Below are positions 1-29,676 of a DNA stretch of 29,676 nucleotides, in pieces. A program made the position numbers and the translations under genes. The stretch comes from Fibrobacteres bacterium CG2_30_45_31 (lineage in GTDB: Bacteria > Fibrobacterota > Fibrobacteria > Fibrobacterales > Fibrobacteraceae): positions 1-29,676 of the forward strand of contig MNYL01000046.1 of NCBI GenBank assembly GCA_001873075.1, written 5' to 3'. How positions within the stretch are numbered: the stretch's first letter is position 1; each line of letters opens with the position of its first letter. The notes beneath the pieces are model-generated. The model was not told the DNA's origin. It searched no databases and saw only the letters and a program-made list of their open reading frames with translations.

Positions 1-353
1 TAAAAAACAGGTGTTGATAAAAAAACAATTTGTGCCGGTCTGGGAGAATTAGACAGGAAAAATGGAAATTATAATTGGATATCAGGGCTATTTTTAAGAC
101 CGAAAAGCAATGTTGCATGAACCCGGCTTCCGTAATCCCATTATTTTCGCCAATTGTTCTGTCGAAATTTCTAGACTACTTCACCCTGTTCCTTTTCCAC
201 AATGATCCTGCATTACACCTAACAAAAACCTCTTATCTCAGATAATTTTGTTGTTCTTTTTTCAAAGTACTATAGTTTTTAGTTCTAAAATATTTTCAAT
301 CTTCATTTCTAAAAACCATTTTAAAATTCATCGAGGCGTCGCGTAGGCTCACT

Positions 354-1169
354 TCAATTCTTTAAACACCGAAGGGACAGACCATACGTTTTACTGCCCT
401 CGTCCGTGTACACGTCCGTGTACTCGTAGCCCATGTACCGGTAGTACGCGCGCATAGAACCGTACTCCGTAGCCGTCCACCAATCACCGAGGAAGCCAAC
501 AACGCCGCCGAAGTTCGATCGGTAGTCGCCACCCGGCAAAGCGGAAAAACCGTAGGCGTCTATGGCATTGTTGTCATCGTTCCCGTCATCGTACCAGTCG
601 CTCGTTGCCTTGAGATACGTTCCGGCGTTGTCAGAACCACCCACATAATTTTCCAGAGTGGCCCACTCCGAACTCCAGGGCACATGCCACCCGTCAGGAC
701 AAATTCCCTGATGATTCGCATTAGAACCACCCCATGTGGCACTGTTATAAGCAGAGTCAATGTCCATCGCACTTGCCCACTGGTATAGGCGTCCGTATTT
801 TGCGCAGTTGTCCACACTGTTCTCGTAACACCAAGAACTGTCCACTGCGTAGTTCAGATTCTCCGCCATCCACGTCTGTGTGCCAATCGTCACAGTCATG
901 TAAGTCTGATTGTCGCGACAATCAGTTACTGTGTTAGTTCCGTAGGTGTTGGTGCAAGTCTCAACCGATGAGCTTGAGGATATGCCGACCGAGGAACTCG
1001 AAAGTCCAGAAGAAGAATTTAATTGTTCACTACTTGAAGAAAATTCAATAGAAGATGAACTCTCCACTTCAGACACGGAACTGTTATTTCCACTGTCACT
1101 GTCGCAAGCCGCCAAAATCAAGGCAACCGCCACAATACCAAATAATGTTGTCGACTTTTTATATTTCAT
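354..1169 (-). CDS. Secreted lipoprotein with FISUMP (Fibrobacter succinogenes major paralogous, TIGR02145-type) domain
   Basis: K-rich N-terminus plus hydrophobic core and lipobox 'LILAAC'. Ser-rich linker. C-terminal motifs 'GTQTWMAENLNY', 'YGRLYQW', 'CPDGWHVP', 'GFSALPGG' and terminal 'GLSLRCLKN' match the FISUMP domain as I recall it. Confidence 0.8.
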   Translation of the reverse strand: MKYKKSTTLFGIVAVALILAACDSDSGNNSSVSEVESSSSIEFSSSSEQLNSSSGLSSSSVGISSSSSVETCTNTYGTNTVTDCRDNQTYMTVTIGTQTWMAENLNYAVDSSWCYENSVDNCAKYGRLYQWASAMDIDSAYNSATWGGSNANHQGICPDGWHVPWSSEWATLENYVGGSDNAGTYLKATSDWYDDGNDDNNAIDAYGFSALPGGDYRSNFGGVVGFLGDWWTATEYGSMRAYYRYMGYEYTDVYTDEGSKTYGLSLRCLKN

Positions 1170-1510
1170 TTGTTATTTGCTCCTTACCTTGAGTAATTCT
1201 CTATTCTGCAATTATTACAATTCACAAAATAGCAGTTTTAATGAGTTTGTACAAATGACGGACGGCAAGACACCTTTAAAATGCCATTCACAACCCACAA
1301 TTTCACAATGGTGATAACAGAATGTGTTATACGATGGAAAAGCAATGACTTGATCACTATTTCCGTTGCGTTGTCAGGAAAATATGTTGGCATGGAGGAA
1401 ACCACGTAGCGTTTGTATAGGCATCTTCTAAAAATTCGGAAGATTTCTACACTAGAGGGATTTTTTATTCGTCTTATAGTTCTCAATTTGCATACAAATA
1501 CGAATTAATG

Positions 1511-1611
1511 CTACCAATATGAGAACCTGATCTCAAAAAGCTCTCTGCTGAATGCTATTAAAGTTGTCTGGGAGAAAATGATATCCATATTATAAACGCT
1601 CTCTTTCCCAT
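1511..1611 (-). pseudogene. Decayed 5' fragment of a paralogue of the 27331-27828 gene
   Basis: Minus strand reads ATGGGAAAGAGAGCGTTTATAAT followed by ORF MDIIFSQTTLIAFSRELFEIRFSYW*. The intact gene has ATGGGAAAGAGAGAGTTTATAATG and MNTISPETTLIAFSRNHFEICLSII. 14/25 residues are identical. Premature TAG at 1511-1513. Weaker, frame-shifted similarity ('ICMQIENYKTN' vs 'ICLSIIEYENQ') continues toward about 1300. Confidence 0.5.
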
Positions 1612-2030
1612 TGATCCATTTTTTTGTTTACTTATTTGTGGAAGGATCTTTCGATTTTTATTTTTCCCCATCTATTTCAAAGTAGTGGTTTTCATAATCA
1701 TCCAGATGCTGACGATGAGCCTTGAATGCCCTTCACGTCCAGCATACCCTTCAAGCAGGATGAATTTCGCATGTGCATTCAAATATTCACGGCGGAAGAC
1801 GTTTCCAATGAAGCGGCTCACGTTGTACTTGCCAAGGCTGAATCCTCTTTCAAAAATTTTCATGATCGTGGGCGAAAGACGAATATGCCTTGCTCTGGAC
1901 AGTGTTTTGCCTCCGCTGGTTCCGCTTATTTGTTTTATAAATATTCTAAGCATCTCTAGGATACTAGCGTCACGTCGCGTAGGTCAGTCTGCCATCTGCG
2001 ATATATCCTTACTTGCCACCCGTAAACGGG

Positions 2031-2544
2031 TCAGAGTTTGCCCATCATTGTCAATTGTTCTCCCGCCTTGTCCTCGACAAGCTGATTTCGAATGTAAGCC
2101 GTTATTCTTGCTGCATTCTTACCTGCCGTGTCGACATAGTAACCTCGACACCAAAATTCCCTATTACGGTATTTGAATTTTAGTTCGGGAAACCGTTCAT
2201 ACAAAAGTAGGCTACTCTTCCCTTTTAGAAAACCGACAAAACTTGACACGGAAACCTTCGGCGGAATTTCGAGGAGCATATGAACATGGTCCGGACATAC
2301 TTCTGCCTCAATAATGTGAATCTGTTTCCATTCGCAAAGCTGTCGTAGAATACTGCCGATATCCTTCCTTTTTTCCCCATAAAACACTTTGCGCCTATAT
2401 TTAGGAGCAAACACAATATGATACTTACAATGTTCCCGTCAAGGCGAATGTCGCGGAAACGCTTCGGTTTCCATGACCGAGCCATAGGAACATGTTCGAA
2501 GAACCATTCCAGCTCGTGTGAGCTAATTTCTTTATATCTTCCAT
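2031..2544 (-). pseudogene. tnpA: IS200/IS605-family Y1 (HUH) transposase TnpA, reading frame interrupted by a 76-nt insertion
   Basis: ORF 2031-2414 carries 'CKYHIVFAPKYRRK' (in-frame just upstream of its GTG), HUH motif 'HVHMLLEIPP', 'FKYRNREFWCRGYYVDT' and the catalytic-Tyr region 'AYIRNQL'. It is very close to enterobacterial IS200 TnpA as I recall it. The true N-terminus 'MEDIKKLAHTSWN' (ATG at 2544) sits in another frame. Deleting 2430-2505 joins ..HTSWN|CKYHIVF.. and gives a 145-aa protein (438 nt). Confidence 0.8.
2430..2505. other. 76-nt structured insertion inside tnpA (boundaries +/-2 nt)
   Basis: The plus strand starts ATGTTCC (2430-2436), which is the inverted complement of GGAACAT (2487-2493). 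Perfect 10-nt palindrome GAACATGTTC at 2488-2497. Hairpin GGAAAC-GCTTCG-GTTTCC at 2455-2472. On the gene strand the insert is flanked by the imperfect direct repeat TGGAAT / GGGAACAT. Confidence 0.6.
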
Positions 2545-2547
2545 TTT

Positions 2548-2610
2548 GAAATTCCTTTGAGTCGTGATGCAGTTGGCAGACCGCATTCCGAATTTACTTG
2601 AAGGAATTTC
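2548..2610 (-). promoter_or_regulatory. 5'-UTR stem-loop sequestering the tnpA Shine-Dalgarno
   Basis: Perfect 10-bp inverted repeat GAAATTCCTT (2548-2557) / AAGGAATTTC (2601-2610), extendable by 3 further bp after 2 mismatches. In the mRNA the proximal arm AAGGAATTTC contains the SD (AAGGA), 8 nt before the ATG at 2544. This matches the known SD-occluding hairpin of IS200. Confidence 0.6.
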
Positions 2611-2784
2611 TTGTGTCACTAAGGATCGCCATAAGGCTTATACGGAACTACCCGCTCGTATCCCAGCTCCCTTCAAGCATCGCTTTAACTTCTGCAAAAG
2701 TAGAGCCAAAAACGCCGGGAATATAATGGAACGTCACCGTTCTTGTTGTCATTTTTCCTCCGATCAAAAAAAACGGGGTAAAAA

Positions 2785-3477
2785 TTATTTCCGTCTCATG
2801 GACACGATGGACAACGCTACAGCTTCGATGAACGGGAGCACTTCATGTTTGCTGAATCCCGTGACGAGATCGTGATCTGTCACCACCTTGGCAGGGACCT
2901 TCCGGCCATCTCCGCTTTCCGTAAAGACAACATTCGCGCCGCAATTGAGAATATCCGCCATCACCACCGTATGGCAGGTCACCCTGCGGCCATTCAAAAG
3001 CTCCGGATTGGGAGTCAGAATCCACAACCCGTGGCACAGGGCTCCTTTAATCAGCGTATTCCTCTTCATGGCCTCCGCAAAAAAGCGCACCATAGGCGCG
3101 GACTGCACCAGAGATCGCGGATCCGAAATATCAGGATCGTCAGGATAACGCAGACGCACGCTCACATAATTTGCGCTCATGATCACTGCCGTGTAATCAT
3201 CAAGATTGATTCGGCTCACGTCATTTTCATCCGGCACGACGATGGACTCCGGGGATTGCCAAGGCTGTTGGTCCGTAGAGTCCACATCGCTGTAGAACAC
3301 GGGACTCTTCCAGTACTTGCTACCTGGTTTGTAATCCCCATACCAAATGCGGGAAATCAGATCCACCTGCGCCCCATAGAGTGCAAATCCGCAACGGTAC
3401 GCCTCAATCTCCTCCGGAATGAACTTGTTCTCCACCACCACGGCGATTTTCTCGCCTTTCAGAGGTTTACTCACCAT
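2785..3477 (-). CDS. DJ-1/PfpI-family (class I glutamine-amidotransferase-like) protein
   Basis: Nucleophile-elbow motif 'IKGALCHGLWIL' (Cys-His). Beta-strand start 'KIAVVVENKF'. Size of 230 aa. 6-nt gap to the upstream gene, which suggests one operon. Confidence 0.8.
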   Translation of the reverse strand: MVSKPLKGEKIAVVVENKFIPEEIEAYRCGFALYGAQVDLISRIWYGDYKPGSKYWKSPVFYSDVDSTDQQPWQSPESIVVPDENDVSRINLDDYTAVIMSANYVSVRLRYPDDPDISDPRSLVQSAPMVRFFAEAMKRNTLIKGALCHGLWILTPNPELLNGRRVTCHTVVMADILNCGANVVFTESGDGRKVPAKVVTDHDLVTGFSKHEVLPFIEAVALSIVSMRRK

Positions 3478-3483
3478 GTTTCC

Positions 3484-5613
3484 TCACTTGGCGAAATTGA
3501 TGTCCGCAATACCGGCGCGTTCCTTTTGAATACGTGCCTCGAGATCTGGAGTCGTACGCCGAATCGGCAGAAATTCCACCTCCACCTCCGATTCCTCTTT
3601 GATATCCGAAATGTCCACTTGGAATCGGTGCGCATCCTGTACCGAACGAGGCATCCCATTCACCTTGATTCCTAGGATCTTCAGATCCCCAGGTCGGAAA
3701 AAGTCGGGCAGGACGTTTAGGGTTCTGATCCCGTTATTGCATTTCGGACGGAACGTGATTGTAAAGCTTTCGTCACCGCTCGCGCTAGGAACATAAGTGC
3801 GAATGTAGAGATGTGCGAGATAATTGAGCTCGAAGGAATGATATCCCGCAATGGCGTGTCCCCCTTGAATGTCATAGCCGTTCTGAACGATCGGGGAACC
3901 ACTTTCCGTCGTCCGGAAATAGATATTGCGGTTCTTCTGATCCACGAAATAAAGATTCCAAAACGCCGCGCAGTAACGTGCGAGTTCAAGGAATCGCGCC
4001 GATTCCTCATCCCCGGGCTTAATTCCCACCATGATGTAATAGGCGAGAATGGCCTGTTCCTGCTGCCAGAAGTCCTTTGTACTTTCCCACGCAAACTCCG
4101 TCGGCATGCCGTTCGAAGGATGACGCTCCAACGCGTCGTAGATTCCTCCACGGATAAGATCCACCCCTACCTCTTCCATGTTGTGACCAAGCATCTTGGC
4201 CGTCGCGTAACAGCGATCCGCCAGATCCTTATACTTTCCCTCATTCTTGCTCCCGTCCATAGCCGCATTATGGGAAAGACAAAGATAATAATGAGCACAA
4301 CGGGTCAGATTCCAGGAAATCTTCAGATTATGACCAACAATCCCGCGATCCTGTTGCCATCCCCACGAATGATCCGGCGTCCAGTCCGCAAAGAAGCGTT
4401 CATTCACGAATTTACTTCCATCCTGCGGTGGGAAATGCGTGAGAATATTTTCCACACAGTCATCCAGCATCTTGCGGCACAACACAAGAAGATTCTCCCA
4501 CGAAGAGTCCTGCTCGGCCGTTTTCGGCAGAGGATCAATCGCCAAAAGAAGGTTCACCAGATAAGCCGGAATGTGATCCCCGATAGAATTCCAGTTCTTG
4601 CGCATTTTGTTCTGGCCAAGCACTTCGGCATCCGGACGCATCGTCACTGGATCGATATGCGAAAAATAACCGCCCTTGCCCGTGAAACACGGATCATTGT
4701 TCCTCTTTTCATCCCGATAAAATTTTTCGAAAGAATTGATGGTCCGCGTGATATAAAAAAGGATGTTCGTGTCCTGCGTGATCCGATAATACTGCGTGAG
4801 CCCCGCCAAGGCATATATCTGCTCGTACAGCGCATAGGTCCCATTGTCATCCCCGTTCTTGGAACTGATGATGTCCTTCATGCTTTTGCCATCGTGCTTG
4901 CGGCTGAACTTCCAGAAACAGTACATATGGTCGTGAGTAAGCACAGAGAAGGCGTTGATCAGATAATGGGCGCAGGCTTTTGCGGCCGAAAACGCCCGGT
5001 CGTTCCCTGTCAGAAGATATGAAGAGGAAAGCCCGTAAAGAAAGCGTGACATCGTCGCGCACTCTTGTGTGTCATCCGATGTCGGGTCTCCCGAAAGATC
5101 CAGATTGGTACGGTAGAAACCAGAAAAGTCGTTCTCCGTGAGTTCTCGCTTATCCTTGAAAAGAACATCCATCCACTGCTCGAAAAGAGTATTAATCTGT
5201 TGCAGCCACCAGTGAGTCTCCTCCCACCCATAAGACCTCGGTATCGAGCCCATCAGAACCACCCGCCGGGCGCTGAAGGAAGAGACCTCTCCGTTCCGGC
5301 TCGCTACTCCCCGGATCGAAACCATTATGCCGACTTTGATGTATTTAAAAAGTGAACGCTTCGCATCCCACATCGCCGCATCCGACGCCTTGTCGCGCGA
5401 ACCTAGAAGCCTTTCCACTTCCTCTTCATCAGGCTTAGGGACTCTGTCTCGGGATTCATCCCCCACATTACGCAGGACTTCATACTGCGTATTCCGCGAC
5501 ACTCCCACATCAATCTCTTCACCAGAAAGCAACTTCAGACGCATCAGCGCCTCGCTCACATTCACAGACACTACTGAACCTGTAACCATAAGACTCCCAT
5601 ACTGGGCTTTCAT
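3484..5613 (-). CDS. AGE-superfamily (N-acylglucosamine 2-epimerase-like) (alpha/alpha)6-barrel protein with extra N- and C-terminal beta domains
   Basis: Repeated aromatic-rich helical motifs typical of AGE-type barrels: 'GGYFSHIDP', 'GHNLKISWNLTR', 'GGIYDALER', 'FWQQEQAILAYY', 'HAIAGYHSFELNYL'. Function not assignable from sequence alone. Confidence 0.55.
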   Translation of the reverse strand: MKAQYGSLMVTGSVVSVNVSEALMRLKLLSGEEIDVGVSRNTQYEVLRNVGDESRDRVPKPDEEEVERLLGSRDKASDAAMWDAKRSLFKYIKVGIMVSIRGVASRNGEVSSFSARRVVLMGSIPRSYGWEETHWWLQQINTLFEQWMDVLFKDKRELTENDFSGFYRTNLDLSGDPTSDDTQECATMSRFLYGLSSSYLLTGNDRAFSAAKACAHYLINAFSVLTHDHMYCFWKFSRKHDGKSMKDIISSKNGDDNGTYALYEQIYALAGLTQYYRITQDTNILFYITRTINSFEKFYRDEKRNNDPCFTGKGGYFSHIDPVTMRPDAEVLGQNKMRKNWNSIGDHIPAYLVNLLLAIDPLPKTAEQDSSWENLLVLCRKMLDDCVENILTHFPPQDGSKFVNERFFADWTPDHSWGWQQDRGIVGHNLKISWNLTRCAHYYLCLSHNAAMDGSKNEGKYKDLADRCYATAKMLGHNMEEVGVDLIRGGIYDALERHPSNGMPTEFAWESTKDFWQQEQAILAYYIMVGIKPGDEESARFLELARYCAAFWNLYFVDQKNRNIYFRTTESGSPIVQNGYDIQGGHAIAGYHSFELNYLAHLYIRTYVPSASGDESFTITFRPKCNNGIRTLNVLPDFFRPGDLKILGIKVNGMPRSVQDAHRFQVDISDIKEESEVEVEFLPIRRTTPDLEARIQKERAGIADINFAK

Positions 5614-5701
5614 AGCTCCTCCTGCATTTATTTTTAAGTCTAAAAGGATAATGCTCTTTCCCCTTAAAAGCTGAACCAGTTAAGCAACTGGTTTTTAATA
5701 T

Positions 5702-5878
5702 AAAAAGTTTCTTTGGCGTTTTCATTTCCAGTGCAGAATAGGGTGCATAAAAATTGTAAATCTTGACCCATCCGGCAATCTGCGCATGAACTGATTCAGG
5801 CGTATCCAGAGAGTTCTCGTACACGTAAGCCCGCTGGAGTACAGAAAGCGTCTTGGACTGTGTTAAATATGTCCAACT
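5702..5878 (-). pseudogene. Remnant of an IS3/IS481-type transposase (C-terminal end of the rve integrase core)
   Basis: 'KTLSVLQRAYVYENSLDTPESVHAQIAGWVKIYNFYAPYSALEMKTPKK' matches the conserved integrase-core tail (..wi..YN..RPHSAL...TP). No DDE core lies upstream, and the ORF runs into unrelated sequence. Confidence 0.6.
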
Positions 5879-6010
5879 ATTTGTCCGCACCCCCTTTTCG
5901 CATAGATTAGAAGATTGTCTTTGATTTAATTTCTTGGTCAAAATAGTACAAATTATGTTATTGTTACATTTATGGTCGCTGACATCTTTGATGAGAACCC
6001 GGGGTAGCAT

Positions 6011-8275
6011 ATGACACCGTCTTTACAAAGCCTTCTTATTTTTGTTCTATACTTGGCCATTCTTTATTCTGTCTACCATTTCGTCTTTAGGAAAAAAGGT
6101 AAGGACCTTTTTGATTTTATTCGTTTCTTTCTGATATGGATAGTGCTGATCGGGGGACTGATATGCTATTTCTTTGGGTATCGGGAACTCCACGGTTTCA
6201 ATATTTCATCTTTCCTTTTATCCCTGTATTCCACAGCGCGGTTGCTCATTCTCGGCAATGACCTGATAGAGATTGAGAAAGTCTTTGAACCCCAGAATCA
6301 TTTTTGGGAACTACATCTTGCGCTTTCACTAGTGATGGCAACCGTTGTTTTTATCTTCGCTGCTGGAATAATACAAATAGGTCTCATTATAACCCGCAAT
6401 AGACGGATGATCCGCAAATCTAGCGCAATAGGAAACAGTTTTTTCCTAGGTATGAATGAGGCTTCGCTGGCCCTAGCAAAGGACATTATCCATACAGAAG
6501 GATCTCAGCGGCTTGTTGTGTTTTTCGGGGTAGACGGTCGCATGACTTCAGAGCAATATAGGGAGGTATCCGTTTTCGGTGCGGCCGTGGTTGGTCAAGA
6601 AAGTTTACTAAACAAACTGAGACTGAAAAGCGAAGAATTTTTGCTTCAGTTCAGCGAGGCGGGAAATCGCAAGGTTGGTGGAAATTCATGCAGTAATGGA
6701 TACCTTGGAAGTTCGCAACTGCTAAACGCGCTCAGGAAAAGAAAAACGGACATATTCCTTTTGTCAGAAGACGGACACAGAAATATCCGTGATGCCAAGG
6801 CTCTGCTGAGCGAACTGAATAACAGTGACATTGGGCAACAGGTGACACTCTTTCTGAGGGCCAGCTTAACTGAACACATGGAGGAAGATCTCCATCGCCG
6901 CTTTTCCGGTAATTTAGGCATTGATGTTCATATCATTGATGATGCGGATATTTCTACGAATCAACTCGTGAGAGATCAGCCTCCTGTTGGCTTTATCCGA
7001 ATTGATACGGAGCATGCCATGGCCTTGGAAAATTTTAATGCCGTTGTCATCGGTTTTGGTTCGCGAGGTTCATCTATTCTCAGAAAGCTGATCGAATCTG
7101 GGCAGTTCATCGGTTCCCATTTCGGAGCCATTGTGATGGATCGCCATCTGGATGAGGTAACGGGTTCTTTCCGTAACAACTACCCAGGAATTTTAGACAA
7201 TTACAATGTCCGGTTCCAGGAGACTACCCTTAATGATGATATCTTCTATGACACACTCAGACAGCATCCCGACTATATGCGTTATGTCGTCATCACGCTG
7301 GATGATCCGGCTATGGGACTCCAAAAGGCCTTGGAAATAGAGAATATTGCGAACAGAATAGGAACTAAATGTCGTATTTTTGTGTATGCCGGAAACGATG
7401 ACGGCCTCGGGGAACTTTACAGGAAGGGAGAACACAGCAATGTAGAGATCTTTGGACGCAACAAAGATGTGTTTACCGGGAAAAATATAATCCGCAATGA
7501 CATTGAGAAGATGGCGCGACTAAACCATGATTTCTATATGGATCACAGCGACAAGAACTGGCAAAACAAACCTTGGCACACCCTCTCCAGAATGAAACAG
7601 ATATCCAATATTGCCTGCATGGAACACACATTGACGAAGCTCCATTTGGTTGGGCTGTCTGCGGAAGATGTACTTCGGTGTAGTTCGGAGGATGAGTTTC
7701 TTCGTCTGCTCGGAAACGAGAGACGGGAAAGTCTCGCCATCACTGAACATCTGCGCTGGAATGCCACCTATTTCATTCTCGGCTGGACCACCTGGAAATT
7801 GGATGACGCTACAGGTGATCAAACGAGTGATGAAATCAGAAAACGGCATGTCTGCCTTGTGGATTGGGAATTTTTGAATACTGTCGGAGAACGTTTCTAC
7901 GAAGTTAAGAAATACGACAGAATCATCGTTGACAAGATATATGCCCAAATCAAAAATGGATATTATCCTCATGGAAGGGAGACTGGAAAAATTGCGGCTT
8001 TGCATAATGGGAAAAGTGTCGGAAAGGATACTATCTCGATCATTAAAAAAGACTGTCTGGAATCCATCGCACAGAGTGTTCACGACACTTGGGTTGCAGG
8101 GCGCACGAAGGAAGGCTGGAAATATGGGAAGATACGTGATGAAATTAATAAGGAACATCCCTCTCTGATTCCTTATGACAGGCTCCCGGAATCTGAAAAG
8201 GATTATGACAGAAAGACTGCCATGACAACCATCCGGTGGTTGTCGGATCATCGATTTCTCCGTAGCGGGAAATGA
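6011..8275 (+). CDS. Multi-pass membrane protein with Rossmann (KTN/TrkA-N-like) domains and C-terminal RyR domain
   Basis: About 4 hydrophobic helices in aa 5-128, followed by 'RNRRMIRK'. GxGxxG Rossmann motif 'AVVIGFGSRGSSILRKL' (aa 344-360) and a degenerate earlier copy. RyR-domain signature 'SIAQSVHDTWVAGRTKEGWKYGKIRDEINKEHPSLIPYDRLPESEKDYDRKTA' (about nt 8048-8254). A weaker RyR-like repeat 'ITEHLRWNATYFILGW...KRHVCLVDWEFL' lies upstream of it. Confidence 0.7.
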   Translation: MTPSLQSLLIFVLYLAILYSVYHFVFRKKGKDLFDFIRFFLIWIVLIGGLICYFFGYRELHGFNISSFLLSLYSTARLLILGNDLIEIEKVFEPQNHFWELHLALSLVMATVVFIFAAGIIQIGLIITRNRRMIRKSSAIGNSFFLGMNEASLALAKDIIHTEGSQRLVVFFGVDGRMTSEQYREVSVFGAAVVGQESLLNKLRLKSEEFLLQFSEAGNRKVGGNSCSNGYLGSSQLLNALRKRKTDIFLLSEDGHRNIRDAKALLSELNNSDIGQQVTLFLRASLTEHMEEDLHRRFSGNLGIDVHIIDDADISTNQLVRDQPPVGFIRIDTEHAMALENFNAVVIGFGSRGSSILRKLIESGQFIGSHFGAIVMDRHLDEVTGSFRNNYPGILDNYNVRFQETTLNDDIFYDTLRQHPDYMRYVVITLDDPAMGLQKALEIENIANRIGTKCRIFVYAGNDDGLGELYRKGEHSNVEIFGRNKDVFTGKNIIRNDIEKMARLNHDFYMDHSDKNWQNKPWHTLSRMKQISNIACMEHTLTKLHLVGLSAEDVLRCSSEDEFLRLLGNERRESLAITEHLRWNATYFILGWTTWKLDDATGDQTSDEIRKRHVCLVDWEFLNTVGERFYEVKKYDRIIVDKIYAQIKNGYYPHGRETGKIAALHNGKSVGKDTISIIKKDCLESIAQSVHDTWVAGRTKEGWKYGKIRDEINKEHPSLIPYDRLPESEKDYDRKTAMTTIRWLSDHRFLRSGK

Positions 8276-8436
8276 ACCAGACAAAGGTTACACAAATGAA
8301 ACAAATAACTTTTATTTTTGACAATAATGTACTTACAAAATAAAAAAAAATAATATTGCCTGTTGAATGATCTTTTACTAACGTATTGCGAAAGGTTAGT
8401 TCTTAAATAGCTTGGCTAAACTAAAAATGAAATAGC

Positions 8437-8443
8437 AGGAGGG
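8437..8443 (+). promoter_or_regulatory. Shine-Dalgarno site (AGGAGGG) of the SIR2-like-TIR gene
   Basis: AGGAGGG lies 5 nt upstream of the ATG at 8449. It follows a 174-nt AT-rich intergenic region that contains TTGACA (about 8320), so the three-gene operon probably has its own promoter. Confidence 0.6.
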
Positions 8444-8448
8444 TCAAT

Positions 8449-9804
8449 ATGCCTTCAAAAGAATTCAAAGAGACATTGTGGCGGATGCTTCTTTCTGAAA
8501 TAGAAAGAGGGCATATTATTCCTATCGTGGGACCGGAACTTCTGATGGTGGAAGTGGATGGGAAATCGATACTTCTTTATGACTGGCTTGCCAAGCAGCT
8601 TGCTGAAAGCCTTGAGATTGATTTGATAAACGGAACGGGTAAACATGATTTGAGTGAAATCATATATAAATACCGATTCCTGCCAAGGGGTAAACCAGCA
8701 GATCCCTATAATGAAGTTTTTGATATTTTGGATGGGATGTCCTTTCCAGTCCCAGAACCACTTCGCATTCTCGCGAGCATAGAACCACTCCGTATTTTCC
8801 TTACAACCACGGTGGATCGTTTGTTGGAAAAAGCGTTGGAAGAAAGCCGGGGCCAAGTGTCCAGCTTGTCTTTTTCCTGTTCGGGACCCGTGGAAGACAT
8901 TGCGTCTGAAGAGAAAAAGTCGGTTGTTTTTCATATGTTCGGAAAGGCAGATCCCGTGCCTACGTTGCCCACGTTTGTGCTGACAGAAGATGATCTTTTG
9001 AAATTCAGCTACAACTGGAATGATCCTGATCGGCGGCCTCCACGTCTTTCTAGTATTTTGCAGAATCGTCAGACGTGTCTTATGATGCTCGGATGCAGTT
9101 ATGAAAATTGGCTTGCCCGTTTTTTCCTTTATGGTCTGCGCCAAGGCTCTCTTTTTGAGTACATACCGCCTAGGGAACTGATAGCAGATGATCATAGTGT
9201 TCTGGATCCTGATTTTTTGTGCTTTTTGTCTCGTTGTAATGCCGATCTTTATCCTAACGGGGATGCCGTTGCCTTTGTCCGGGAACTTGGAAAGCGCTGG
9301 AGGGAGAAGCATCCGCAAGGGTTCCAAACTCAGTCTCTTTCTGCAACGAAAAAAGACCCTGAGAAAAAAGCTGTGTTTCTGAGTTACGCCAGCGAAGACA
9401 AGACCATCGCCAGGCAAACCCGGGATGCTCTGGAAGCTGAAGGCGTTGATGTCTGGTTCGATGAGAAAAAGCTCGAATCCGGAGACCAATATGAAGGTGT
9501 GATTGCGCAGAATATCCAGGATGCATCATTTTTCGTTCCCATAGTGACTCCTAATACTCTTATCCAACAACGTCGTTTTTTTCATTTTGAGTGGAACAAG
9601 GCCATTGAGGAGGCTAAATTCCGGCCAGTCGGAATCCCTTTCATTTTGCCGTTGGTTTCCGGCGATATTGATGTAGACAACATGCTCATTCCCGAGGCAT
9701 TCAGAAAAGTTCACTGGAGCCGTTTCTGTAGCCCGGACAACTTGGGTTTTTTTGTGTCGGAATGCCGTCAGAAAGTTCGCAATCTGAATCGGCTTTCCCA
9801 TTAG
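8449..9804 (+). CDS. SIR2_2-like domain (probably degenerate) fused to a C-terminal TIR domain
   Basis: N-domain has the SIR2_2 layout: 'IIPIVGPELL' in place of GAGxS, 'IFLTTTVDRLLEKAL' in place of TTNYD, 'VVFHMFGKADP...FVLTEDDLLKF' (KLHG-type His) and 'CLMMLGCSYENW'. TIR (aa 307-430, about nt 9367-9738): 'KAVFLSYASEDKTIARQTRDALEAEGVDVWFDEKKLESGDQY...ASFFVPIVTPN...FFHFEWNKAIEE'. Confidence 0.8.
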   Translation: MPSKEFKETLWRMLLSEIERGHIIPIVGPELLMVEVDGKSILLYDWLAKQLAESLEIDLINGTGKHDLSEIIYKYRFLPRGKPADPYNEVFDILDGMSFPVPEPLRILASIEPLRIFLTTTVDRLLEKALEESRGQVSSLSFSCSGPVEDIASEEKKSVVFHMFGKADPVPTLPTFVLTEDDLLKFSYNWNDPDRRPPRLSSILQNRQTCLMMLGCSYENWLARFFLYGLRQGSLFEYIPPRELIADDHSVLDPDFLCFLSRCNADLYPNGDAVAFVRELGKRWREKHPQGFQTQSLSATKKDPEKKAVFLSYASEDKTIARQTRDALEAEGVDVWFDEKKLESGDQYEGVIAQNIQDASFFVPIVTPNTLIQQRRFFHFEWNKAIEEAKFRPVGIPFILPLVSGDIDVDNMLIPEAFRKVHWSRFCSPDNLGFFVSECRQKVRNLNRLSH

Positions 9805-9813
9805 GATGGAGCC

Positions 9814-12800
9814 ATGATCAATCAGGAATTATCTGCTATTCGTCCCTGGCCGGGACTCGCTTCTTATACAGTTCATGACGGGGCTCTCTTTCATGGACGT
9901 GATGCCGAAATTCAGGAAATTGTGGAACGACTGTCAAACGCCACGTTTGTGTGTCTCTACGGTCCTTCGGGGGTCGGGAAGTCATCCATTCTCCAGGCTG
10001 GGGTGGGAACGGCCGTTCGCGAAACGGACGGGTTCCCCGTGTTTATCCGGCTCAATCACAGTCAGGAGGCTTCGTCCCTGTATGTTCAGGTTTCTCAGGC
10101 CCTTCTGACAGCGGCAAGGGAAGCCGGCTTGGACACGGAAGTTCTTGCTCCCGCTTTTGATTTCTTCCCGGAGGAAACTCTCTGGGAACTGCTGCATCGC
10201 CATGTATTCTGGACGTCTAGAAATTACCAGGTTCGGCCGATATTGATTTTCGATCAGTTCGAAGAACTGTTCACGTTGTCCGGTTCCACTGAAAAAATAC
10301 GGTTTTGTATTCAGGAATTGGGAGATCTTGCGGAAAATGCGCCACCGCAAAAACTTCAATCCAAGCTGCGGGAAACGGGAACATGTCTTTCTTATGCTTC
10401 TGAAAAGGCGGATTACCGAATTTTAATCACTCTACGTGAAGATTTTCTTGCACAGTTTGAAATGGCAACCCAAGGTATTCCTGCATTTCGGCGGAATCGC
10501 ATTGCTTTGCGGCCTCTGAGTGGTACCCAAGCCTTGAACATCGTGAAGAAGTCCGGTGATGCCATCGTGGATGCTGAGACAGCGGAAGTTATCGTGGATG
10601 CGGTCACTTCTATGGGAGAAGAACTGAAGGGAATGATCCTTCCACTGGAAGAACGGATAGTGGAACCGTCTCTTCTTTCGCTTCTCTGTTGCGAGCTGAA
10701 TGAACAGCGCATTGCCGCTGGGACGGAGCGCATTACAGTGGATCAGGTGAAAAAGCAAGGGAAAGACATCCTTCGCAACTTTTATCATTCCAGCATGTCA
10801 TCGGTATCTTCGGCAACAGCAGAATTTCTTGAGGACCGGCTTCTCACTGAATCTGGCTATCGCAATGCGGTTGCCTTGGAGGATCTTTCCGCTGCCGGGA
10901 TTCCTCGTAGTGAACTGGACTATCTTGTGAATCAACGCCTCCTGCACATGGAGGAACGACAGGGGCTTCCCTGGGTGGAATTCAGCCACGACATCCTCAC
11001 CAAGGTGGCGATGGACAGCCGTAATGAACGGCGATCAAAAAAAACGCTTGAAAAAGAACGGCAGAATTTGCTGCTTCTGGAGAAGGAACGTCACAGACAG
11101 AAAAAACGGATGCTCATACTGCAGGTCGTCCTGATTGCCGTACTGGCTCTCATGGTCGGAATTTCCTGGACCGTATATGATTTTTATTTCAGAGTCCATC
11201 GGGATAACTTCGCCTATGTCGTCAAACGCAATGGATTCTTTGAAGGACGGGGAGCACTCTCCCAGGACCAGATGCGCCATCGCTGGGTCCATTACGAACT
11301 TTCCCGGCGAGGAAGGTATGTCTTTCCATTCAAAGCAAAGCCCTATGAAAAAATGCGCGCATTGGATCCGGACGGAAACCTGACGGTAAATCACGGAATA
11401 AGAACCTATCTGACCAGTTCCTGGGATGAGAAGGACTCTGCCACCTATAACAGAGACAACTGGAAAAAACTGAAAACCGTCTGCCAGTGGCGTCTGGTGA
11501 CCGATGCGAACGGCCTTCCCGCGAGCGAACAAGGGCTGGACAAGAAAGGATCCGTCATCTTCAATTTCGTCTATGTGAGCCATGCCGATTCCGGTTCCTT
11601 CAGAACAGCAATATGCCGATATTTTGATGGCTACGGGCTGCCTTTCCTTCAGACCAGATCAGGAGCCGAGATACTCAGAATCACTTACGGGAAGAACGGA
11701 TATGAACAACTCATTGAAACGTTTGACCATGCAGGGAATCCCTGCCCCAACCAGTGGGGCTCCTATGCTTTGAGCTCCAAATACAATGCGCAGGGATTTG
11801 AAACGGAAGAGATGTCTTTGAATGCTTTTGGCGAACCAATGATTGATAGTGCCGGAAACTGCGGGCAGCGAATAACTTATGATGATAAAGGCAATGTGTT
11901 GCGGTGGGAAAGTCTTGACACACAAAAGCAGCTCCGCAATGTAAAAGATGGCTTTGCCATCGTAAAATGGCGCTATGACCCCTATGGAAACCAAATTGAA
12001 GCCCGTTATTATGATAAGGACACAAATGCCATAGTGACTGATGGCTCTCATAAAACCACTTGTCGCTATGAAAAGGGCCGAAACGTGGAAGTCCATTTTT
12101 TCCTCGCCGATGGGAAATCCCCGGCGGATGATTCTTCTAAAGACTTTTGGGGTCATGTTCTGTCCCGTTTTGATTCCAAAGGAAATCTTCTGCAACGTGA
12201 ATGGCTGGATGCAAAGGGCCGGATCAGAAGCAGACTTCAGTATACTTACGATACCGCAGACATAGTCACATGGGAGTTGAATGAAGACTTGAAACAGGGA
12301 CAGCTACGCAGAACCTATGAATATAAAGTCTGGAGGAATGCTGCGGATAAAGACACCCTGACATCGTGGATGAATTATGACAGTGCTAGTGCACAGCAAA
12401 GTGTCACATTGGAGCATCAGTCCTGGGATGCGGCGGGAAACGAAATTGAGAGATCCTGGTTCAATGGGAAAAAACAACCGATTCTGCATCAGGAGGCATC
12501 TGATGAAATTTCCTATCACCGCATGGAAATCCGCATCGAACCGGGCGATACGGCGACATGGACAACCACTTATTATGGACTGGATGAAAAGCCTGTAAAG
12601 GGAGCCGAGATCCAAGTTCAGAAAAAAGCGGATAGCCTCGTTGTTGAAAAGCAATTCTTTACGGATTCGCTAGTTTTTCTCAGAGGATGGCAGTGGGCCT
12701 ATGATGAGCATCGCCGCATCCATTCGGAAACCATGGTGGGAGTTTCCGGGAAACCCATCTGGGGAAAAAACTATCAGACGATAGAAACGGCCTATCCTCT

Positions 12801-13305
12801 TGAAGGAGATTTCTCCTATGTTATGTATGCCGGCTTGACAGAACTCGGCGAACCCGGCCTGATAAAAGAGGACACGAATGCCTATCATTTATGGAACAAG
12901 GTCGAGTCTACCTATTACGCTCTAGATGGCCAAAAACTGGATACCAACGGCAAGGTGGCGTACTATAAATCGCTCTCCTTCGTGGTACAGTTGAATCTTC
13001 TAAAATATCGCTGCATCGAGGATTCGCTTGGCATAGAGGATGGGGATATTCTTGTCGCGTATGGCGACTGGAAATATAAGCCCGGATCTGATTTCAGGCC
13101 ATTAGAATTTGCATGGGAAAAGCTCAAAAATTCATCTAAGTCCATTGTGGTGGCTCGGCTCGTTCCATCTGAAAAACGGATGATATTGAAAAAATTTGAG
13201 TTGCCCCCCGGATTGAGTGGTTTGAGGCGTCGTTCAATACCATACACCCCCCAGCAATATAAACGTCTGATGGACGCCCTTGACGGAGAGAAGAAAAAGA
13301 ATTGA
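9814..13305 (+). CDS. STAND-type P-loop NTPase (nSTAND-like) - TM helix - YD/RHS-like repeat array - PDZ-like C-terminus
   Basis: N-terminus 'RPWPGLASYTVHDGALFHGRDAEIQEIVERL'. Walker A 'GPSGVGKSS' (nt 9961-9984). Walker B 'ILIFDQFEELF' (about 10240-10266). 'ILITLREDF' and 'EPSLLSLLCCELN' are typical of the PYxGLxxF..FFGRE STAND clade. TM 'MLILQVVLIAVLALMVGISWTVY' (11110-11178), preceded by an R/K-rich stretch. YD-like repeats such as 'ITYDDKGNVLRWESLD', 'WRYDPYGNQIEARYYDKD', 'RFDSKGNLLQREWLDAKG' and 'WDAAGNEIERSWF' (about 11356-12964). The C-terminal 'GIEDGDILVAYGDW...PPGLSGL' is PDZ-like. Confidence 0.8.
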   Translation: MINQELSAIRPWPGLASYTVHDGALFHGRDAEIQEIVERLSNATFVCLYGPSGVGKSSILQAGVGTAVRETDGFPVFIRLNHSQEASSLYVQVSQALLTAAREAGLDTEVLAPAFDFFPEETLWELLHRHVFWTSRNYQVRPILIFDQFEELFTLSGSTEKIRFCIQELGDLAENAPPQKLQSKLRETGTCLSYASEKADYRILITLREDFLAQFEMATQGIPAFRRNRIALRPLSGTQALNIVKKSGDAIVDAETAEVIVDAVTSMGEELKGMILPLEERIVEPSLLSLLCCELNEQRIAAGTERITVDQVKKQGKDILRNFYHSSMSSVSSATAEFLEDRLLTESGYRNAVALEDLSAAGIPRSELDYLVNQRLLHMEERQGLPWVEFSHDILTKVAMDSRNERRSKKTLEKERQNLLLLEKERHRQKKRMLILQVVLIAVLALMVGISWTVYDFYFRVHRDNFAYVVKRNGFFEGRGALSQDQMRHRWVHYELSRRGRYVFPFKAKPYEKMRALDPDGNLTVNHGIRTYLTSSWDEKDSATYNRDNWKKLKTVCQWRLVTDANGLPASEQGLDKKGSVIFNFVYVSHADSGSFRTAICRYFDGYGLPFLQTRSGAEILRITYGKNGYEQLIETFDHAGNPCPNQWGSYALSSKYNAQGFETEEMSLNAFGEPMIDSAGNCGQRITYDDKGNVLRWESLDTQKQLRNVKDGFAIVKWRYDPYGNQIEARYYDKDTNAIVTDGSHKTTCRYEKGRNVEVHFFLADGKSPADDSSKDFWGHVLSRFDSKGNLLQREWLDAKGRIRSRLQYTYDTADIVTWELNEDLKQGQLRRTYEYKVWRNAADKDTLTSWMNYDSASAQQSVTLEHQSWDAAGNEIERSWFNGKKQPILHQEASDEISYHRMEIRIEPGDTATWTTTYYGLDEKPVKGAEIQVQKKADSLVVEKQFFTDSLVFLRGWQWAYDEHRRIHSETMVGVSGKPIWGKNYQTIETAYPLEGDFSYVMYAGLTELGEPGLIKEDTNAYHLWNKVESTYYALDGQKLDTNGKVAYYKSLSFVVQLNLLKYRCIEDSLGIEDGDILVAYGDWKYKPGSDFRPLEFAWEKLKNSSKSIVVARLVPSEKRMILKKFELPPGLSGLRRRSIPYTPQQYKRLMDALDGEKKKN

Positions 13306-13365
13306 TCCTGAATCGTGTGGCAGACTCCGCCATCAAACAGTTGATTATTAAAATTATGAGGATAT

Positions 13366-16300
13366 ATGTCAGAACAGAATCAATATGACGCATTTATTAG
13401 TTACTCCCGGAAAGATATAGAAGTTGCAGCGTGGTTCCAGAAAGAGATGGAAAAACTTCGCGTTCCAAAAGCTTTGCCTTATCCTGCCGGGATGGAACCT
13501 TTGCCCAGAAAATTGCGCCTCTTCCGTGACCAAACGGATCTGGGAGTTCGCTCCAATAGTTTTTTTGAAGGCCTTAGTGCGAATCTGGCAAAATCCCGCG
13601 ATCTCATTCTTCTTTGCTCTCCTCATGTGCTCCAAAACAATTCGGAGGGGCTGAACTATATTGATTGGGAAATTCGGGAGTTCATTCGAATCCATGGAGT
13701 GGAATATGCGAAGAACCATATTCTCCCAGTAATTATTTATGGCAAGATTCAATCTGGTGATTCACGGGAAGCCTGCATTCCCACAGCTTTAAATGATCTC
13801 GGTGTTGATTTCCGCCAGCGCAATCTTCCGGTACTTGGAAGTCCTGAAATTTCAAGGGTTTCTAAAAACGATAAAGAACATGTCTTACTTCAGTGCTTGT
13901 CTTATTTAGCAAGGGTAGAGACGAATATTGTTGACAATCGTTTCCAGAAGGAGCGCCGCCGCACAATGCAACGGTGGCTTTTGTTAGCTGGTGCCGTGAT
14001 ACTTGCTTTATCTGGATTAGCAATTTGGGCTCTTGTCGAAAAGGATAAAACCAGCGAAACACTTTCTGAATCCTATTTCCAGGAAGCGTCCCGACTGATT
14101 GATGAGCACCAGGCAGGCTTGGCCTTGGCCTATCTCGCCGCCAGTATGGACAGTAAAAACAATAATGCCGCCTATCAACGTTTTTCTGGACTTATGAAAA
14201 ATCGATCCTGGCTGGTTCAGTTGGATACTCTTGCTTCATCACCACATTCAGGAATTCATATAGCTTGGTCCAATCGTCAGGAAAAAGAGGCTGTTTTTTC
14301 TTTAGAGGATTCTGCACAAGGAAAAGGGACTCTTTCCATTTATCAGTTAGACCCGTCTAGACCACCTGTTTCCATTTCAGTAAAAAATTTTCGTACCGGA
14401 ATTTTTTCTCCAGATGGTCAAAGCCTGCTTACTTTACATGGAGTCGCGCCGGAGCAGATTTGTAAACGCTGGAACGTCTCCACCGGAGAATTCAGCGATT
14501 CACTCCTTTTGTCCGACGGCTCTGTACCTGTTTTTTTGTCCTCTTCTGCTAGTTATGCTCTGCTTTTAACAAGCGATCAGAAGACAATCCGCCTAGTGTC
14601 TATGAAAGATGGAAGCATTCGATTTGAGCAAACTGTAACAAGTGGCTGGGAGTGGAATAAATTTGCTTTTGATGAAAAAGAAAAGATCTTGGCTTTTGGT
14701 GTTAAACGTGAGCTTAATTTTCAGCATTTAAATGAAATGTCGGCATCAGAATTTGCTTTCCAGACGATTGACATTGCATCCGGTTCTATTTTGGCTCAGA
14801 TTCATGGGGCTGGTATTTTATCGGATTGGGTTTTGTCTCCTGATGGGGTACATTTAGCCTATAGTTATTCCACGGGACGTCCCGATGACTGGCTTCTGGT
14901 TAATCAGGATCTGTCAAGCGGGAAGCCATCCTGGACGCTTCCTTTGAAGGCCTGCCAGCGTTTACTGTTTAATCCGGATGGCATTCACTTAGCTGCAGAT
15001 CTTGGAACGTTTGGCGTTGAGATCCATAATGTCTATAGAGATTCGGAATCAAAGATCCATATCGATCTTTCCTCGCCTGTAAAAAACTGGACGTTTAGCC
15101 ATGATGGTCGCCGTTTGGCAATTACAACGGAGCAAGCTTCGCTTTGCGTTTTTAATGTCCGTGATGGAAGCGAAGCTGTGGAAAGGCGCCTCTTGAATAC
15201 GGATGTTTATGGAATTCAGTTTTCGAAGACAAATCGTATTTTGACAGTGAATACAGGGAATGGGGAAAAAAGCTTTGCTTTGCAAGTCAGTCCCGTTGGC
15301 GTTCAGACTATTATGTCTAAATGGTCTCCCAGCGTTTTGATGAATGTATTTGTGGAAAAAAACTCATCTGCCTTCGCGTTTATTCTTGGAAGTTACAGCT
15401 CGGGAACCATTCTGGAAATGCATGGAATGGTCGATAGTTTTCCAGATTCCATTCGACAATTAAAGCTTTCGGAAACTCCGAATTGCGGTGCTTTTTCTCC
15501 TGACGGTCGATTTTTGGTTCTGGGATCGGGTAAAAAAACAGATGAAAATGGAACCGGGCAGTTGGATGTTTATAAAATTTCAGAGGGAACACTATGGCAA
15601 CCTCAAAAATGGGAAAAATGGGTCAGTGAAAAGGCTCCGTTTGCGGTTACGCAAATTTCCTTTAGTCCAGACGGGAAACGAATTCTGGTAAATTCCAATA
15701 CCTTGCAGAAAGCCGCACAAAAGGCTCTAGTCTACGATATGCAGGCATTGGCAAAGCCTGTCTTTTCACTGAACCATGGAGGAACAGTCTCTCAGGCTGC
15801 TTTTACTCCGGACGGGAAATATGTGATTACAGCAGGTTCGGACAGAATGCTTAAAGGCTGGGACATCGCGTCTGGAAACATGCTCTGGAAGCAGGAATTG
15901 GAATCTTTTCCATCGGCACTGGCAATTTCCAGCCAGGGAAAAATTGCGTGCGGGATGCGGCTTCTCCATGCAAATGGGCGCGTTCAGATTTTCGCAGAAA
16001 ATGGAAAACCGGAATGGTCTTCCAGGGTTTTGCGTAATGGAGTCAATCAGTTAGACTTCAACGGAAAAGGGTCTTTATTGGGAGTCGCCTTTTTCAATCG
16101 TGAGGCTTTGATTTTTGATGTTTCCAGCGGTCGTATTCGCTCGCAAGATCTCGTTCAGGAAGGGGATATCACCAGTATGCGTTTCTGGTCCGATTCCGAT
16201 CAGGACATCTTATGCATTGGGGGGAAAACTGAAAACAATTTAGGTTTTGTGGAATATTGGGATCCCGCCACCTCAAAAAAGATCGGGGATATCACCAGAC

Positions 16301-17961
16301 ACTCGGACAAAGTTCAGGGAATAAACGTTTCCACAAAGGAAGGAATTCTATCTTGGTCGAATGCTCTTCTAGTTGCTCCAAGGCCTCTTCAGGTTTCAAC
16401 AGAAGGAGATGACAATTATGATCAACTTGCTGGCGAATTGGGGGGATGGACGCTCAATCAATGGAATGTTCCAGAAGAATTTGAAAGGACTAAGAACTTA
16501 AGTTCACCGAAAGGACCCCTGACTCGAATGCTTTGTTGGCTGCAGGATACCAGTGAAACGCGAGATTTGTATACGGGAAGCAAGGATCCTTTGAAATCCT
16601 ATCTGAGTCAGTTGGTGCAGGGTAGTGAAAGAAACATTGAGCGTGCACTGGATATTCGCCCGGACTGCGTTCCGGCGTGGAAAAACTACTGGTTTTCACA
16701 GGCTCTGGATGTCGCCGAGAAACGATTTATGGGCTCAGTCACAGGAAAAAGCCGAGATGAATGGTTGAAGCGACGTCTGCAATGGGCCGGTTTAACTCCC
16801 GCCCAGAAACGCGCCTATCTGCAGGCAGATCCCGAAGGAATGCGCTTAGCAGATTTTCAGACCCGCGAGCTTTATACGAATCATCCAAACTCTGCATCAG
16901 CTTGGATGGAACGCGGAATTTTTCTGAAGCTTGCAAACGAAAATGTACAGGCTAAAGAGGTCTTGGAAAATGCCGCCAAACTGGATCCGAAGAATTCCGA
17001 GATAAAAAACGAACTGGTCGGACTCGAAACATCCCCTCAGGCCATCTCGTCTCTCCTTGCACAATCGCTACCCATGCTACAGAATGACGATTCTGCGACA
17101 GTGGAACGCATCTGCAATTATGCAGAAAAATTTTTGCCAAACTGGGTGATGGCAAACGGTGCTCTTCATACCGGGGAAAAACTGGATGAAATTCTTGCTT
17201 TGCTCAGGCAGAAGGTTAAGAGTTCTATCTCTTTTGACGACCAATTGAAGATTCAAATATTGGCCGAGAAAATGACTTCATTATTCTTCTATTTACCCGA
17301 AGGGCCCAAGTTATCCAATACCTTTAACCAAGGACTTCTGGATTTATTTGATCATAGCTCTCTCTCGGTTGCTTCCGAAAGCAGAAGGGCTATTCAATCA
17401 ATGCTTGCCTTCAATATGTTGTTGCAGAACCGAACGACTGAAAGTCTGAAGATATATGATGAGATTCATGCAGAATATCCTCTTGAAAAAGCCATTCTCT
17501 CTACAGGACGGGCTTACGCTCTTAGTTTGCAGGGAAACAATGCTCAAGCTGTTGGAATGCTCCGTGCCATCGTTTCCAATGGCGGCGACTTCACAGCGAT
17601 ACTGGCGCAGTCTATTCTTACGGATTTTGCCATTTTTCATTATCGTGGAATTGAACTGCCTTGCGAAAAGGAATTAAGAGAAGAAATCCTGAAGATGGCG
17701 CAACCTTCCCTGTCAGGAGGTTTAAATGTGGTGCAAGTCATTCCTCGGGGGCAGTGCGCAAAAATTGGAATTAAAGTCGGAGATCGCCTCACTTGGTATG
17801 ATGGTTATCCTGTGACGGACTTGCAGCAATTCATCTATGCAAGGCAAATGGATAAATTTTGGGAAAAAACAAATTCCCGGGAAATGCGTATCCTGCGTAA
17901 CGGGGAAATTTTTAAATTTACTGTCAATCCAGGCCTTGTGGGCTTAGGTTTAACACAGTAA
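13366..17961 (+). CDS. TIR - TM helix - tandem beta-propellers (WD40/PD40-like SPDG blades) - TPR-like helical region - PDZ
   Basis: TIR 'YDAFISYSRKDIEVAAWFQKEM...LRLFRDQTDLGV...LILLCSPHVL...YIDWEIREF' (about 13384-13845). TM 'WLLLAGAVILALSGLAIWALV' (13975-14034) after 'KERRRTMQR'. About 12-14 blades: 'FSPDGQSLL', 'LSPDGVHLA', 'FNPDGIHLA', 'FSHDGRRLA', 'FSPDGRFLV', 'FSPDGKRIL', 'FTPDGKYVITAGSDRMLKGWD' (about 14233-16380). Helical TPR-like region at about 16633-17655. PDZ 'VVQVIPRGQCAKIGIKVGDRLTWYDGYPV...NPGLVGLGL' (about 17713-17958). Confidence 0.85.
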   Translation: MSEQNQYDAFISYSRKDIEVAAWFQKEMEKLRVPKALPYPAGMEPLPRKLRLFRDQTDLGVRSNSFFEGLSANLAKSRDLILLCSPHVLQNNSEGLNYIDWEIREFIRIHGVEYAKNHILPVIIYGKIQSGDSREACIPTALNDLGVDFRQRNLPVLGSPEISRVSKNDKEHVLLQCLSYLARVETNIVDNRFQKERRRTMQRWLLLAGAVILALSGLAIWALVEKDKTSETLSESYFQEASRLIDEHQAGLALAYLAASMDSKNNNAAYQRFSGLMKNRSWLVQLDTLASSPHSGIHIAWSNRQEKEAVFSLEDSAQGKGTLSIYQLDPSRPPVSISVKNFRTGIFSPDGQSLLTLHGVAPEQICKRWNVSTGEFSDSLLLSDGSVPVFLSSSASYALLLTSDQKTIRLVSMKDGSIRFEQTVTSGWEWNKFAFDEKEKILAFGVKRELNFQHLNEMSASEFAFQTIDIASGSILAQIHGAGILSDWVLSPDGVHLAYSYSTGRPDDWLLVNQDLSSGKPSWTLPLKACQRLLFNPDGIHLAADLGTFGVEIHNVYRDSESKIHIDLSSPVKNWTFSHDGRRLAITTEQASLCVFNVRDGSEAVERRLLNTDVYGIQFSKTNRILTVNTGNGEKSFALQVSPVGVQTIMSKWSPSVLMNVFVEKNSSAFAFILGSYSSGTILEMHGMVDSFPDSIRQLKLSETPNCGAFSPDGRFLVLGSGKKTDENGTGQLDVYKISEGTLWQPQKWEKWVSEKAPFAVTQISFSPDGKRILVNSNTLQKAAQKALVYDMQALAKPVFSLNHGGTVSQAAFTPDGKYVITAGSDRMLKGWDIASGNMLWKQELESFPSALAISSQGKIACGMRLLHANGRVQIFAENGKPEWSSRVLRNGVNQLDFNGKGSLLGVAFFNREALIFDVSSGRIRSQDLVQEGDITSMRFWSDSDQDILCIGGKTENNLGFVEYWDPATSKKIGDITRHSDKVQGINVSTKEGILSWSNALLVAPRPLQVSTEGDDNYDQLAGELGGWTLNQWNVPEEFERTKNLSSPKGPLTRMLCWLQDTSETRDLYTGSKDPLKSYLSQLVQGSERNIERALDIRPDCVPAWKNYWFSQALDVAEKRFMGSVTGKSRDEWLKRRLQWAGLTPAQKRAYLQADPEGMRLADFQTRELYTNHPNSASAWMERGIFLKLANENVQAKEVLENAAKLDPKNSEIKNELVGLETSPQAISSLLAQSLPMLQNDDSATVERICNYAEKFLPNWVMANGALHTGEKLDEILALLRQKVKSSISFDDQLKIQILAEKMTSLFFYLPEGPKLSNTFNQGLLDLFDHSSLSVASESRRAIQSMLAFNMLLQNRTTESLKIYDEIHAEYPLEKAILSTGRAYALSLQGNNAQAVGMLRAIVSNGGDFTAILAQSILTDFAIFHYRGIELPCEKELREEILKMAQPSLSGGLNVVQVIPRGQCAKIGIKVGDRLTWYDGYPVTDLQQFIYARQMDKFWEKTNSREMRILRNGEIFKFTVNPGLVGLGLTQ

Positions 17962-17969
17962 AGTAAAAA

Positions 17970-18363
17970 GAAAAGCTCGTGTCTCATAGAAAGAGTGATA
18001 TGAAAAAGGCACTTCCCAAAGCAAAACTGGAGAAAGCCTGTTTCTTACGCGCTCAAAAGGTGGGATGAACTCTGCCTCTATTGCAAGGATGGCGAACTTC
18101 AGATTGACAACAGCATCGTGGAAAGAAGCATCCGTCCTGTTGCTGTGGGGCGCAAGAACTGGTTTTTCGCAGAAAGCGAGGATGGTGCGGACTGGGCTGC
18201 CGCATTTTATTCTCTTATTGAGACCTGCAAACTAGACAAAGTCAACCCCGCTGAATATTTGAGCAAAGTATTCATATATCTCCCAGACTATGAAGACGAG
18301 GACATGGCTGGATGGGCCACTTTGCTCCCTGATGCCTATACCATGAAACTCGGAATAGAGTAA
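17970..18363 (+). pseudogene. 3' remnant of an IS66-family transposase (TnpC), 5'-truncated and frameshifted
   Basis: 'YALKRWDELCLYCKDGELQIDNSIVERSIRPVAVGRKNWFFAESEDGADWAAAFYSLIETCKLDKVNPAEYL' is the conserved IS66 C-terminal block. The upstream 'ALPKAKLEKA' lies in another frame (frameshift near 18040). The remnant starts directly after the stop of the 13366-17961 gene. Confidence 0.8.
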
Positions 18364-18798
18364 TCTCTGAAATGAAAAAGGATTGCCGAGGGGTTGCTCT
18401 TTTTTAGGCTACATGTAGATCATCGAACGAGTATGGTTCATCAACAAAGACTGAGTACATTTTTCATATTTACGCGTAAAAAGTCAGGAAGTTCACATGT
18501 AACAACAATTGCACGTATTTCCAGCCTCAGCGGGGCAGAAATTCTCGCCTTATTAAGGCCCTATCCAGAGTCATGTCAGCCCATTCAGGCGTCGTCATCG
18601 CCGATGCCGGAGTTTCTGTCTCCAGGCGCATAAATGAAAGGAGCTCTATGGACATTGAGATCTACAACTGATAAAAGAAAACTGGATGACGCCCCTAAAA
18701 AAGAGTTATACTACCATGTAGATAAAAAATTAACTGGTTTCCTTAAAGCTATATTAAAAAATCAAGTTTCTTGTGAGCACATTGGGAGAGAGTGTGTT

Positions 18799-20181
18799 AT
18801 GAAAAAAATCATTTTATTGACATCAGACGGTCCGCAGGGCCACGATCTGGCAAAGCAGCTGGCGATATTGGCTCATCAGCAACAATTTGAGCTCACGCCC
18901 ATTTTCGGTTTTACGCTGACTGATTTCTTTTCGGGATTCATGAAGAAACGATTACAGATCATCGACATTTCCATGGACGAAGATCCGCTAGTCTATGACA
19001 AGGTTCATCCCATCCATACGCCCAATCATTTGTATGTCAGCAGGACCCACACTCCACTGAATTTCCGTCCCATGGTCATTCCCATCCGGCATGGAGAAGA
19101 ACTGATCAACGCCTTCCCGGAATTCGGAGAAAAGAATTCCAATGATGAGCTCAGCTTCTGGCTAGACCGGAAGCTTCCTGAATTCGTTCACCAAAGGCAG
19201 TCTTTTGTACCAATTATTGGACGTTTTCTGGACATGAAAAGAATTTCTGAAGAAAGAAAAAATGAGATTCGCAAGGAGGGCTCCATTTTTCTCAGCTATC
19301 GCAGTTCCGAAAATCAAAGCATCGCGACGTTGGCAAGTCAGATTGAATCAAAATATGGAAAGCGATGCCGATTTTTCGCACCCGGGGTCATCTCGCATGA
19401 GGCCATGAGCCGGATGCGTCGCTGGAATCTGCTTTCTCTTCTCGATCGGTATATACTGTCCGCAGACCAGATATGGATCTGTCTGAGCGAGGACTATTTC
19501 TATTCGTGGTGGACGTTCGGTGAATTCCTCATGGCTGTACATCGGCAGACAGCAAACGCCATCGGTCATAAACCTCTTCTCAAGAAATACCGGAACGGAG
19601 CTCTAGAAGAATGGCAGGAAACAGAATGGCCAGAGATCACGGAAGCGGAACACAGGCGTATCTCCAGATATTTTGCCTTCTGCGATAGTTTCCAGATGGG
19701 GCCGGAGGCCTTTATCTCCCACGAAGACATCCAGAACCTGAAGCTTAAATTTGCGGAAGGCTACTATCGTGATGATGTCTGGAAAAAAGACTTCTGGCTT
19801 AATCCCATAGTGGAATGCCCTGTATGCCGGAAACGTTCAGGCCCTTACAACAAAAGACCTATAGAAGAATTTCTCTGGCACGGTCAACAAAAGGAAGAGA
19901 ATCCCGCCCAACAAGGAATCGTCTACCGTGGCAACGGCATCATGGAGATCGACTATGCAGCCATGCCATCATTTCTGGATCAGGGAATCACTTGCCGGTG
20001 TGGTCATACTATCACACTGAAGAAAGGCCCCATGCAATACCTCCACGTTTTTCTTCCGCCCAAAAGTCAAGTTCCTTTTTCCGCAGCTCGGGAACTGGCC
20101 CGTAAATGGGAATTCCCGGAAGCATCGGTCATTGGAAACAATCTGATCGCGATACAGAGTTTTTTAATAAATGAAGACTAA
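18799..20181 (+). CDS. TIR-like domain protein with unknown N-domain and C-terminal Cys4-type zinc ribbon
   Basis: Preferred start is the ATG at 18799, with GGGAGAG 8 nt upstream. The ORF-track start at 18634 has no SD. TIR-like segment 'SIFLSYRSSENQSIATLASQIESKYGKRCRFFAP...QIWICLSEDYFYSWWTFGEFLMAV' (about 19279-19548). 'CPVC'...'CRCGH' at about 19816-20007. Confidence 0.6.
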   Translation: MKKIILLTSDGPQGHDLAKQLAILAHQQQFELTPIFGFTLTDFFSGFMKKRLQIIDISMDEDPLVYDKVHPIHTPNHLYVSRTHTPLNFRPMVIPIRHGEELINAFPEFGEKNSNDELSFWLDRKLPEFVHQRQSFVPIIGRFLDMKRISEERKNEIRKEGSIFLSYRSSENQSIATLASQIESKYGKRCRFFAPGVISHEAMSRMRRWNLLSLLDRYILSADQIWICLSEDYFYSWWTFGEFLMAVHRQTANAIGHKPLLKKYRNGALEEWQETEWPEITEAEHRRISRYFAFCDSFQMGPEAFISHEDIQNLKLKFAEGYYRDDVWKKDFWLNPIVECPVCRKRSGPYNKRPIEEFLWHGQQKEENPAQQGIVYRGNGIMEIDYAAMPSFLDQGITCRCGHTITLKKGPMQYLHVFLPPKSQVPFSAARELARKWEFPEASVIGNNLIAIQSFLINED

Positions 20182-20209
20182 CCGTAGATTTTTTAACAGG
20201 AGATAGAAG

Positions 20210-20827
20210 ATGAACCTTTATTATAATAACAATGATAAAACGCCAAAACACAAGACATTCCTGAGTTTTCACCATAAGGACGAAGGCTATAGGGACAGGT
20301 TTGAACAAGAATATTCCGAGGACAGGGGCGATTATGTTTCTAGATCAGTAAAAGACGGAGACATTGATCCTACTTGGCCAACAGAAAGAATCCGGCAAAA
20401 AATCAGGGATGAATTCATTAGCGACGCTACTGTAACCCTTGTGCTGATCAGTCCAGATACTTGGAAACGCAAGCATGTGGACTGGGAAATCAGTTCCAGT
20501 ATCCGTGACACAAAAAATAATCCAAGGAATGGTCTGCTGGGAATTCTGCTTCCAAATTATCAATATACAATGGATGGATGCAGTTATGCGGATATAAAGC
20601 GCACAGAGTCCGGCCGTCTTTATAATCCATTCACAATTCCGCCACGCTTGTTTGAAAACGTCCAATGCGGTTATGCCAAAATCTATTCCTGGCCCGCAAC
20701 GTACAACGACGTGAAAAAATGGATTCATGACGCCTATCTGGGAAAAGAAATAAAAAATCCAAGCAATGCATATCCGCTGTTTTCCAAGAACCGGAATGAC
20801 GATCAAAGATACTGGCAAAAGGAATAG
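20210..20827 (+). CDS. ThsB-like TIR protein (DUF1863 / MTH538 TIR-like family)
   Basis: 'KTFLSFHHKDEGYRDRFEQEY' and 'ATVTLVLISPDTWKRKHVDWEISSSI...GLLGILLP' follow the DUF1863/ThsB pattern (FiSf...D ... S..t..s.WV.WEI ... iigv.l). AGGAGA SD 7 nt upstream. 28-nt gap to the previous gene. Confidence 0.75.
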   Translation: MNLYYNNNDKTPKHKTFLSFHHKDEGYRDRFEQEYSEDRGDYVSRSVKDGDIDPTWPTERIRQKIRDEFISDATVTLVLISPDTWKRKHVDWEISSSIRDTKNNPRNGLLGILLPNYQYTMDGCSYADIKRTESGRLYNPFTIPPRLFENVQCGYAKIYSWPATYNDVKKWIHDAYLGKEIKNPSNAYPLFSKNRNDDQRYWQKE

Positions 20828-20855
20828 ACAACCCACAGCACAGAGGATACAGAAA

Positions 20856-22856
20856 ATGACTGAATTTCGACAGCCGTTATCCATACATTTCGTATGGCAT
20901 CCGGGCGACAGCGAACAACTAGAGAACATAATTGACTTCTGCAGCAAGTCCCTGAAAAGGGACCCAGAAAAGCCCTTTTCCCGTTCCATCAGCATTCCCT
21001 TGTTCTTTCTGACCTCCGAAGGCAAAAATCCTCCAGAAATGTGTCTTTACAAAGCCGAAAAGACAATCGTCTTTGTCTTCATAAGCAAGCGTATCGTCGC
21101 CGACGATGCCTGGACAGAATTCATTGAAAAACTGAAAGGAAAATGCGATGCCATCGTCCCCATTGCCCTGGATTCCACAGCATTCAACATAGACAATTCA
21201 CTGAACTCATACAATTTCATCCGGGCATATGAATATGAAGCGGCTTTCTATCGGGAAAGAATCCTGATTGCCGTCGCTCATGAGATATACCGTCTGGCCC
21301 TGAACGAATCCCTGAAAGAAATGAACTTGGGAAAAGATTCCGCAGTCCGCATTTTTCTGAGCCATGCAAAAGATGCCGGACCAGGGATTTCGATCGCGGA
21401 AACACTAAAAAACTTTCTGGATCAGTCCGTAATGCGGAATTTTTTTGATGCATTCGACATTGCACCAGGGTACTGTTTCGATGCAGAAATCGAAGCCCAC
21501 ATCAAAGAATCAACATTAGTGGCGATCCACTCAGATCCTTATTCAAGCAGATACTGGTGCCAACGGGAAATAGGATGCGCCAAAGCAGCCGACAGGCCCA
21601 TGATCGCCGTCGATGCTCTGAATGAATATGAAGACAGAAGATTTCCGCTGGCGGCCAATATTCCAGGAATCCGCGTGCGTTGTGAAAAAGAAGAAAAAAT
21701 TTCAGAGTCCGATGTTCTTCGGATCATGATTTGTGCGCTGCTGGAAACGATAAGATTCTTTTATTCCAGAAGGCTGCTGTCCGCTTATCAGGAATCAGGC
21801 TGGATTCCCAAGGGCGCTATCCTCCTGCAGCGTCCTCCTGAACTTGCCGATGTCCAAAAATACAGCGGAGGCTTTCCACAGACAAAAGAAATATATTATC
21901 CAGAACCGACAATTTTTCAGGAAGAAGCCGATGCCTTCAAAAAAATAGGATTTACCGTTCTGACACCTCTCTCAGCACATCGCAGATGCAAGCCACTGAA
22001 GATAGGCCTATCCTTTTCGGAACCAGACAAAAATTCTTTGACAACGATTGCGCAAAGAGCAATCCACCTCCAGCAGCTTTCACAGGATCTTGCGAGAAAC
22101 CTAATCACAGGAAACAACCGATTGATCTATGGTGGCGATTTGAGACCCAAGGGCTTTACTGAATGCATTTATTTTGAAGCTTTGGCAACGCAGACACGGC
22201 TGCGTTCAAATGAGCAATACCTGACAAACTATCTTGCTTGGCCGTTGTACCTGAATCCGCAGGAACCCCTTGTCGACTGGAAAGCTCGTTTCAGGGACAT
22301 CGCCGTTACAAAAACCGTGAAATATCCTGACGATGTGGATGCTCTTATCTTCGATAAAGAGCATTTTCTTCCACCTGTGACCAAAGAAAACTGGTATGTC
22401 TGGAGCCGTTGCCTGACACAGATGCGCAACGAAATGATAAAAAACTGCGATCTGCGAATTTGTGCAGGCGGACGGCTCACGGAATACAAAGGAAAGATGC
22501 CCGGAGTCCTGGAAGAAATTTTCATCGCTTTTAAAGAAAAAAAGCCACTATTCCTTCTCGGTGGATTCGGGGGAGTAACAGAAAGCTTCTGCCAGTATAT
22601 GGAAATAGGGAAGGCTCCAGACAATATCAAAAAAGAATGGCAAATTGGGCACAATCTTGGATACAGGGAACTTCTGGATTTCGCAGACCAGTTTGGCATG
22701 CATTATGCAGATACCTATAATCTTCCCAAATTGAATTTCGATATGCTGAACAACGGATTGGATGAGAATGACAACAAAAAATTGTTTCACACGACATTCA
22801 CTGATGAAATTATTTTCTTGATTCAGAAGGGAATAGAGAACAAATTTTCTCATTGA
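20856..22856 (+). CDS. TIR-like + TIR + C-terminal SLOG (SMF/DprA-LOG-like) domain protein
   Basis: Start ATG at 20856 (AGAGGA upstream) is preferred over 20766, which overlaps the previous gene. TIR-like 1: 'LSIHFVWHPGD...KTIVFVFISKRIVADDAWTEFIEKL' (about 20874-21185). TIR 2: 'VRIFLSHAKDAGPGISIAETLKNFL...NFFDAFDIAPG...TLVAIHSDPYSSRYWCQREIGCAK' (about 21345-21635). SLOG: 'LIYGGDLRPKGFT', 'ICAGGRLTEYKGKMPGVLEEIFIAFKEKKPLFLLGGFGGVTE' (about 21993-22610). These Gly-rich loops resemble the ThsA/LOG SLOG domains. Confidence 0.7.
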   Translation: MTEFRQPLSIHFVWHPGDSEQLENIIDFCSKSLKRDPEKPFSRSISIPLFFLTSEGKNPPEMCLYKAEKTIVFVFISKRIVADDAWTEFIEKLKGKCDAIVPIALDSTAFNIDNSLNSYNFIRAYEYEAAFYRERILIAVAHEIYRLALNESLKEMNLGKDSAVRIFLSHAKDAGPGISIAETLKNFLDQSVMRNFFDAFDIAPGYCFDAEIEAHIKESTLVAIHSDPYSSRYWCQREIGCAKAADRPMIAVDALNEYEDRRFPLAANIPGIRVRCEKEEKISESDVLRIMICALLETIRFFYSRRLLSAYQESGWIPKGAILLQRPPELADVQKYSGGFPQTKEIYYPEPTIFQEEADAFKKIGFTVLTPLSAHRRCKPLKIGLSFSEPDKNSLTTIAQRAIHLQQLSQDLARNLITGNNRLIYGGDLRPKGFTECIYFEALATQTRLRSNEQYLTNYLAWPLYLNPQEPLVDWKARFRDIAVTKTVKYPDDVDALIFDKEHFLPPVTKENWYVWSRCLTQMRNEMIKNCDLRICAGGRLTEYKGKMPGVLEEIFIAFKEKKPLFLLGGFGGVTESFCQYMEIGKAPDNIKKEWQIGHNLGYRELLDFADQFGMHYADTYNLPKLNFDMLNNGLDENDNKKLFHTTFTDEIIFLIQKGIENKFSH

Positions 22857-22906
22857 ATAAAAATCGTTGAATAATAATTTGGAGCTCTTAGGAATAAAAC
22901 CGTTCA

Positions 22907-23530
22907 TTACTTCCCATTATAACGTTCAAAATCTCTCTGAAATTTGAAGGGGGCTCCAATATATCCTAGACTCCCCATAGATTCTAACCAAGTAACAAAA
23001 TTTAAAATCAAAGCATCATTTTGTACCTTTTTCTGCCCAATTCCCTTATGTATAAATACTTGATATTTTGAAGGCACTCGAACCGCATCTTTGCCCCAAT
23101 ACCAATATTTCTGTGAAATCAGCACATACTTGCTCCGCAAATCTCGAGTATAATTATCTTTATTTACGAGCCCGTTCTGCAAACTGTGGTGTGAATCTTC
23201 TTGAATAAAAAATTTTGTCCTTTCATCAGTATGATATATGTTGTCACCATATCTCTGCTTTTTACTGCCATTCATTACAGGTCTTTTATAAAAAAAGCGC
23301 GAATCATTCCAATATTGATCAAACGTCAATTTTCCCTGCACCTGCATTGCATAAACAAGTCGTCCCTTCATTGAGCCACCCTTGGCGGCGGAACCAAAGC
23401 CCAAAATCCAATCACCCGAATTAGCATGCTCTCTAATAAATGGCTTACAGGTAGCCAACGTACAATAGGGAGGAAACGGATTAGGTGCAAACCCATAATC
23501 CCTTGTGATGATATAGCTGAAAAGGACCAT
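22907..23530 (-). CDS. Nmad2-like (nucleotide-modification-associated domain 2) protein
   Basis: 'YIITRDYGFAPNPFPPYCTLATCKPFIREHANSGDWILGFGS' matches my recollection of the Nmad2 signature (D.GFAPNPF..CTLA.CKP.IR...GDW). Start at Met37 of the track ORF (23530) avoids overlap with the upstream gene. An earlier start is not excluded. Confidence 0.5.
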   Translation of the reverse strand: MVLFSYIITRDYGFAPNPFPPYCTLATCKPFIREHANSGDWILGFGSAAKGGSMKGRLVYAMQVQGKLTFDQYWNDSRFFYKRPVMNGSKKQRYGDNIYHTDERTKFFIQEDSHHSLQNGLVNKDNYTRDLRSKYVLISQKYWYWGKDAVRVPSKYQVFIHKGIGQKKVQNDALILNFVTWLESMGSLGYIGAPFKFQRDFERYNGK

Positions 23531-23549
23531 TCTAAGCCTGCAAAAAAAA

Positions 23550-24017
23550 CTAACATGTTTCTCTTGGCGAAGCAACGGAGGGACGTGCATTCCCTGTACT
23601 GTCCTGCCAAATATTTGCTCCTTCAATAGCGGATGCAATTGAGTCTAAATTCCATGCCACCAAAGCATCACCGTAATCATTTAGCGCGTTAGGGACGTCG
23701 GAGTCAGTTGCTCCTCGTAAATAAACACCTATTATGCGTTTCGTTCCACTCTTGGCAGCATATTCAAGCTCCCAATTAACCCAATCCCGCTTCGCTGTTT
23801 TAGGGCTTATAAGGACCACAATTTTTCCAGCCCATTCTATCTGCCTTCGAAGAAGCGATTTTATGTAGTCTTCATTATTGGCATTGTTCGGCTCGCTTTC
23901 TACAATAGAGCTGTCGCGTATATCATAGTCTTGTCTTGATAGCAATTCTTTGAATTTTGGAATAGCATCCTCATCGCCTCCATAATGGGAAATAAATAGA
24001 TTAATTTTCTGACTCAT
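23550..24017 (-). CDS. TIR-like protein (DUF1863/ThsB-like fold), translationally coupled to the TS homologue
   Basis: 'INLFISHYGGDEDAIPKFKELL' and 'KIVVLISPKTAKRDWVNWELEYAAKSGTKRIIGVYL' match the DUF1863 pattern. Its ATG overlaps the stop of the upstream gene (ATGA at 24014-24017). Confidence 0.7.
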   Translation of the reverse strand: MSQKINLFISHYGGDEDAIPKFKELLSRQDYDIRDSSIVESEPNNANNEDYIKSLLRRQIEWAGKIVVLISPKTAKRDWVNWELEYAAKSGTKRIIGVYLRGATDSDVPNALNDYGDALVAWNLDSIASAIEGANIWQDSTGNARPSVASPRETC

Positions 24018-25024
24018 AATGTTTTCGCTCCTTTTTTATAAAATGCATCCCATCTATTCCAAATCTCCAAGTACAATGGGTTTGTGCAACGACTCAAGAT
24101 ATCTTCTTTTAAGCGAAGATATTCTTTTTTCCTTGCCACATATGCCGAAATAATGAGCATAATGTTGTTGTAGGCTTGGCTTTCTGAGTCAAGGCTGGAA
24201 ATCGTTTCTAAATGAGTTTCATCTGGATCTTCAGTGACAATACGTTTCATTCTCTTATAAATTTTTTCAACAACAGAGTCAAAATAACATTTAGAAACAG
24301 ACAAAGAATCGGTATTTTTACTGAACTTATTAGAATAAATTTTCATATTGTCAAAATCGTTCTCATATAGATGTAAACTGTCGCTATAATGAGCATAAGT
24401 GCCGACTTCAAGTCCCAACCATCCAGCGAGTATCTCCTGCATACTTGTAAATTGTACAAAATTATAAGGAAGGCCTCTAAAGGCATCGTTGCTCCGCATG
24501 ATTTGAGTCCACTCCAATCTGTGTTCCCGGACTTTTAATAAAGAACAAATGTTACACGGAATATCTGCACTATTAGGCACCCCGGTGTCTTTTGGCAAAT
24601 CTTTCTCTGGATCCCATATCAATATTACCATTTGTCGTGATTCCGGCTTGTTATGTAAAATATTAAAGGCTTTCTCTAATTGATCCATTCCGAAATTATG
24701 ACGAATTCTATGGCCATAGGCGCCATGATAATGCACATCATTTCCTGAATATTTATATAAATTCGGATTCCAATAGTTAACTATTTCTGCAATATCACTG
24801 CCACTTAAAATCCAGATCAATTCGGCTAAGGCATAAGAGATGCTCATTGGCGGCATTCTATTGGAAACCCATTTTTCTTTTGGATTTTCAATTGAGAATA
24901 AGACATGTAGAAACTCATATGTACTGCCGGAACGACTAGGTACTTTCTTATTCAACGCTTTTAAGCGTTCTGCAGCCGACATCCATACCTCATTTGCCGT
25001 TTCCCCAGAACACAATATTGCCAT
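24014..25024 (-). CDS. Thymidylate-synthase-fold enzyme (ThyA / dUMP hydroxymethylase-like)
   Basis: 'DIPCNICSLLKV' aligns with ThyA 'PPCHAFFQFYV' (catalytic Cys at nt 24554-24556). 'QIMRSNDAFRGLPYNFVQFTSMQEILAGWLGLEVGTYAHYSDSLHLYEN' aligns with E. coli '[50 protein letters not shown]'. 'YGHRIR' aligns with 'YG.QWR'. Confidence 0.8.
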   Translation of the reverse strand: MAILCSGETANEVWMSAAERLKALNKKVPSRSGSTYEFLHVLFSIENPKEKWVSNRMPPMSISYALAELIWILSGSDIAEIVNYWNPNLYKYSGNDVHYHGAYGHRIRHNFGMDQLEKAFNILHNKPESRQMVILIWDPEKDLPKDTGVPNSADIPCNICSLLKVREHRLEWTQIMRSNDAFRGLPYNFVQFTSMQEILAGWLGLEVGTYAHYSDSLHLYENDFDNMKIYSNKFSKNTDSLSVSKCYFDSVVEKIYKRMKRIVTEDPDETHLETISSLDSESQAYNNIMLIISAYVARKKEYLRLKEDILSRCTNPLYLEIWNRWDAFYKKGAKTL

Positions 25025-25028
25025 TTTC

Positions 25029-26690
25029 TTACTCCTTTATTAAATCATTTATGCCCCATTTAGGAGGATAAAAATATGAGATCGGTCCCTGGAGGCTGGG
25101 CCTGAACTGTTGCTTTATTCTTTTCCTTCCATGACTGGGCGATTCCTCCGGATATGCAACTCTGGAATATTTGTCTATTTCACAAAACAGATTCTGGCAG
25201 TCAATTAACTGCAAAGGCCGACCCCATAATGTTTGAAATTTCAATCCACGTGAATCAAATTCTTTTTCCTGTGAAGCAGACATATATCGAACAATATCTT
25301 CTTCAGGACAGCGGCAAGAATGATTAAAACACTTCTGTATCCCTTGATGCGCTCCGGGGCCGACAACGACAAAAGACATCTCGTCAAAATTGCACAATTG
25401 GCTATAATTTATATCGATGGCATACTGAAAGGCTAAAAATTTTCCAATGGTCGGATATGAAAGCAATATTTCATAAAGATCCTTCAGTGTTTTTGCCGCA
25501 CCTATCTTACCTGAAATTTTATCCTTCATCATATATTCCATGAGTTTCAAATTATTCTGGTGTTTTCTTTTAAATCCAAAAGCACTCCCTCCTGAAGGCA
25601 TGATATAAGCGGCTGAATATATTTTTTCCTTCTTGAGCAGCATTGATGTCAATATTTTATCATATTCCGCATAATTGTAATTTTTAAATGATATTTCGCT
25701 TAAATTTCTTTCCAGTTCGCACCACGTATCAATGCGATTAAACATTTTAAACAGGATAATTCTAAAAAACATATCTTCCGGAGTAAAATCATTCTCACTT
25801 TTGTATATGGCATTCTTAATTAAAAACTGGCTGACCCTGTCTGAAGCTCTATAGGCATTCGTAAATTTGTACTTCTGTAAAATTTTATCATCAGTCCAAG
25901 GAAAAGGTGCCCCTTGAAGCCGTGCAAAAAAGATTTGTTGCCGTTCAAAGGCAAATTTCCAATAAGCATCATATATCACTGATGGTTTAAAAATGATTCT
26001 GTTTATATAAACTGCCTTTTGAGCAAGCTTTTGATCCAATCCATTTTCTCTTAAAGACAGGGGCAAGGGATCGATTTGTCCACATTCATTTAAAATGATT
26101 TTCAATGCGATGGATACGGCTTGAGCCAACGCTTTATTATTATTTATAATCGTCAATTTCTTTTTGATTTCCGACTTTTGTGATAACTCTTGATAGCATT
26201 TCAAAATCATTTGTGTTTTTTCTGGAGTATAATCGCTAATGATACTGGCCCTTTTTATCCAAAAATATCCGGATACCTGTAACCCTTTCATGATGGCTTT
26301 TTCTGGAGAGACAATATCTTTCACGACCGATCTACTTATTCCTTCCGCAATACCATATACATATGTGGATAGCCATGATCGATCCAAAAGAACAATCTTT
26401 CCCGCCCGCATGTCTGGGATAATATGTCTATAGATATTTTCTATATGCGCCGCAATATGCAATATTTGCAGACTTACTGGATTGATCGGGTTGTTGAAAT
26501 AATTCTTCTGATGGTGATGAATATCATAAACAAGAGCGCCTAATGTTTGGGGTTCTCGACCAGGAAAACTATAAGAAGAGCACGGAAGACCATAATTTTT
26601 TAATTTATCCACCAATTCTGAAACAATGGTTGTTTTCCCTACATGATCTATCCCTTCAAAAACAAACAATTTTCCCTGCATGCTTTCCAT
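25029..26690 (-). CDS. Fusion of a Tmk-like dNMP kinase with a 5-hmdU-DNA-kinase-helical / aGPT-Pplase-type domain
   Basis: Start at Met18 (26690; AGGGAAA upstream). P-loop 'LFVFEGIDHVGKTT' and 'IVLLDRSWLSTYVYG' (the DRY/S motif of thymidylate kinases). C-terminal about 320 aa contain 'FERQQIFFARLQGAPFPWTDDKILQKYKFTNAYRASDRVSQFL'. I recall that block from the helical domain of 5-hmdU DNA kinases and alpha-glutamyl/putrescinyl-thymine pyrophosphorylases. That part of the assignment is from memory. Confidence 0.65.
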   Translation of the reverse strand: MESMQGKLFVFEGIDHVGKTTIVSELVDKLKNYGLPCSSYSFPGREPQTLGALVYDIHHHQKNYFNNPINPVSLQILHIAAHIENIYRHIIPDMRAGKIVLLDRSWLSTYVYGIAEGISRSVVKDIVSPEKAIMKGLQVSGYFWIKRASIISDYTPEKTQMILKCYQELSQKSEIKKKLTIINNNKALAQAVSIALKIILNECGQIDPLPLSLRENGLDQKLAQKAVYINRIIFKPSVIYDAYWKFAFERQQIFFARLQGAPFPWTDDKILQKYKFTNAYRASDRVSQFLIKNAIYKSENDFTPEDMFFRIILFKMFNRIDTWCELERNLSEISFKNYNYAEYDKILTSMLLKKEKIYSAAYIMPSGGSAFGFKRKHQNNLKLMEYMMKDKISGKIGAAKTLKDLYEILLSYPTIGKFLAFQYAIDINYSQLCNFDEMSFVVVGPGAHQGIQKCFNHSCRCPEEDIVRYMSASQEKEFDSRGLKFQTLWGRPLQLIDCQNLFCEIDKYSRVAYPEESPSHGRKRIKQQFRPSLQGPISYFYPPKWGINDLIKE

Positions 26691-26899
26691 ATACGTTTCC
26701 CTAATCGCCTTCACAAATTCGCAGTGAGCTCCCTGTAGCATCCAAATGTATCTATAATATAACTTCTAAAAAGACTTTTATTGCCACCGAAATGTGCCAT
26801 AAATTCAAATCTTTTCAAAGAAAAATTTACACCCATCCATTTGTGATACTTCAGCCGTTTATATATCCCCAAAAGGCTTTTTGAAAACATAGAGGTGCT

Positions 26900-27076
26900 A
26901 TGGATTTCTTTGACTTTGACGATATTTTTGAAAAATATGATCCTTTCATTTATTCGGATTGGTTTGAACGACAGAATATTTCTGATATGCTTAGAAGGGC
27001 TGCGGATTGGATTCCACTTCATAGGGAACTTCTGAATGCATTTTATGATGACTGGATAAATGAACAAAAGGAATGA
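26900..27076 (+). CDS. Possible small acidic protein (58 aa), below the ORF-track cutoff
   Basis: ATG at 26900 with AGAGG 4 nt upstream. Product MDFFDFDDIFEKYDPFIYSDWFERQNISDMLRRAADWIPLHRELLNAFYDDWINEQKE has a protein-like helical composition. It lies antisense to the compositionally odd 130-aa ORF 26711-27103. Confidence 0.3.
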   Translation: MDFFDFDDIFEKYDPFIYSDWFERQNISDMLRRAADWIPLHRELLNAFYDDWINEQKE

Positions 27077-27330
27077 AGACCCTATTATTCTAGACCAGTT
27101 CATAATCTTCTCATATCACGACAGAAAGGAACTCGCTAGACTGCAAAAAGAACACAGGGACAATAATGACGAAGATAGGACACATGGAAAATGAAAGGAA
27201 AAAGAAGACAAAAGTGATTTTCTTTTTGTAGGAATCAAAGCATAAGAAAGAATGGGAAGAGTGAGCTGGGCGAAAAAAGAGTAATCAGAATAACAACAAT
27301 GAAAAAACGCATAGCCCACTCCACCTGAAC

Positions 27331-27828
27331 TTATTCCTGAATTTCGATTCTTTTCAAAAAAGTTCTTTTGTTTCCTAGTGGGAAATCTTCTGCTCGTAAT
27401 TTGCCGTAATAGACAAGATTGAAATAGTTTCTGCTGCCAATGGCGCAGATCCACGATGACTCAAATACTTCATCTTCTGTTTTGTCCCCTATGCATTCAT
27501 CTGGAATTATTTGTTTGACGGCTGGGTCCAACTCATCTTCAGGCTCCCCAAAATAACCGAGGGCCTTAGAAAGTTTCTGTAACTTTCCATAGTCCCAATA
27601 GATATGATCAAAATAGAGGGGTGATTCGTAATAGGCAAGCAGGACATCATGCAACATCTTTCCGAAGTCTTCCCTTAGCCCCAAAATAATGGGTCTTTCG
27701 ACAGAAGGTCTGTCGTCTTTCAGTACCAGAATGGATGGCTGATTCTCGTATTCAATGATTGATAAACAGATTTCGAAATGATTGCGACTGAATGCAATCA
27801 GGGTTGTCTCGGGGGAAATAGTGTTCAT
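27331..27828 (-). CDS. Hypothetical protein (165 aa), no recognised family
   Basis: Start at the second ATG (27828). The AAGAGAGAG SD and the sequence from this Met onward are conserved in the decayed paralogue at 1511-1611, whereas the frame of the first ATG is not. Acidic protein ending 'KRIEIQE'. Confidence 0.55.
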   Translation of the reverse strand: MNTISPETTLIAFSRNHFEICLSIIEYENQPSILVLKDDRPSVERPIILGLREDFGKMLHDVLLAYYESPLYFDHIYWDYGKLQKLSKALGYFGEPEDELDPAVKQIIPDECIGDKTEDEVFESSWICAIGSRNYFNLVYYGKLRAEDFPLGNKRTFLKRIEIQE

Positions 27829-28077
27829 TATAAACTCTCTCTTTCCCATTGTTTATAATATTCCACCTCAAAAAAAATTAGTTAAAGACGCACGAAAAGC
27901 ATTGGCGGAATAGACAAAGTGATGTTTTAACTTTCACAGAAAGCCAATTATGAACGAAGGTAATTTTTCAGAAAAATTCTGGAATAAGAAACTTTTCGTT
28001 AAAAAATTGGGGGTAGGGAAATATGCCGACGAATTAGTCTTATCTATGATTCTTAACATTCATCTTTAGTTCCAACA

Positions 28078-28110
28078 TTTTCTGAATTTTCTGAATTTTC
28101 TGAATTTCTG
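28078..28110. repeat. Tandem repeat, 9-nt unit TTTTCTGAA x 3.6
   Basis: Direct reading gives TTTTCTGAA at 28078-86, 28087-95 and 28096-104, then TTTCTG. It lies 47 nt downstream of the abiEii stop. Confidence 0.9.
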
Positions 28111-28156
28111 TGATTAATGCGGTTTCATTAGGTAACTGCATCTTGTATTCTGAAGC

Positions 28157-29080
28157 CTACAAAGTCCATCCCTTCGATGGAATCCAGTGCGTAAATGGGA
28201 ATGATTCCTGTTCTGATACCAAATTCAATACTGGTAGAATAAATTGTGCAATTTCACTAATGGCATCCTGTAAAGATCCCACTGTTTCCAAGGGCTTGGA
28301 CTTTTTCACAAAACCATGCCATTGACTTTGCTTCGATAAATCAGACCAAAACTCTTCCGTCAATGCAATTGGGGGCTTAGTGGGAAAACTTGTTTTGCGC
28401 CGTTCAAAAGTACTTTTGATTGCGTCAGAAAATTGTGTTTGTTCAAATTCAAACATGCGGGATAAAAGACAAAGATCATAAAAATCTTTCATGCGACTAT
28501 TCGCGATGCCGAGCTTAACCATTGCTTCTATCTTTTCTGCGGCAAGTGTATAATGCGAATAACCCCTGATGTGAGCTTTTGGAAAATCAAGAATGGATGG
28601 GAAATCAATAAATTCAGCTTTAGGCACAACGGCATCACCAAAGCCAATATCAATCTGAATGGGGATGCGAGCCTTTCCAAGCATACCAACCATAGTGATC
28701 CGTACACCATTATATTCCTGCCATTCTTTTATTGGTTCTACTTTCAAAGAACTGATTTGAAACTGAACGCCATCATCCTCATAAGGATCTGAAATCACTT
28801 CGGCAAAAACAGTATGGAGTCGTTCAATGCTGGGATCACCAAAGCCAAGAAGATCAACGTCCTTTGTGACTCGGAAGTTTTGTCCTTTCCAAACCAGGAA
28901 CATGCTTGCACCTTTAAGAATGAACTGATTCACATACTTGGATTGACTCAAGCGGTAAAGTAACCGTTCCAATCCATACCTCGTCAGCAGCAATTCAAAA
29001 TCTGCTCCAAGTTCCTTTGATTTACGCGTAAGCTGTACACGAACAAAATGAGCAGCATTGGGTTGGGTGGGTGTACTCAA
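28157..29080 (-). CDS. abiEii: AbiEii/AbiGii-family nucleotidyltransferase toxin (DUF1814)
   Basis: 'ELLLTRYGLERLLYRLSQS...FILKGASMFLVW', 'TKDVDLLGFGD' and 'IPIQIDIGFGDAVVP' match DUF1814. TTG start overlaps the abiEi stop (TTGA, 29077-29080). Confidence 0.85.
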   Translation of the reverse strand: MSTPTQPNAAHFVRVQLTRKSKELGADFELLLTRYGLERLLYRLSQSKYVNQFILKGASMFLVWKGQNFRVTKDVDLLGFGDPSIERLHTVFAEVISDPYEDDGVQFQISSLKVEPIKEWQEYNGVRITMVGMLGKARIPIQIDIGFGDAVVPKAEFIDFPSILDFPKAHIRGYSHYTLAAEKIEAMVKLGIANSRMKDFYDLCLLSRMFEFEQTQFSDAIKSTFERRKTSFPTKPPIALTEEFWSDLSKQSQWHGFVKKSKPLETVGSLQDAISEIAQFILPVLNLVSEQESFPFTHWIPSKGWTL

Positions 29081-29676
29081 ACGATAGCCTCCATATAGGG
29101 TTTCATGACTTTCAGAACTCTACAAACTTTTGCCGCATCAGTGATTTCGTCCATGGTGGCTTGTTTATTTTTCCATACTTCACGCAAGGCTTCAATTGCC
29201 ACGTCAAGGCCAACCTTGCTTCGGAATTTAAAACAATCAGCAACCGTTCTTGCCGGAGAATAAATCTGGAAACGGAAAGGCCCCACAAGATGCTCTTGCC
29301 TTCCAACGGAATACGTTTTTGGATCTACAATGGTGTAGTTGATGGGAGGATACTGTACTTTGATTTTTCTCCTACCTCGGGGAAGGGTGATCCACACTTC
29401 GTGAGGAAGTTGCGTAGTTATTCCATAAACGCTCAGAGCAGACAGCAGAGAAACAGTACATTCACCCACTTGGCGAACCGCCTCAATAATGGAACTGTGC
29501 TCTATGGCGTAAAACCCATCCTTATCAATAAACAATCCCTTCGCTGATTTTTCTAAAAACCCCTGAGCATAGAGCTTATAGAGGTATCTTCTAGAAACGC
29601 CAAGACTTTCTGCCTCCGCCACTGAGATAAACCCATTTTGCTTAATTTGCTCTAGAATAGTCTCTTTTTTATTCAT
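29077..29676 (-). CDS. abiEi: AbiEi-family antitoxin / transcriptional regulator (type IV TA)
   Basis: N-terminal wHTH 'GFISVAEAESLGVSRRYLYKLYAQGFLEKSAKGLF' and C-terminal 'SPARTVADCFKFRSKVGLDVAIEALRE'. The start codon is the last triplet of the window, so the promoter/operator lies outside it. Confidence 0.85.
   Translation of the reverse strand: MNKKETILEQIKQNGFISVAEAESLGVSRRYLYKLYAQGFLEKSAKGLFIDKDGFYAIEHSSIIEAVRQVGECTVSLLSALSVYGITTQLPHEVWITLPRGRRKIKVQYPPINYTIVDPKTYSVGRQEHLVGPFRFQIYSPARTVADCFKFRSKVGLDVAIEALREVWKNKQATMDEITDAAKVCRVLKVMKPYMEAIV

Follow-up and report, generated by a model that had tools for sequence, protein, structure and literature searches.

A SIR2-like–TIR protein paired with a membrane STAND NTPase, and a probable second TIR/SLOG module beside it, in a Fibrobacterota genome

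Three consecutive genes (g1, g2 and g3) of Fibrobacteres bacterium CG2_30_45_31 were analysed within a window of 29,676 nucleotides (contig MNYL01000046.1). Judging from conserved gene order, g1, a SIR2-like plus TIR protein, and g2, a membrane STAND NTPase, constitute a functional unit, here called module A: a widespread, uncharacterised bacterial pair of immune type. On the same kind of evidence, g3 appears to belong to a downstream multi-TIR/SLOG module (module B) and is no conserved partner of g1-g2. Two adjacent TIR-based conflict modules within a defence island are, on balance, the best explanation of the interval as a whole. The surroundings in the window are defence-island-like, with an extra ThsB, AbiEii and a 5-hmdU DNA kinase cluster. 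The features are as follows.

6011-8275, + strand: g0, with 3-4 N-terminal TM helices, a Rossmann/RCK (TrkA_N-like) region and an RyR domain (Pfam, hydropathy)
8449-9804, + strand: g1, ORF of 451 aa
8449-9318, + strand: g1 SIR2-like domain (aa ~1-290), SIR2_2 fold
9373-9726, + strand: g1 TIR domain (aa 309-426), TIR_2 63.5 bits against a cut-off of 28
9814-13305, + strand: g2, ORF of 1163 aa
9844-11001, + strand: g2 nSTAND1 NTPase module (aa 11-396), PF20703 E 8e-31
11110-11166, + strand: g2 TM helix (aa 433-451), hydropathy 2.74
11194-12918, + strand: g2 YD/RHS-like beta-hairpin array (aa 461-1035), AF2 secondary structure and Foldseek
12943-13299, + strand: g2 C-terminal alpha/beta domain (aa 1044-1162), AF2 model, possibly PDZ-like
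13366-17961, + strand: g3, ORF of 1531 aa, with TIR, one TM helix, WD40 propellers, TPR-like region and PDZ (Pfam, hydropathy)
18004-18363, + strand: C-terminal remnant of an IS66-family transposase (DDE_Tnp_IS66 E 1.6e-18, IS66_C E 4e-9)
18799-20181, + strand: module B 460-aa protein with a weak TIR-like core (TIR_2 E 0.009) and a Cys-rich C-terminus; the listed ORF start is 18634, the likely start 18799
20210-20827, + strand: module B ThsB-type TIR protein (ThsB_TIR E 3e-15, PADLOC ThsB E 2.6e-13)
20856-22856, + strand: module B TIR + SLOG (LD_cluster2) protein (LD_cluster2 E 2.6e-59, TIR_2 E 2.4e-9)

The g1-g2 pair

The first-pass annotation had described a three-protein machine encoded by three genes of the same strand, each with its own SD site. 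The ORFs and their gaps (9 nt between g1 and g2, 60 nt between g2 and g3) are real, and an SD-like motif precedes each start (AGGAGGG for g1, GGATGGAG for g2 and GAGGA for g3). Nearly all of its domain calls hold as well, and the observation as a whole is confirmed; of the machine itself the g1+g2 unit stands, while g3 is not a conserved member. Promoter and terminator scans of the locus gave scores no higher than shuffled sequence, and no terminator is evident in the 60 nt between g2 and g3.

In about 78 of 81 loci a SIR2-like-TIR gene is immediately followed by a co-directional nSTAND1 gene, and the stop codon of the first often overlaps the start codon of the second; the synteny also extends to further contigs. 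The phyla include Acidobacteriota, Pseudomonadota, Verrucomicrobiota, Bacteroidota and Actinomycetota, among others. Such adjacency across many phyla points to a conserved two-gene cassette, and in most pair loci the two genes stand alone. When the flanking ORFs were clustered all-vs-all, the sole other cluster found at many loci consisted of antisense ORFs overlapping g1/g2. Since these are taken as spurious, the clustering revealed no further conserved neighbour of the pair. No shared adaptor domain linking g1 to g2 was detected. Searches with PADLOC and known defence HMMs matched no named system.

The g1 family is uniform in length (440-480 aa; 589 clusters at 50% identity, E<=1e-30). As first proposed, the protein combines a SIR2_2 domain (aa 116-230, E 1.5e-10, over the Pfam cut-off) with a TIR_2 domain (E 3e-17). 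The AF2 model (pLDDT 88) agrees, its SIR2-like fold having its best Foldseek matches in the SIR2 domains of ThsA, KomC, Avs5 and DSR2. A profile-to-PDB alignment with ThsA (6LHX/8BTO/7UXT) puts T121 of g1 at the position of ThsA N112 and F164 at that of H152, the ThsA motifs TTNYD and KMHG corresponding to TTTVD and HMFG. Among 62 sequences T121 is near-invariant, and G28, D123 and G165 are invariant. The SIR2-like domain is probably catalytically dead. The idea that SIR2 and TIR both act as effectors is thus not borne out: with both SIR2 catalytic residues replaced, g1 is probably no dual effector.

In the TIR domain, F378, E381 and W382 are invariant in the same 62 sequences and lie in helix alphaC (a helix at aa 377-389 in the AF2 model). 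This invariance and position mark E381 as the putative catalytic Glu; the HMMER alignment to PdTIR, one of the PDB matches together with AbTIR, SPARTA TIR-APAZ and SARM1, places the catalytic Glu differently. Because the SIR2 catalytic Asn/His are gone and Glu381 is invariant, the TIR domain is the likely enzyme of g1. No TM helix was found in g1, which would be cytoplasmic and, putatively, would serve the pair as its effector or generate its signal.

The partner g2 is, as originally described, a STAND NTPase with no fused effector and one TM helix. Its nSTAND1 module scores 108 bits against a Pfam cut-off of 27.1 and has a PWPGL motif in its N-terminal part. Walker A (G53, G55, K56, S58) and Walker B (D147, Q148, F149, E150, E151) are invariant across 60 homologues, and Foldseek retrieves Apaf-1, Dark, NLRP and ORC/Cdc6. 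The TM helix spans aa 433-451 by hydropathy and aa 434-459 in the AF2 model. Since its N-side flank is K/R-rich, the NTPase is predicted to lie in the cytoplasm and the last 700 aa of the protein outside it. Membrane anchoring had been singled out as a peculiarity of this locus; a TM helix follows the NTPase directly in about 108 of the 120 best g2 homologues, whatever their sensor type. Nor is a YD array in place of the usual sensor peculiar, as had been thought: the close STAND relatives carry YD, WD40, TPR or FGE sensors, so that YD is only one type among ectodomains that replace each other. The variability of these sensors and the TM helix directly after the NTPase indicate that the sensors probably face outward.

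The array matches Pfam RHS_repeat at just E 0.085. The approximately 540 aa of YD/RHS-like repeats first noticed there are nevertheless supported by Foldseek and by g2 homologues with PF05593. Compared with Rhs/Tc cores, the array gives a Foldseek E of 1e-19 and a TM-score below 0.1; the modelled array forms an open sheet instead of the closed cocoon of Rhs proteins. This putative ectodomain sensor diverges faster than the NTPase, with 32-33% against 50-53% identity to the nearest homologues. The PDZ-like end that had been proposed lacks a Pfam match of its own. PDZ_6 in the homologues P0007 and P0011 and a weak similarity to the g3 PDZ (E 0.002) make this domain possibly PDZ-like.

Flanking genes: g0, g3 and module B

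An RyR-domain gene upstream of g1, here g0, had been overlooked. Its RyR domain (Pfam E 1.1e-20) comprises C-terminal Repeat12-type repeats and its Rossmann/RCK region has GFGSRG at aa 348; a PDB search retrieves Repeat12 of animal RyR and 3NRT, an RyR-like protein of B. thetaiotaomicron. Six other loci have homologues bearing TrkA_N / Slo-like RCK beside YD-type pairs, in differing gene orders (L001, L002, L053, L079, the P0003 contig and L062, the last with two such genes), and in L062 a Macro-TIR gene is also found upstream of the pair. The RyR/RCK genes beside YD-type pairs, along with this Macro-TIR gene, suggest ADPR-ligand signalling in the YD subclade. Phage RyR-domain proteins were recently found to bind or cleave 2'/3'cADPR, and the RyR-domain proteins include glycosidases by which cADPR isomers are degraded (PMC13232231). 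We regard g0 as a candidate third component, restricted to certain lineages, for receiving or degrading a signal derived from ADPR. It is absent from most loci and hence not essential to the core mechanism.

In g3, a single TM helix (aa 206-224, hydropathy), WD40/PD40 propellers and TPR_14 (E 2e-7) are supported. TIR_2 falls short of its cut-off (25.6 bits against 28), being detected in the homologue P0123, and PDZ_2 is weak (E 2e-3). Of the 12-14 SPDG-type blades first estimated, about 10 are clear as S/N-x-D-G motifs, a regular-expression count and not a structural one.

A search of 5.8 billion proteins yielded only two full-length relatives of g3, and a metagenome scan one more, partial. 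In all three of these other loci, which are perhaps closely related, g3 relatives adjoin TIR-SLOG (+ThsB-TIR) genes, and in none of the three do they lie beside SIR2-TIR/nSTAND1. Synteny in other genomes, the check proposed at first for all three genes, is seen for g1-g2 and, in the loci covered, not for g3. The TIR-SLOG protein of the window is 71-72% identical to the product of the gene directly upstream of the g3 orthologues in L082 and L085, and an LD_cluster2 gene also precedes the orthologue in L083. The ThsB-type TIR is 60-61% identical to the neighbours in L082 and L085, and the 460-aa protein is 70% identical to a 470-aa ORF between ThsB and TIR-SLOG in L085. The IS66 remnant that lies between g3 and the other module B genes is likely a rearrangement scar.

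Possible mechanism and competing readings

In the two-module reading, g2 would hold its NTPase in the cytoplasm and its fast-evolving YD/PDZ-like ectodomain in the periplasm. A ligand acting on the ectodomain, or an event in the envelope there, would permit the NTPase modules to oligomerise in an NTP-dependent manner, as other STAND/NLR proteins do, with subsequent recruitment of the separate g1 protein. The SIR2-like domain would most likely serve as an NAD/ADPR-binding or filament-forming scaffold uniting the TIR domains, which, through Glu381, would cleave NAD+ to cause NAD+ depletion and/or yield a cADPR-type nucleotide. Within the YD subclade of Bacteroidota/Fibrobacterota, to which the window belongs, the candidate for receiving or degrading this nucleotide would be the adjacent g0. 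Module B would group the g3 receptor by orthology with the 460-aa TIR-like, ThsB-TIR and TIR-SLOG genes, from which an IS66 insertion or rearrangement may have parted it in this genome.

Alternatively, g1, g2 and g3 might form one three-protein machine on a single transcript, with the receptors g2 and g3 feeding a common TIR assembly, for example via heterotypic g3-g1 TIR-TIR contacts nucleated by the STAND protein. The shared strand, short gap and lack of an evident terminator would fit, as would the predicted N-in single-pass layout of both receptors with weakly similar PDZ-like ends. Non-orthologous TIR-TM-sensor genes directly follow the pair in L087 (which has the closest g2 relatives), L057 and the P0002 contig. 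That of L057 is 29% identical in its N-terminus to g3 aa 6-235, and the source data of Kaur et al. include 'TIR+nSTAND1 -> TIR+TM+BetaPropeller'. Given the gap, the missing terminator and these genes, cooperation of g3 with module A is possible. However, such a downstream gene occurs in only about 4 of 86 pair loci, true g3 orthologues, in the three other loci, are always with TIR-SLOG and never with the pair, and the pair is self-sufficient in most lineages, which makes the three-protein version unlikely.

Two further readings concern the output and role of the pair. Avs, SPARTA and CBASS TIR effectors work via NAD+ depletion, and the pair could be a plain Avs-type abortive infection system of this kind, devoid of a second messenger; in that case g0 would be a neighbour with no link to the pair or, in keeping with the cADPR-degrading glycosidases among RyR-domain proteins, a safety valve destroying stray cADPR. 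The prevalence of two-gene loci favours this, but RyR/RCK membrane proteins recur beside YD-type pairs in varied gene orders, and L062 has its Macro-TIR gene; this reading is a tentative possibility. A role other than anti-phage defence, as an envelope-stress, kin-recognition or interbacterial-conflict sensor whose periplasmic YD/PDZ region would sense exposed C-termini or incoming toxins and elicit dormancy or death, seems rather doubtful. The g2 sensor is predicted to be extracytoplasmic, its PDZ-like end recalls DegS/RseP logic, and genes near the nearest relatives encode M48 peptidase, PrsW protease, trypsin and serpin. Kaur et al. tie nSTAND1 systems to multicellular or social bacteria. 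Against this stands the density of phage-defence-type genes in the window.

Relation to known systems

Among the nearest known systems are the nSTAND1-centred NTP-dependent conflict systems of Kaur, Burroughs, Iyer and Aravind (eLife 2020, 2021), whose description is computational only. They have the same NTPase clade (PF20703) and share the logic of sensor repeats, a STAND switch and a TIR-type effector, sometimes in a neighbouring gene. The 2021 source data contain the string 'nSTAND1+TM' 412 times and also 'TIR+DrHyd -> nSTAND1+FGS/BetaPropeller' neighbourhoods, whose 'TIR+DrHyd' proteins may be of the g1 family. As far as the parts of that paper covered here go, the pair architecture is already on record, solely in supplementary tables. 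A term search of the main text, as available, returned no discussion of the g1-g2 pair and no mention of catalytic-residue loss. The tables, to the extent covered, have no RyR partner and no 'SIR2+TIR', 'nSTAND1+TM+RHS' or 'nSTAND1+YD' label; their sole RHS-labelled nSTAND1 entry is TIR-fused with no TM annotated.

The antiviral Avs/AVAST and bNACHT proteins, to which the pair is similar, combine a STAND NTPase and a variable C-terminal sensor with an effector that targets NAD+; the Avs5 SIR2 filament structures match the SIR2-like fold of g1. Avs is one cytosolic polypeptide with an N-terminal fused effector that senses phage proteins in the cytoplasm, whereas the pair has a separate effector and a STAND protein that spans the membrane, with its sensor predicted to lie outside. 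PADLOC gave no Avs/NLR match at the locus.

In type I Thoeris (ThsB TIR plus ThsA SIR2-SLOG), the ThsA SIR2 is the closest to that of g1 in sequence and structure. A TIR domain is likewise present, and module B holds ThsB-type TIRs and a SLOG-domain protein. Unlike Thoeris, g1 carries SIR2-like and TIR domains on one chain, has lost the catalytic Asn/His and has no SLOG; the presumed sensor is a STAND receptor instead of a free ThsB; and in module B SLOG is fused to TIR, not SIR2.

Two likenesses are analogies only. As in Toll-like receptors, g3, L087_651 and L057_740 combine a repeat ectodomain, one TM helix and a cytoplasmic TIR; the ectodomains are without homology and the likeness is of layout alone. 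The genuine RyR Repeat12-type domain of g0, whose phage homologues bind cADPR isomers, recalls cADPR-ryanodine receptor signalling, but is a small module and no homologue of the channel. Finally, the g2 array has local beta-hairpin repeat structure in common with Rhs / Tc-toxin YD shells. In g2 we found neither an Rhs core nor an aspartyl-protease plug nor a toxin at the C-terminus, the low global TM-score indicates an open array and, unlike those shells, this one is joined via a TM helix to a cytoplasmic NTPase.

The SIR2-like-TIR and STAND gene pair

The locus holds a widespread two-gene cassette, a transmembrane STAND NTPase and a TIR protein with an apparently dead SIR2-like domain, which in this lineage is accompanied by an RyR/RCK accessory. 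It sits beside a separate multi-TIR/SLOG module that owns the third of the following genes.

8449-9804, +, gene 1 (AUK31_01655), ORF of 451 aa
9814-13305, +, gene 2 (AUK31_01660), ORF of 1163 aa
13366-17961, +, gene 3 (AUK31_01665), ORF of 1531 aa

The intergenic gaps are 9 nt (genes 1/2) and 60 nt (genes 2/3), and an SD-like motif precedes every start. The first-pass annotation had described three co-directional genes in just these terms, and its observation is therefore real. A scan for sigma-70 promoters and terminators gave counts no better than shuffled sequences and is uninformative on operon boundaries; Fibrobacterota promoters may differ. The proposal that the three products form one machine survives in part only: genes 1 and 2 are a unit, whereas the relatives of gene 3 accompany TIR-SLOG genes.

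Synteny was scanned with an alignment of gene 2 homologues as query, taking one genome per species and scoring ORFs with the domains of the window, which gave 80 loci. In about 78 of 81 loci the gene directly before nSTAND1, and on its strand, encodes a SIR2-like-TIR protein, often with overlapping stop and start codons. These loci span Acidobacteriota, Gamma- and Betaproteobacteria, Opitutaceae, Bacteroidota, Chlorobiales, Actinomycetota and Thermodesulfobacteriota. The pair is also present on metagenomic contigs with the closest gene 2 homologues and on a Paraburkholderia caribensis replicon. Against plasmids, gene 1 had one match, a 2.55-Mb Paraburkholderia replicon that carries the STAND gene as well. 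One of the three exceptions is a contig end (L065); the other two (L025, 8936-9772, -; L074, 1035-1895, -) have a divergent SIR2-like-only gene, with no TIR match, upstream of nSTAND1. They represent a variant whose TIR is absent or encoded elsewhere. All-vs-all clustering of flanking ORFs revealed no further widely conserved neighbour. The synteny of the pair, together with this lack of other conserved neighbours, indicates that the core system consists of two genes.

A cluster of ORFs from 31 loci was considered as a third component and rejected; these ORFs are antisense, overlap genes 1 and 2 and are taken as spurious frames. The cassette is tandemly duplicated in a Holophagales locus (L061, 6729-18160), where two SIR2-like-TIR genes and two nSTAND1-WD40 genes are adjacent. 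The YD part is an ORF separate from the STAND gene in three loci (L053, L062 and L079).

The first-pass reading of gene 1 as a SIR2_2-like domain plus TIR stands as far as the domains go, since both exceed the curated Pfam cut-offs: SIR2_2 (PF13289) at aa 116-230 with 41.7 bits against 24.5, and TIR_2 at aa 309-426 with 63.5 bits against 28. The AF2 model is confident (pLDDT 88), and its closest Foldseek neighbours are the SIR2 domains of ThsA, KomC, Avs5 and DSR2 (E 1e-12 to 1e-8), several of which were deposited as helical or filament assemblies. It is SIR2 as an effector that probably does not hold. A 12-sequence profile of the N-terminal half of gene 1, aligned to ThsA (6LHX), matches 'TTNYD' of ThsA with 'TTTVD' and 'KMHG' with 'HMFG', so that the catalytic Asn and His are replaced (N112 by T121, H152 by F164). 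Mutations at N112 and H152 are known to abolish the NADase activity of ThsA. These replacements suggest that the SIR2-like domain of gene 1 is probably not an NADase. T121 is near-invariant across the family, in which G28, D123 and G165 never vary.

Helix alphaC of the TIR domain holds three invariant residues, F378, E381 and W382. E381, which is invariant among 62 sequences and falls within an AF2 helix (aa 377-389), is likely to be the catalytic Glu, with an ambiguous register relative to solved TIRs; the HMMER alignment to PdTIR shifts it. At 50% identity the gene 1 family forms 589 clusters (E<=1e-30, 1.84 billion representatives searched), and its members have uniform lengths of 440-480 aa.

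Gene 2 is, as first described, a STAND protein devoid of an N-terminal effector domain: the nSTAND1 match (PF20703, 108.4 bits against a cut-off of 27.1) covers aa 11-396, and the effector is the separate gene 1. The Walker A (G53, G55, K56, S58) and Walker B (D147, Q148, F149, E150, E151) residues are invariant. In the AF2 model (pLDDT 88) the NTPase module, which resembles Apaf-1, Dark, NLRPs and ORC/Cdc6 in Foldseek, leads into a long helix and then a TM helix at aa 434-459; a beta-hairpin array occupies aa 461-1035, and a small alpha/beta domain aa 1044-1162. The model upholds the single TM helix and YD-like repeats of the first-pass annotation, but the PDZ-like end drew no PDZ match in the Pfam search. 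The same search gave RHS_repeat at E 0.085 only and did not find PF03527. The array matches Rhs/Tc YD shells locally (E 1e-19) at a TM-score below 0.1, and in the model it looks like an open sheet, not a cocoon. An Rhs-type toxin cocoon was considered and rejected, given the very low global TM-score and the lack of a core or toxin domain.

K/R residues are very abundant just N-terminal to the TM helix. Since the NTPase needs cytoplasmic NTP, this charge distribution predicts that the C-terminal 700 aa are periplasmic, i.e. that the sensor is extracytoplasmic. A hydrophobic helix occurs at aa ~415-480 in about 108 of the 120 best gene 2 homologues, whatever their C-terminus (YD, WD40, TPR, FGE-sulfatase or Cache). 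Judged from these homologues, the TM helix after the NTPase is a property of the clade and not of gene 2 alone. The ectodomain diverges faster than the NTPase, with 32-33% as against 50-53% identity to the nearest homologues.

The upstream RyR/RCK protein and its surroundings

The first-pass annotation had not counted the gene upstream of the pair in its system. This gene and other features of the window outside the two modules are as follows.

354-1169, -, Fib_succ_major domain protein, which fits a Fibrobacterota origin
5519-6010, -, weak integrase-core remnant (rve_3, E 0.005), just upstream of gene 0
6011-8275, +, gene 0, membrane protein with 3-4 TM helices, a Rossmann GFGSRG motif and C-terminal RyR repeats
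22907-26741, -, cluster of Nmad2 (E 6e-69), ThsB_TIR (23550-24017), a thymidylate-synthase-like protein and a 5-hmdU DNA kinase (HMUDK_hel, E 2e-102, plus thymidylate kinase)
28157-29080, -, AbiEii nucleotidyltransferase toxin (E 9e-46)

The RyR match of gene 0 (PF02026) scores 74 bits against a cut-off of 27.4 (Pfam E 1e-20), and the repeats strongly match animal RyR Repeat12 and the B. thetaiotaomicron protein 3NRT. Homologues match TrkA_N and Slo-like RCK. Relatives of gene 0 adjoin YD-type pairs in variable positions: adjacent upstream in L001, downstream in L002, as two adjacent copies in L062, and also in L053, L079 and on the contig of the gene 2 homologue P0003. The proteobacterial and acidobacterial pair loci lack them. 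In L062 a Macro-TIR gene lies just upstream of the pair. Phage proteins with the RyR domain (PF02026) bind or hydrolyse 2'cADPR and 3'cADPR (2026 preprint, PMC13232231); the RyDEP family, with a catalytic His/Asp dyad, has a 2'/3'cADPR binding or hydrolysing activity known only from that preprint. By analogy with the phage proteins, and given its relatives beside YD-type pairs and the Macro-TIR gene of L062, gene 0 is a plausible candidate for receiving or degrading a nucleotide made by a TIR in the YD subclade.

The full order in this Bacteroidales locus (L062, 7059-21003) is Macro-TIR, SIR2-like-TIR, nSTAND1, a separate 1192-aa YD protein and two RyR/RCK membrane proteins. In the window, the rve_3 remnant may mark the island border; no flanking tRNA genes were found. 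The AbiEii gene is further evidence for a defence island. The cluster at 22907-26741 has the look of a phage-type thymidine hypermodification pathway, carried in this case by a bacterial MAG contig beside TIR genes.

Gene 3 and the TIR/SLOG module

The description of gene 3 is upheld for one TM helix (aa 206-224), WD40 propellers and TPR, while its TIR_2 match (25.6 bits) falls below the cut-off of 28 and its PDZ is weak. Among 5.8 billion proteins there are only two full-length relatives (49% and 34% identity), and a metagenome scan added a single locus with a partial relative (54%). All three adjoin a TIR + SLOG (LD_cluster2) gene, and no SIR2-TIR or nSTAND1 gene was found near any of them, which speaks against gene 3 as a member of the machine formed by genes 1 and 2.

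Gene orders at the loci of gene 3 relatives
L082: TIR (190 aa), ThsB (211 aa), TIR-SLOG (665 aa), gene 3 orthologue
L085: as L082, with ThsB and TIR-SLOG parted by a 470-aa gene
L083: SLOG, gene 3 orthologue

Downstream of gene 3 in the window
18004-18363, +, C-terminal fragment of an IS66-family transposase (DDE_Tnp_IS66, E 1.6e-18; IS66_C, E 4e-9)
18799-20181, +, 460-aa protein with weak TIR and Cys-rich tail, 70% identical to the 470-aa product of L085
20210-20827, +, ThsB-TIR (ThsB_TIR, E 3e-15), 60-61% identical to orthologues
20856-22856, +, TIR-SLOG (LD_cluster2), 71-72% identical to orthologues

Because the orthologues of these partners lie beside its relatives, gene 3 is assigned by orthology to a second module, comprising itself and 18799-22856, with up to four TIR-type proteins (gene 3, the 460-aa protein, ThsB-TIR and TIR-SLOG). 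The module is conserved with shuffled order in L082 and L085, and partly in L083; PADLOC gave no system match for it. The IS66 fragment, inside the 840-nt space that parts gene 3 from its orthologous partners, is a probable scar of a rearrangement that altered the gene order relative to L082 and L085.

Non-orthologous proteins with a TIR, one TM helix and an ectodomain directly follow the pair in three places.

L087, 651 aa, TIR_2 (E 2e-14), TM at aa 153-171
L057, 740 aa, TIR-TM-TPR, N-terminus 29% identical to gene 3 aa 6-235
Contig of the gene 2 homologue P0002, 838 aa, TIR_2

Such genes follow the pair in about 4 of 86 loci, including several of the nearest gene 2 relatives. On balance gene 3 is rather unlikely to work with the pair. 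Lying side by side in one orientation within a defence island is insufficient to define one system, and gene 3 is better placed in the rearranged TIR/SLOG module.

The C-terminal ends of genes 2 and 3 are similar and PDZ-like (12943-13299, …PPGLSGL; 17713-17925, …NPGLVGLGL; BLASTP E 0.002), and a periplasmic peptide ligand common to them is conceivable. In L087 (~7700-7950) the TIR-TM protein has GDIVVSRKG near its C-terminus, PDZ-like by eye with no Pfam support. Genes of the envelope-protease type lie next to the nearest relatives of the pair (P0002 and P0003 contigs; L087, 387-1801; L089, 4477-7190). Peptidase_M48 and a small zinc-ribbon protein occur on the P0002 contig and in L087, the zinc-ribbon protein only, beside a truncated unannotated gene, on the P0003 contig; a PrsW protease with a trypsin-like protease, and a serpin, are further such neighbours. 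This may amount to a proteolysis theme tied to the periplasmic PDZ-like ends.

Proposed mechanism and relation to known systems

Beyond domain identification, we infer a mechanism in which the gene 2 ectodomain would detect an extracytoplasmic cue and the NTP-bound STAND modules would oligomerise. Gene 1 would then be recruited, with its dead SIR2-like domain as a scaffold or ligand-binding module, and its clustered TIR domains would cleave NAD+. The output would be NAD+ depletion, joined, where gene 0 or Macro proteins accompany the pair, probably by a cADPR-type signal. It is quite improbable, in our estimate, that the pair, here with gene 0, forms a trans-envelope innate immune pathway, in which a membrane-spanning NLR-like receptor, triggered from outside the cytoplasm, activates a TIR enzyme on a dead-sirtuin scaffold and a cADPR-type product gates gene 0. 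The trigger could be damage to the envelope, the arrival of toxins, or adsorption or ejection by a phage. If true, such a pathway would be a bacterial counterpart, perhaps the evolutionary source, of Toll-like receptor topology and of the animal cADPR-ryanodine receptor link.

To our knowledge, every bacterial STAND/NLR defence characterised so far detects its trigger in the cytoplasm and carries a fused effector. In the present clade the sensor is predicted to lie outside the membrane and the effector is a separate protein. With about 600 gene 1 clusters at 50% identity, the clade extends over many phyla, including the cultured carriers Paraburkholderia caribensis MBA4, Mycolicibacterium porcinum and Bacteroides ilei. 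If the pair is functional, bacterial NLR-type immunity would reach cell-envelope surveillance. The pair also raises the questions of what a catalytically dead sirtuin domain does beside a TIR and whether cellular proteins with an RyR domain read nucleotides made by TIRs, like their relatives in phages.

In line with the first-pass annotation, no named system was recognised at the locus. PADLOC and NCBIfam scans of all genes gave generic TIR/ThsB fragments only, with no system-level match; for gene 2, PADLOC gave no Avs/NLR model, only the P-loop fragments mad3 and AriA (E about 0.01-0.03). No papers turned up in a literature search on 'SIR2-TIR' or 'TIR-SIR2', and the accessible portions of recent STAND and Thoeris surveys do not cover the pair. 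The 2025 Thoeris survey explicitly removed STAND-linked TIRs and, in its available text, does not name RyR among Thoeris effectors ('RyR' occurs zero times). Kaur et al. 2021 defined nSTAND1 and stated in general that TIR/DRHyd effectors accompany STAND-sensor proteins. In their source data 'nSTAND1+TM' occurs 412 times and 'TIR+DrHyd' 92 times, the latter in some cases immediately before an nSTAND1 gene; 'TIR+TM+BetaPropeller' neighbours are listed too. Going by those entries, the broad kind, and probably the pair itself, is already catalogued computationally, though not described, named or experimentally tested; the accessible parts of Kaur et al. 2021 make no mention of the SIR2-like domain and its lost catalytic residues, of a universal TM helix or of the RyR link.

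Thoeris couples a ThsB-type TIR to an effector with a signal-binding domain (SLOG, Macro), and the pair has neither; the module of gene 3 has a ThsB_TIR (E 3e-15) and a TIR-SLOG protein but no PADLOC ThsA match. Defence SIR2 NADases (ThsA, DSR1/2, Avs5, SIR2-HerA) share the SIR2_2 fold with gene 1, which lacks the catalytic Asn/His. Rhs/YD polymorphic toxins have a closed YD shell, an Rhs core and a C-terminal toxin, a layout that gene 2 does not share. A periplasmic sensor on a STAND protein has been predicted before, for a NACHT-CLec protein. In Avs/AVAST, the effector is fused N-terminally to the STAND protein and a cytoplasmic sensor binds a phage protein, whereas gene 2 has its effector in the separate gene 1 and a sensor that its TM helix and charge distribution predict to be extracytoplasmic.

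Follow-up and report, generated by a model that had tools for sequence, protein, structure and literature searches.

A three-gene cassette in a 29,676-nt contig of Fibrobacteres bacterium CG2_30_45_31 (MNYL01000046.1; this whole stretch of DNA is referred to below as the window) is probably a Thoeris-type TIR signalling defence system, similar to type IX Thoeris, with a TIR-SLOG protein as its effector. As described by Yirmiya et al. (bioRxiv 10.64898/2025.12.03.692087, December 2025), type IX Thoeris pairs ThsB with ThsJ, a 'TIR and SLOG' effector. The layout of the cassette matches that of type IX, and we conclude that it is a real and already catalogued kind of system. A preliminary description, made from the sequence alone, had presented the arrangement as new; this novelty is lost, since type IX, with ThsJ, is essentially the Thoeris subtype in question.

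18753 to 22856, plus strand: extent of the g1-g3 cassette, common to the window and a near-identical metagenomic contig (L086)
18799 to 20181, plus strand: g1, ORF of 460 aa, Shine-Dalgarno-like site GGGAGAG
g1 aa ~160-270, plus strand: central TIR-like region, motifs IFLSYRS and SWWTxGE
g1 C-terminal region, plus strand: four-Cys, Zn-ribbon-like, with invariant C340, C343, C399 and C401
20210 to 20827, plus strand: g2, ORF of 205 aa, Shine-Dalgarno-like site AGGAG
20856 to 22856, plus strand: g3 (its family is termed G3), ORF of 666 aa, Shine-Dalgarno-like site GAGGA
20856 to 21305, plus strand: g3 aa 1-150, N-terminal alpha/beta domain
21351 to 21617, plus strand: g3 aa 166-254, TIR domain (Pfam PF13676 TIR_2, 2e-9)
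21990 to 22784, plus strand: g3 aa 379-643, SLOG domain of the LD_cluster2 type (Pfam PF18163 'SLOG cluster2', 2.4e-59)

The three genes lie on the same strand and are separated by gaps of exactly 28 nt (20182-20209 and 20828-20855), and the ORF coordinates and Shine-Dalgarno-like sites agree with the co-directional arrangement first described. The shorter start codons chosen at that stage are backed by two observations: homologues of g3 start at the same Met as the shorter g3 start, and blastn homology between the window and L086 begins at 18753, just 5' of the g1 ATG. This homology consists of two blocks, 18753-20154 and 20719-22856, with 92-93% identity. In L086, g2 has been deleted and the sequence past the g3 stop codon bears no relation to the window. 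The setting is that of a defence island, whose context includes SIR2-TIR together with nSTAND1, AbiE, and Lamassu-like genes among relatives. The island is also rich in unrelated TIR genes.

The preliminary description had identified a SLOG domain at the C-terminus of g3, and this identification holds. Pfam assigns the domain to LD_cluster2, not STALD. In Foldseek searches with an AF2 model of g3 (pLDDT 86.6, pTM 0.90), the best PDB matches are ThsA (6LHX; 1.6e-5), SeThsA (7UXT) and the SLOG domain of BcThsA in complex with 3'cADPR (7UXS_B; 4.4e-5, TM 0.70 on target); the TIR NADases SARM1, RPS4 and RUN1 follow the ThsA matches. At the sequence level, g3 matched no ThsA in the PDB. Alignment of 68 family members revealed invariant YGG, PGxLEE and GGFGG motifs in the SLOG domain, and the GKMPGVLEE (aa 546-554) and PLFLLGGFGGVTE (aa 564-576) motifs are near-invariant across the family. 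We conclude that the C-terminal domain is, as predicted by profile and model, a SLOG domain, a Rossmann-like fold with Gly-rich loops. The LOG-like PG(V/I)LEE and GGFGG motifs that it carries would also suit an enzyme.

The same alignment showed that W234-C235-Q236-x-E238 is invariant in the TIR domain (W234-C-Q-R-E238 in g3), and we take the position of E238 to be that of the catalytic Glu of plant and SARM1 TIRs. No SIR2 family match was found in g3 with Pfam. Thus, as originally proposed, g3 has neither SIR2 nor a TM effector, and instead has a TIR domain with this Glu. Of the two TIR(-like) domains that had been suggested, the one at aa 166-254 stands, whereas the N-terminal 150 aa were linked to TIR by no profile method (hhalign probabilities <2%); the alpha/beta topology of this region in the model is TIR-compatible but not diagnostic. 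Rare fusions join G3 proteins to TIR-nSTAND1, TPR arrays or a trypsin-like protease, consistent with G3 acting as a hub for defence below pattern sensors.

The product of g2 matches PF08937 ThsB_TIR (3e-15; Pfam) and the PADLOC ThsB model PDLC00428 (2.6e-13), bearing out its earlier description as a ThsB-like TIR protein. Its 'HVDWEISS' lines up by eye with 'WVRYEIMK' of BcThsB, and g2 therefore retains the putative catalytic Glu of a signal-producing TIR. We presume that g2 is the infection sensor and signal synthase. Orthologues in two other loci, L084 and L085, are 60-61% identical to g2.

The association of G3 proteins with small TIR proteins extends well beyond the window. We found 842 homologues of g3, most of them full length at ~670 aa, and the family comprises 939 clusters at 50% identity (E <= 1e-30). 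In 74 of 80 genome loci, one to three small TIR genes lie within 3.5 kb of the G3 gene and on the same strand, often with overlapping start and stop codons (for example in L044), and this adjacency spans Bacillota, Pseudomonadota, Bacteroidota, Verrucomicrobiota and archaea. Close relatives of g2 (E <= 1e-45) adjoin G3 homologues in 18 of the 80 loci, and any g2-like match does so in 58. Hence, the co-conservation expected of the cassette is borne out for a ThsB-like TIR gene together with G3, but not for g1, which has few relatives, and g2 itself is deleted in L086.

Only nine homologues of g1 were found in 5.8 billion proteins. Three of the four genomic contexts examined adjoin or lie near a G3-family gene (L085, L086 and L088, but not L087), and g1 is an optional accessory that is not broadly co-conserved. 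The protein has an N-terminal alpha/beta domain, and E242 and the four Cys residues listed above are invariant among its relatives, so that the Zn-ribbon part of its original annotation is supported in part. The TIR part is not: the match to Pfam TIR_2, with the 'SWWTxGE' motif aligned, is below threshold (E=0.009; 17 bits against a cut-off of 28), hhalign probabilities for TIR are <2%, and the top Foldseek matches of the g1 model are generic alpha/beta proteins only, with no TIR among them. The alpha/beta topology of this model (AF2, pLDDT 71) is TIR-compatible, not diagnostic.

Two features lie upstream of the cassette.

13366 to 17961, plus strand: TIR-WD40 protein of 1531 aa, with beta-propeller and TPR families and a weak TIR_2 match (Pfam)
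18118 to 18363, plus strand: C-terminal fragment of an IS66 transposase, ORF of 81 aa (PF13817 and PF03050)

The 1531-aa protein begins with a TIR-like region and ends with a C-terminal domain, and it also has a TM segment, WD40 propellers and TPR repeats. In L084, a homologue with 49% identity is encoded directly downstream of a 72% identical G3 homologue, and in L085 a 54% identical fragment follows G3. We conclude that the TIR-WD40 protein is probably an extra sensor of the same system in the clade of g3. The IS66 fragment, which separates the cassette from the TIR-WD40 gene, marks a rearrangement. The boundaries given in the preliminary description leave out both this giant protein and the Nmad2 module described below, which are recurrent partners of g3.

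We propose that, upon phage infection, g2 would convert NAD+ to an ADP-ribose-derived signal, and that the divergent g1 and the neighbouring TIR-WD40 protein may serve as further sensors. The signal would bind the C-terminal SLOG domain of g3 and turn on the protein's own TIR domain, probably by oligomerisation, as in ThsA and TIR-SAVED effectors; the activated TIR would then cleave NAD+, aborting the infection. In this scheme we infer the receptor role of the SLOG domain, the NADase output of the g3 TIR and the nature of the signal. In type IX, a distant system of the same architecture, the two genes ThsB and ThsJ of Bacillus cereus VD021 defend B. subtilis against phage, VD021 ThsB makes 3'cADPR, and addition of 3'cADPR provoked no toxicity (10.64898/2025.12.03.692087). 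This last result leaves the real activator, and hence the receptor role of the SLOG domain, unproven. The deletion of g2 in L086 and the remote kinship of g3 and ThsJ also count against the proposed mechanism, as does a type IX candidate from Paenibacillus macerans that gave no defence when tested, according to the same source (10.64898/2025.12.03.692087). One TIR partner of the P. macerans candidate is 52-57% identical to TIR genes beside G3-family genes.

Genes downstream of the cassette provide a further complication.

22907 to 23530, minus strand: Nmad2 protein (Pfam PF18753, 6e-69)
23550 to 24017, minus strand: ThsB-type TIR protein of 155 aa (PF08937, 4.5e-21; PADLOC ThsB PDLC00418, 2.6e-50, end to end)
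24014 to 25024, minus strand: thymidylate-synthase (TS)-family enzyme (Pfam PF00303, 1e-24)
25029 to 26741, minus strand: fusion of a dTMP-kinase-like domain (PF02223, 6e-13) and a 5-hmdU-DNA-kinase helical domain (PF18723, 1.7e-102)

The Nmad2 gene, whose true start is likely, from an alignment, to be Met37 of the ORF, is convergent with g3, with stop codons 50 nt apart. Among 80 metagenome loci, every one that includes sequence upstream of Nmad2 has a TIR gene of 150-180 aa (228-254 aa in two loci) immediately there; the small TIR is an obligate upstream partner of Nmad2. The TS-family enzyme bears RSND...GLPYN, a motif characteristic of enzymes that use dUMP, and TS-like and 5-hmdU-kinase-like genes recur with Nmad2 and G3 across the locus surveys. 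Of 80 loci, 33 have Nmad2 within 3.5 kb of G3, ~20 have MazG_C, ~15 a UDG-like gene, and ~12 TS-like and kinase genes; nearly all of these genes are co-directional with G3, often with overlapping codons. Conversely, 11 of 27 well-flanked Nmad2 loci contain a G3 gene, either intact or split. At least six separate lineages of G3 show this linkage, and the window repeats it, here with the module convergent to the cassette. This repeated tie between the G3 family and an Nmad2/TIR/TS-like/5-hmdU-kinase-like module is a new lead. A large share of G3 genes lie within operons of nucleotide-metabolism genes (Nmad2, MazG_C, UDG-like, TS-like, kinase), which goes beyond a simple sensor-effector scheme and counts against it.

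These linkages speak for an alternative that we consider unlikely, although it is the strongest of those weighed: that g3 works as an enzyme, or as a processing hub, within a larger pathway of nucleotide modification rather than as a signal-gated NADase. Its TIR and/or SLOG domain would be an N-glycosidase or transglycosylase acting on pyrimidine or ADP-ribose nucleotides, working with the TIR-Nmad2 pair and with either the TS-like and 5-hmdU-kinase-like enzymes or MazG_C and a UDG-like protein. The pathway would yield a modified nucleotide, serving as signal or poison, or would remove one. The invariant LOG-like PGxLEE and GGxGG motifs are consistent with such an activity, but are no proof of catalysis, since sensor SLOG domains of the ThsA type may retain similar ones. 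In a variant of this model the product of ThsB is converted or broken down by the SLOG domain, a step that would account for the failure of 3'cADPR alone to activate type IX. However, the majority of G3 loci lack these nucleotide-metabolism genes, ThsB and ThsJ were sufficient for defence in the validated two-gene system, and we saw no Nmad2 module in the flanks examined of L084, L085 and L086, the closest relatives of the cassette. Moreover, the G+C content of the module in the window (~37-39%, as opposed to ~45%) and its orientation, opposite to that of the cassette, suggest a separate acquisition.

Less likely again is the feed-forward arrangement raised in the preliminary description, in which the g3 TIR itself makes the signal that the SLOG domain senses, such that activation passes from molecule to molecule. 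TIR domains can act as cyclases as well as hydrolases, the catalytic Glu is kept in the g3 TIR, and the same fold occurs in the sensor genes and the effector. However, a self-amplifying consumer of NAD+ would require tight insulation, which is not evident, and the lack of toxicity upon addition of 3'cADPR to type IX also argues against this possibility. Finally, the abundance of unrelated TIR genes in the island, the rarity of g1 and the loss of g2 from L086 might suggest independent, stand-alone TIR defence genes that are merely co-located, but we regard this as very improbable given that 74 of the 80 loci, spanning Bacillota to archaea, show G3 and small TIR genes adjacent and co-directional, with short or overlapping gaps.

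Our preferred reading, a Thoeris-type system with a TIR-SLOG effector, is best judged against the known types. As in type IX, a ThsB-type TIR gene adjoins a protein of 620-670 aa in which an N-terminal region is followed by a TIR, a linker and an LD_cluster2 SLOG; the setting is a defence island, and the effector has one or more ThsB genes beside it. VD021 ThsJ carries TIR_2 (weak) and LD_cluster2 in Pfam; three segments of it, namely the TIR, the beginning of the SLOG and the PGxxEE motif, align collinearly with a G3 profile at a weak E=4.5e-14, and BLASTP gives a weak match to g3, 29% identity over 109 aa (4e-8). Thus, B. cereus ThsJ is barely alignable with g3, as a very distant relative, and lacks the YGGDLR..GFT motif of g3. 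The window differs further in having g1 and, in its clade, the giant TIR-WD40 protein. Genes of the Nmad2, MazG_C, UDG-like, TS-like or kinase kind accompany G3 at many loci; the terms 'Nmad2', 'MazG', 'thymidylate' and 'kinase' do not occur in the examined portion of the type IX text (10.64898/2025.12.03.692087).

Type I Thoeris likewise combines ThsB-like signal producers with a SLOG protein, and the g3 SLOG is structurally nearest that of ThsA. However, ThsA is a SIR2-SLOG protein of the STALD type, whereas g3 has LD_cluster2 and a predicted TIR output; with no SIR2 family match in Pfam, g3 lacks the SIR2-SLOG fusion of a type I ThsA. Type III Thoeris is described, with citation of van den Berg et al. 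2024, as several TIR proteins with a SLOG effector. Several TIR genes similarly surround one SLOG-containing protein here, and TIR1 of the type III system of Pseudomonas aeruginosa resembles the small TIRs beside G3 genes (1e-17). As a candidate for the NCBIfam type III protein ThcB4, g3 was rejected, scoring 30.5 bits against a cut-off of 220 and through its TIR only; G3 relatives in L044 and L029 likewise fall under the type III cut-off, and g1 and g2 match none of the NCBIfam type III models. In TIR-SAVED proteins and SARM1, a ligand-sensing domain is fused to a TIR NADase that is activated by ligand-driven assembly. The fusion of sensor domain and TIR is shared with g3, and SARM1 is among the structural matches of g3; the sensor in these proteins is SAVED or ARM rather than SLOG, and their signal is cyclic oligoadenylate or NMN/NAD+.

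The cassette comprises three genes:

18799–20181, forward strand: g1, an ORF of 460 aa
20210–20827, forward strand: g2, an ORF of 205 aa
20856–22856, forward strand: g3, an ORF of 666 aa

As reported in the preliminary description, the genes are co-directional, and the g1/g2 and g2/g3 gaps are both exactly 28 nt. A Shine-Dalgarno-like site lies 5′ of each start codon. Longer alternative starts at 18634 and 20766 are unlikely, since homologues of g3 start at the same MTEF/MxxF position, and since the alignment to a closely related cassette (L086) begins 46 nt upstream of the g1 ATG, at 18753. A scan for promoters and terminators gave counts not above those in shuffled sequence.

The g2 protein matches PF08937 (3e-15) and the PADLOC ThsB models. 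For g3, Pfam gives a TIR_2 match at aa 166–254 (2e-9) and a strong match to PF18163, LD_cluster2 (‘SLOG cluster2’), at aa 379–643 (2.4e-59). Searching the PDB by sequence with g3 and g1 profiles returned nothing meaningful, and no PDB chain was detectable for g3. An alignment-based AlphaFold2 model of g3 was confident (pLDDT 86.6, pTM 0.90), and its best matches among PDB structures were to ThsA (6LHX, 1.6e-5) and SeThsA (7UXT). The model also matched the BcThsA SLOG domain with bound 3′cADPR (7UXS_B, 4.4e-5; TM score of 0.70 on the target) and, after the ThsA structures, SARM1 and the plant TIRs RPS4 and RUN1. The TIR motif W234-C-Q-R-E238 and the SLOG motifs YGG(D)L(R)..GFT, PG(V/I)LEE and GGFGG are invariant in 68 members of the family of g3 homologues (G3). 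Profile and fold together bear out the proposal that g3 ends in a SLOG domain.

Two further domain assignments held only in part. The proposal of two TIR domains in g3 stands for aa 166–254; the N-terminal 150 aa are modelled as a beta-alpha-beta domain, which profile comparison did not link to TIR. When this domain and three segments of g1 were compared with TIR alignments and SLOG using hhalign, all probabilities were <4%, although this test had little power, since the ThsB alignment gave a poor score even to the genuine TIR domain of g3. g1 had been described as a TIR-like/Zn-ribbon protein. The Zn-ribbon-like C-terminus finds support in four invariant cysteines, whereas the TIR-like part was not substantiated: the TIR_2 match is below threshold (E = 0.009), and hhalign placed the invariant SWWTxGE motif on the TIR catalytic helix without significance. 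The g1 model is mediocre (pLDDT 71), and its Foldseek matches, which score low in TM, are limited to generic two-lobe alpha/beta folds (periplasmic binding proteins).

G3 is a large family. A word-indexed search returned 842 matches at 45–72% identity, and an exhaustive search (E ≤ 1e-30) gave 939 clusters at 50% identity, nearly all of which span profile positions 1–671. Members occur in Bacillota, Pseudomonadota, Bacteroidota, Verrucomicrobiota, Desulfobacterota and ANME-2 archaea. No g3 homologue was found in phage records; plasmid records contain 11 distant homologues, whose sole label is ‘TIR domain-containing protein’. In 74 of 80 genome loci, G3 is accompanied on its own strand by one to three small TIR genes within 3.5 kb, which supports the co-conservation of TIR-SLOG and small TIR genes. 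Proteins resembling g2 are encoded in 58 of the 80 loci, and close relatives of g2 (E ≤ 1e-45) in 18. By contrast, g1 is rare, with nine homologues. Of the four contexts retrieved for g1 homologues, three (L085, L086 and L088) have the gene beside G3 or in its vicinity, L087 being the exception. The gene order is TIR, g2-like, g1-like, G3 in L085 and g1-like, G3 in L086.

Natural variants alter the composition of the cassette. Positions 1–3888 of L086, which comes from another metagenome, are 92–93% identical at the nucleotide level to the cassette (window 18753–22856), and the two DNAs are unrelated directly past the g3 stop codon. L086 lacks 564 bp (window 20155–20718), such that most of g2 is gone and the C-terminus of g1 is altered; it is a natural ThsB-less variant. 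In L088 (579–2824), where a g1 homologue lies nearby, G3 is split into two adjacent genes, one encoding the N-terminal domain and TIR (~400–470 aa across split loci) and the other a stand-alone LD_cluster2 SLOG protein (~280–310 aa). The same split occurs in L100, L108, L114, L118, L142, L148, L153, L158, L166 and L168, indicating that the SLOG and TIR parts can act as separate polypeptides. In rare cases, the whole G3 unit is fused C-terminally to ParA-like-TIR-nSTAND1 (P0362, 1569 aa), a long TPR array (P0386, 1849 aa) or a trypsin-like peptidase (P0397, 968 aa).

The surroundings of the cassette include these further genes:

6011–8275, forward strand: a protein of 754 aa that ends in a RyR domain (PF02026, 1e-20), the rest without assignment
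8449–13305, forward strand: a SIR2_2-TIR_2 fusion (451 aa) and, after it, an nSTAND1 NTPase (1163 aa); another putative defence pair of this island
13366–17961, forward strand: a TIR-WD40 protein of 1531 aa, TIR-like at its N-terminus and containing a TM segment, WD40 propellers and TPR repeats
18118–18363, forward strand: a C-terminal fragment of an IS66 transposase, separating the cassette from the TIR-WD40 gene
26711–27849, reverse strand: three small ORFs (130, 112 and 172 aa) that separate the AbiE pair from the kinase gene described below, those of 130 and 172 aa having no match in Pfam
28157–29676, reverse strand: an AbiE toxin–antitoxin pair (AbiEii and AbiEi), at the window edge

The AbiE pair confirms that this region is a defence island. 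A Fib_succ_major protein is also encoded upstream of the cassette, in keeping with the Fibrobacteres origin of the DNA. In L084 and L085, the gene that directly follows the closest G3 homologue encodes a homologue of the TIR-WD40 protein (49% and 54% identity, respectively), whereas in the window the gene lies upstream of the cassette, beyond the IS66 fragment. This fragment suggests that a rearrangement moved the two apart, and the TIR-WD40 protein probably belongs to the TIR-SLOG system in the clade nearest the window.

The preliminary description knew of no experimental characterisation of TIR-SLOG systems, a statement overtaken by a December 2025 preprint that searched defence islands for TIR signalling systems and gave names to new Thoeris types (Yirmiya et al., 10.64898/2025.12.03.692087). 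In its Table S2, ‘TIR and SLOG’ effectors constitute type IX, with ThsJ as the effector. According to the preprint, the type IX ThsB–ThsJ pair of Bacillus cereus VD021 protected B. subtilis, whereas a TIR-effector-TIR locus of Paenibacillus macerans gave no protection (10.64898/2025.12.03.692087). The type IX ThsB makes 3′cADPR on infection, but added 3′cADPR caused no toxicity, such that the authors leave the activator open (10.64898/2025.12.03.692087). Our literature search found no later paper on ThsJ.

Domains, fold and linkage to TIR genes agree with the outline proposed earlier, that of SLOG and TIR domains working by Thoeris logic; the feed-forward loop suggested alongside it stays hypothetical. 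We consider it reasonably likely that the cassette represents a Thoeris-type system akin to type IX, in which a TIR-made signal acts on the SLOG domain of g3 and g3 TIR consumes NAD+. Small TIR proteins, of which g2 is the clear case, would detect infection and produce a signal derived from ADPR, and both g1 and the TIR-WD40 protein may be additional sensors. In g3, the SLOG domain would be the receiver of this signal, and the TIR domain, strongly constrained and with its catalytic Glu retained, would be the part that consumes NAD+. That SLOG is the receptor, which molecule is the signal and that g3 acts as an NADase are inferred by analogy with ThsA and with TIR effectors generally, and the negative 3′cADPR result reported for type IX calls for caution in reading the pathway this way. 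Type IX is validated as a defence system in the preprint; which molecule activates it, and what the SLOG domain does, are questions made testable by the natural G3 variants, namely the split effectors, the ThsB-less cassette, g1 and the STAND/TPR fusions.

Past g3 lies a convergent cluster, the Nmad2 module:

22907–23530, reverse strand: Nmad2, directly past g3
23550–24017, reverse strand: a ThsB-type TIR protein of 155 aa (PADLOC ThsB, 2.6e-50)
24014–25024, reverse strand: a thymidylate-synthase-family (TS) gene
25029–26741, reverse strand: a dTMP-kinase and 5-hmdU-DNA-kinase-like gene

Such genes are frequent neighbours of G3: within 3.5 kb in the 80 genome loci, we found Nmad2 in 33, MazG_C in ~20, UDG-like genes in ~15 and TS-like together with kinase genes in ~12, almost all of them co-directional with G3. 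In L044, the order is TIR, Nmad2, TIR, G3, MazG_C, UDG, with overlapping codons. TIR and Nmad2 are an obligate pair in 80 Nmad2 metagenome loci, where a TIR gene of 150–180 aa (228–254 aa in two) lies directly upstream wherever upstream sequence exists. The 27 well-flanked Nmad2 loci include a kinase gene in 18, a TS gene in 11, MazG_C in nine and G3, whole or split, in 11.

This linkage raises an alternative that we judge unlikely: beyond ThsA-like NAD+ depletion, the TIR-SLOG protein would be a hub coupling TIR signalling to pyrimidine-nucleotide chemistry. Its SLOG domain would in that case sense or process a modified nucleotide from Nmad2-type enzymes or from thymidine-hypermodifying phages. 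The TIR-Nmad2 pair recurs with G3, together with either TS-like and 5-hmdU-kinase-like genes or MazG_C and UDG-like genes, and a neighbour-joining tree of G3 proteins places the linkage in at least six separate lineages, consistent with repeated recruitment of Nmad2-type genes beside G3. However, more than half of G3 loci lack the module, as do the available flanks of the closest relatives, L084, L085 and L086. Moreover, G+C content drops at ~22900, from ~45% in the cassette to ~36–39% in the Nmad2 cluster and beyond (23000–28000), the module itself having ~37–39%, suggesting that the two blocks were acquired separately; the module was probably juxtaposed to the cassette independently in the window. 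Functional coupling of G3 with Nmad2-type genes is a minority reading, to which we give a small chance. It is also the most interesting one, since our literature search found no discussion of a linkage of TIR-SLOG to TIR-Nmad2, TS, kinase, MazG_C or UDG genes, and did not find Nmad2 in this sense, the string matches being unrelated uses. If functional, the linkage would connect the metabolism of modified pyrimidines with TIR immune signalling, and a hub role would also account for the failure of 3′cADPR by itself to activate type IX Thoeris.

A type IX-like Thoeris system remains our preferred reading, and we compared the cassette with the catalogued types. PADLOC v2 (2023) calls g2 as ThsB, has no model for g1 or g3 and gives g3 only a weak PDC-S66 match; the 2023 catalogue would thus not call a system here. 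Type III Thoeris combines several TIR proteins with a SLOG effector (van den Berg et al. 2024, as described in 10.64898/2025.12.03.692087); we rejected it, as the NCBIfam model ThcB4 matches g3 over the TIR domain alone and at 30.5 bits, its cut-off being 220. Type I was rejected because g3 has neither SIR2 nor a STALD match: the SLOG fold of ThsA is like that of g3, but the g3 domain belongs to LD_cluster2, a SLOG family distinct from STALD. The P. macerans type IX system was compared with G3 loci through its TIR partners, and similarity was found. The VD021 ThsJ locus was recovered via its ThsB sequence. This ThsJ (623 aa) has a weak TIR_2 match, LD_cluster2, LD_cluster3 and weak STALD matches. 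Its identity to g3 is 29%, over 109 aa only, yet the G3 family profile aligns with it collinearly at the TIR, the SLOG start and the PGxxEE-GG motif (E = 4.5e-14), indicating the same architecture and Pfam SLOG family with a remote sequence relation. We conclude that the cassette is probably a divergent member of the already catalogued type IX kind, and part of a much larger and more diverse branch of this architecture that comprises ~940 clusters (50% identity) across bacteria and archaea.

Follow-up and report, generated by a model that had tools for sequence, protein, structure and literature searches.

The locus analysed here has a described counterpart in DS-4 ("NTTI"), an E. coli system from the DefensePredictor study (bioRxiv January 2025, Science 2026; PMC13092281) that comprises a TS-fold enzyme, a dNMP kinase, an HMUDK_hel protein, a ThsB-type TIR and Nmad2. 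Alone on a plasmid, DS-4 protected E. coli; its sole recorded phenotype is against phage lambda, with small plaques and ~9-fold lower plating (−log EOP 0.93), and its validation was reported without a mechanism (PMC13092281). A parallel neighbourhood occurs in phage M6, with a kinase (gp54), an HMUDK_hel protein (gp55), Nmad5 (gp56) and a TS (gp58). In lysate reconstitution, gp55 was dispensable for glycine transfer onto DNA, the first modification step (PMC8989533), and for this reason a DNA-level role of the HMUDK_hel domain is only putative.

Within the window (the whole 29,676-nt stretch of DNA that was analysed), we found a four-gene cassette at 22907-26690, all on the minus strand, on which a ThsB-like TIR gene and a TIR-SLOG gene converge (20210-22856):

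20210-20827 (+): second ThsB-type TIR, 205 aa (Pfam ThsB_TIR 3e-15, plus PADLOC ThsB matches)
20856-22856 (+): TIR + SLOG cluster-2 protein (Pfam LD_cluster2 2.6e-59, TIR_2 2.4e-9); the ORF opens at 20766, with a probable start near 20856
22907-23530 (−): gene D, Nmad2, 207 aa (ATG at 23530)
23550-24017 (−): gene C, TIRc, 155 aa
24014-25024 (−): gene B, TS-fold enzyme, 336 aa
25029-26690 (−): gene A, kinase-HMUDK_hel fusion, 553 aa (ATG at 26690; a start further upstream, at the ATG at 26741, is also possible)
about 25146-25976 (−): HMUDK_hel domain of gene A, formerly aGPT-Pplase clade 1 (PF18723 1.7e-102, residues 239-515)
about 26076-26690 (−): Tmk-like P-loop dNMP kinase domain of gene A (Pfam PF02223 Thymidylate_kin 6e-13, residues 11-186)

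Reading the junctions directly bore out the spacing given in the initial annotation, namely a 4-nt gap, an ATGA overlap and a 19-nt gap: gene A ends in ...AAGGAGTAA, followed by gaaa (4 nt) and the gene B ATG, the end of gene B (...ACATTATGA) overlaps the TIRc ATG, and 19 nt separate TIRc from the Nmad2 gene. The four genes are one translationally coupled bacterial operon. Pfam searches, proposed there as a check, matched Thymidylate_kin, HMUDK_hel, Thymidylat_synt, ThsB_TIR and Nmad2, all far beyond chance. The defence-island setting was likewise confirmed, as Pfam and PADLOC scans placed TIR-rich genes upstream of the cassette and AbiEii/AbiEi on its other side, and the claimed lack of phage genes held among the 17 larger window ORFs, in which Pfam detected no phage structural or replication domain and no DNA polymerase.

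Similarity to DS-4 was highest for Nmad2 (53% identity over the aligned 150 residues, E 5e-53), followed by TIRc (36% over the full length, E 4e-30), HMUDK_hel (30%, E 8e-28) and gene B against the DS-4 TS (27%, E 2e-23), while the kinase, Tmk-like here and DNMK-like in DS-4, is the sole DS-4 component without homology. The anti-phage role first suggested for the cassette thus has experimental backing from a homologous E. coli system, albeit with a weak phenotype, but the suggestion that such a role would be new fails, since the gene set is already published as a validated defence system (PMC13092281). We consider it very likely that the cassette is an anti-phage system of the DS-4 kind.

The N-terminal domain of gene A resembled thymidylate kinases in an AF2 model (target-normalised TM up to 0.85) and is joined to the HMUDK_hel domain by a low-confidence linker (residues 205-232, pLDDT < 50); a fold match for the HMUDK_hel domain was sought with the same model and none was found. 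At least 7952 homologues were found, sources labelling homologues "thymidylate kinase"; gene A itself scored 48 bits against the NCBIfam dTMP kinase equivalog, with a cut-off of 83. By Pfam, its kinase domain lies outside the phage HMUDK_HMUD1 family, and BLAST detected no similarity to the verified phage kinase M6 gp54; the HMUDK_hel domain shares 23% identity with M6 gp55 (E 1.7e-15). The original "aGPT-Pplase-type" label, which some phage records still carry as aGPT-Pplase clade 1, is correct for the clade-1 family now called HMUDK_hel in Pfam, but no aGPT-Pplase2/ADDT profile match occurred anywhere in the cassette. Of the phage hypermodification set that had been proposed, the TS, kinase, HMUDK_hel and Nmad2 domains are accordingly present, but not ADDT or a kinase of the HMUDK_HMUD1 family.

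Gene B matched Pfam PF00303 Thymidylat_synt (1e-24) and fell under every NCBIfam thymidylate synthase equivalog cut-off (at most 90 bits vs. at least 108). Its top PDB match was the CMP hydroxymethylase MilA (5e-26), with the best true TS at 3e-14, and it shares 27% identity with M6 gp58 (E 5.7e-25), such that it is nearer to MilA and M6 gp58 than to ThyA; M6 builds its modified base from 5-hmdU. Cys157, Arg130, Ser178, His218 and Tyr220 were invariant in all 43 orthologues, and Asn188 (42/43) and Glu68 (41/43) nearly so. With residue roles assigned following PMC5175136, catalytic Cys157 is accompanied by a dUMP-type signature of Arg130 and Ser178 (deoxyribo) and Asn188 (uracil), at which positions MilA and BcmA instead carry Lys, Ala and Asp. 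Gene B is therefore probably a dUMP 5-hydroxymethylase, a prediction from sequence, which cannot separate a methyl from a hydroxymethyl product.

TIRc matched Pfam ThsB_TIR (4.5e-21) and, over its full length, the PADLOC ThsB model PDLC00418 (2.6e-50). The catalytic-type Glu83 was invariant in 27 orthologues, and a conserved Cys lies at or near the C-terminus. When an orthologue profile was run against the PDB, the only natural proteins matched were TIR/ThsB structures, and no NDT, MilB or DNPH1 chain appeared at E ≤ 10. Canonical ThsA (SIR2+STALD) directly adjoins TIRc-Nmad2 in three loci (L138, L144 and L115). Judged by these profiles, TIRc is a stand-alone ThsB-type TIR and not a deoxyribosyltransferase, which leaves the earlier likening to nucleoside 2-deoxyribosyltransferases without sequence support.

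Gene D matched Pfam Nmad2 (4.4e-69) and encodes a basic protein (pI 9.7) in which numerous polar and Cys/His positions are invariant (C23, C28, H114, H115). Its AF2 model (pLDDT 87.8) gave weak but coherent Foldseek matches (best E 0.005-0.02, TM 0.35-0.56) to ASCH, EVE, YTH, McrB-N and VcaM4I in the PDB and to ASCH, EVE and DUF3850 in BFVD, and the predicted fold is PUA-like (ASCH/EVE-like). Nmad domains had been counted among the phage hypermodification genes, but Nmad2 is no phage marker, being near-absent from phages: we found no match among 50,697 phage records, no PHROG family and only six loci among 2.9 million viral contigs, and phage M6 Nmad5 showed no detectable relation to it.

A TIRc orthologue lay directly upstream of Nmad2 in 68/70 metagenome Nmad2 loci, so its place in the operon is not due to chance and the gene is, as initially supposed, integral to the cassette. 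Of 41 well-flanked Nmad2 loci, 37 had HMUDK_hel, 40 had TS, MazG or radical-SAM (rSAM), and 19 had a SLOG-domain protein. In the closest relatives (69% identity), the order of the four genes was preserved across differing genomic surroundings, and the gene set with TIRc-Nmad2 recurred across phyla. Upstream of the same kinase gene, TIRc-Nmad2 alternated with an XRE + IrrE/ImmA regulator pair, with ImmA in 5/23 Nmad2 loci vs. 43/57 loci without Nmad2 (p = 1.3e-5; the loci are not phylogenetically independent). This alternation suggests a regulatory or sensing role for TIRc-Nmad2, and we put at about even the chance that the pair serves as a ThsB-like module for sensing/signalling and not as biosynthetic enzymes.

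The convergent genes show a similar association. The stop codons of the TIR-SLOG gene and the cassette are 50 nt apart, and the second ThsB-type TIR gene sits just upstream of the TIR-SLOG gene. Orthologues of TIR-SLOG (E 1e-165 to 1e-30) adjoined TIRc-Nmad2 in L042, L022, L075, L078, L073, L080, L024 and L046, with a further one ~20 kb from a TIRc match in L015. They occurred in 8/23 Nmad2 loci vs. 1/57 without Nmad2, and orthologues of the second TIR in 7/23 vs. 0/57, although in neither comparison are the loci phylogenetically independent; among the well-flanked Nmad2 loci, 13/41 had a second-TIR orthologue. Other phyla, too, have the convergent pair together with the cassette, and these genes probably belong to the same system rather than to the separate "Thoeris-like module" initially annotated next to it. 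TIR-SLOG is the probable SLOG-sensor/TIR-effector arm of this system, and the second ThsB-type TIR a probable additional sensor TIR. GC content was 0.36-0.43 in the cassette and 0.45 in the TIR-SLOG gene, a difference that may indicate that they came separately into the Fibrobacteres genome.

Our favoured explanation, which we regard as somewhat better than an even bet, is that the operon is a divergent DS-4-type member extended by the convergent ThsB-like TIR and TIR-SLOG genes. Among the points in its favour are the parallel M6 neighbourhood, the basic Nmad2 with its PUA-like predicted fold, and the other partners of the kinase gene, MazG+MazG_C and a dCTP-deaminase-like protein, all of them dNTP-pool enzymes. 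A tentative three-step scheme, which in its exact form has perhaps a minority chance of holding, would run as follows. TIRc and Nmad2, as an obligate pair, would sense infection and signal, with TIRc using NAD+ via Glu83 and Nmad2 either reading a nucleic-acid or nucleotide cue or taking up the TIR product. The enzymatic arm would then divert dUMP, the TS-fold enzyme converting it to 5-hydroxymethyl-dUMP and the Tmk-like domain phosphorylating this towards 5-hmdUTP, such that dTTP synthesis would be starved and replicating phage DNA loaded with 5-hmU, a possible substrate of the HMUDK_hel domain in DNA, as is thought for its phage counterpart. Where present, SLOG-domain proteins (here TIR-SLOG) would answer the signal from the TIR by depleting NAD+, like Thoeris ThsA. 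DS-4 works without any SLOG protein, and therefore the core must act alone. The scheme gives no account of how host DNA escapes 5-hmdU incorporation.

Among the alternatives, an unlikely one is a small-molecule pathway resembling that of mildiomycin (MilA/MilB) or bacimethrin (BcmA-D), in which the TS-fold enzyme would hydroxymethylate a pyrimidine nucleotide, the TIR would act as N-glycosidase or base-exchanger on that nucleotide and not on NAD+, and the kinase would phosphorylate the product, a free modified base or nucleotide serving as toxin or immune signal. N-glycosidic bonds are cleaved by TIR and NDT enzymes alike. UniRef50_A0A1G2M309, labelled Thoeris ThsB_Global, matches Nuc_deoxyri_tr2 and DUF1863 (DefensePredictor HHpred table), effector-like genes (patatin in L174, SLOG proteins elsewhere) vary around a constant core, as is typical of signalling systems, and MilA, the closest solved relative of gene B, partners the N-glycosidase MilB, which hydrolyses hmCMP to 5hmC in mildiomycin biosynthesis (PMC5175136 and PMC4081090). 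However, the TIRc profile recovered no NDT, MilB or DNPH1 chain from the PDB at E ≤ 10, gene B has the dUMP-type residues in place of those of MilA and BcmA, and the kinase belongs to the Tmk-type NMP kinases and does not resemble ThiD.

Decidedly unlikely is pure nucleotide-pool depletion, whereby the enzymes would drain dUMP, dTTP or dCTP and block phage DNA replication, with TIRc-Nmad2 as the switch, the modified base irrelevant, and MazG or dCTP-deaminase-like enzymes sharing the draining role in relatives. Defences built on dCTP deaminase or dGTPase provide an established precedent. Where the kinase gene has alternative partners, these are dNTP-catabolic (MazG+MazG_C in 28/80 loci, a dCTP-deaminase-like protein in 17/80), while XRE/IrrE control of type-1 operons suits inducible toxic enzymes. 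Nevertheless, depletion leaves the universally conserved HMUDK_hel and its fusion to a nucleotide-building kinase unexplained, and the radical-SAM variants fit it poorly.

Bacterial thymidine hypermodification of DNA, as a self-mark or forced on phage DNA, with TIRc and/or Nmad2 standing in for ADDT on 5-hmdU or 5-phosphomethyl-dU in DNA, is very unlikely. It would account for the parallel with M6 gp54-gp58, for the TS/hydroxymethylase and DNA polymerase genes that adjoin phage HMUDK_hel homologues, for the basic gene A and Nmad2 proteins, and for the invariant C23, C28, H114 and H115 in a predicted PUA-like fold of the modified-base-flipping type. Yet neither the cassette nor its recurrent families contain ADDT, an HMUD1-type DNA kinase or a nuclease/restriction partner, a self-mark would need host T replaced genome-wide, DS-4 moved alone on a plasmid was protective, and TIRc is a ThsB-type TIR that is also paired with ThsA. 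Housekeeping thyA + tmk, or a decayed prophage piece beside an unrelated TIR gene, fits the Pfam domain names and the "thymidylate kinase" labels of homologues but is scarcely credible, being already contradicted by the co-occurrence of the gene set with TIRc-Nmad2 across phyla and varied contexts, by scores far under the equivalog cut-offs for both enzymes, by the kinase-HMUDK_hel fusion, by the near-absence of Nmad2 from viruses, and by the lack of any Pfam phage structural/replication domain in the 17 larger window ORFs.

Compared with known systems, the cassette thus differs from the phage pathway that its neighbourhood parallels, as it is without the phage transferase ADDT (aGPT-Pplase2) and without a phage-type 5-hmdU DNA kinase, and instead matches DS-4 component by component, as a member of a widespread gene set that is not new.

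The four minus-strand genes at positions 22907-26690 very probably constitute an anti-phage system of the type of DS-4 ('NTTI'), a defence system of E. coli. Pfam searches returned Thymidylate_kin together with HMUDK_hel, Thymidylat_synt, ThsB_TIR and Nmad2, and the domain reading of the four genes in the initial annotation was therefore correct:

25029-26690, minus strand: gene A, 553 aa from the ATG at 26690; Thymidylate_kin at residues 11-186 (6e-13) and HMUDK_hel at residues 239-515 (1.7e-102)
24014-25024, minus strand: gene B, 336 aa; Thymidylat_synt (1e-24)
23550-24017, minus strand: gene C (TIRc), 155 aa; ThsB_TIR (PF08937, 4.5e-21)
22907-23530, minus strand: gene D, 207 aa; Nmad2 (4.4e-69)

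The ATG at 26690 agrees with the N-termini of gene A homologues. As read from the DNA, the gene A stop and the gene B start are separated by a 4-nt spacer with AAGGAG just 5' of the latter, genes B and C overlap in a stop/start ATGA, and 19 nt lie between genes C and D. No Rfam family was matched in the window, including the intergenic stretch 26691-27330, and promoter and terminator scans gave counts equal to background with no unusual signal. Upstream of gene A by 640 nt and on the same strand is a 172-aa ORF (27331-27849, minus) with no Pfam or PADLOC match.

The surroundings of the cassette are a bacterial defence island:

8449-9804, plus strand: SIR2-TIR protein (SIR2_2 and TIR_2, 451 aa)
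9814-13305, plus strand: nSTAND1 NTPase (1163 aa)
13366-17961, plus strand: TIR-WD40-TPR protein (1531 aa), with a weak, below-threshold N-terminal TIR_2 match and WD40 and TPR repeats
20210-20827, plus strand: ThsB-like TIR (205 aa; PF08937, 3e-15)
20766-22856, plus strand: ORF of a protein with TIR and SLOG cluster-2 domains (Pfam), convergent with the cassette
28157-29676: AbiEii and a probable AbiEi partner, the latter assignment being putative

The three co-oriented genes at 8449-17961 (plus) appear to form a STAND/TIR conflict system of their own; PADLOC called no known system there and gave domain-level matches for SIR2-TIR only. The only Pfam or PADLOC match of a 754-aa protein at the island edge (6011-8275, plus) was to RyR, at its C-terminus (1.1e-20). 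A protein encoded further out (354-1169, minus) carries a Fib_succ_major domain, the Fibrobacter succinogenes major paralogous domain (2.7e-27), which fits the origin of the window in a Fibrobacteres MAG; proteins of the window were 100% identical to those of 'Fibrobacteres bacterium CG2_30_45_31'. Directly 5' of the ThsB-like TIR gene is a 515-aa protein with a faint TIR_2 match (18634-20181, plus; E 0.0086), which is probably outside the conserved system because, unlike its two downstream neighbours, it lacked homologues throughout the 80 kinase-anchored genome loci that we compared. GC content was 0.36-0.41 over 23000-29000, compared to 0.43-0.52 across most of the remaining window, with values of 0.36-0.37 for genes A and B, 0.36-0.43 for the cassette overall and 0.45 for the adjoining TIR-SLOG gene. 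This difference suggests that the cassette, along with AbiE, arrived independently of the TIR-rich plus-strand block, and the two halves, cassette and TIR-SLOG, may have been joined recently in this genome.

To assess conservation of the gene set we compared two samples of 80 loci each, one taken from genomes around the kinase gene and the other from metagenomes around Nmad2, and labelled their ORFs by similarity to the window proteins. Of the Nmad2 loci, 70 extended 500 nt or more upstream of that gene, and in 68 of these a TIR gene orthologous to TIRc (E 1e-24 to 1e-71) ended at the start of Nmad2, such that TIRc and Nmad2 are an obligate pair and adjacency of the TIR gene by chance is ruled out. 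The initial annotation had proposed a TIR gene as an integral part of the operon and had named a survey of homologous cassettes as its own refutation test; the survey bore the proposal out. Where at least 4 kb was available on each side (n = 41 Nmad2 loci), HMUDK_hel was found in 37 and a TS, MazG+MazG_C or radical-SAM gene in 40. The closest relatives (~69% identity) kept the A-B-C-D order within differing genomic neighbourhoods, once near BREX genes. The gene set is widespread: homologues of kinase-HMUDK_hel numbered 7952 or more and Nmad2 proteins 2769, from many phyla and from plasmids, and one member is known to protect against phage. The MazG-type Nmad2 loci also contained a 224-aa family, U0 (L121, L126, L143, L149, L155, L161, L163, L168-L170), with an 'HPSYGG'-like motif; it matched nothing in Pfam or PDB, and a UDG-like identity, lacking support from either, was dropped.

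The best solved relative of gene B in a PDB search was the CMP hydroxymethylase MilA (5e-26), compared to 3e-14 for the best true thymidylate synthase, and the match to gp58 of Pseudomonas phage M6 (5.7e-25, 27% identity) was about as good as that to MilA. Following the residue roles established on MilA for the TS-fold signature (PMC5175136), we found the nucleophile Cys157, His218, Tyr220, Arg130, Ser178 and Asn188 in 42-43 of 43 orthologues, DS-4 included, and Glu68 in 41 of 43. Arg130 and Ser178 form the deoxyribose signature and Asn188 the uracil signature, so the predicted substrate is dUMP. Sequence cannot decide between a methyl and a hydroxymethyl product; hydroxymethyl is the better guess, since gene B is closer to the hydroxymethylases, has a C-terminal extension past the TS core and is associated with HMUDK_hel.

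The N-terminal domain of gene A has a thymidylate-kinase fold in the predicted model (target-normalised TM at most 0.85), with an intact P-loop and a DR-x-x-x-S-T-x-x-Y motif. We rejected a phage-type 5-HMUDK identity for this kinase, which matched only Thymidylate_kin and had no similarity to M6 gp54, a PF18748 (HMUDK_HMUD1) protein. The C-terminal domain belongs to the family formerly named aGPT-Pplase clade 1 (PF18723, now HMUDK_hel), homologues of which were present in 487 phage records, some annotated as aGPT-Pplase clade 1, where they adjoin TS/pyrimidine hydroxymethylase and DNA polymerase genes. This helical domain matched M6 gp55 by BLAST (E 1.7e-15, 23% identity), and an aGPT-Pplase2/ADDT assignment was rejected, since Pfam gave none at E ≤ 1 and M6 gp51 showed no similarity. 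HMUDK_hel had no sequence relative in the PDB, and a search for its fold with the full-length gene A model gave only thymidylate kinases in the top 50.

TIRc matched the PADLOC ThsB model end to end (2.6e-50), and a profile of 15 orthologues searched against natural PDB proteins retrieved TIR proteins only, including 8wcf, 8fz9, the ThsB1 'cyclic ADP-D-ribose synthase' 9b7d, BcThsB 6lhy, MTH538, AbTIR and SARM1. Glu83 was invariant in the orthologues, and a C-terminal Cys (the last residue or at most 3 from the end; 23550-23555 in the window) followed a conserved W..x-D-G motif in 26 of 27 sequences. Residues C23, C28, H114 and H115 of Nmad2 were likewise invariant; together with the TIRc Cys they might form a joint metal site or act covalently. 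Nmad2 is strongly basic (pI 9.7) compared to the acidic TIRc (pI 4.9). Among the best 120 of the 2769 Nmad2 proteins, all were ~200-230 aa long with Nmad2 as the sole Pfam domain, and no relatives were found in PDB, PHROGs, NCBIfam or PADLOC. The AF2 model of Nmad2 was confident (pLDDT 87.8), and its Foldseek matches were weak but consistent (best E values 0.005-0.02, TM 0.35-0.56), comprising ASCH, EVE, YTH, McrB-N and the EVE-HNH nuclease VcaM4I in the PDB and ASCH, EVE and DUF3850 in BFVD, which hints that the modelled fold resembles PUA-like modified-base readers or enzymes. Nmad2 is essentially cellular, being found in 0 of 50,697 GenBank phage records, at 6 loci among 2.9 million viral contigs (IMG/VR) and on 17 plasmids.

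The two plus-strand neighbours of the cassette also recurred elsewhere: TIR-SLOG (orthologues at E 1e-165 to 1e-30) and the 205-aa TIR were encoded beside TIRc-Nmad2, often contiguously and on the same strand, in Pedobacter, Victivallales, Oscillospiraceae, Cytophagales, Bacteroidetes, Acidobacteriota, Dehalococcoidia and Phycisphaerales. Locus L078, for example, reads A 2029-3072, B 3083-4087, C 4080-4550, D 4504-5181 and TIR-SLOG 5205-7118. In the kinase-anchored sample, whose loci are not phylogenetically independent, SLOG cluster 2 occurred in 8 of 23 Nmad2 loci compared to 1 of 57 others (p = 1.2e-4), and the ThsB-like TIR in 7 of 23 compared to 0 of 57 (p = 7.7e-5). Other SLOG proteins took the equivalent position elsewhere, namely SLOG cluster 3 alone, TIR+STALD or ThsA (SIR2+STALD), and 19 of the 41 well-flanked Nmad2 loci had a SLOG-domain protein. 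L138 encodes ThsB-like TIR, ThsA, TIRc, Nmad2, HMUDK_hel and TS on one strand within 5.9 kb, and L115 (5059-12003) has two TIRc-Nmad2 pairs, one after Dcd, HMUDK_hel and TS, and the other on the opposite strand and followed by ThsA (SIR2+STALD). Signalling-type defence systems follow this pattern, with sensor-effector proteins that vary while the core stays constant, and the recurrent ThsA/SLOG link makes it probable that the unit in the window comprises six genes and is larger than the four-gene finding. On the Gloeothece citriformis plasmid pP742404 (L174, 114-4660), a patatin phospholipase annotated as 'CBASS cGAMP-activated phospholipase' has a stop overlapping the HMUDK_hel start, followed by MazG, TIR and Nmad2.

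The kinase-HMUDK_hel gene also occurred in a second, commoner operon type without TIRc-Nmad2 (L001-L080; e.g., L010 at ~7000-12700), for which no description was found in the literature searched. Its order is ACP-like, XRE, IrrE/ImmA (Peptidase_M78), a ~270-aa protein and kinase-HMUDK_hel, then TS, MazG+MazG_C or radical SAM, often with a dCTP-deaminase-like gene and AcpS in addition. The ~270-aa protein, encoded ahead of the kinase in this type-1 operon, had no Pfam match, and a TS-like identity for it was dropped for want of BLAST or Pfam support. In the kinase-anchored sample, ImmA was present in 43 of 57 loci without Nmad2 compared to 5 of 23 with it (p = 1.3e-5). The XRE/IrrE pair is a regulatory switch, and its replacement by TIRc-Nmad2 upstream of the same kinase gene suggests that TIRc-Nmad2 serves sensing or activation. 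With TIRc-Nmad2 as the sensor, kinase-HMUDK_hel together with TS, MazG or radical SAM would carry out the response as a nucleotide-directed arm.

What is established here is how the genes are organised, which domains they encode, the conservation of their active sites, their co-occurrence and their homology to a system known for an anti-phage phenotype, and we put the chances at about even that TIRc-Nmad2 is a ThsB-like sensing and signalling module. TIRc would use NAD+ as ThsB does, and Nmad2 would read a nucleic-acid or nucleotide cue or receive the TIR product. Gene B would convert dUMP to 5-hm-dUMP, which the Tmk-like domain could phosphorylate towards 5-hmdUTP, such that dTTP supply would fall and replicating phage DNA would gain 5-hmU. 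The HMUDK_hel domain might then engage the 5-hmU phage DNA, and SLOG proteins might amplify the response through NAD+ depletion. This scheme is tentative and, taken as a whole, doubtful; should the system feed a non-canonical dNTP into phage DNA or signal by a modified nucleotide, it would represent a new defence principle. It is unlikelier still that TIRc-Nmad2 is a new enzyme couple acting on a modified pyrimidine and not only on NAD+. In one version, Nmad2, through a PUA-like pocket with C23, C28, H114 and H115, may flip out 5-hmU or 5-phosphomethyl-U in phage DNA, which TIRc may ADP-ribosylate or excise; in the other, the ligand that the associated SLOG effectors really recognise may be an ADPR conjugate of a 5-hm-pyrimidine made by TIRc. 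If true, either version would directly link hypermodification chemistry, of DNA or nucleotide, to Thoeris-type immune signalling.

Pure nucleotide-pool depletion is a rival to the 5-hmU scheme that would share its fall in dTTP supply and leave aside the hydroxymethylated product favoured for gene B. A small-molecule pathway like MilA/MilB is another rival, as in mildiomycin and bacimethrin biosynthesis a TS-fold hydroxymethylase is followed by an N-glycosidic-bond enzyme (MilA/MilB, BcmA/BcmB), a logic similar to that of the cassette. However, gene B has the Arg/Ser/Asn (deoxyribo/uracil) residues where MilA has the ribo/cytosine residues Lys133, Ala176 and Asp186, TIRc has no sequence relation to MilB-type NDT-fold enzymes, and the cassette is in a defence island and not an antibiotic gene cluster.

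A third rival is true DNA hypermodification with TIRc and Nmad2 as the missing transferase. The experimentally studied M6 cluster gp51-gp58 (Lee et al. 2018, PMC5889632; 2021, PMC8989533) was matched here as gp51 ADDT, gp52 PLP enzyme, gp53 radical SAM, gp54 HMUDK_HMUD1, gp55 HMUDK_hel, gp56 Nmad5 and gp58 TS. In this phage, which derives its modified base from 5-hmdU, gp54 is a verified 5-hmdU DNA kinase and gp58 is the TS; lysate reconstitution achieved the first modification step, glycine transfer onto DNA, without gp55 (PMC8989533). The cassette resembles the M6 cluster in its TS (27% identity to gp58), its HMUDK_hel domain (23% to gp55), a neighbouring P-loop kinase, an 'Nmad' protein nearby and dUMP as the likely substrate. 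It differs in having no ADDT/aGPT-Pplase2, PLP enzyme or radical-SAM enzyme, in its Tmk-type kinase, dissimilar to the HMUDK_HMUD1 kinase gp54, and in its Nmad2, for which a relation to Nmad5 was rejected (hhalign probability 0.3%). It also has a TIR gene and no phage polymerase, the module being cellular and not viral. None of the four cassette proteins matched ADDT (PF18724) at E ≤ 1 or had BLAST similarity to gp51, such that the cassette shares the kinase, helical, Nmad and TS neighbourhood without the enzyme that installs the hypermodification. The initial annotation's label of a phage-style thymine-hypermodification cassette was overstated for this gene content, with neither ADDT nor an HMUDK_HMUD1 kinase in the cassette.

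Catalysis by TIRc as a deoxyribosyltransferase-like enzyme, which had been suggested from a shared fold, is kept only as a rival, as the PDB profile search gave it no sequence support (no NDT-fold, MilB or DNPH1 chain at E ≤ 10). The least likely rival is that the genes serve housekeeping or are left over from a prophage. Despite their Pfam matches, gene B fell under every NCBIfam thymidylate synthase equivalog cut-off (best models 89.6 vs 174.55 and 58.9 vs 108.35), which speaks against a housekeeping ThyA, and gene A scored 48.3 bits compared to the dTMP kinase equivalog cut-off of 83.25, which speaks against a housekeeping Tmk.

Among known systems, Thoeris (ThsA + ThsB) is also close. Both TIRc and the 205-aa TIR are of ThsB type by Pfam and PADLOC, TIRc also by the PDB profile search; the SLOG domain of the neighbouring gene is of the kind that ThsA uses to sense the TIR signal, and canonical ThsA (SIR2+STALD) is directly beside TIRc-Nmad2 in L138, L144 and L115. 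The SLOG protein of the window differs from ThsA in having TIR and not SIR2, and SLOG cluster 2 and not STALD, and had no PADLOC match to ThsA. We know of no described Thoeris type with a TIR obligately paired to Nmad2 and nucleotide-modifying enzymes. The gene set joins two separately studied fields, phage-style pyrimidine modification and TIR/SLOG immune signalling.

DS-4 (E. coli NZ_QOYB01000018.1, 32107-36002), a transcription unit of the DefensePredictor study, comprises five proteins, including a thymidylate synthase, a TIR protein (Thoeris ThsB_Global) and a hypothetical protein (Nmad2), and 5-hydroxymethyluracil kinase and thymidylate synthase are among the 10 domains newly validated in defence (PMC13092281, doi 10.1126/science.adv7924; preprint 10.1101/2025.01.08.631726). 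The study mentions NMAD solely as a domain label in a figure legend and states no DS-4 mechanism, and our literature search for mechanistic work on DS-4-type systems found none. Evidence for protection by DS-4 is modest, the only row in Table S7 recording smaller plaques of phage lambda (-log EOP 0.93, marked replicated; PMC13092281). We compared the window proteins to the DS-4 sequences of Table S8 (PMC13092281) by BLASTP. The same five functions, TS-fold, dNMP kinase, HMUDK_hel, ThsB-type TIR and Nmad2, are found in one tight operon. Gene B is 27% identical to the TS DS-4A (WP_087900468.1) over 273 aa (E 1.6e-23), with catalytic and specificity residues in common, and gene A is 30% identical to the HMUDK_hel protein DS-4C (WP_087900470.1) over 308 aa (E 7.7e-28). 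TIRc is 36% identical to DS-4D over its full length (4e-30), with a conserved C-terminal Cys in both, and gene D is 53% identical to DS-4E (5e-53), Nmad2 directly following the TIR in both. The kinase differs, since DS-4B (WP_087900469.1) is a separate, DNMK-like protein (PF21448, T4 gp1-like), whereas that of the window is Tmk-like, is fused to HMUDK_hel and has no BLAST similarity to DS-4B; both are P-loop dNMP kinases and their function appears analogous. The order is TS-kinase-HMUDK_hel-TIR-Nmad2 in DS-4 and kinase-TS-TIR-Nmad2 in the window, which adds the adjoining TIR-SLOG and another ThsB-like TIR, and the window host, a Fibrobacteres MAG, is of a different phylum. Phage protection was shown only for the E. 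coli system. The initial annotation was right that the role is probably defensive, given the anti-phage phenotype of the homologous DS-4, while its claim that such a role would be new was not borne out, as this type of system is already published. The cassette is another member of that reported system, to which our comparison adds, relative to the literature searched, the finding that TIRc and Nmad2 are obligate partners, the alternation of this pair with XRE/IrrE, the recurrent ThsA/SLOG link, the dUMP signature and the hint of a PUA-like Nmad2; the pairing, the alternation, SLOG in about half of well-sampled loci, the dUMP-type site and the missing transferase are testable handles on a family-wide mechanism that is potentially unusual.
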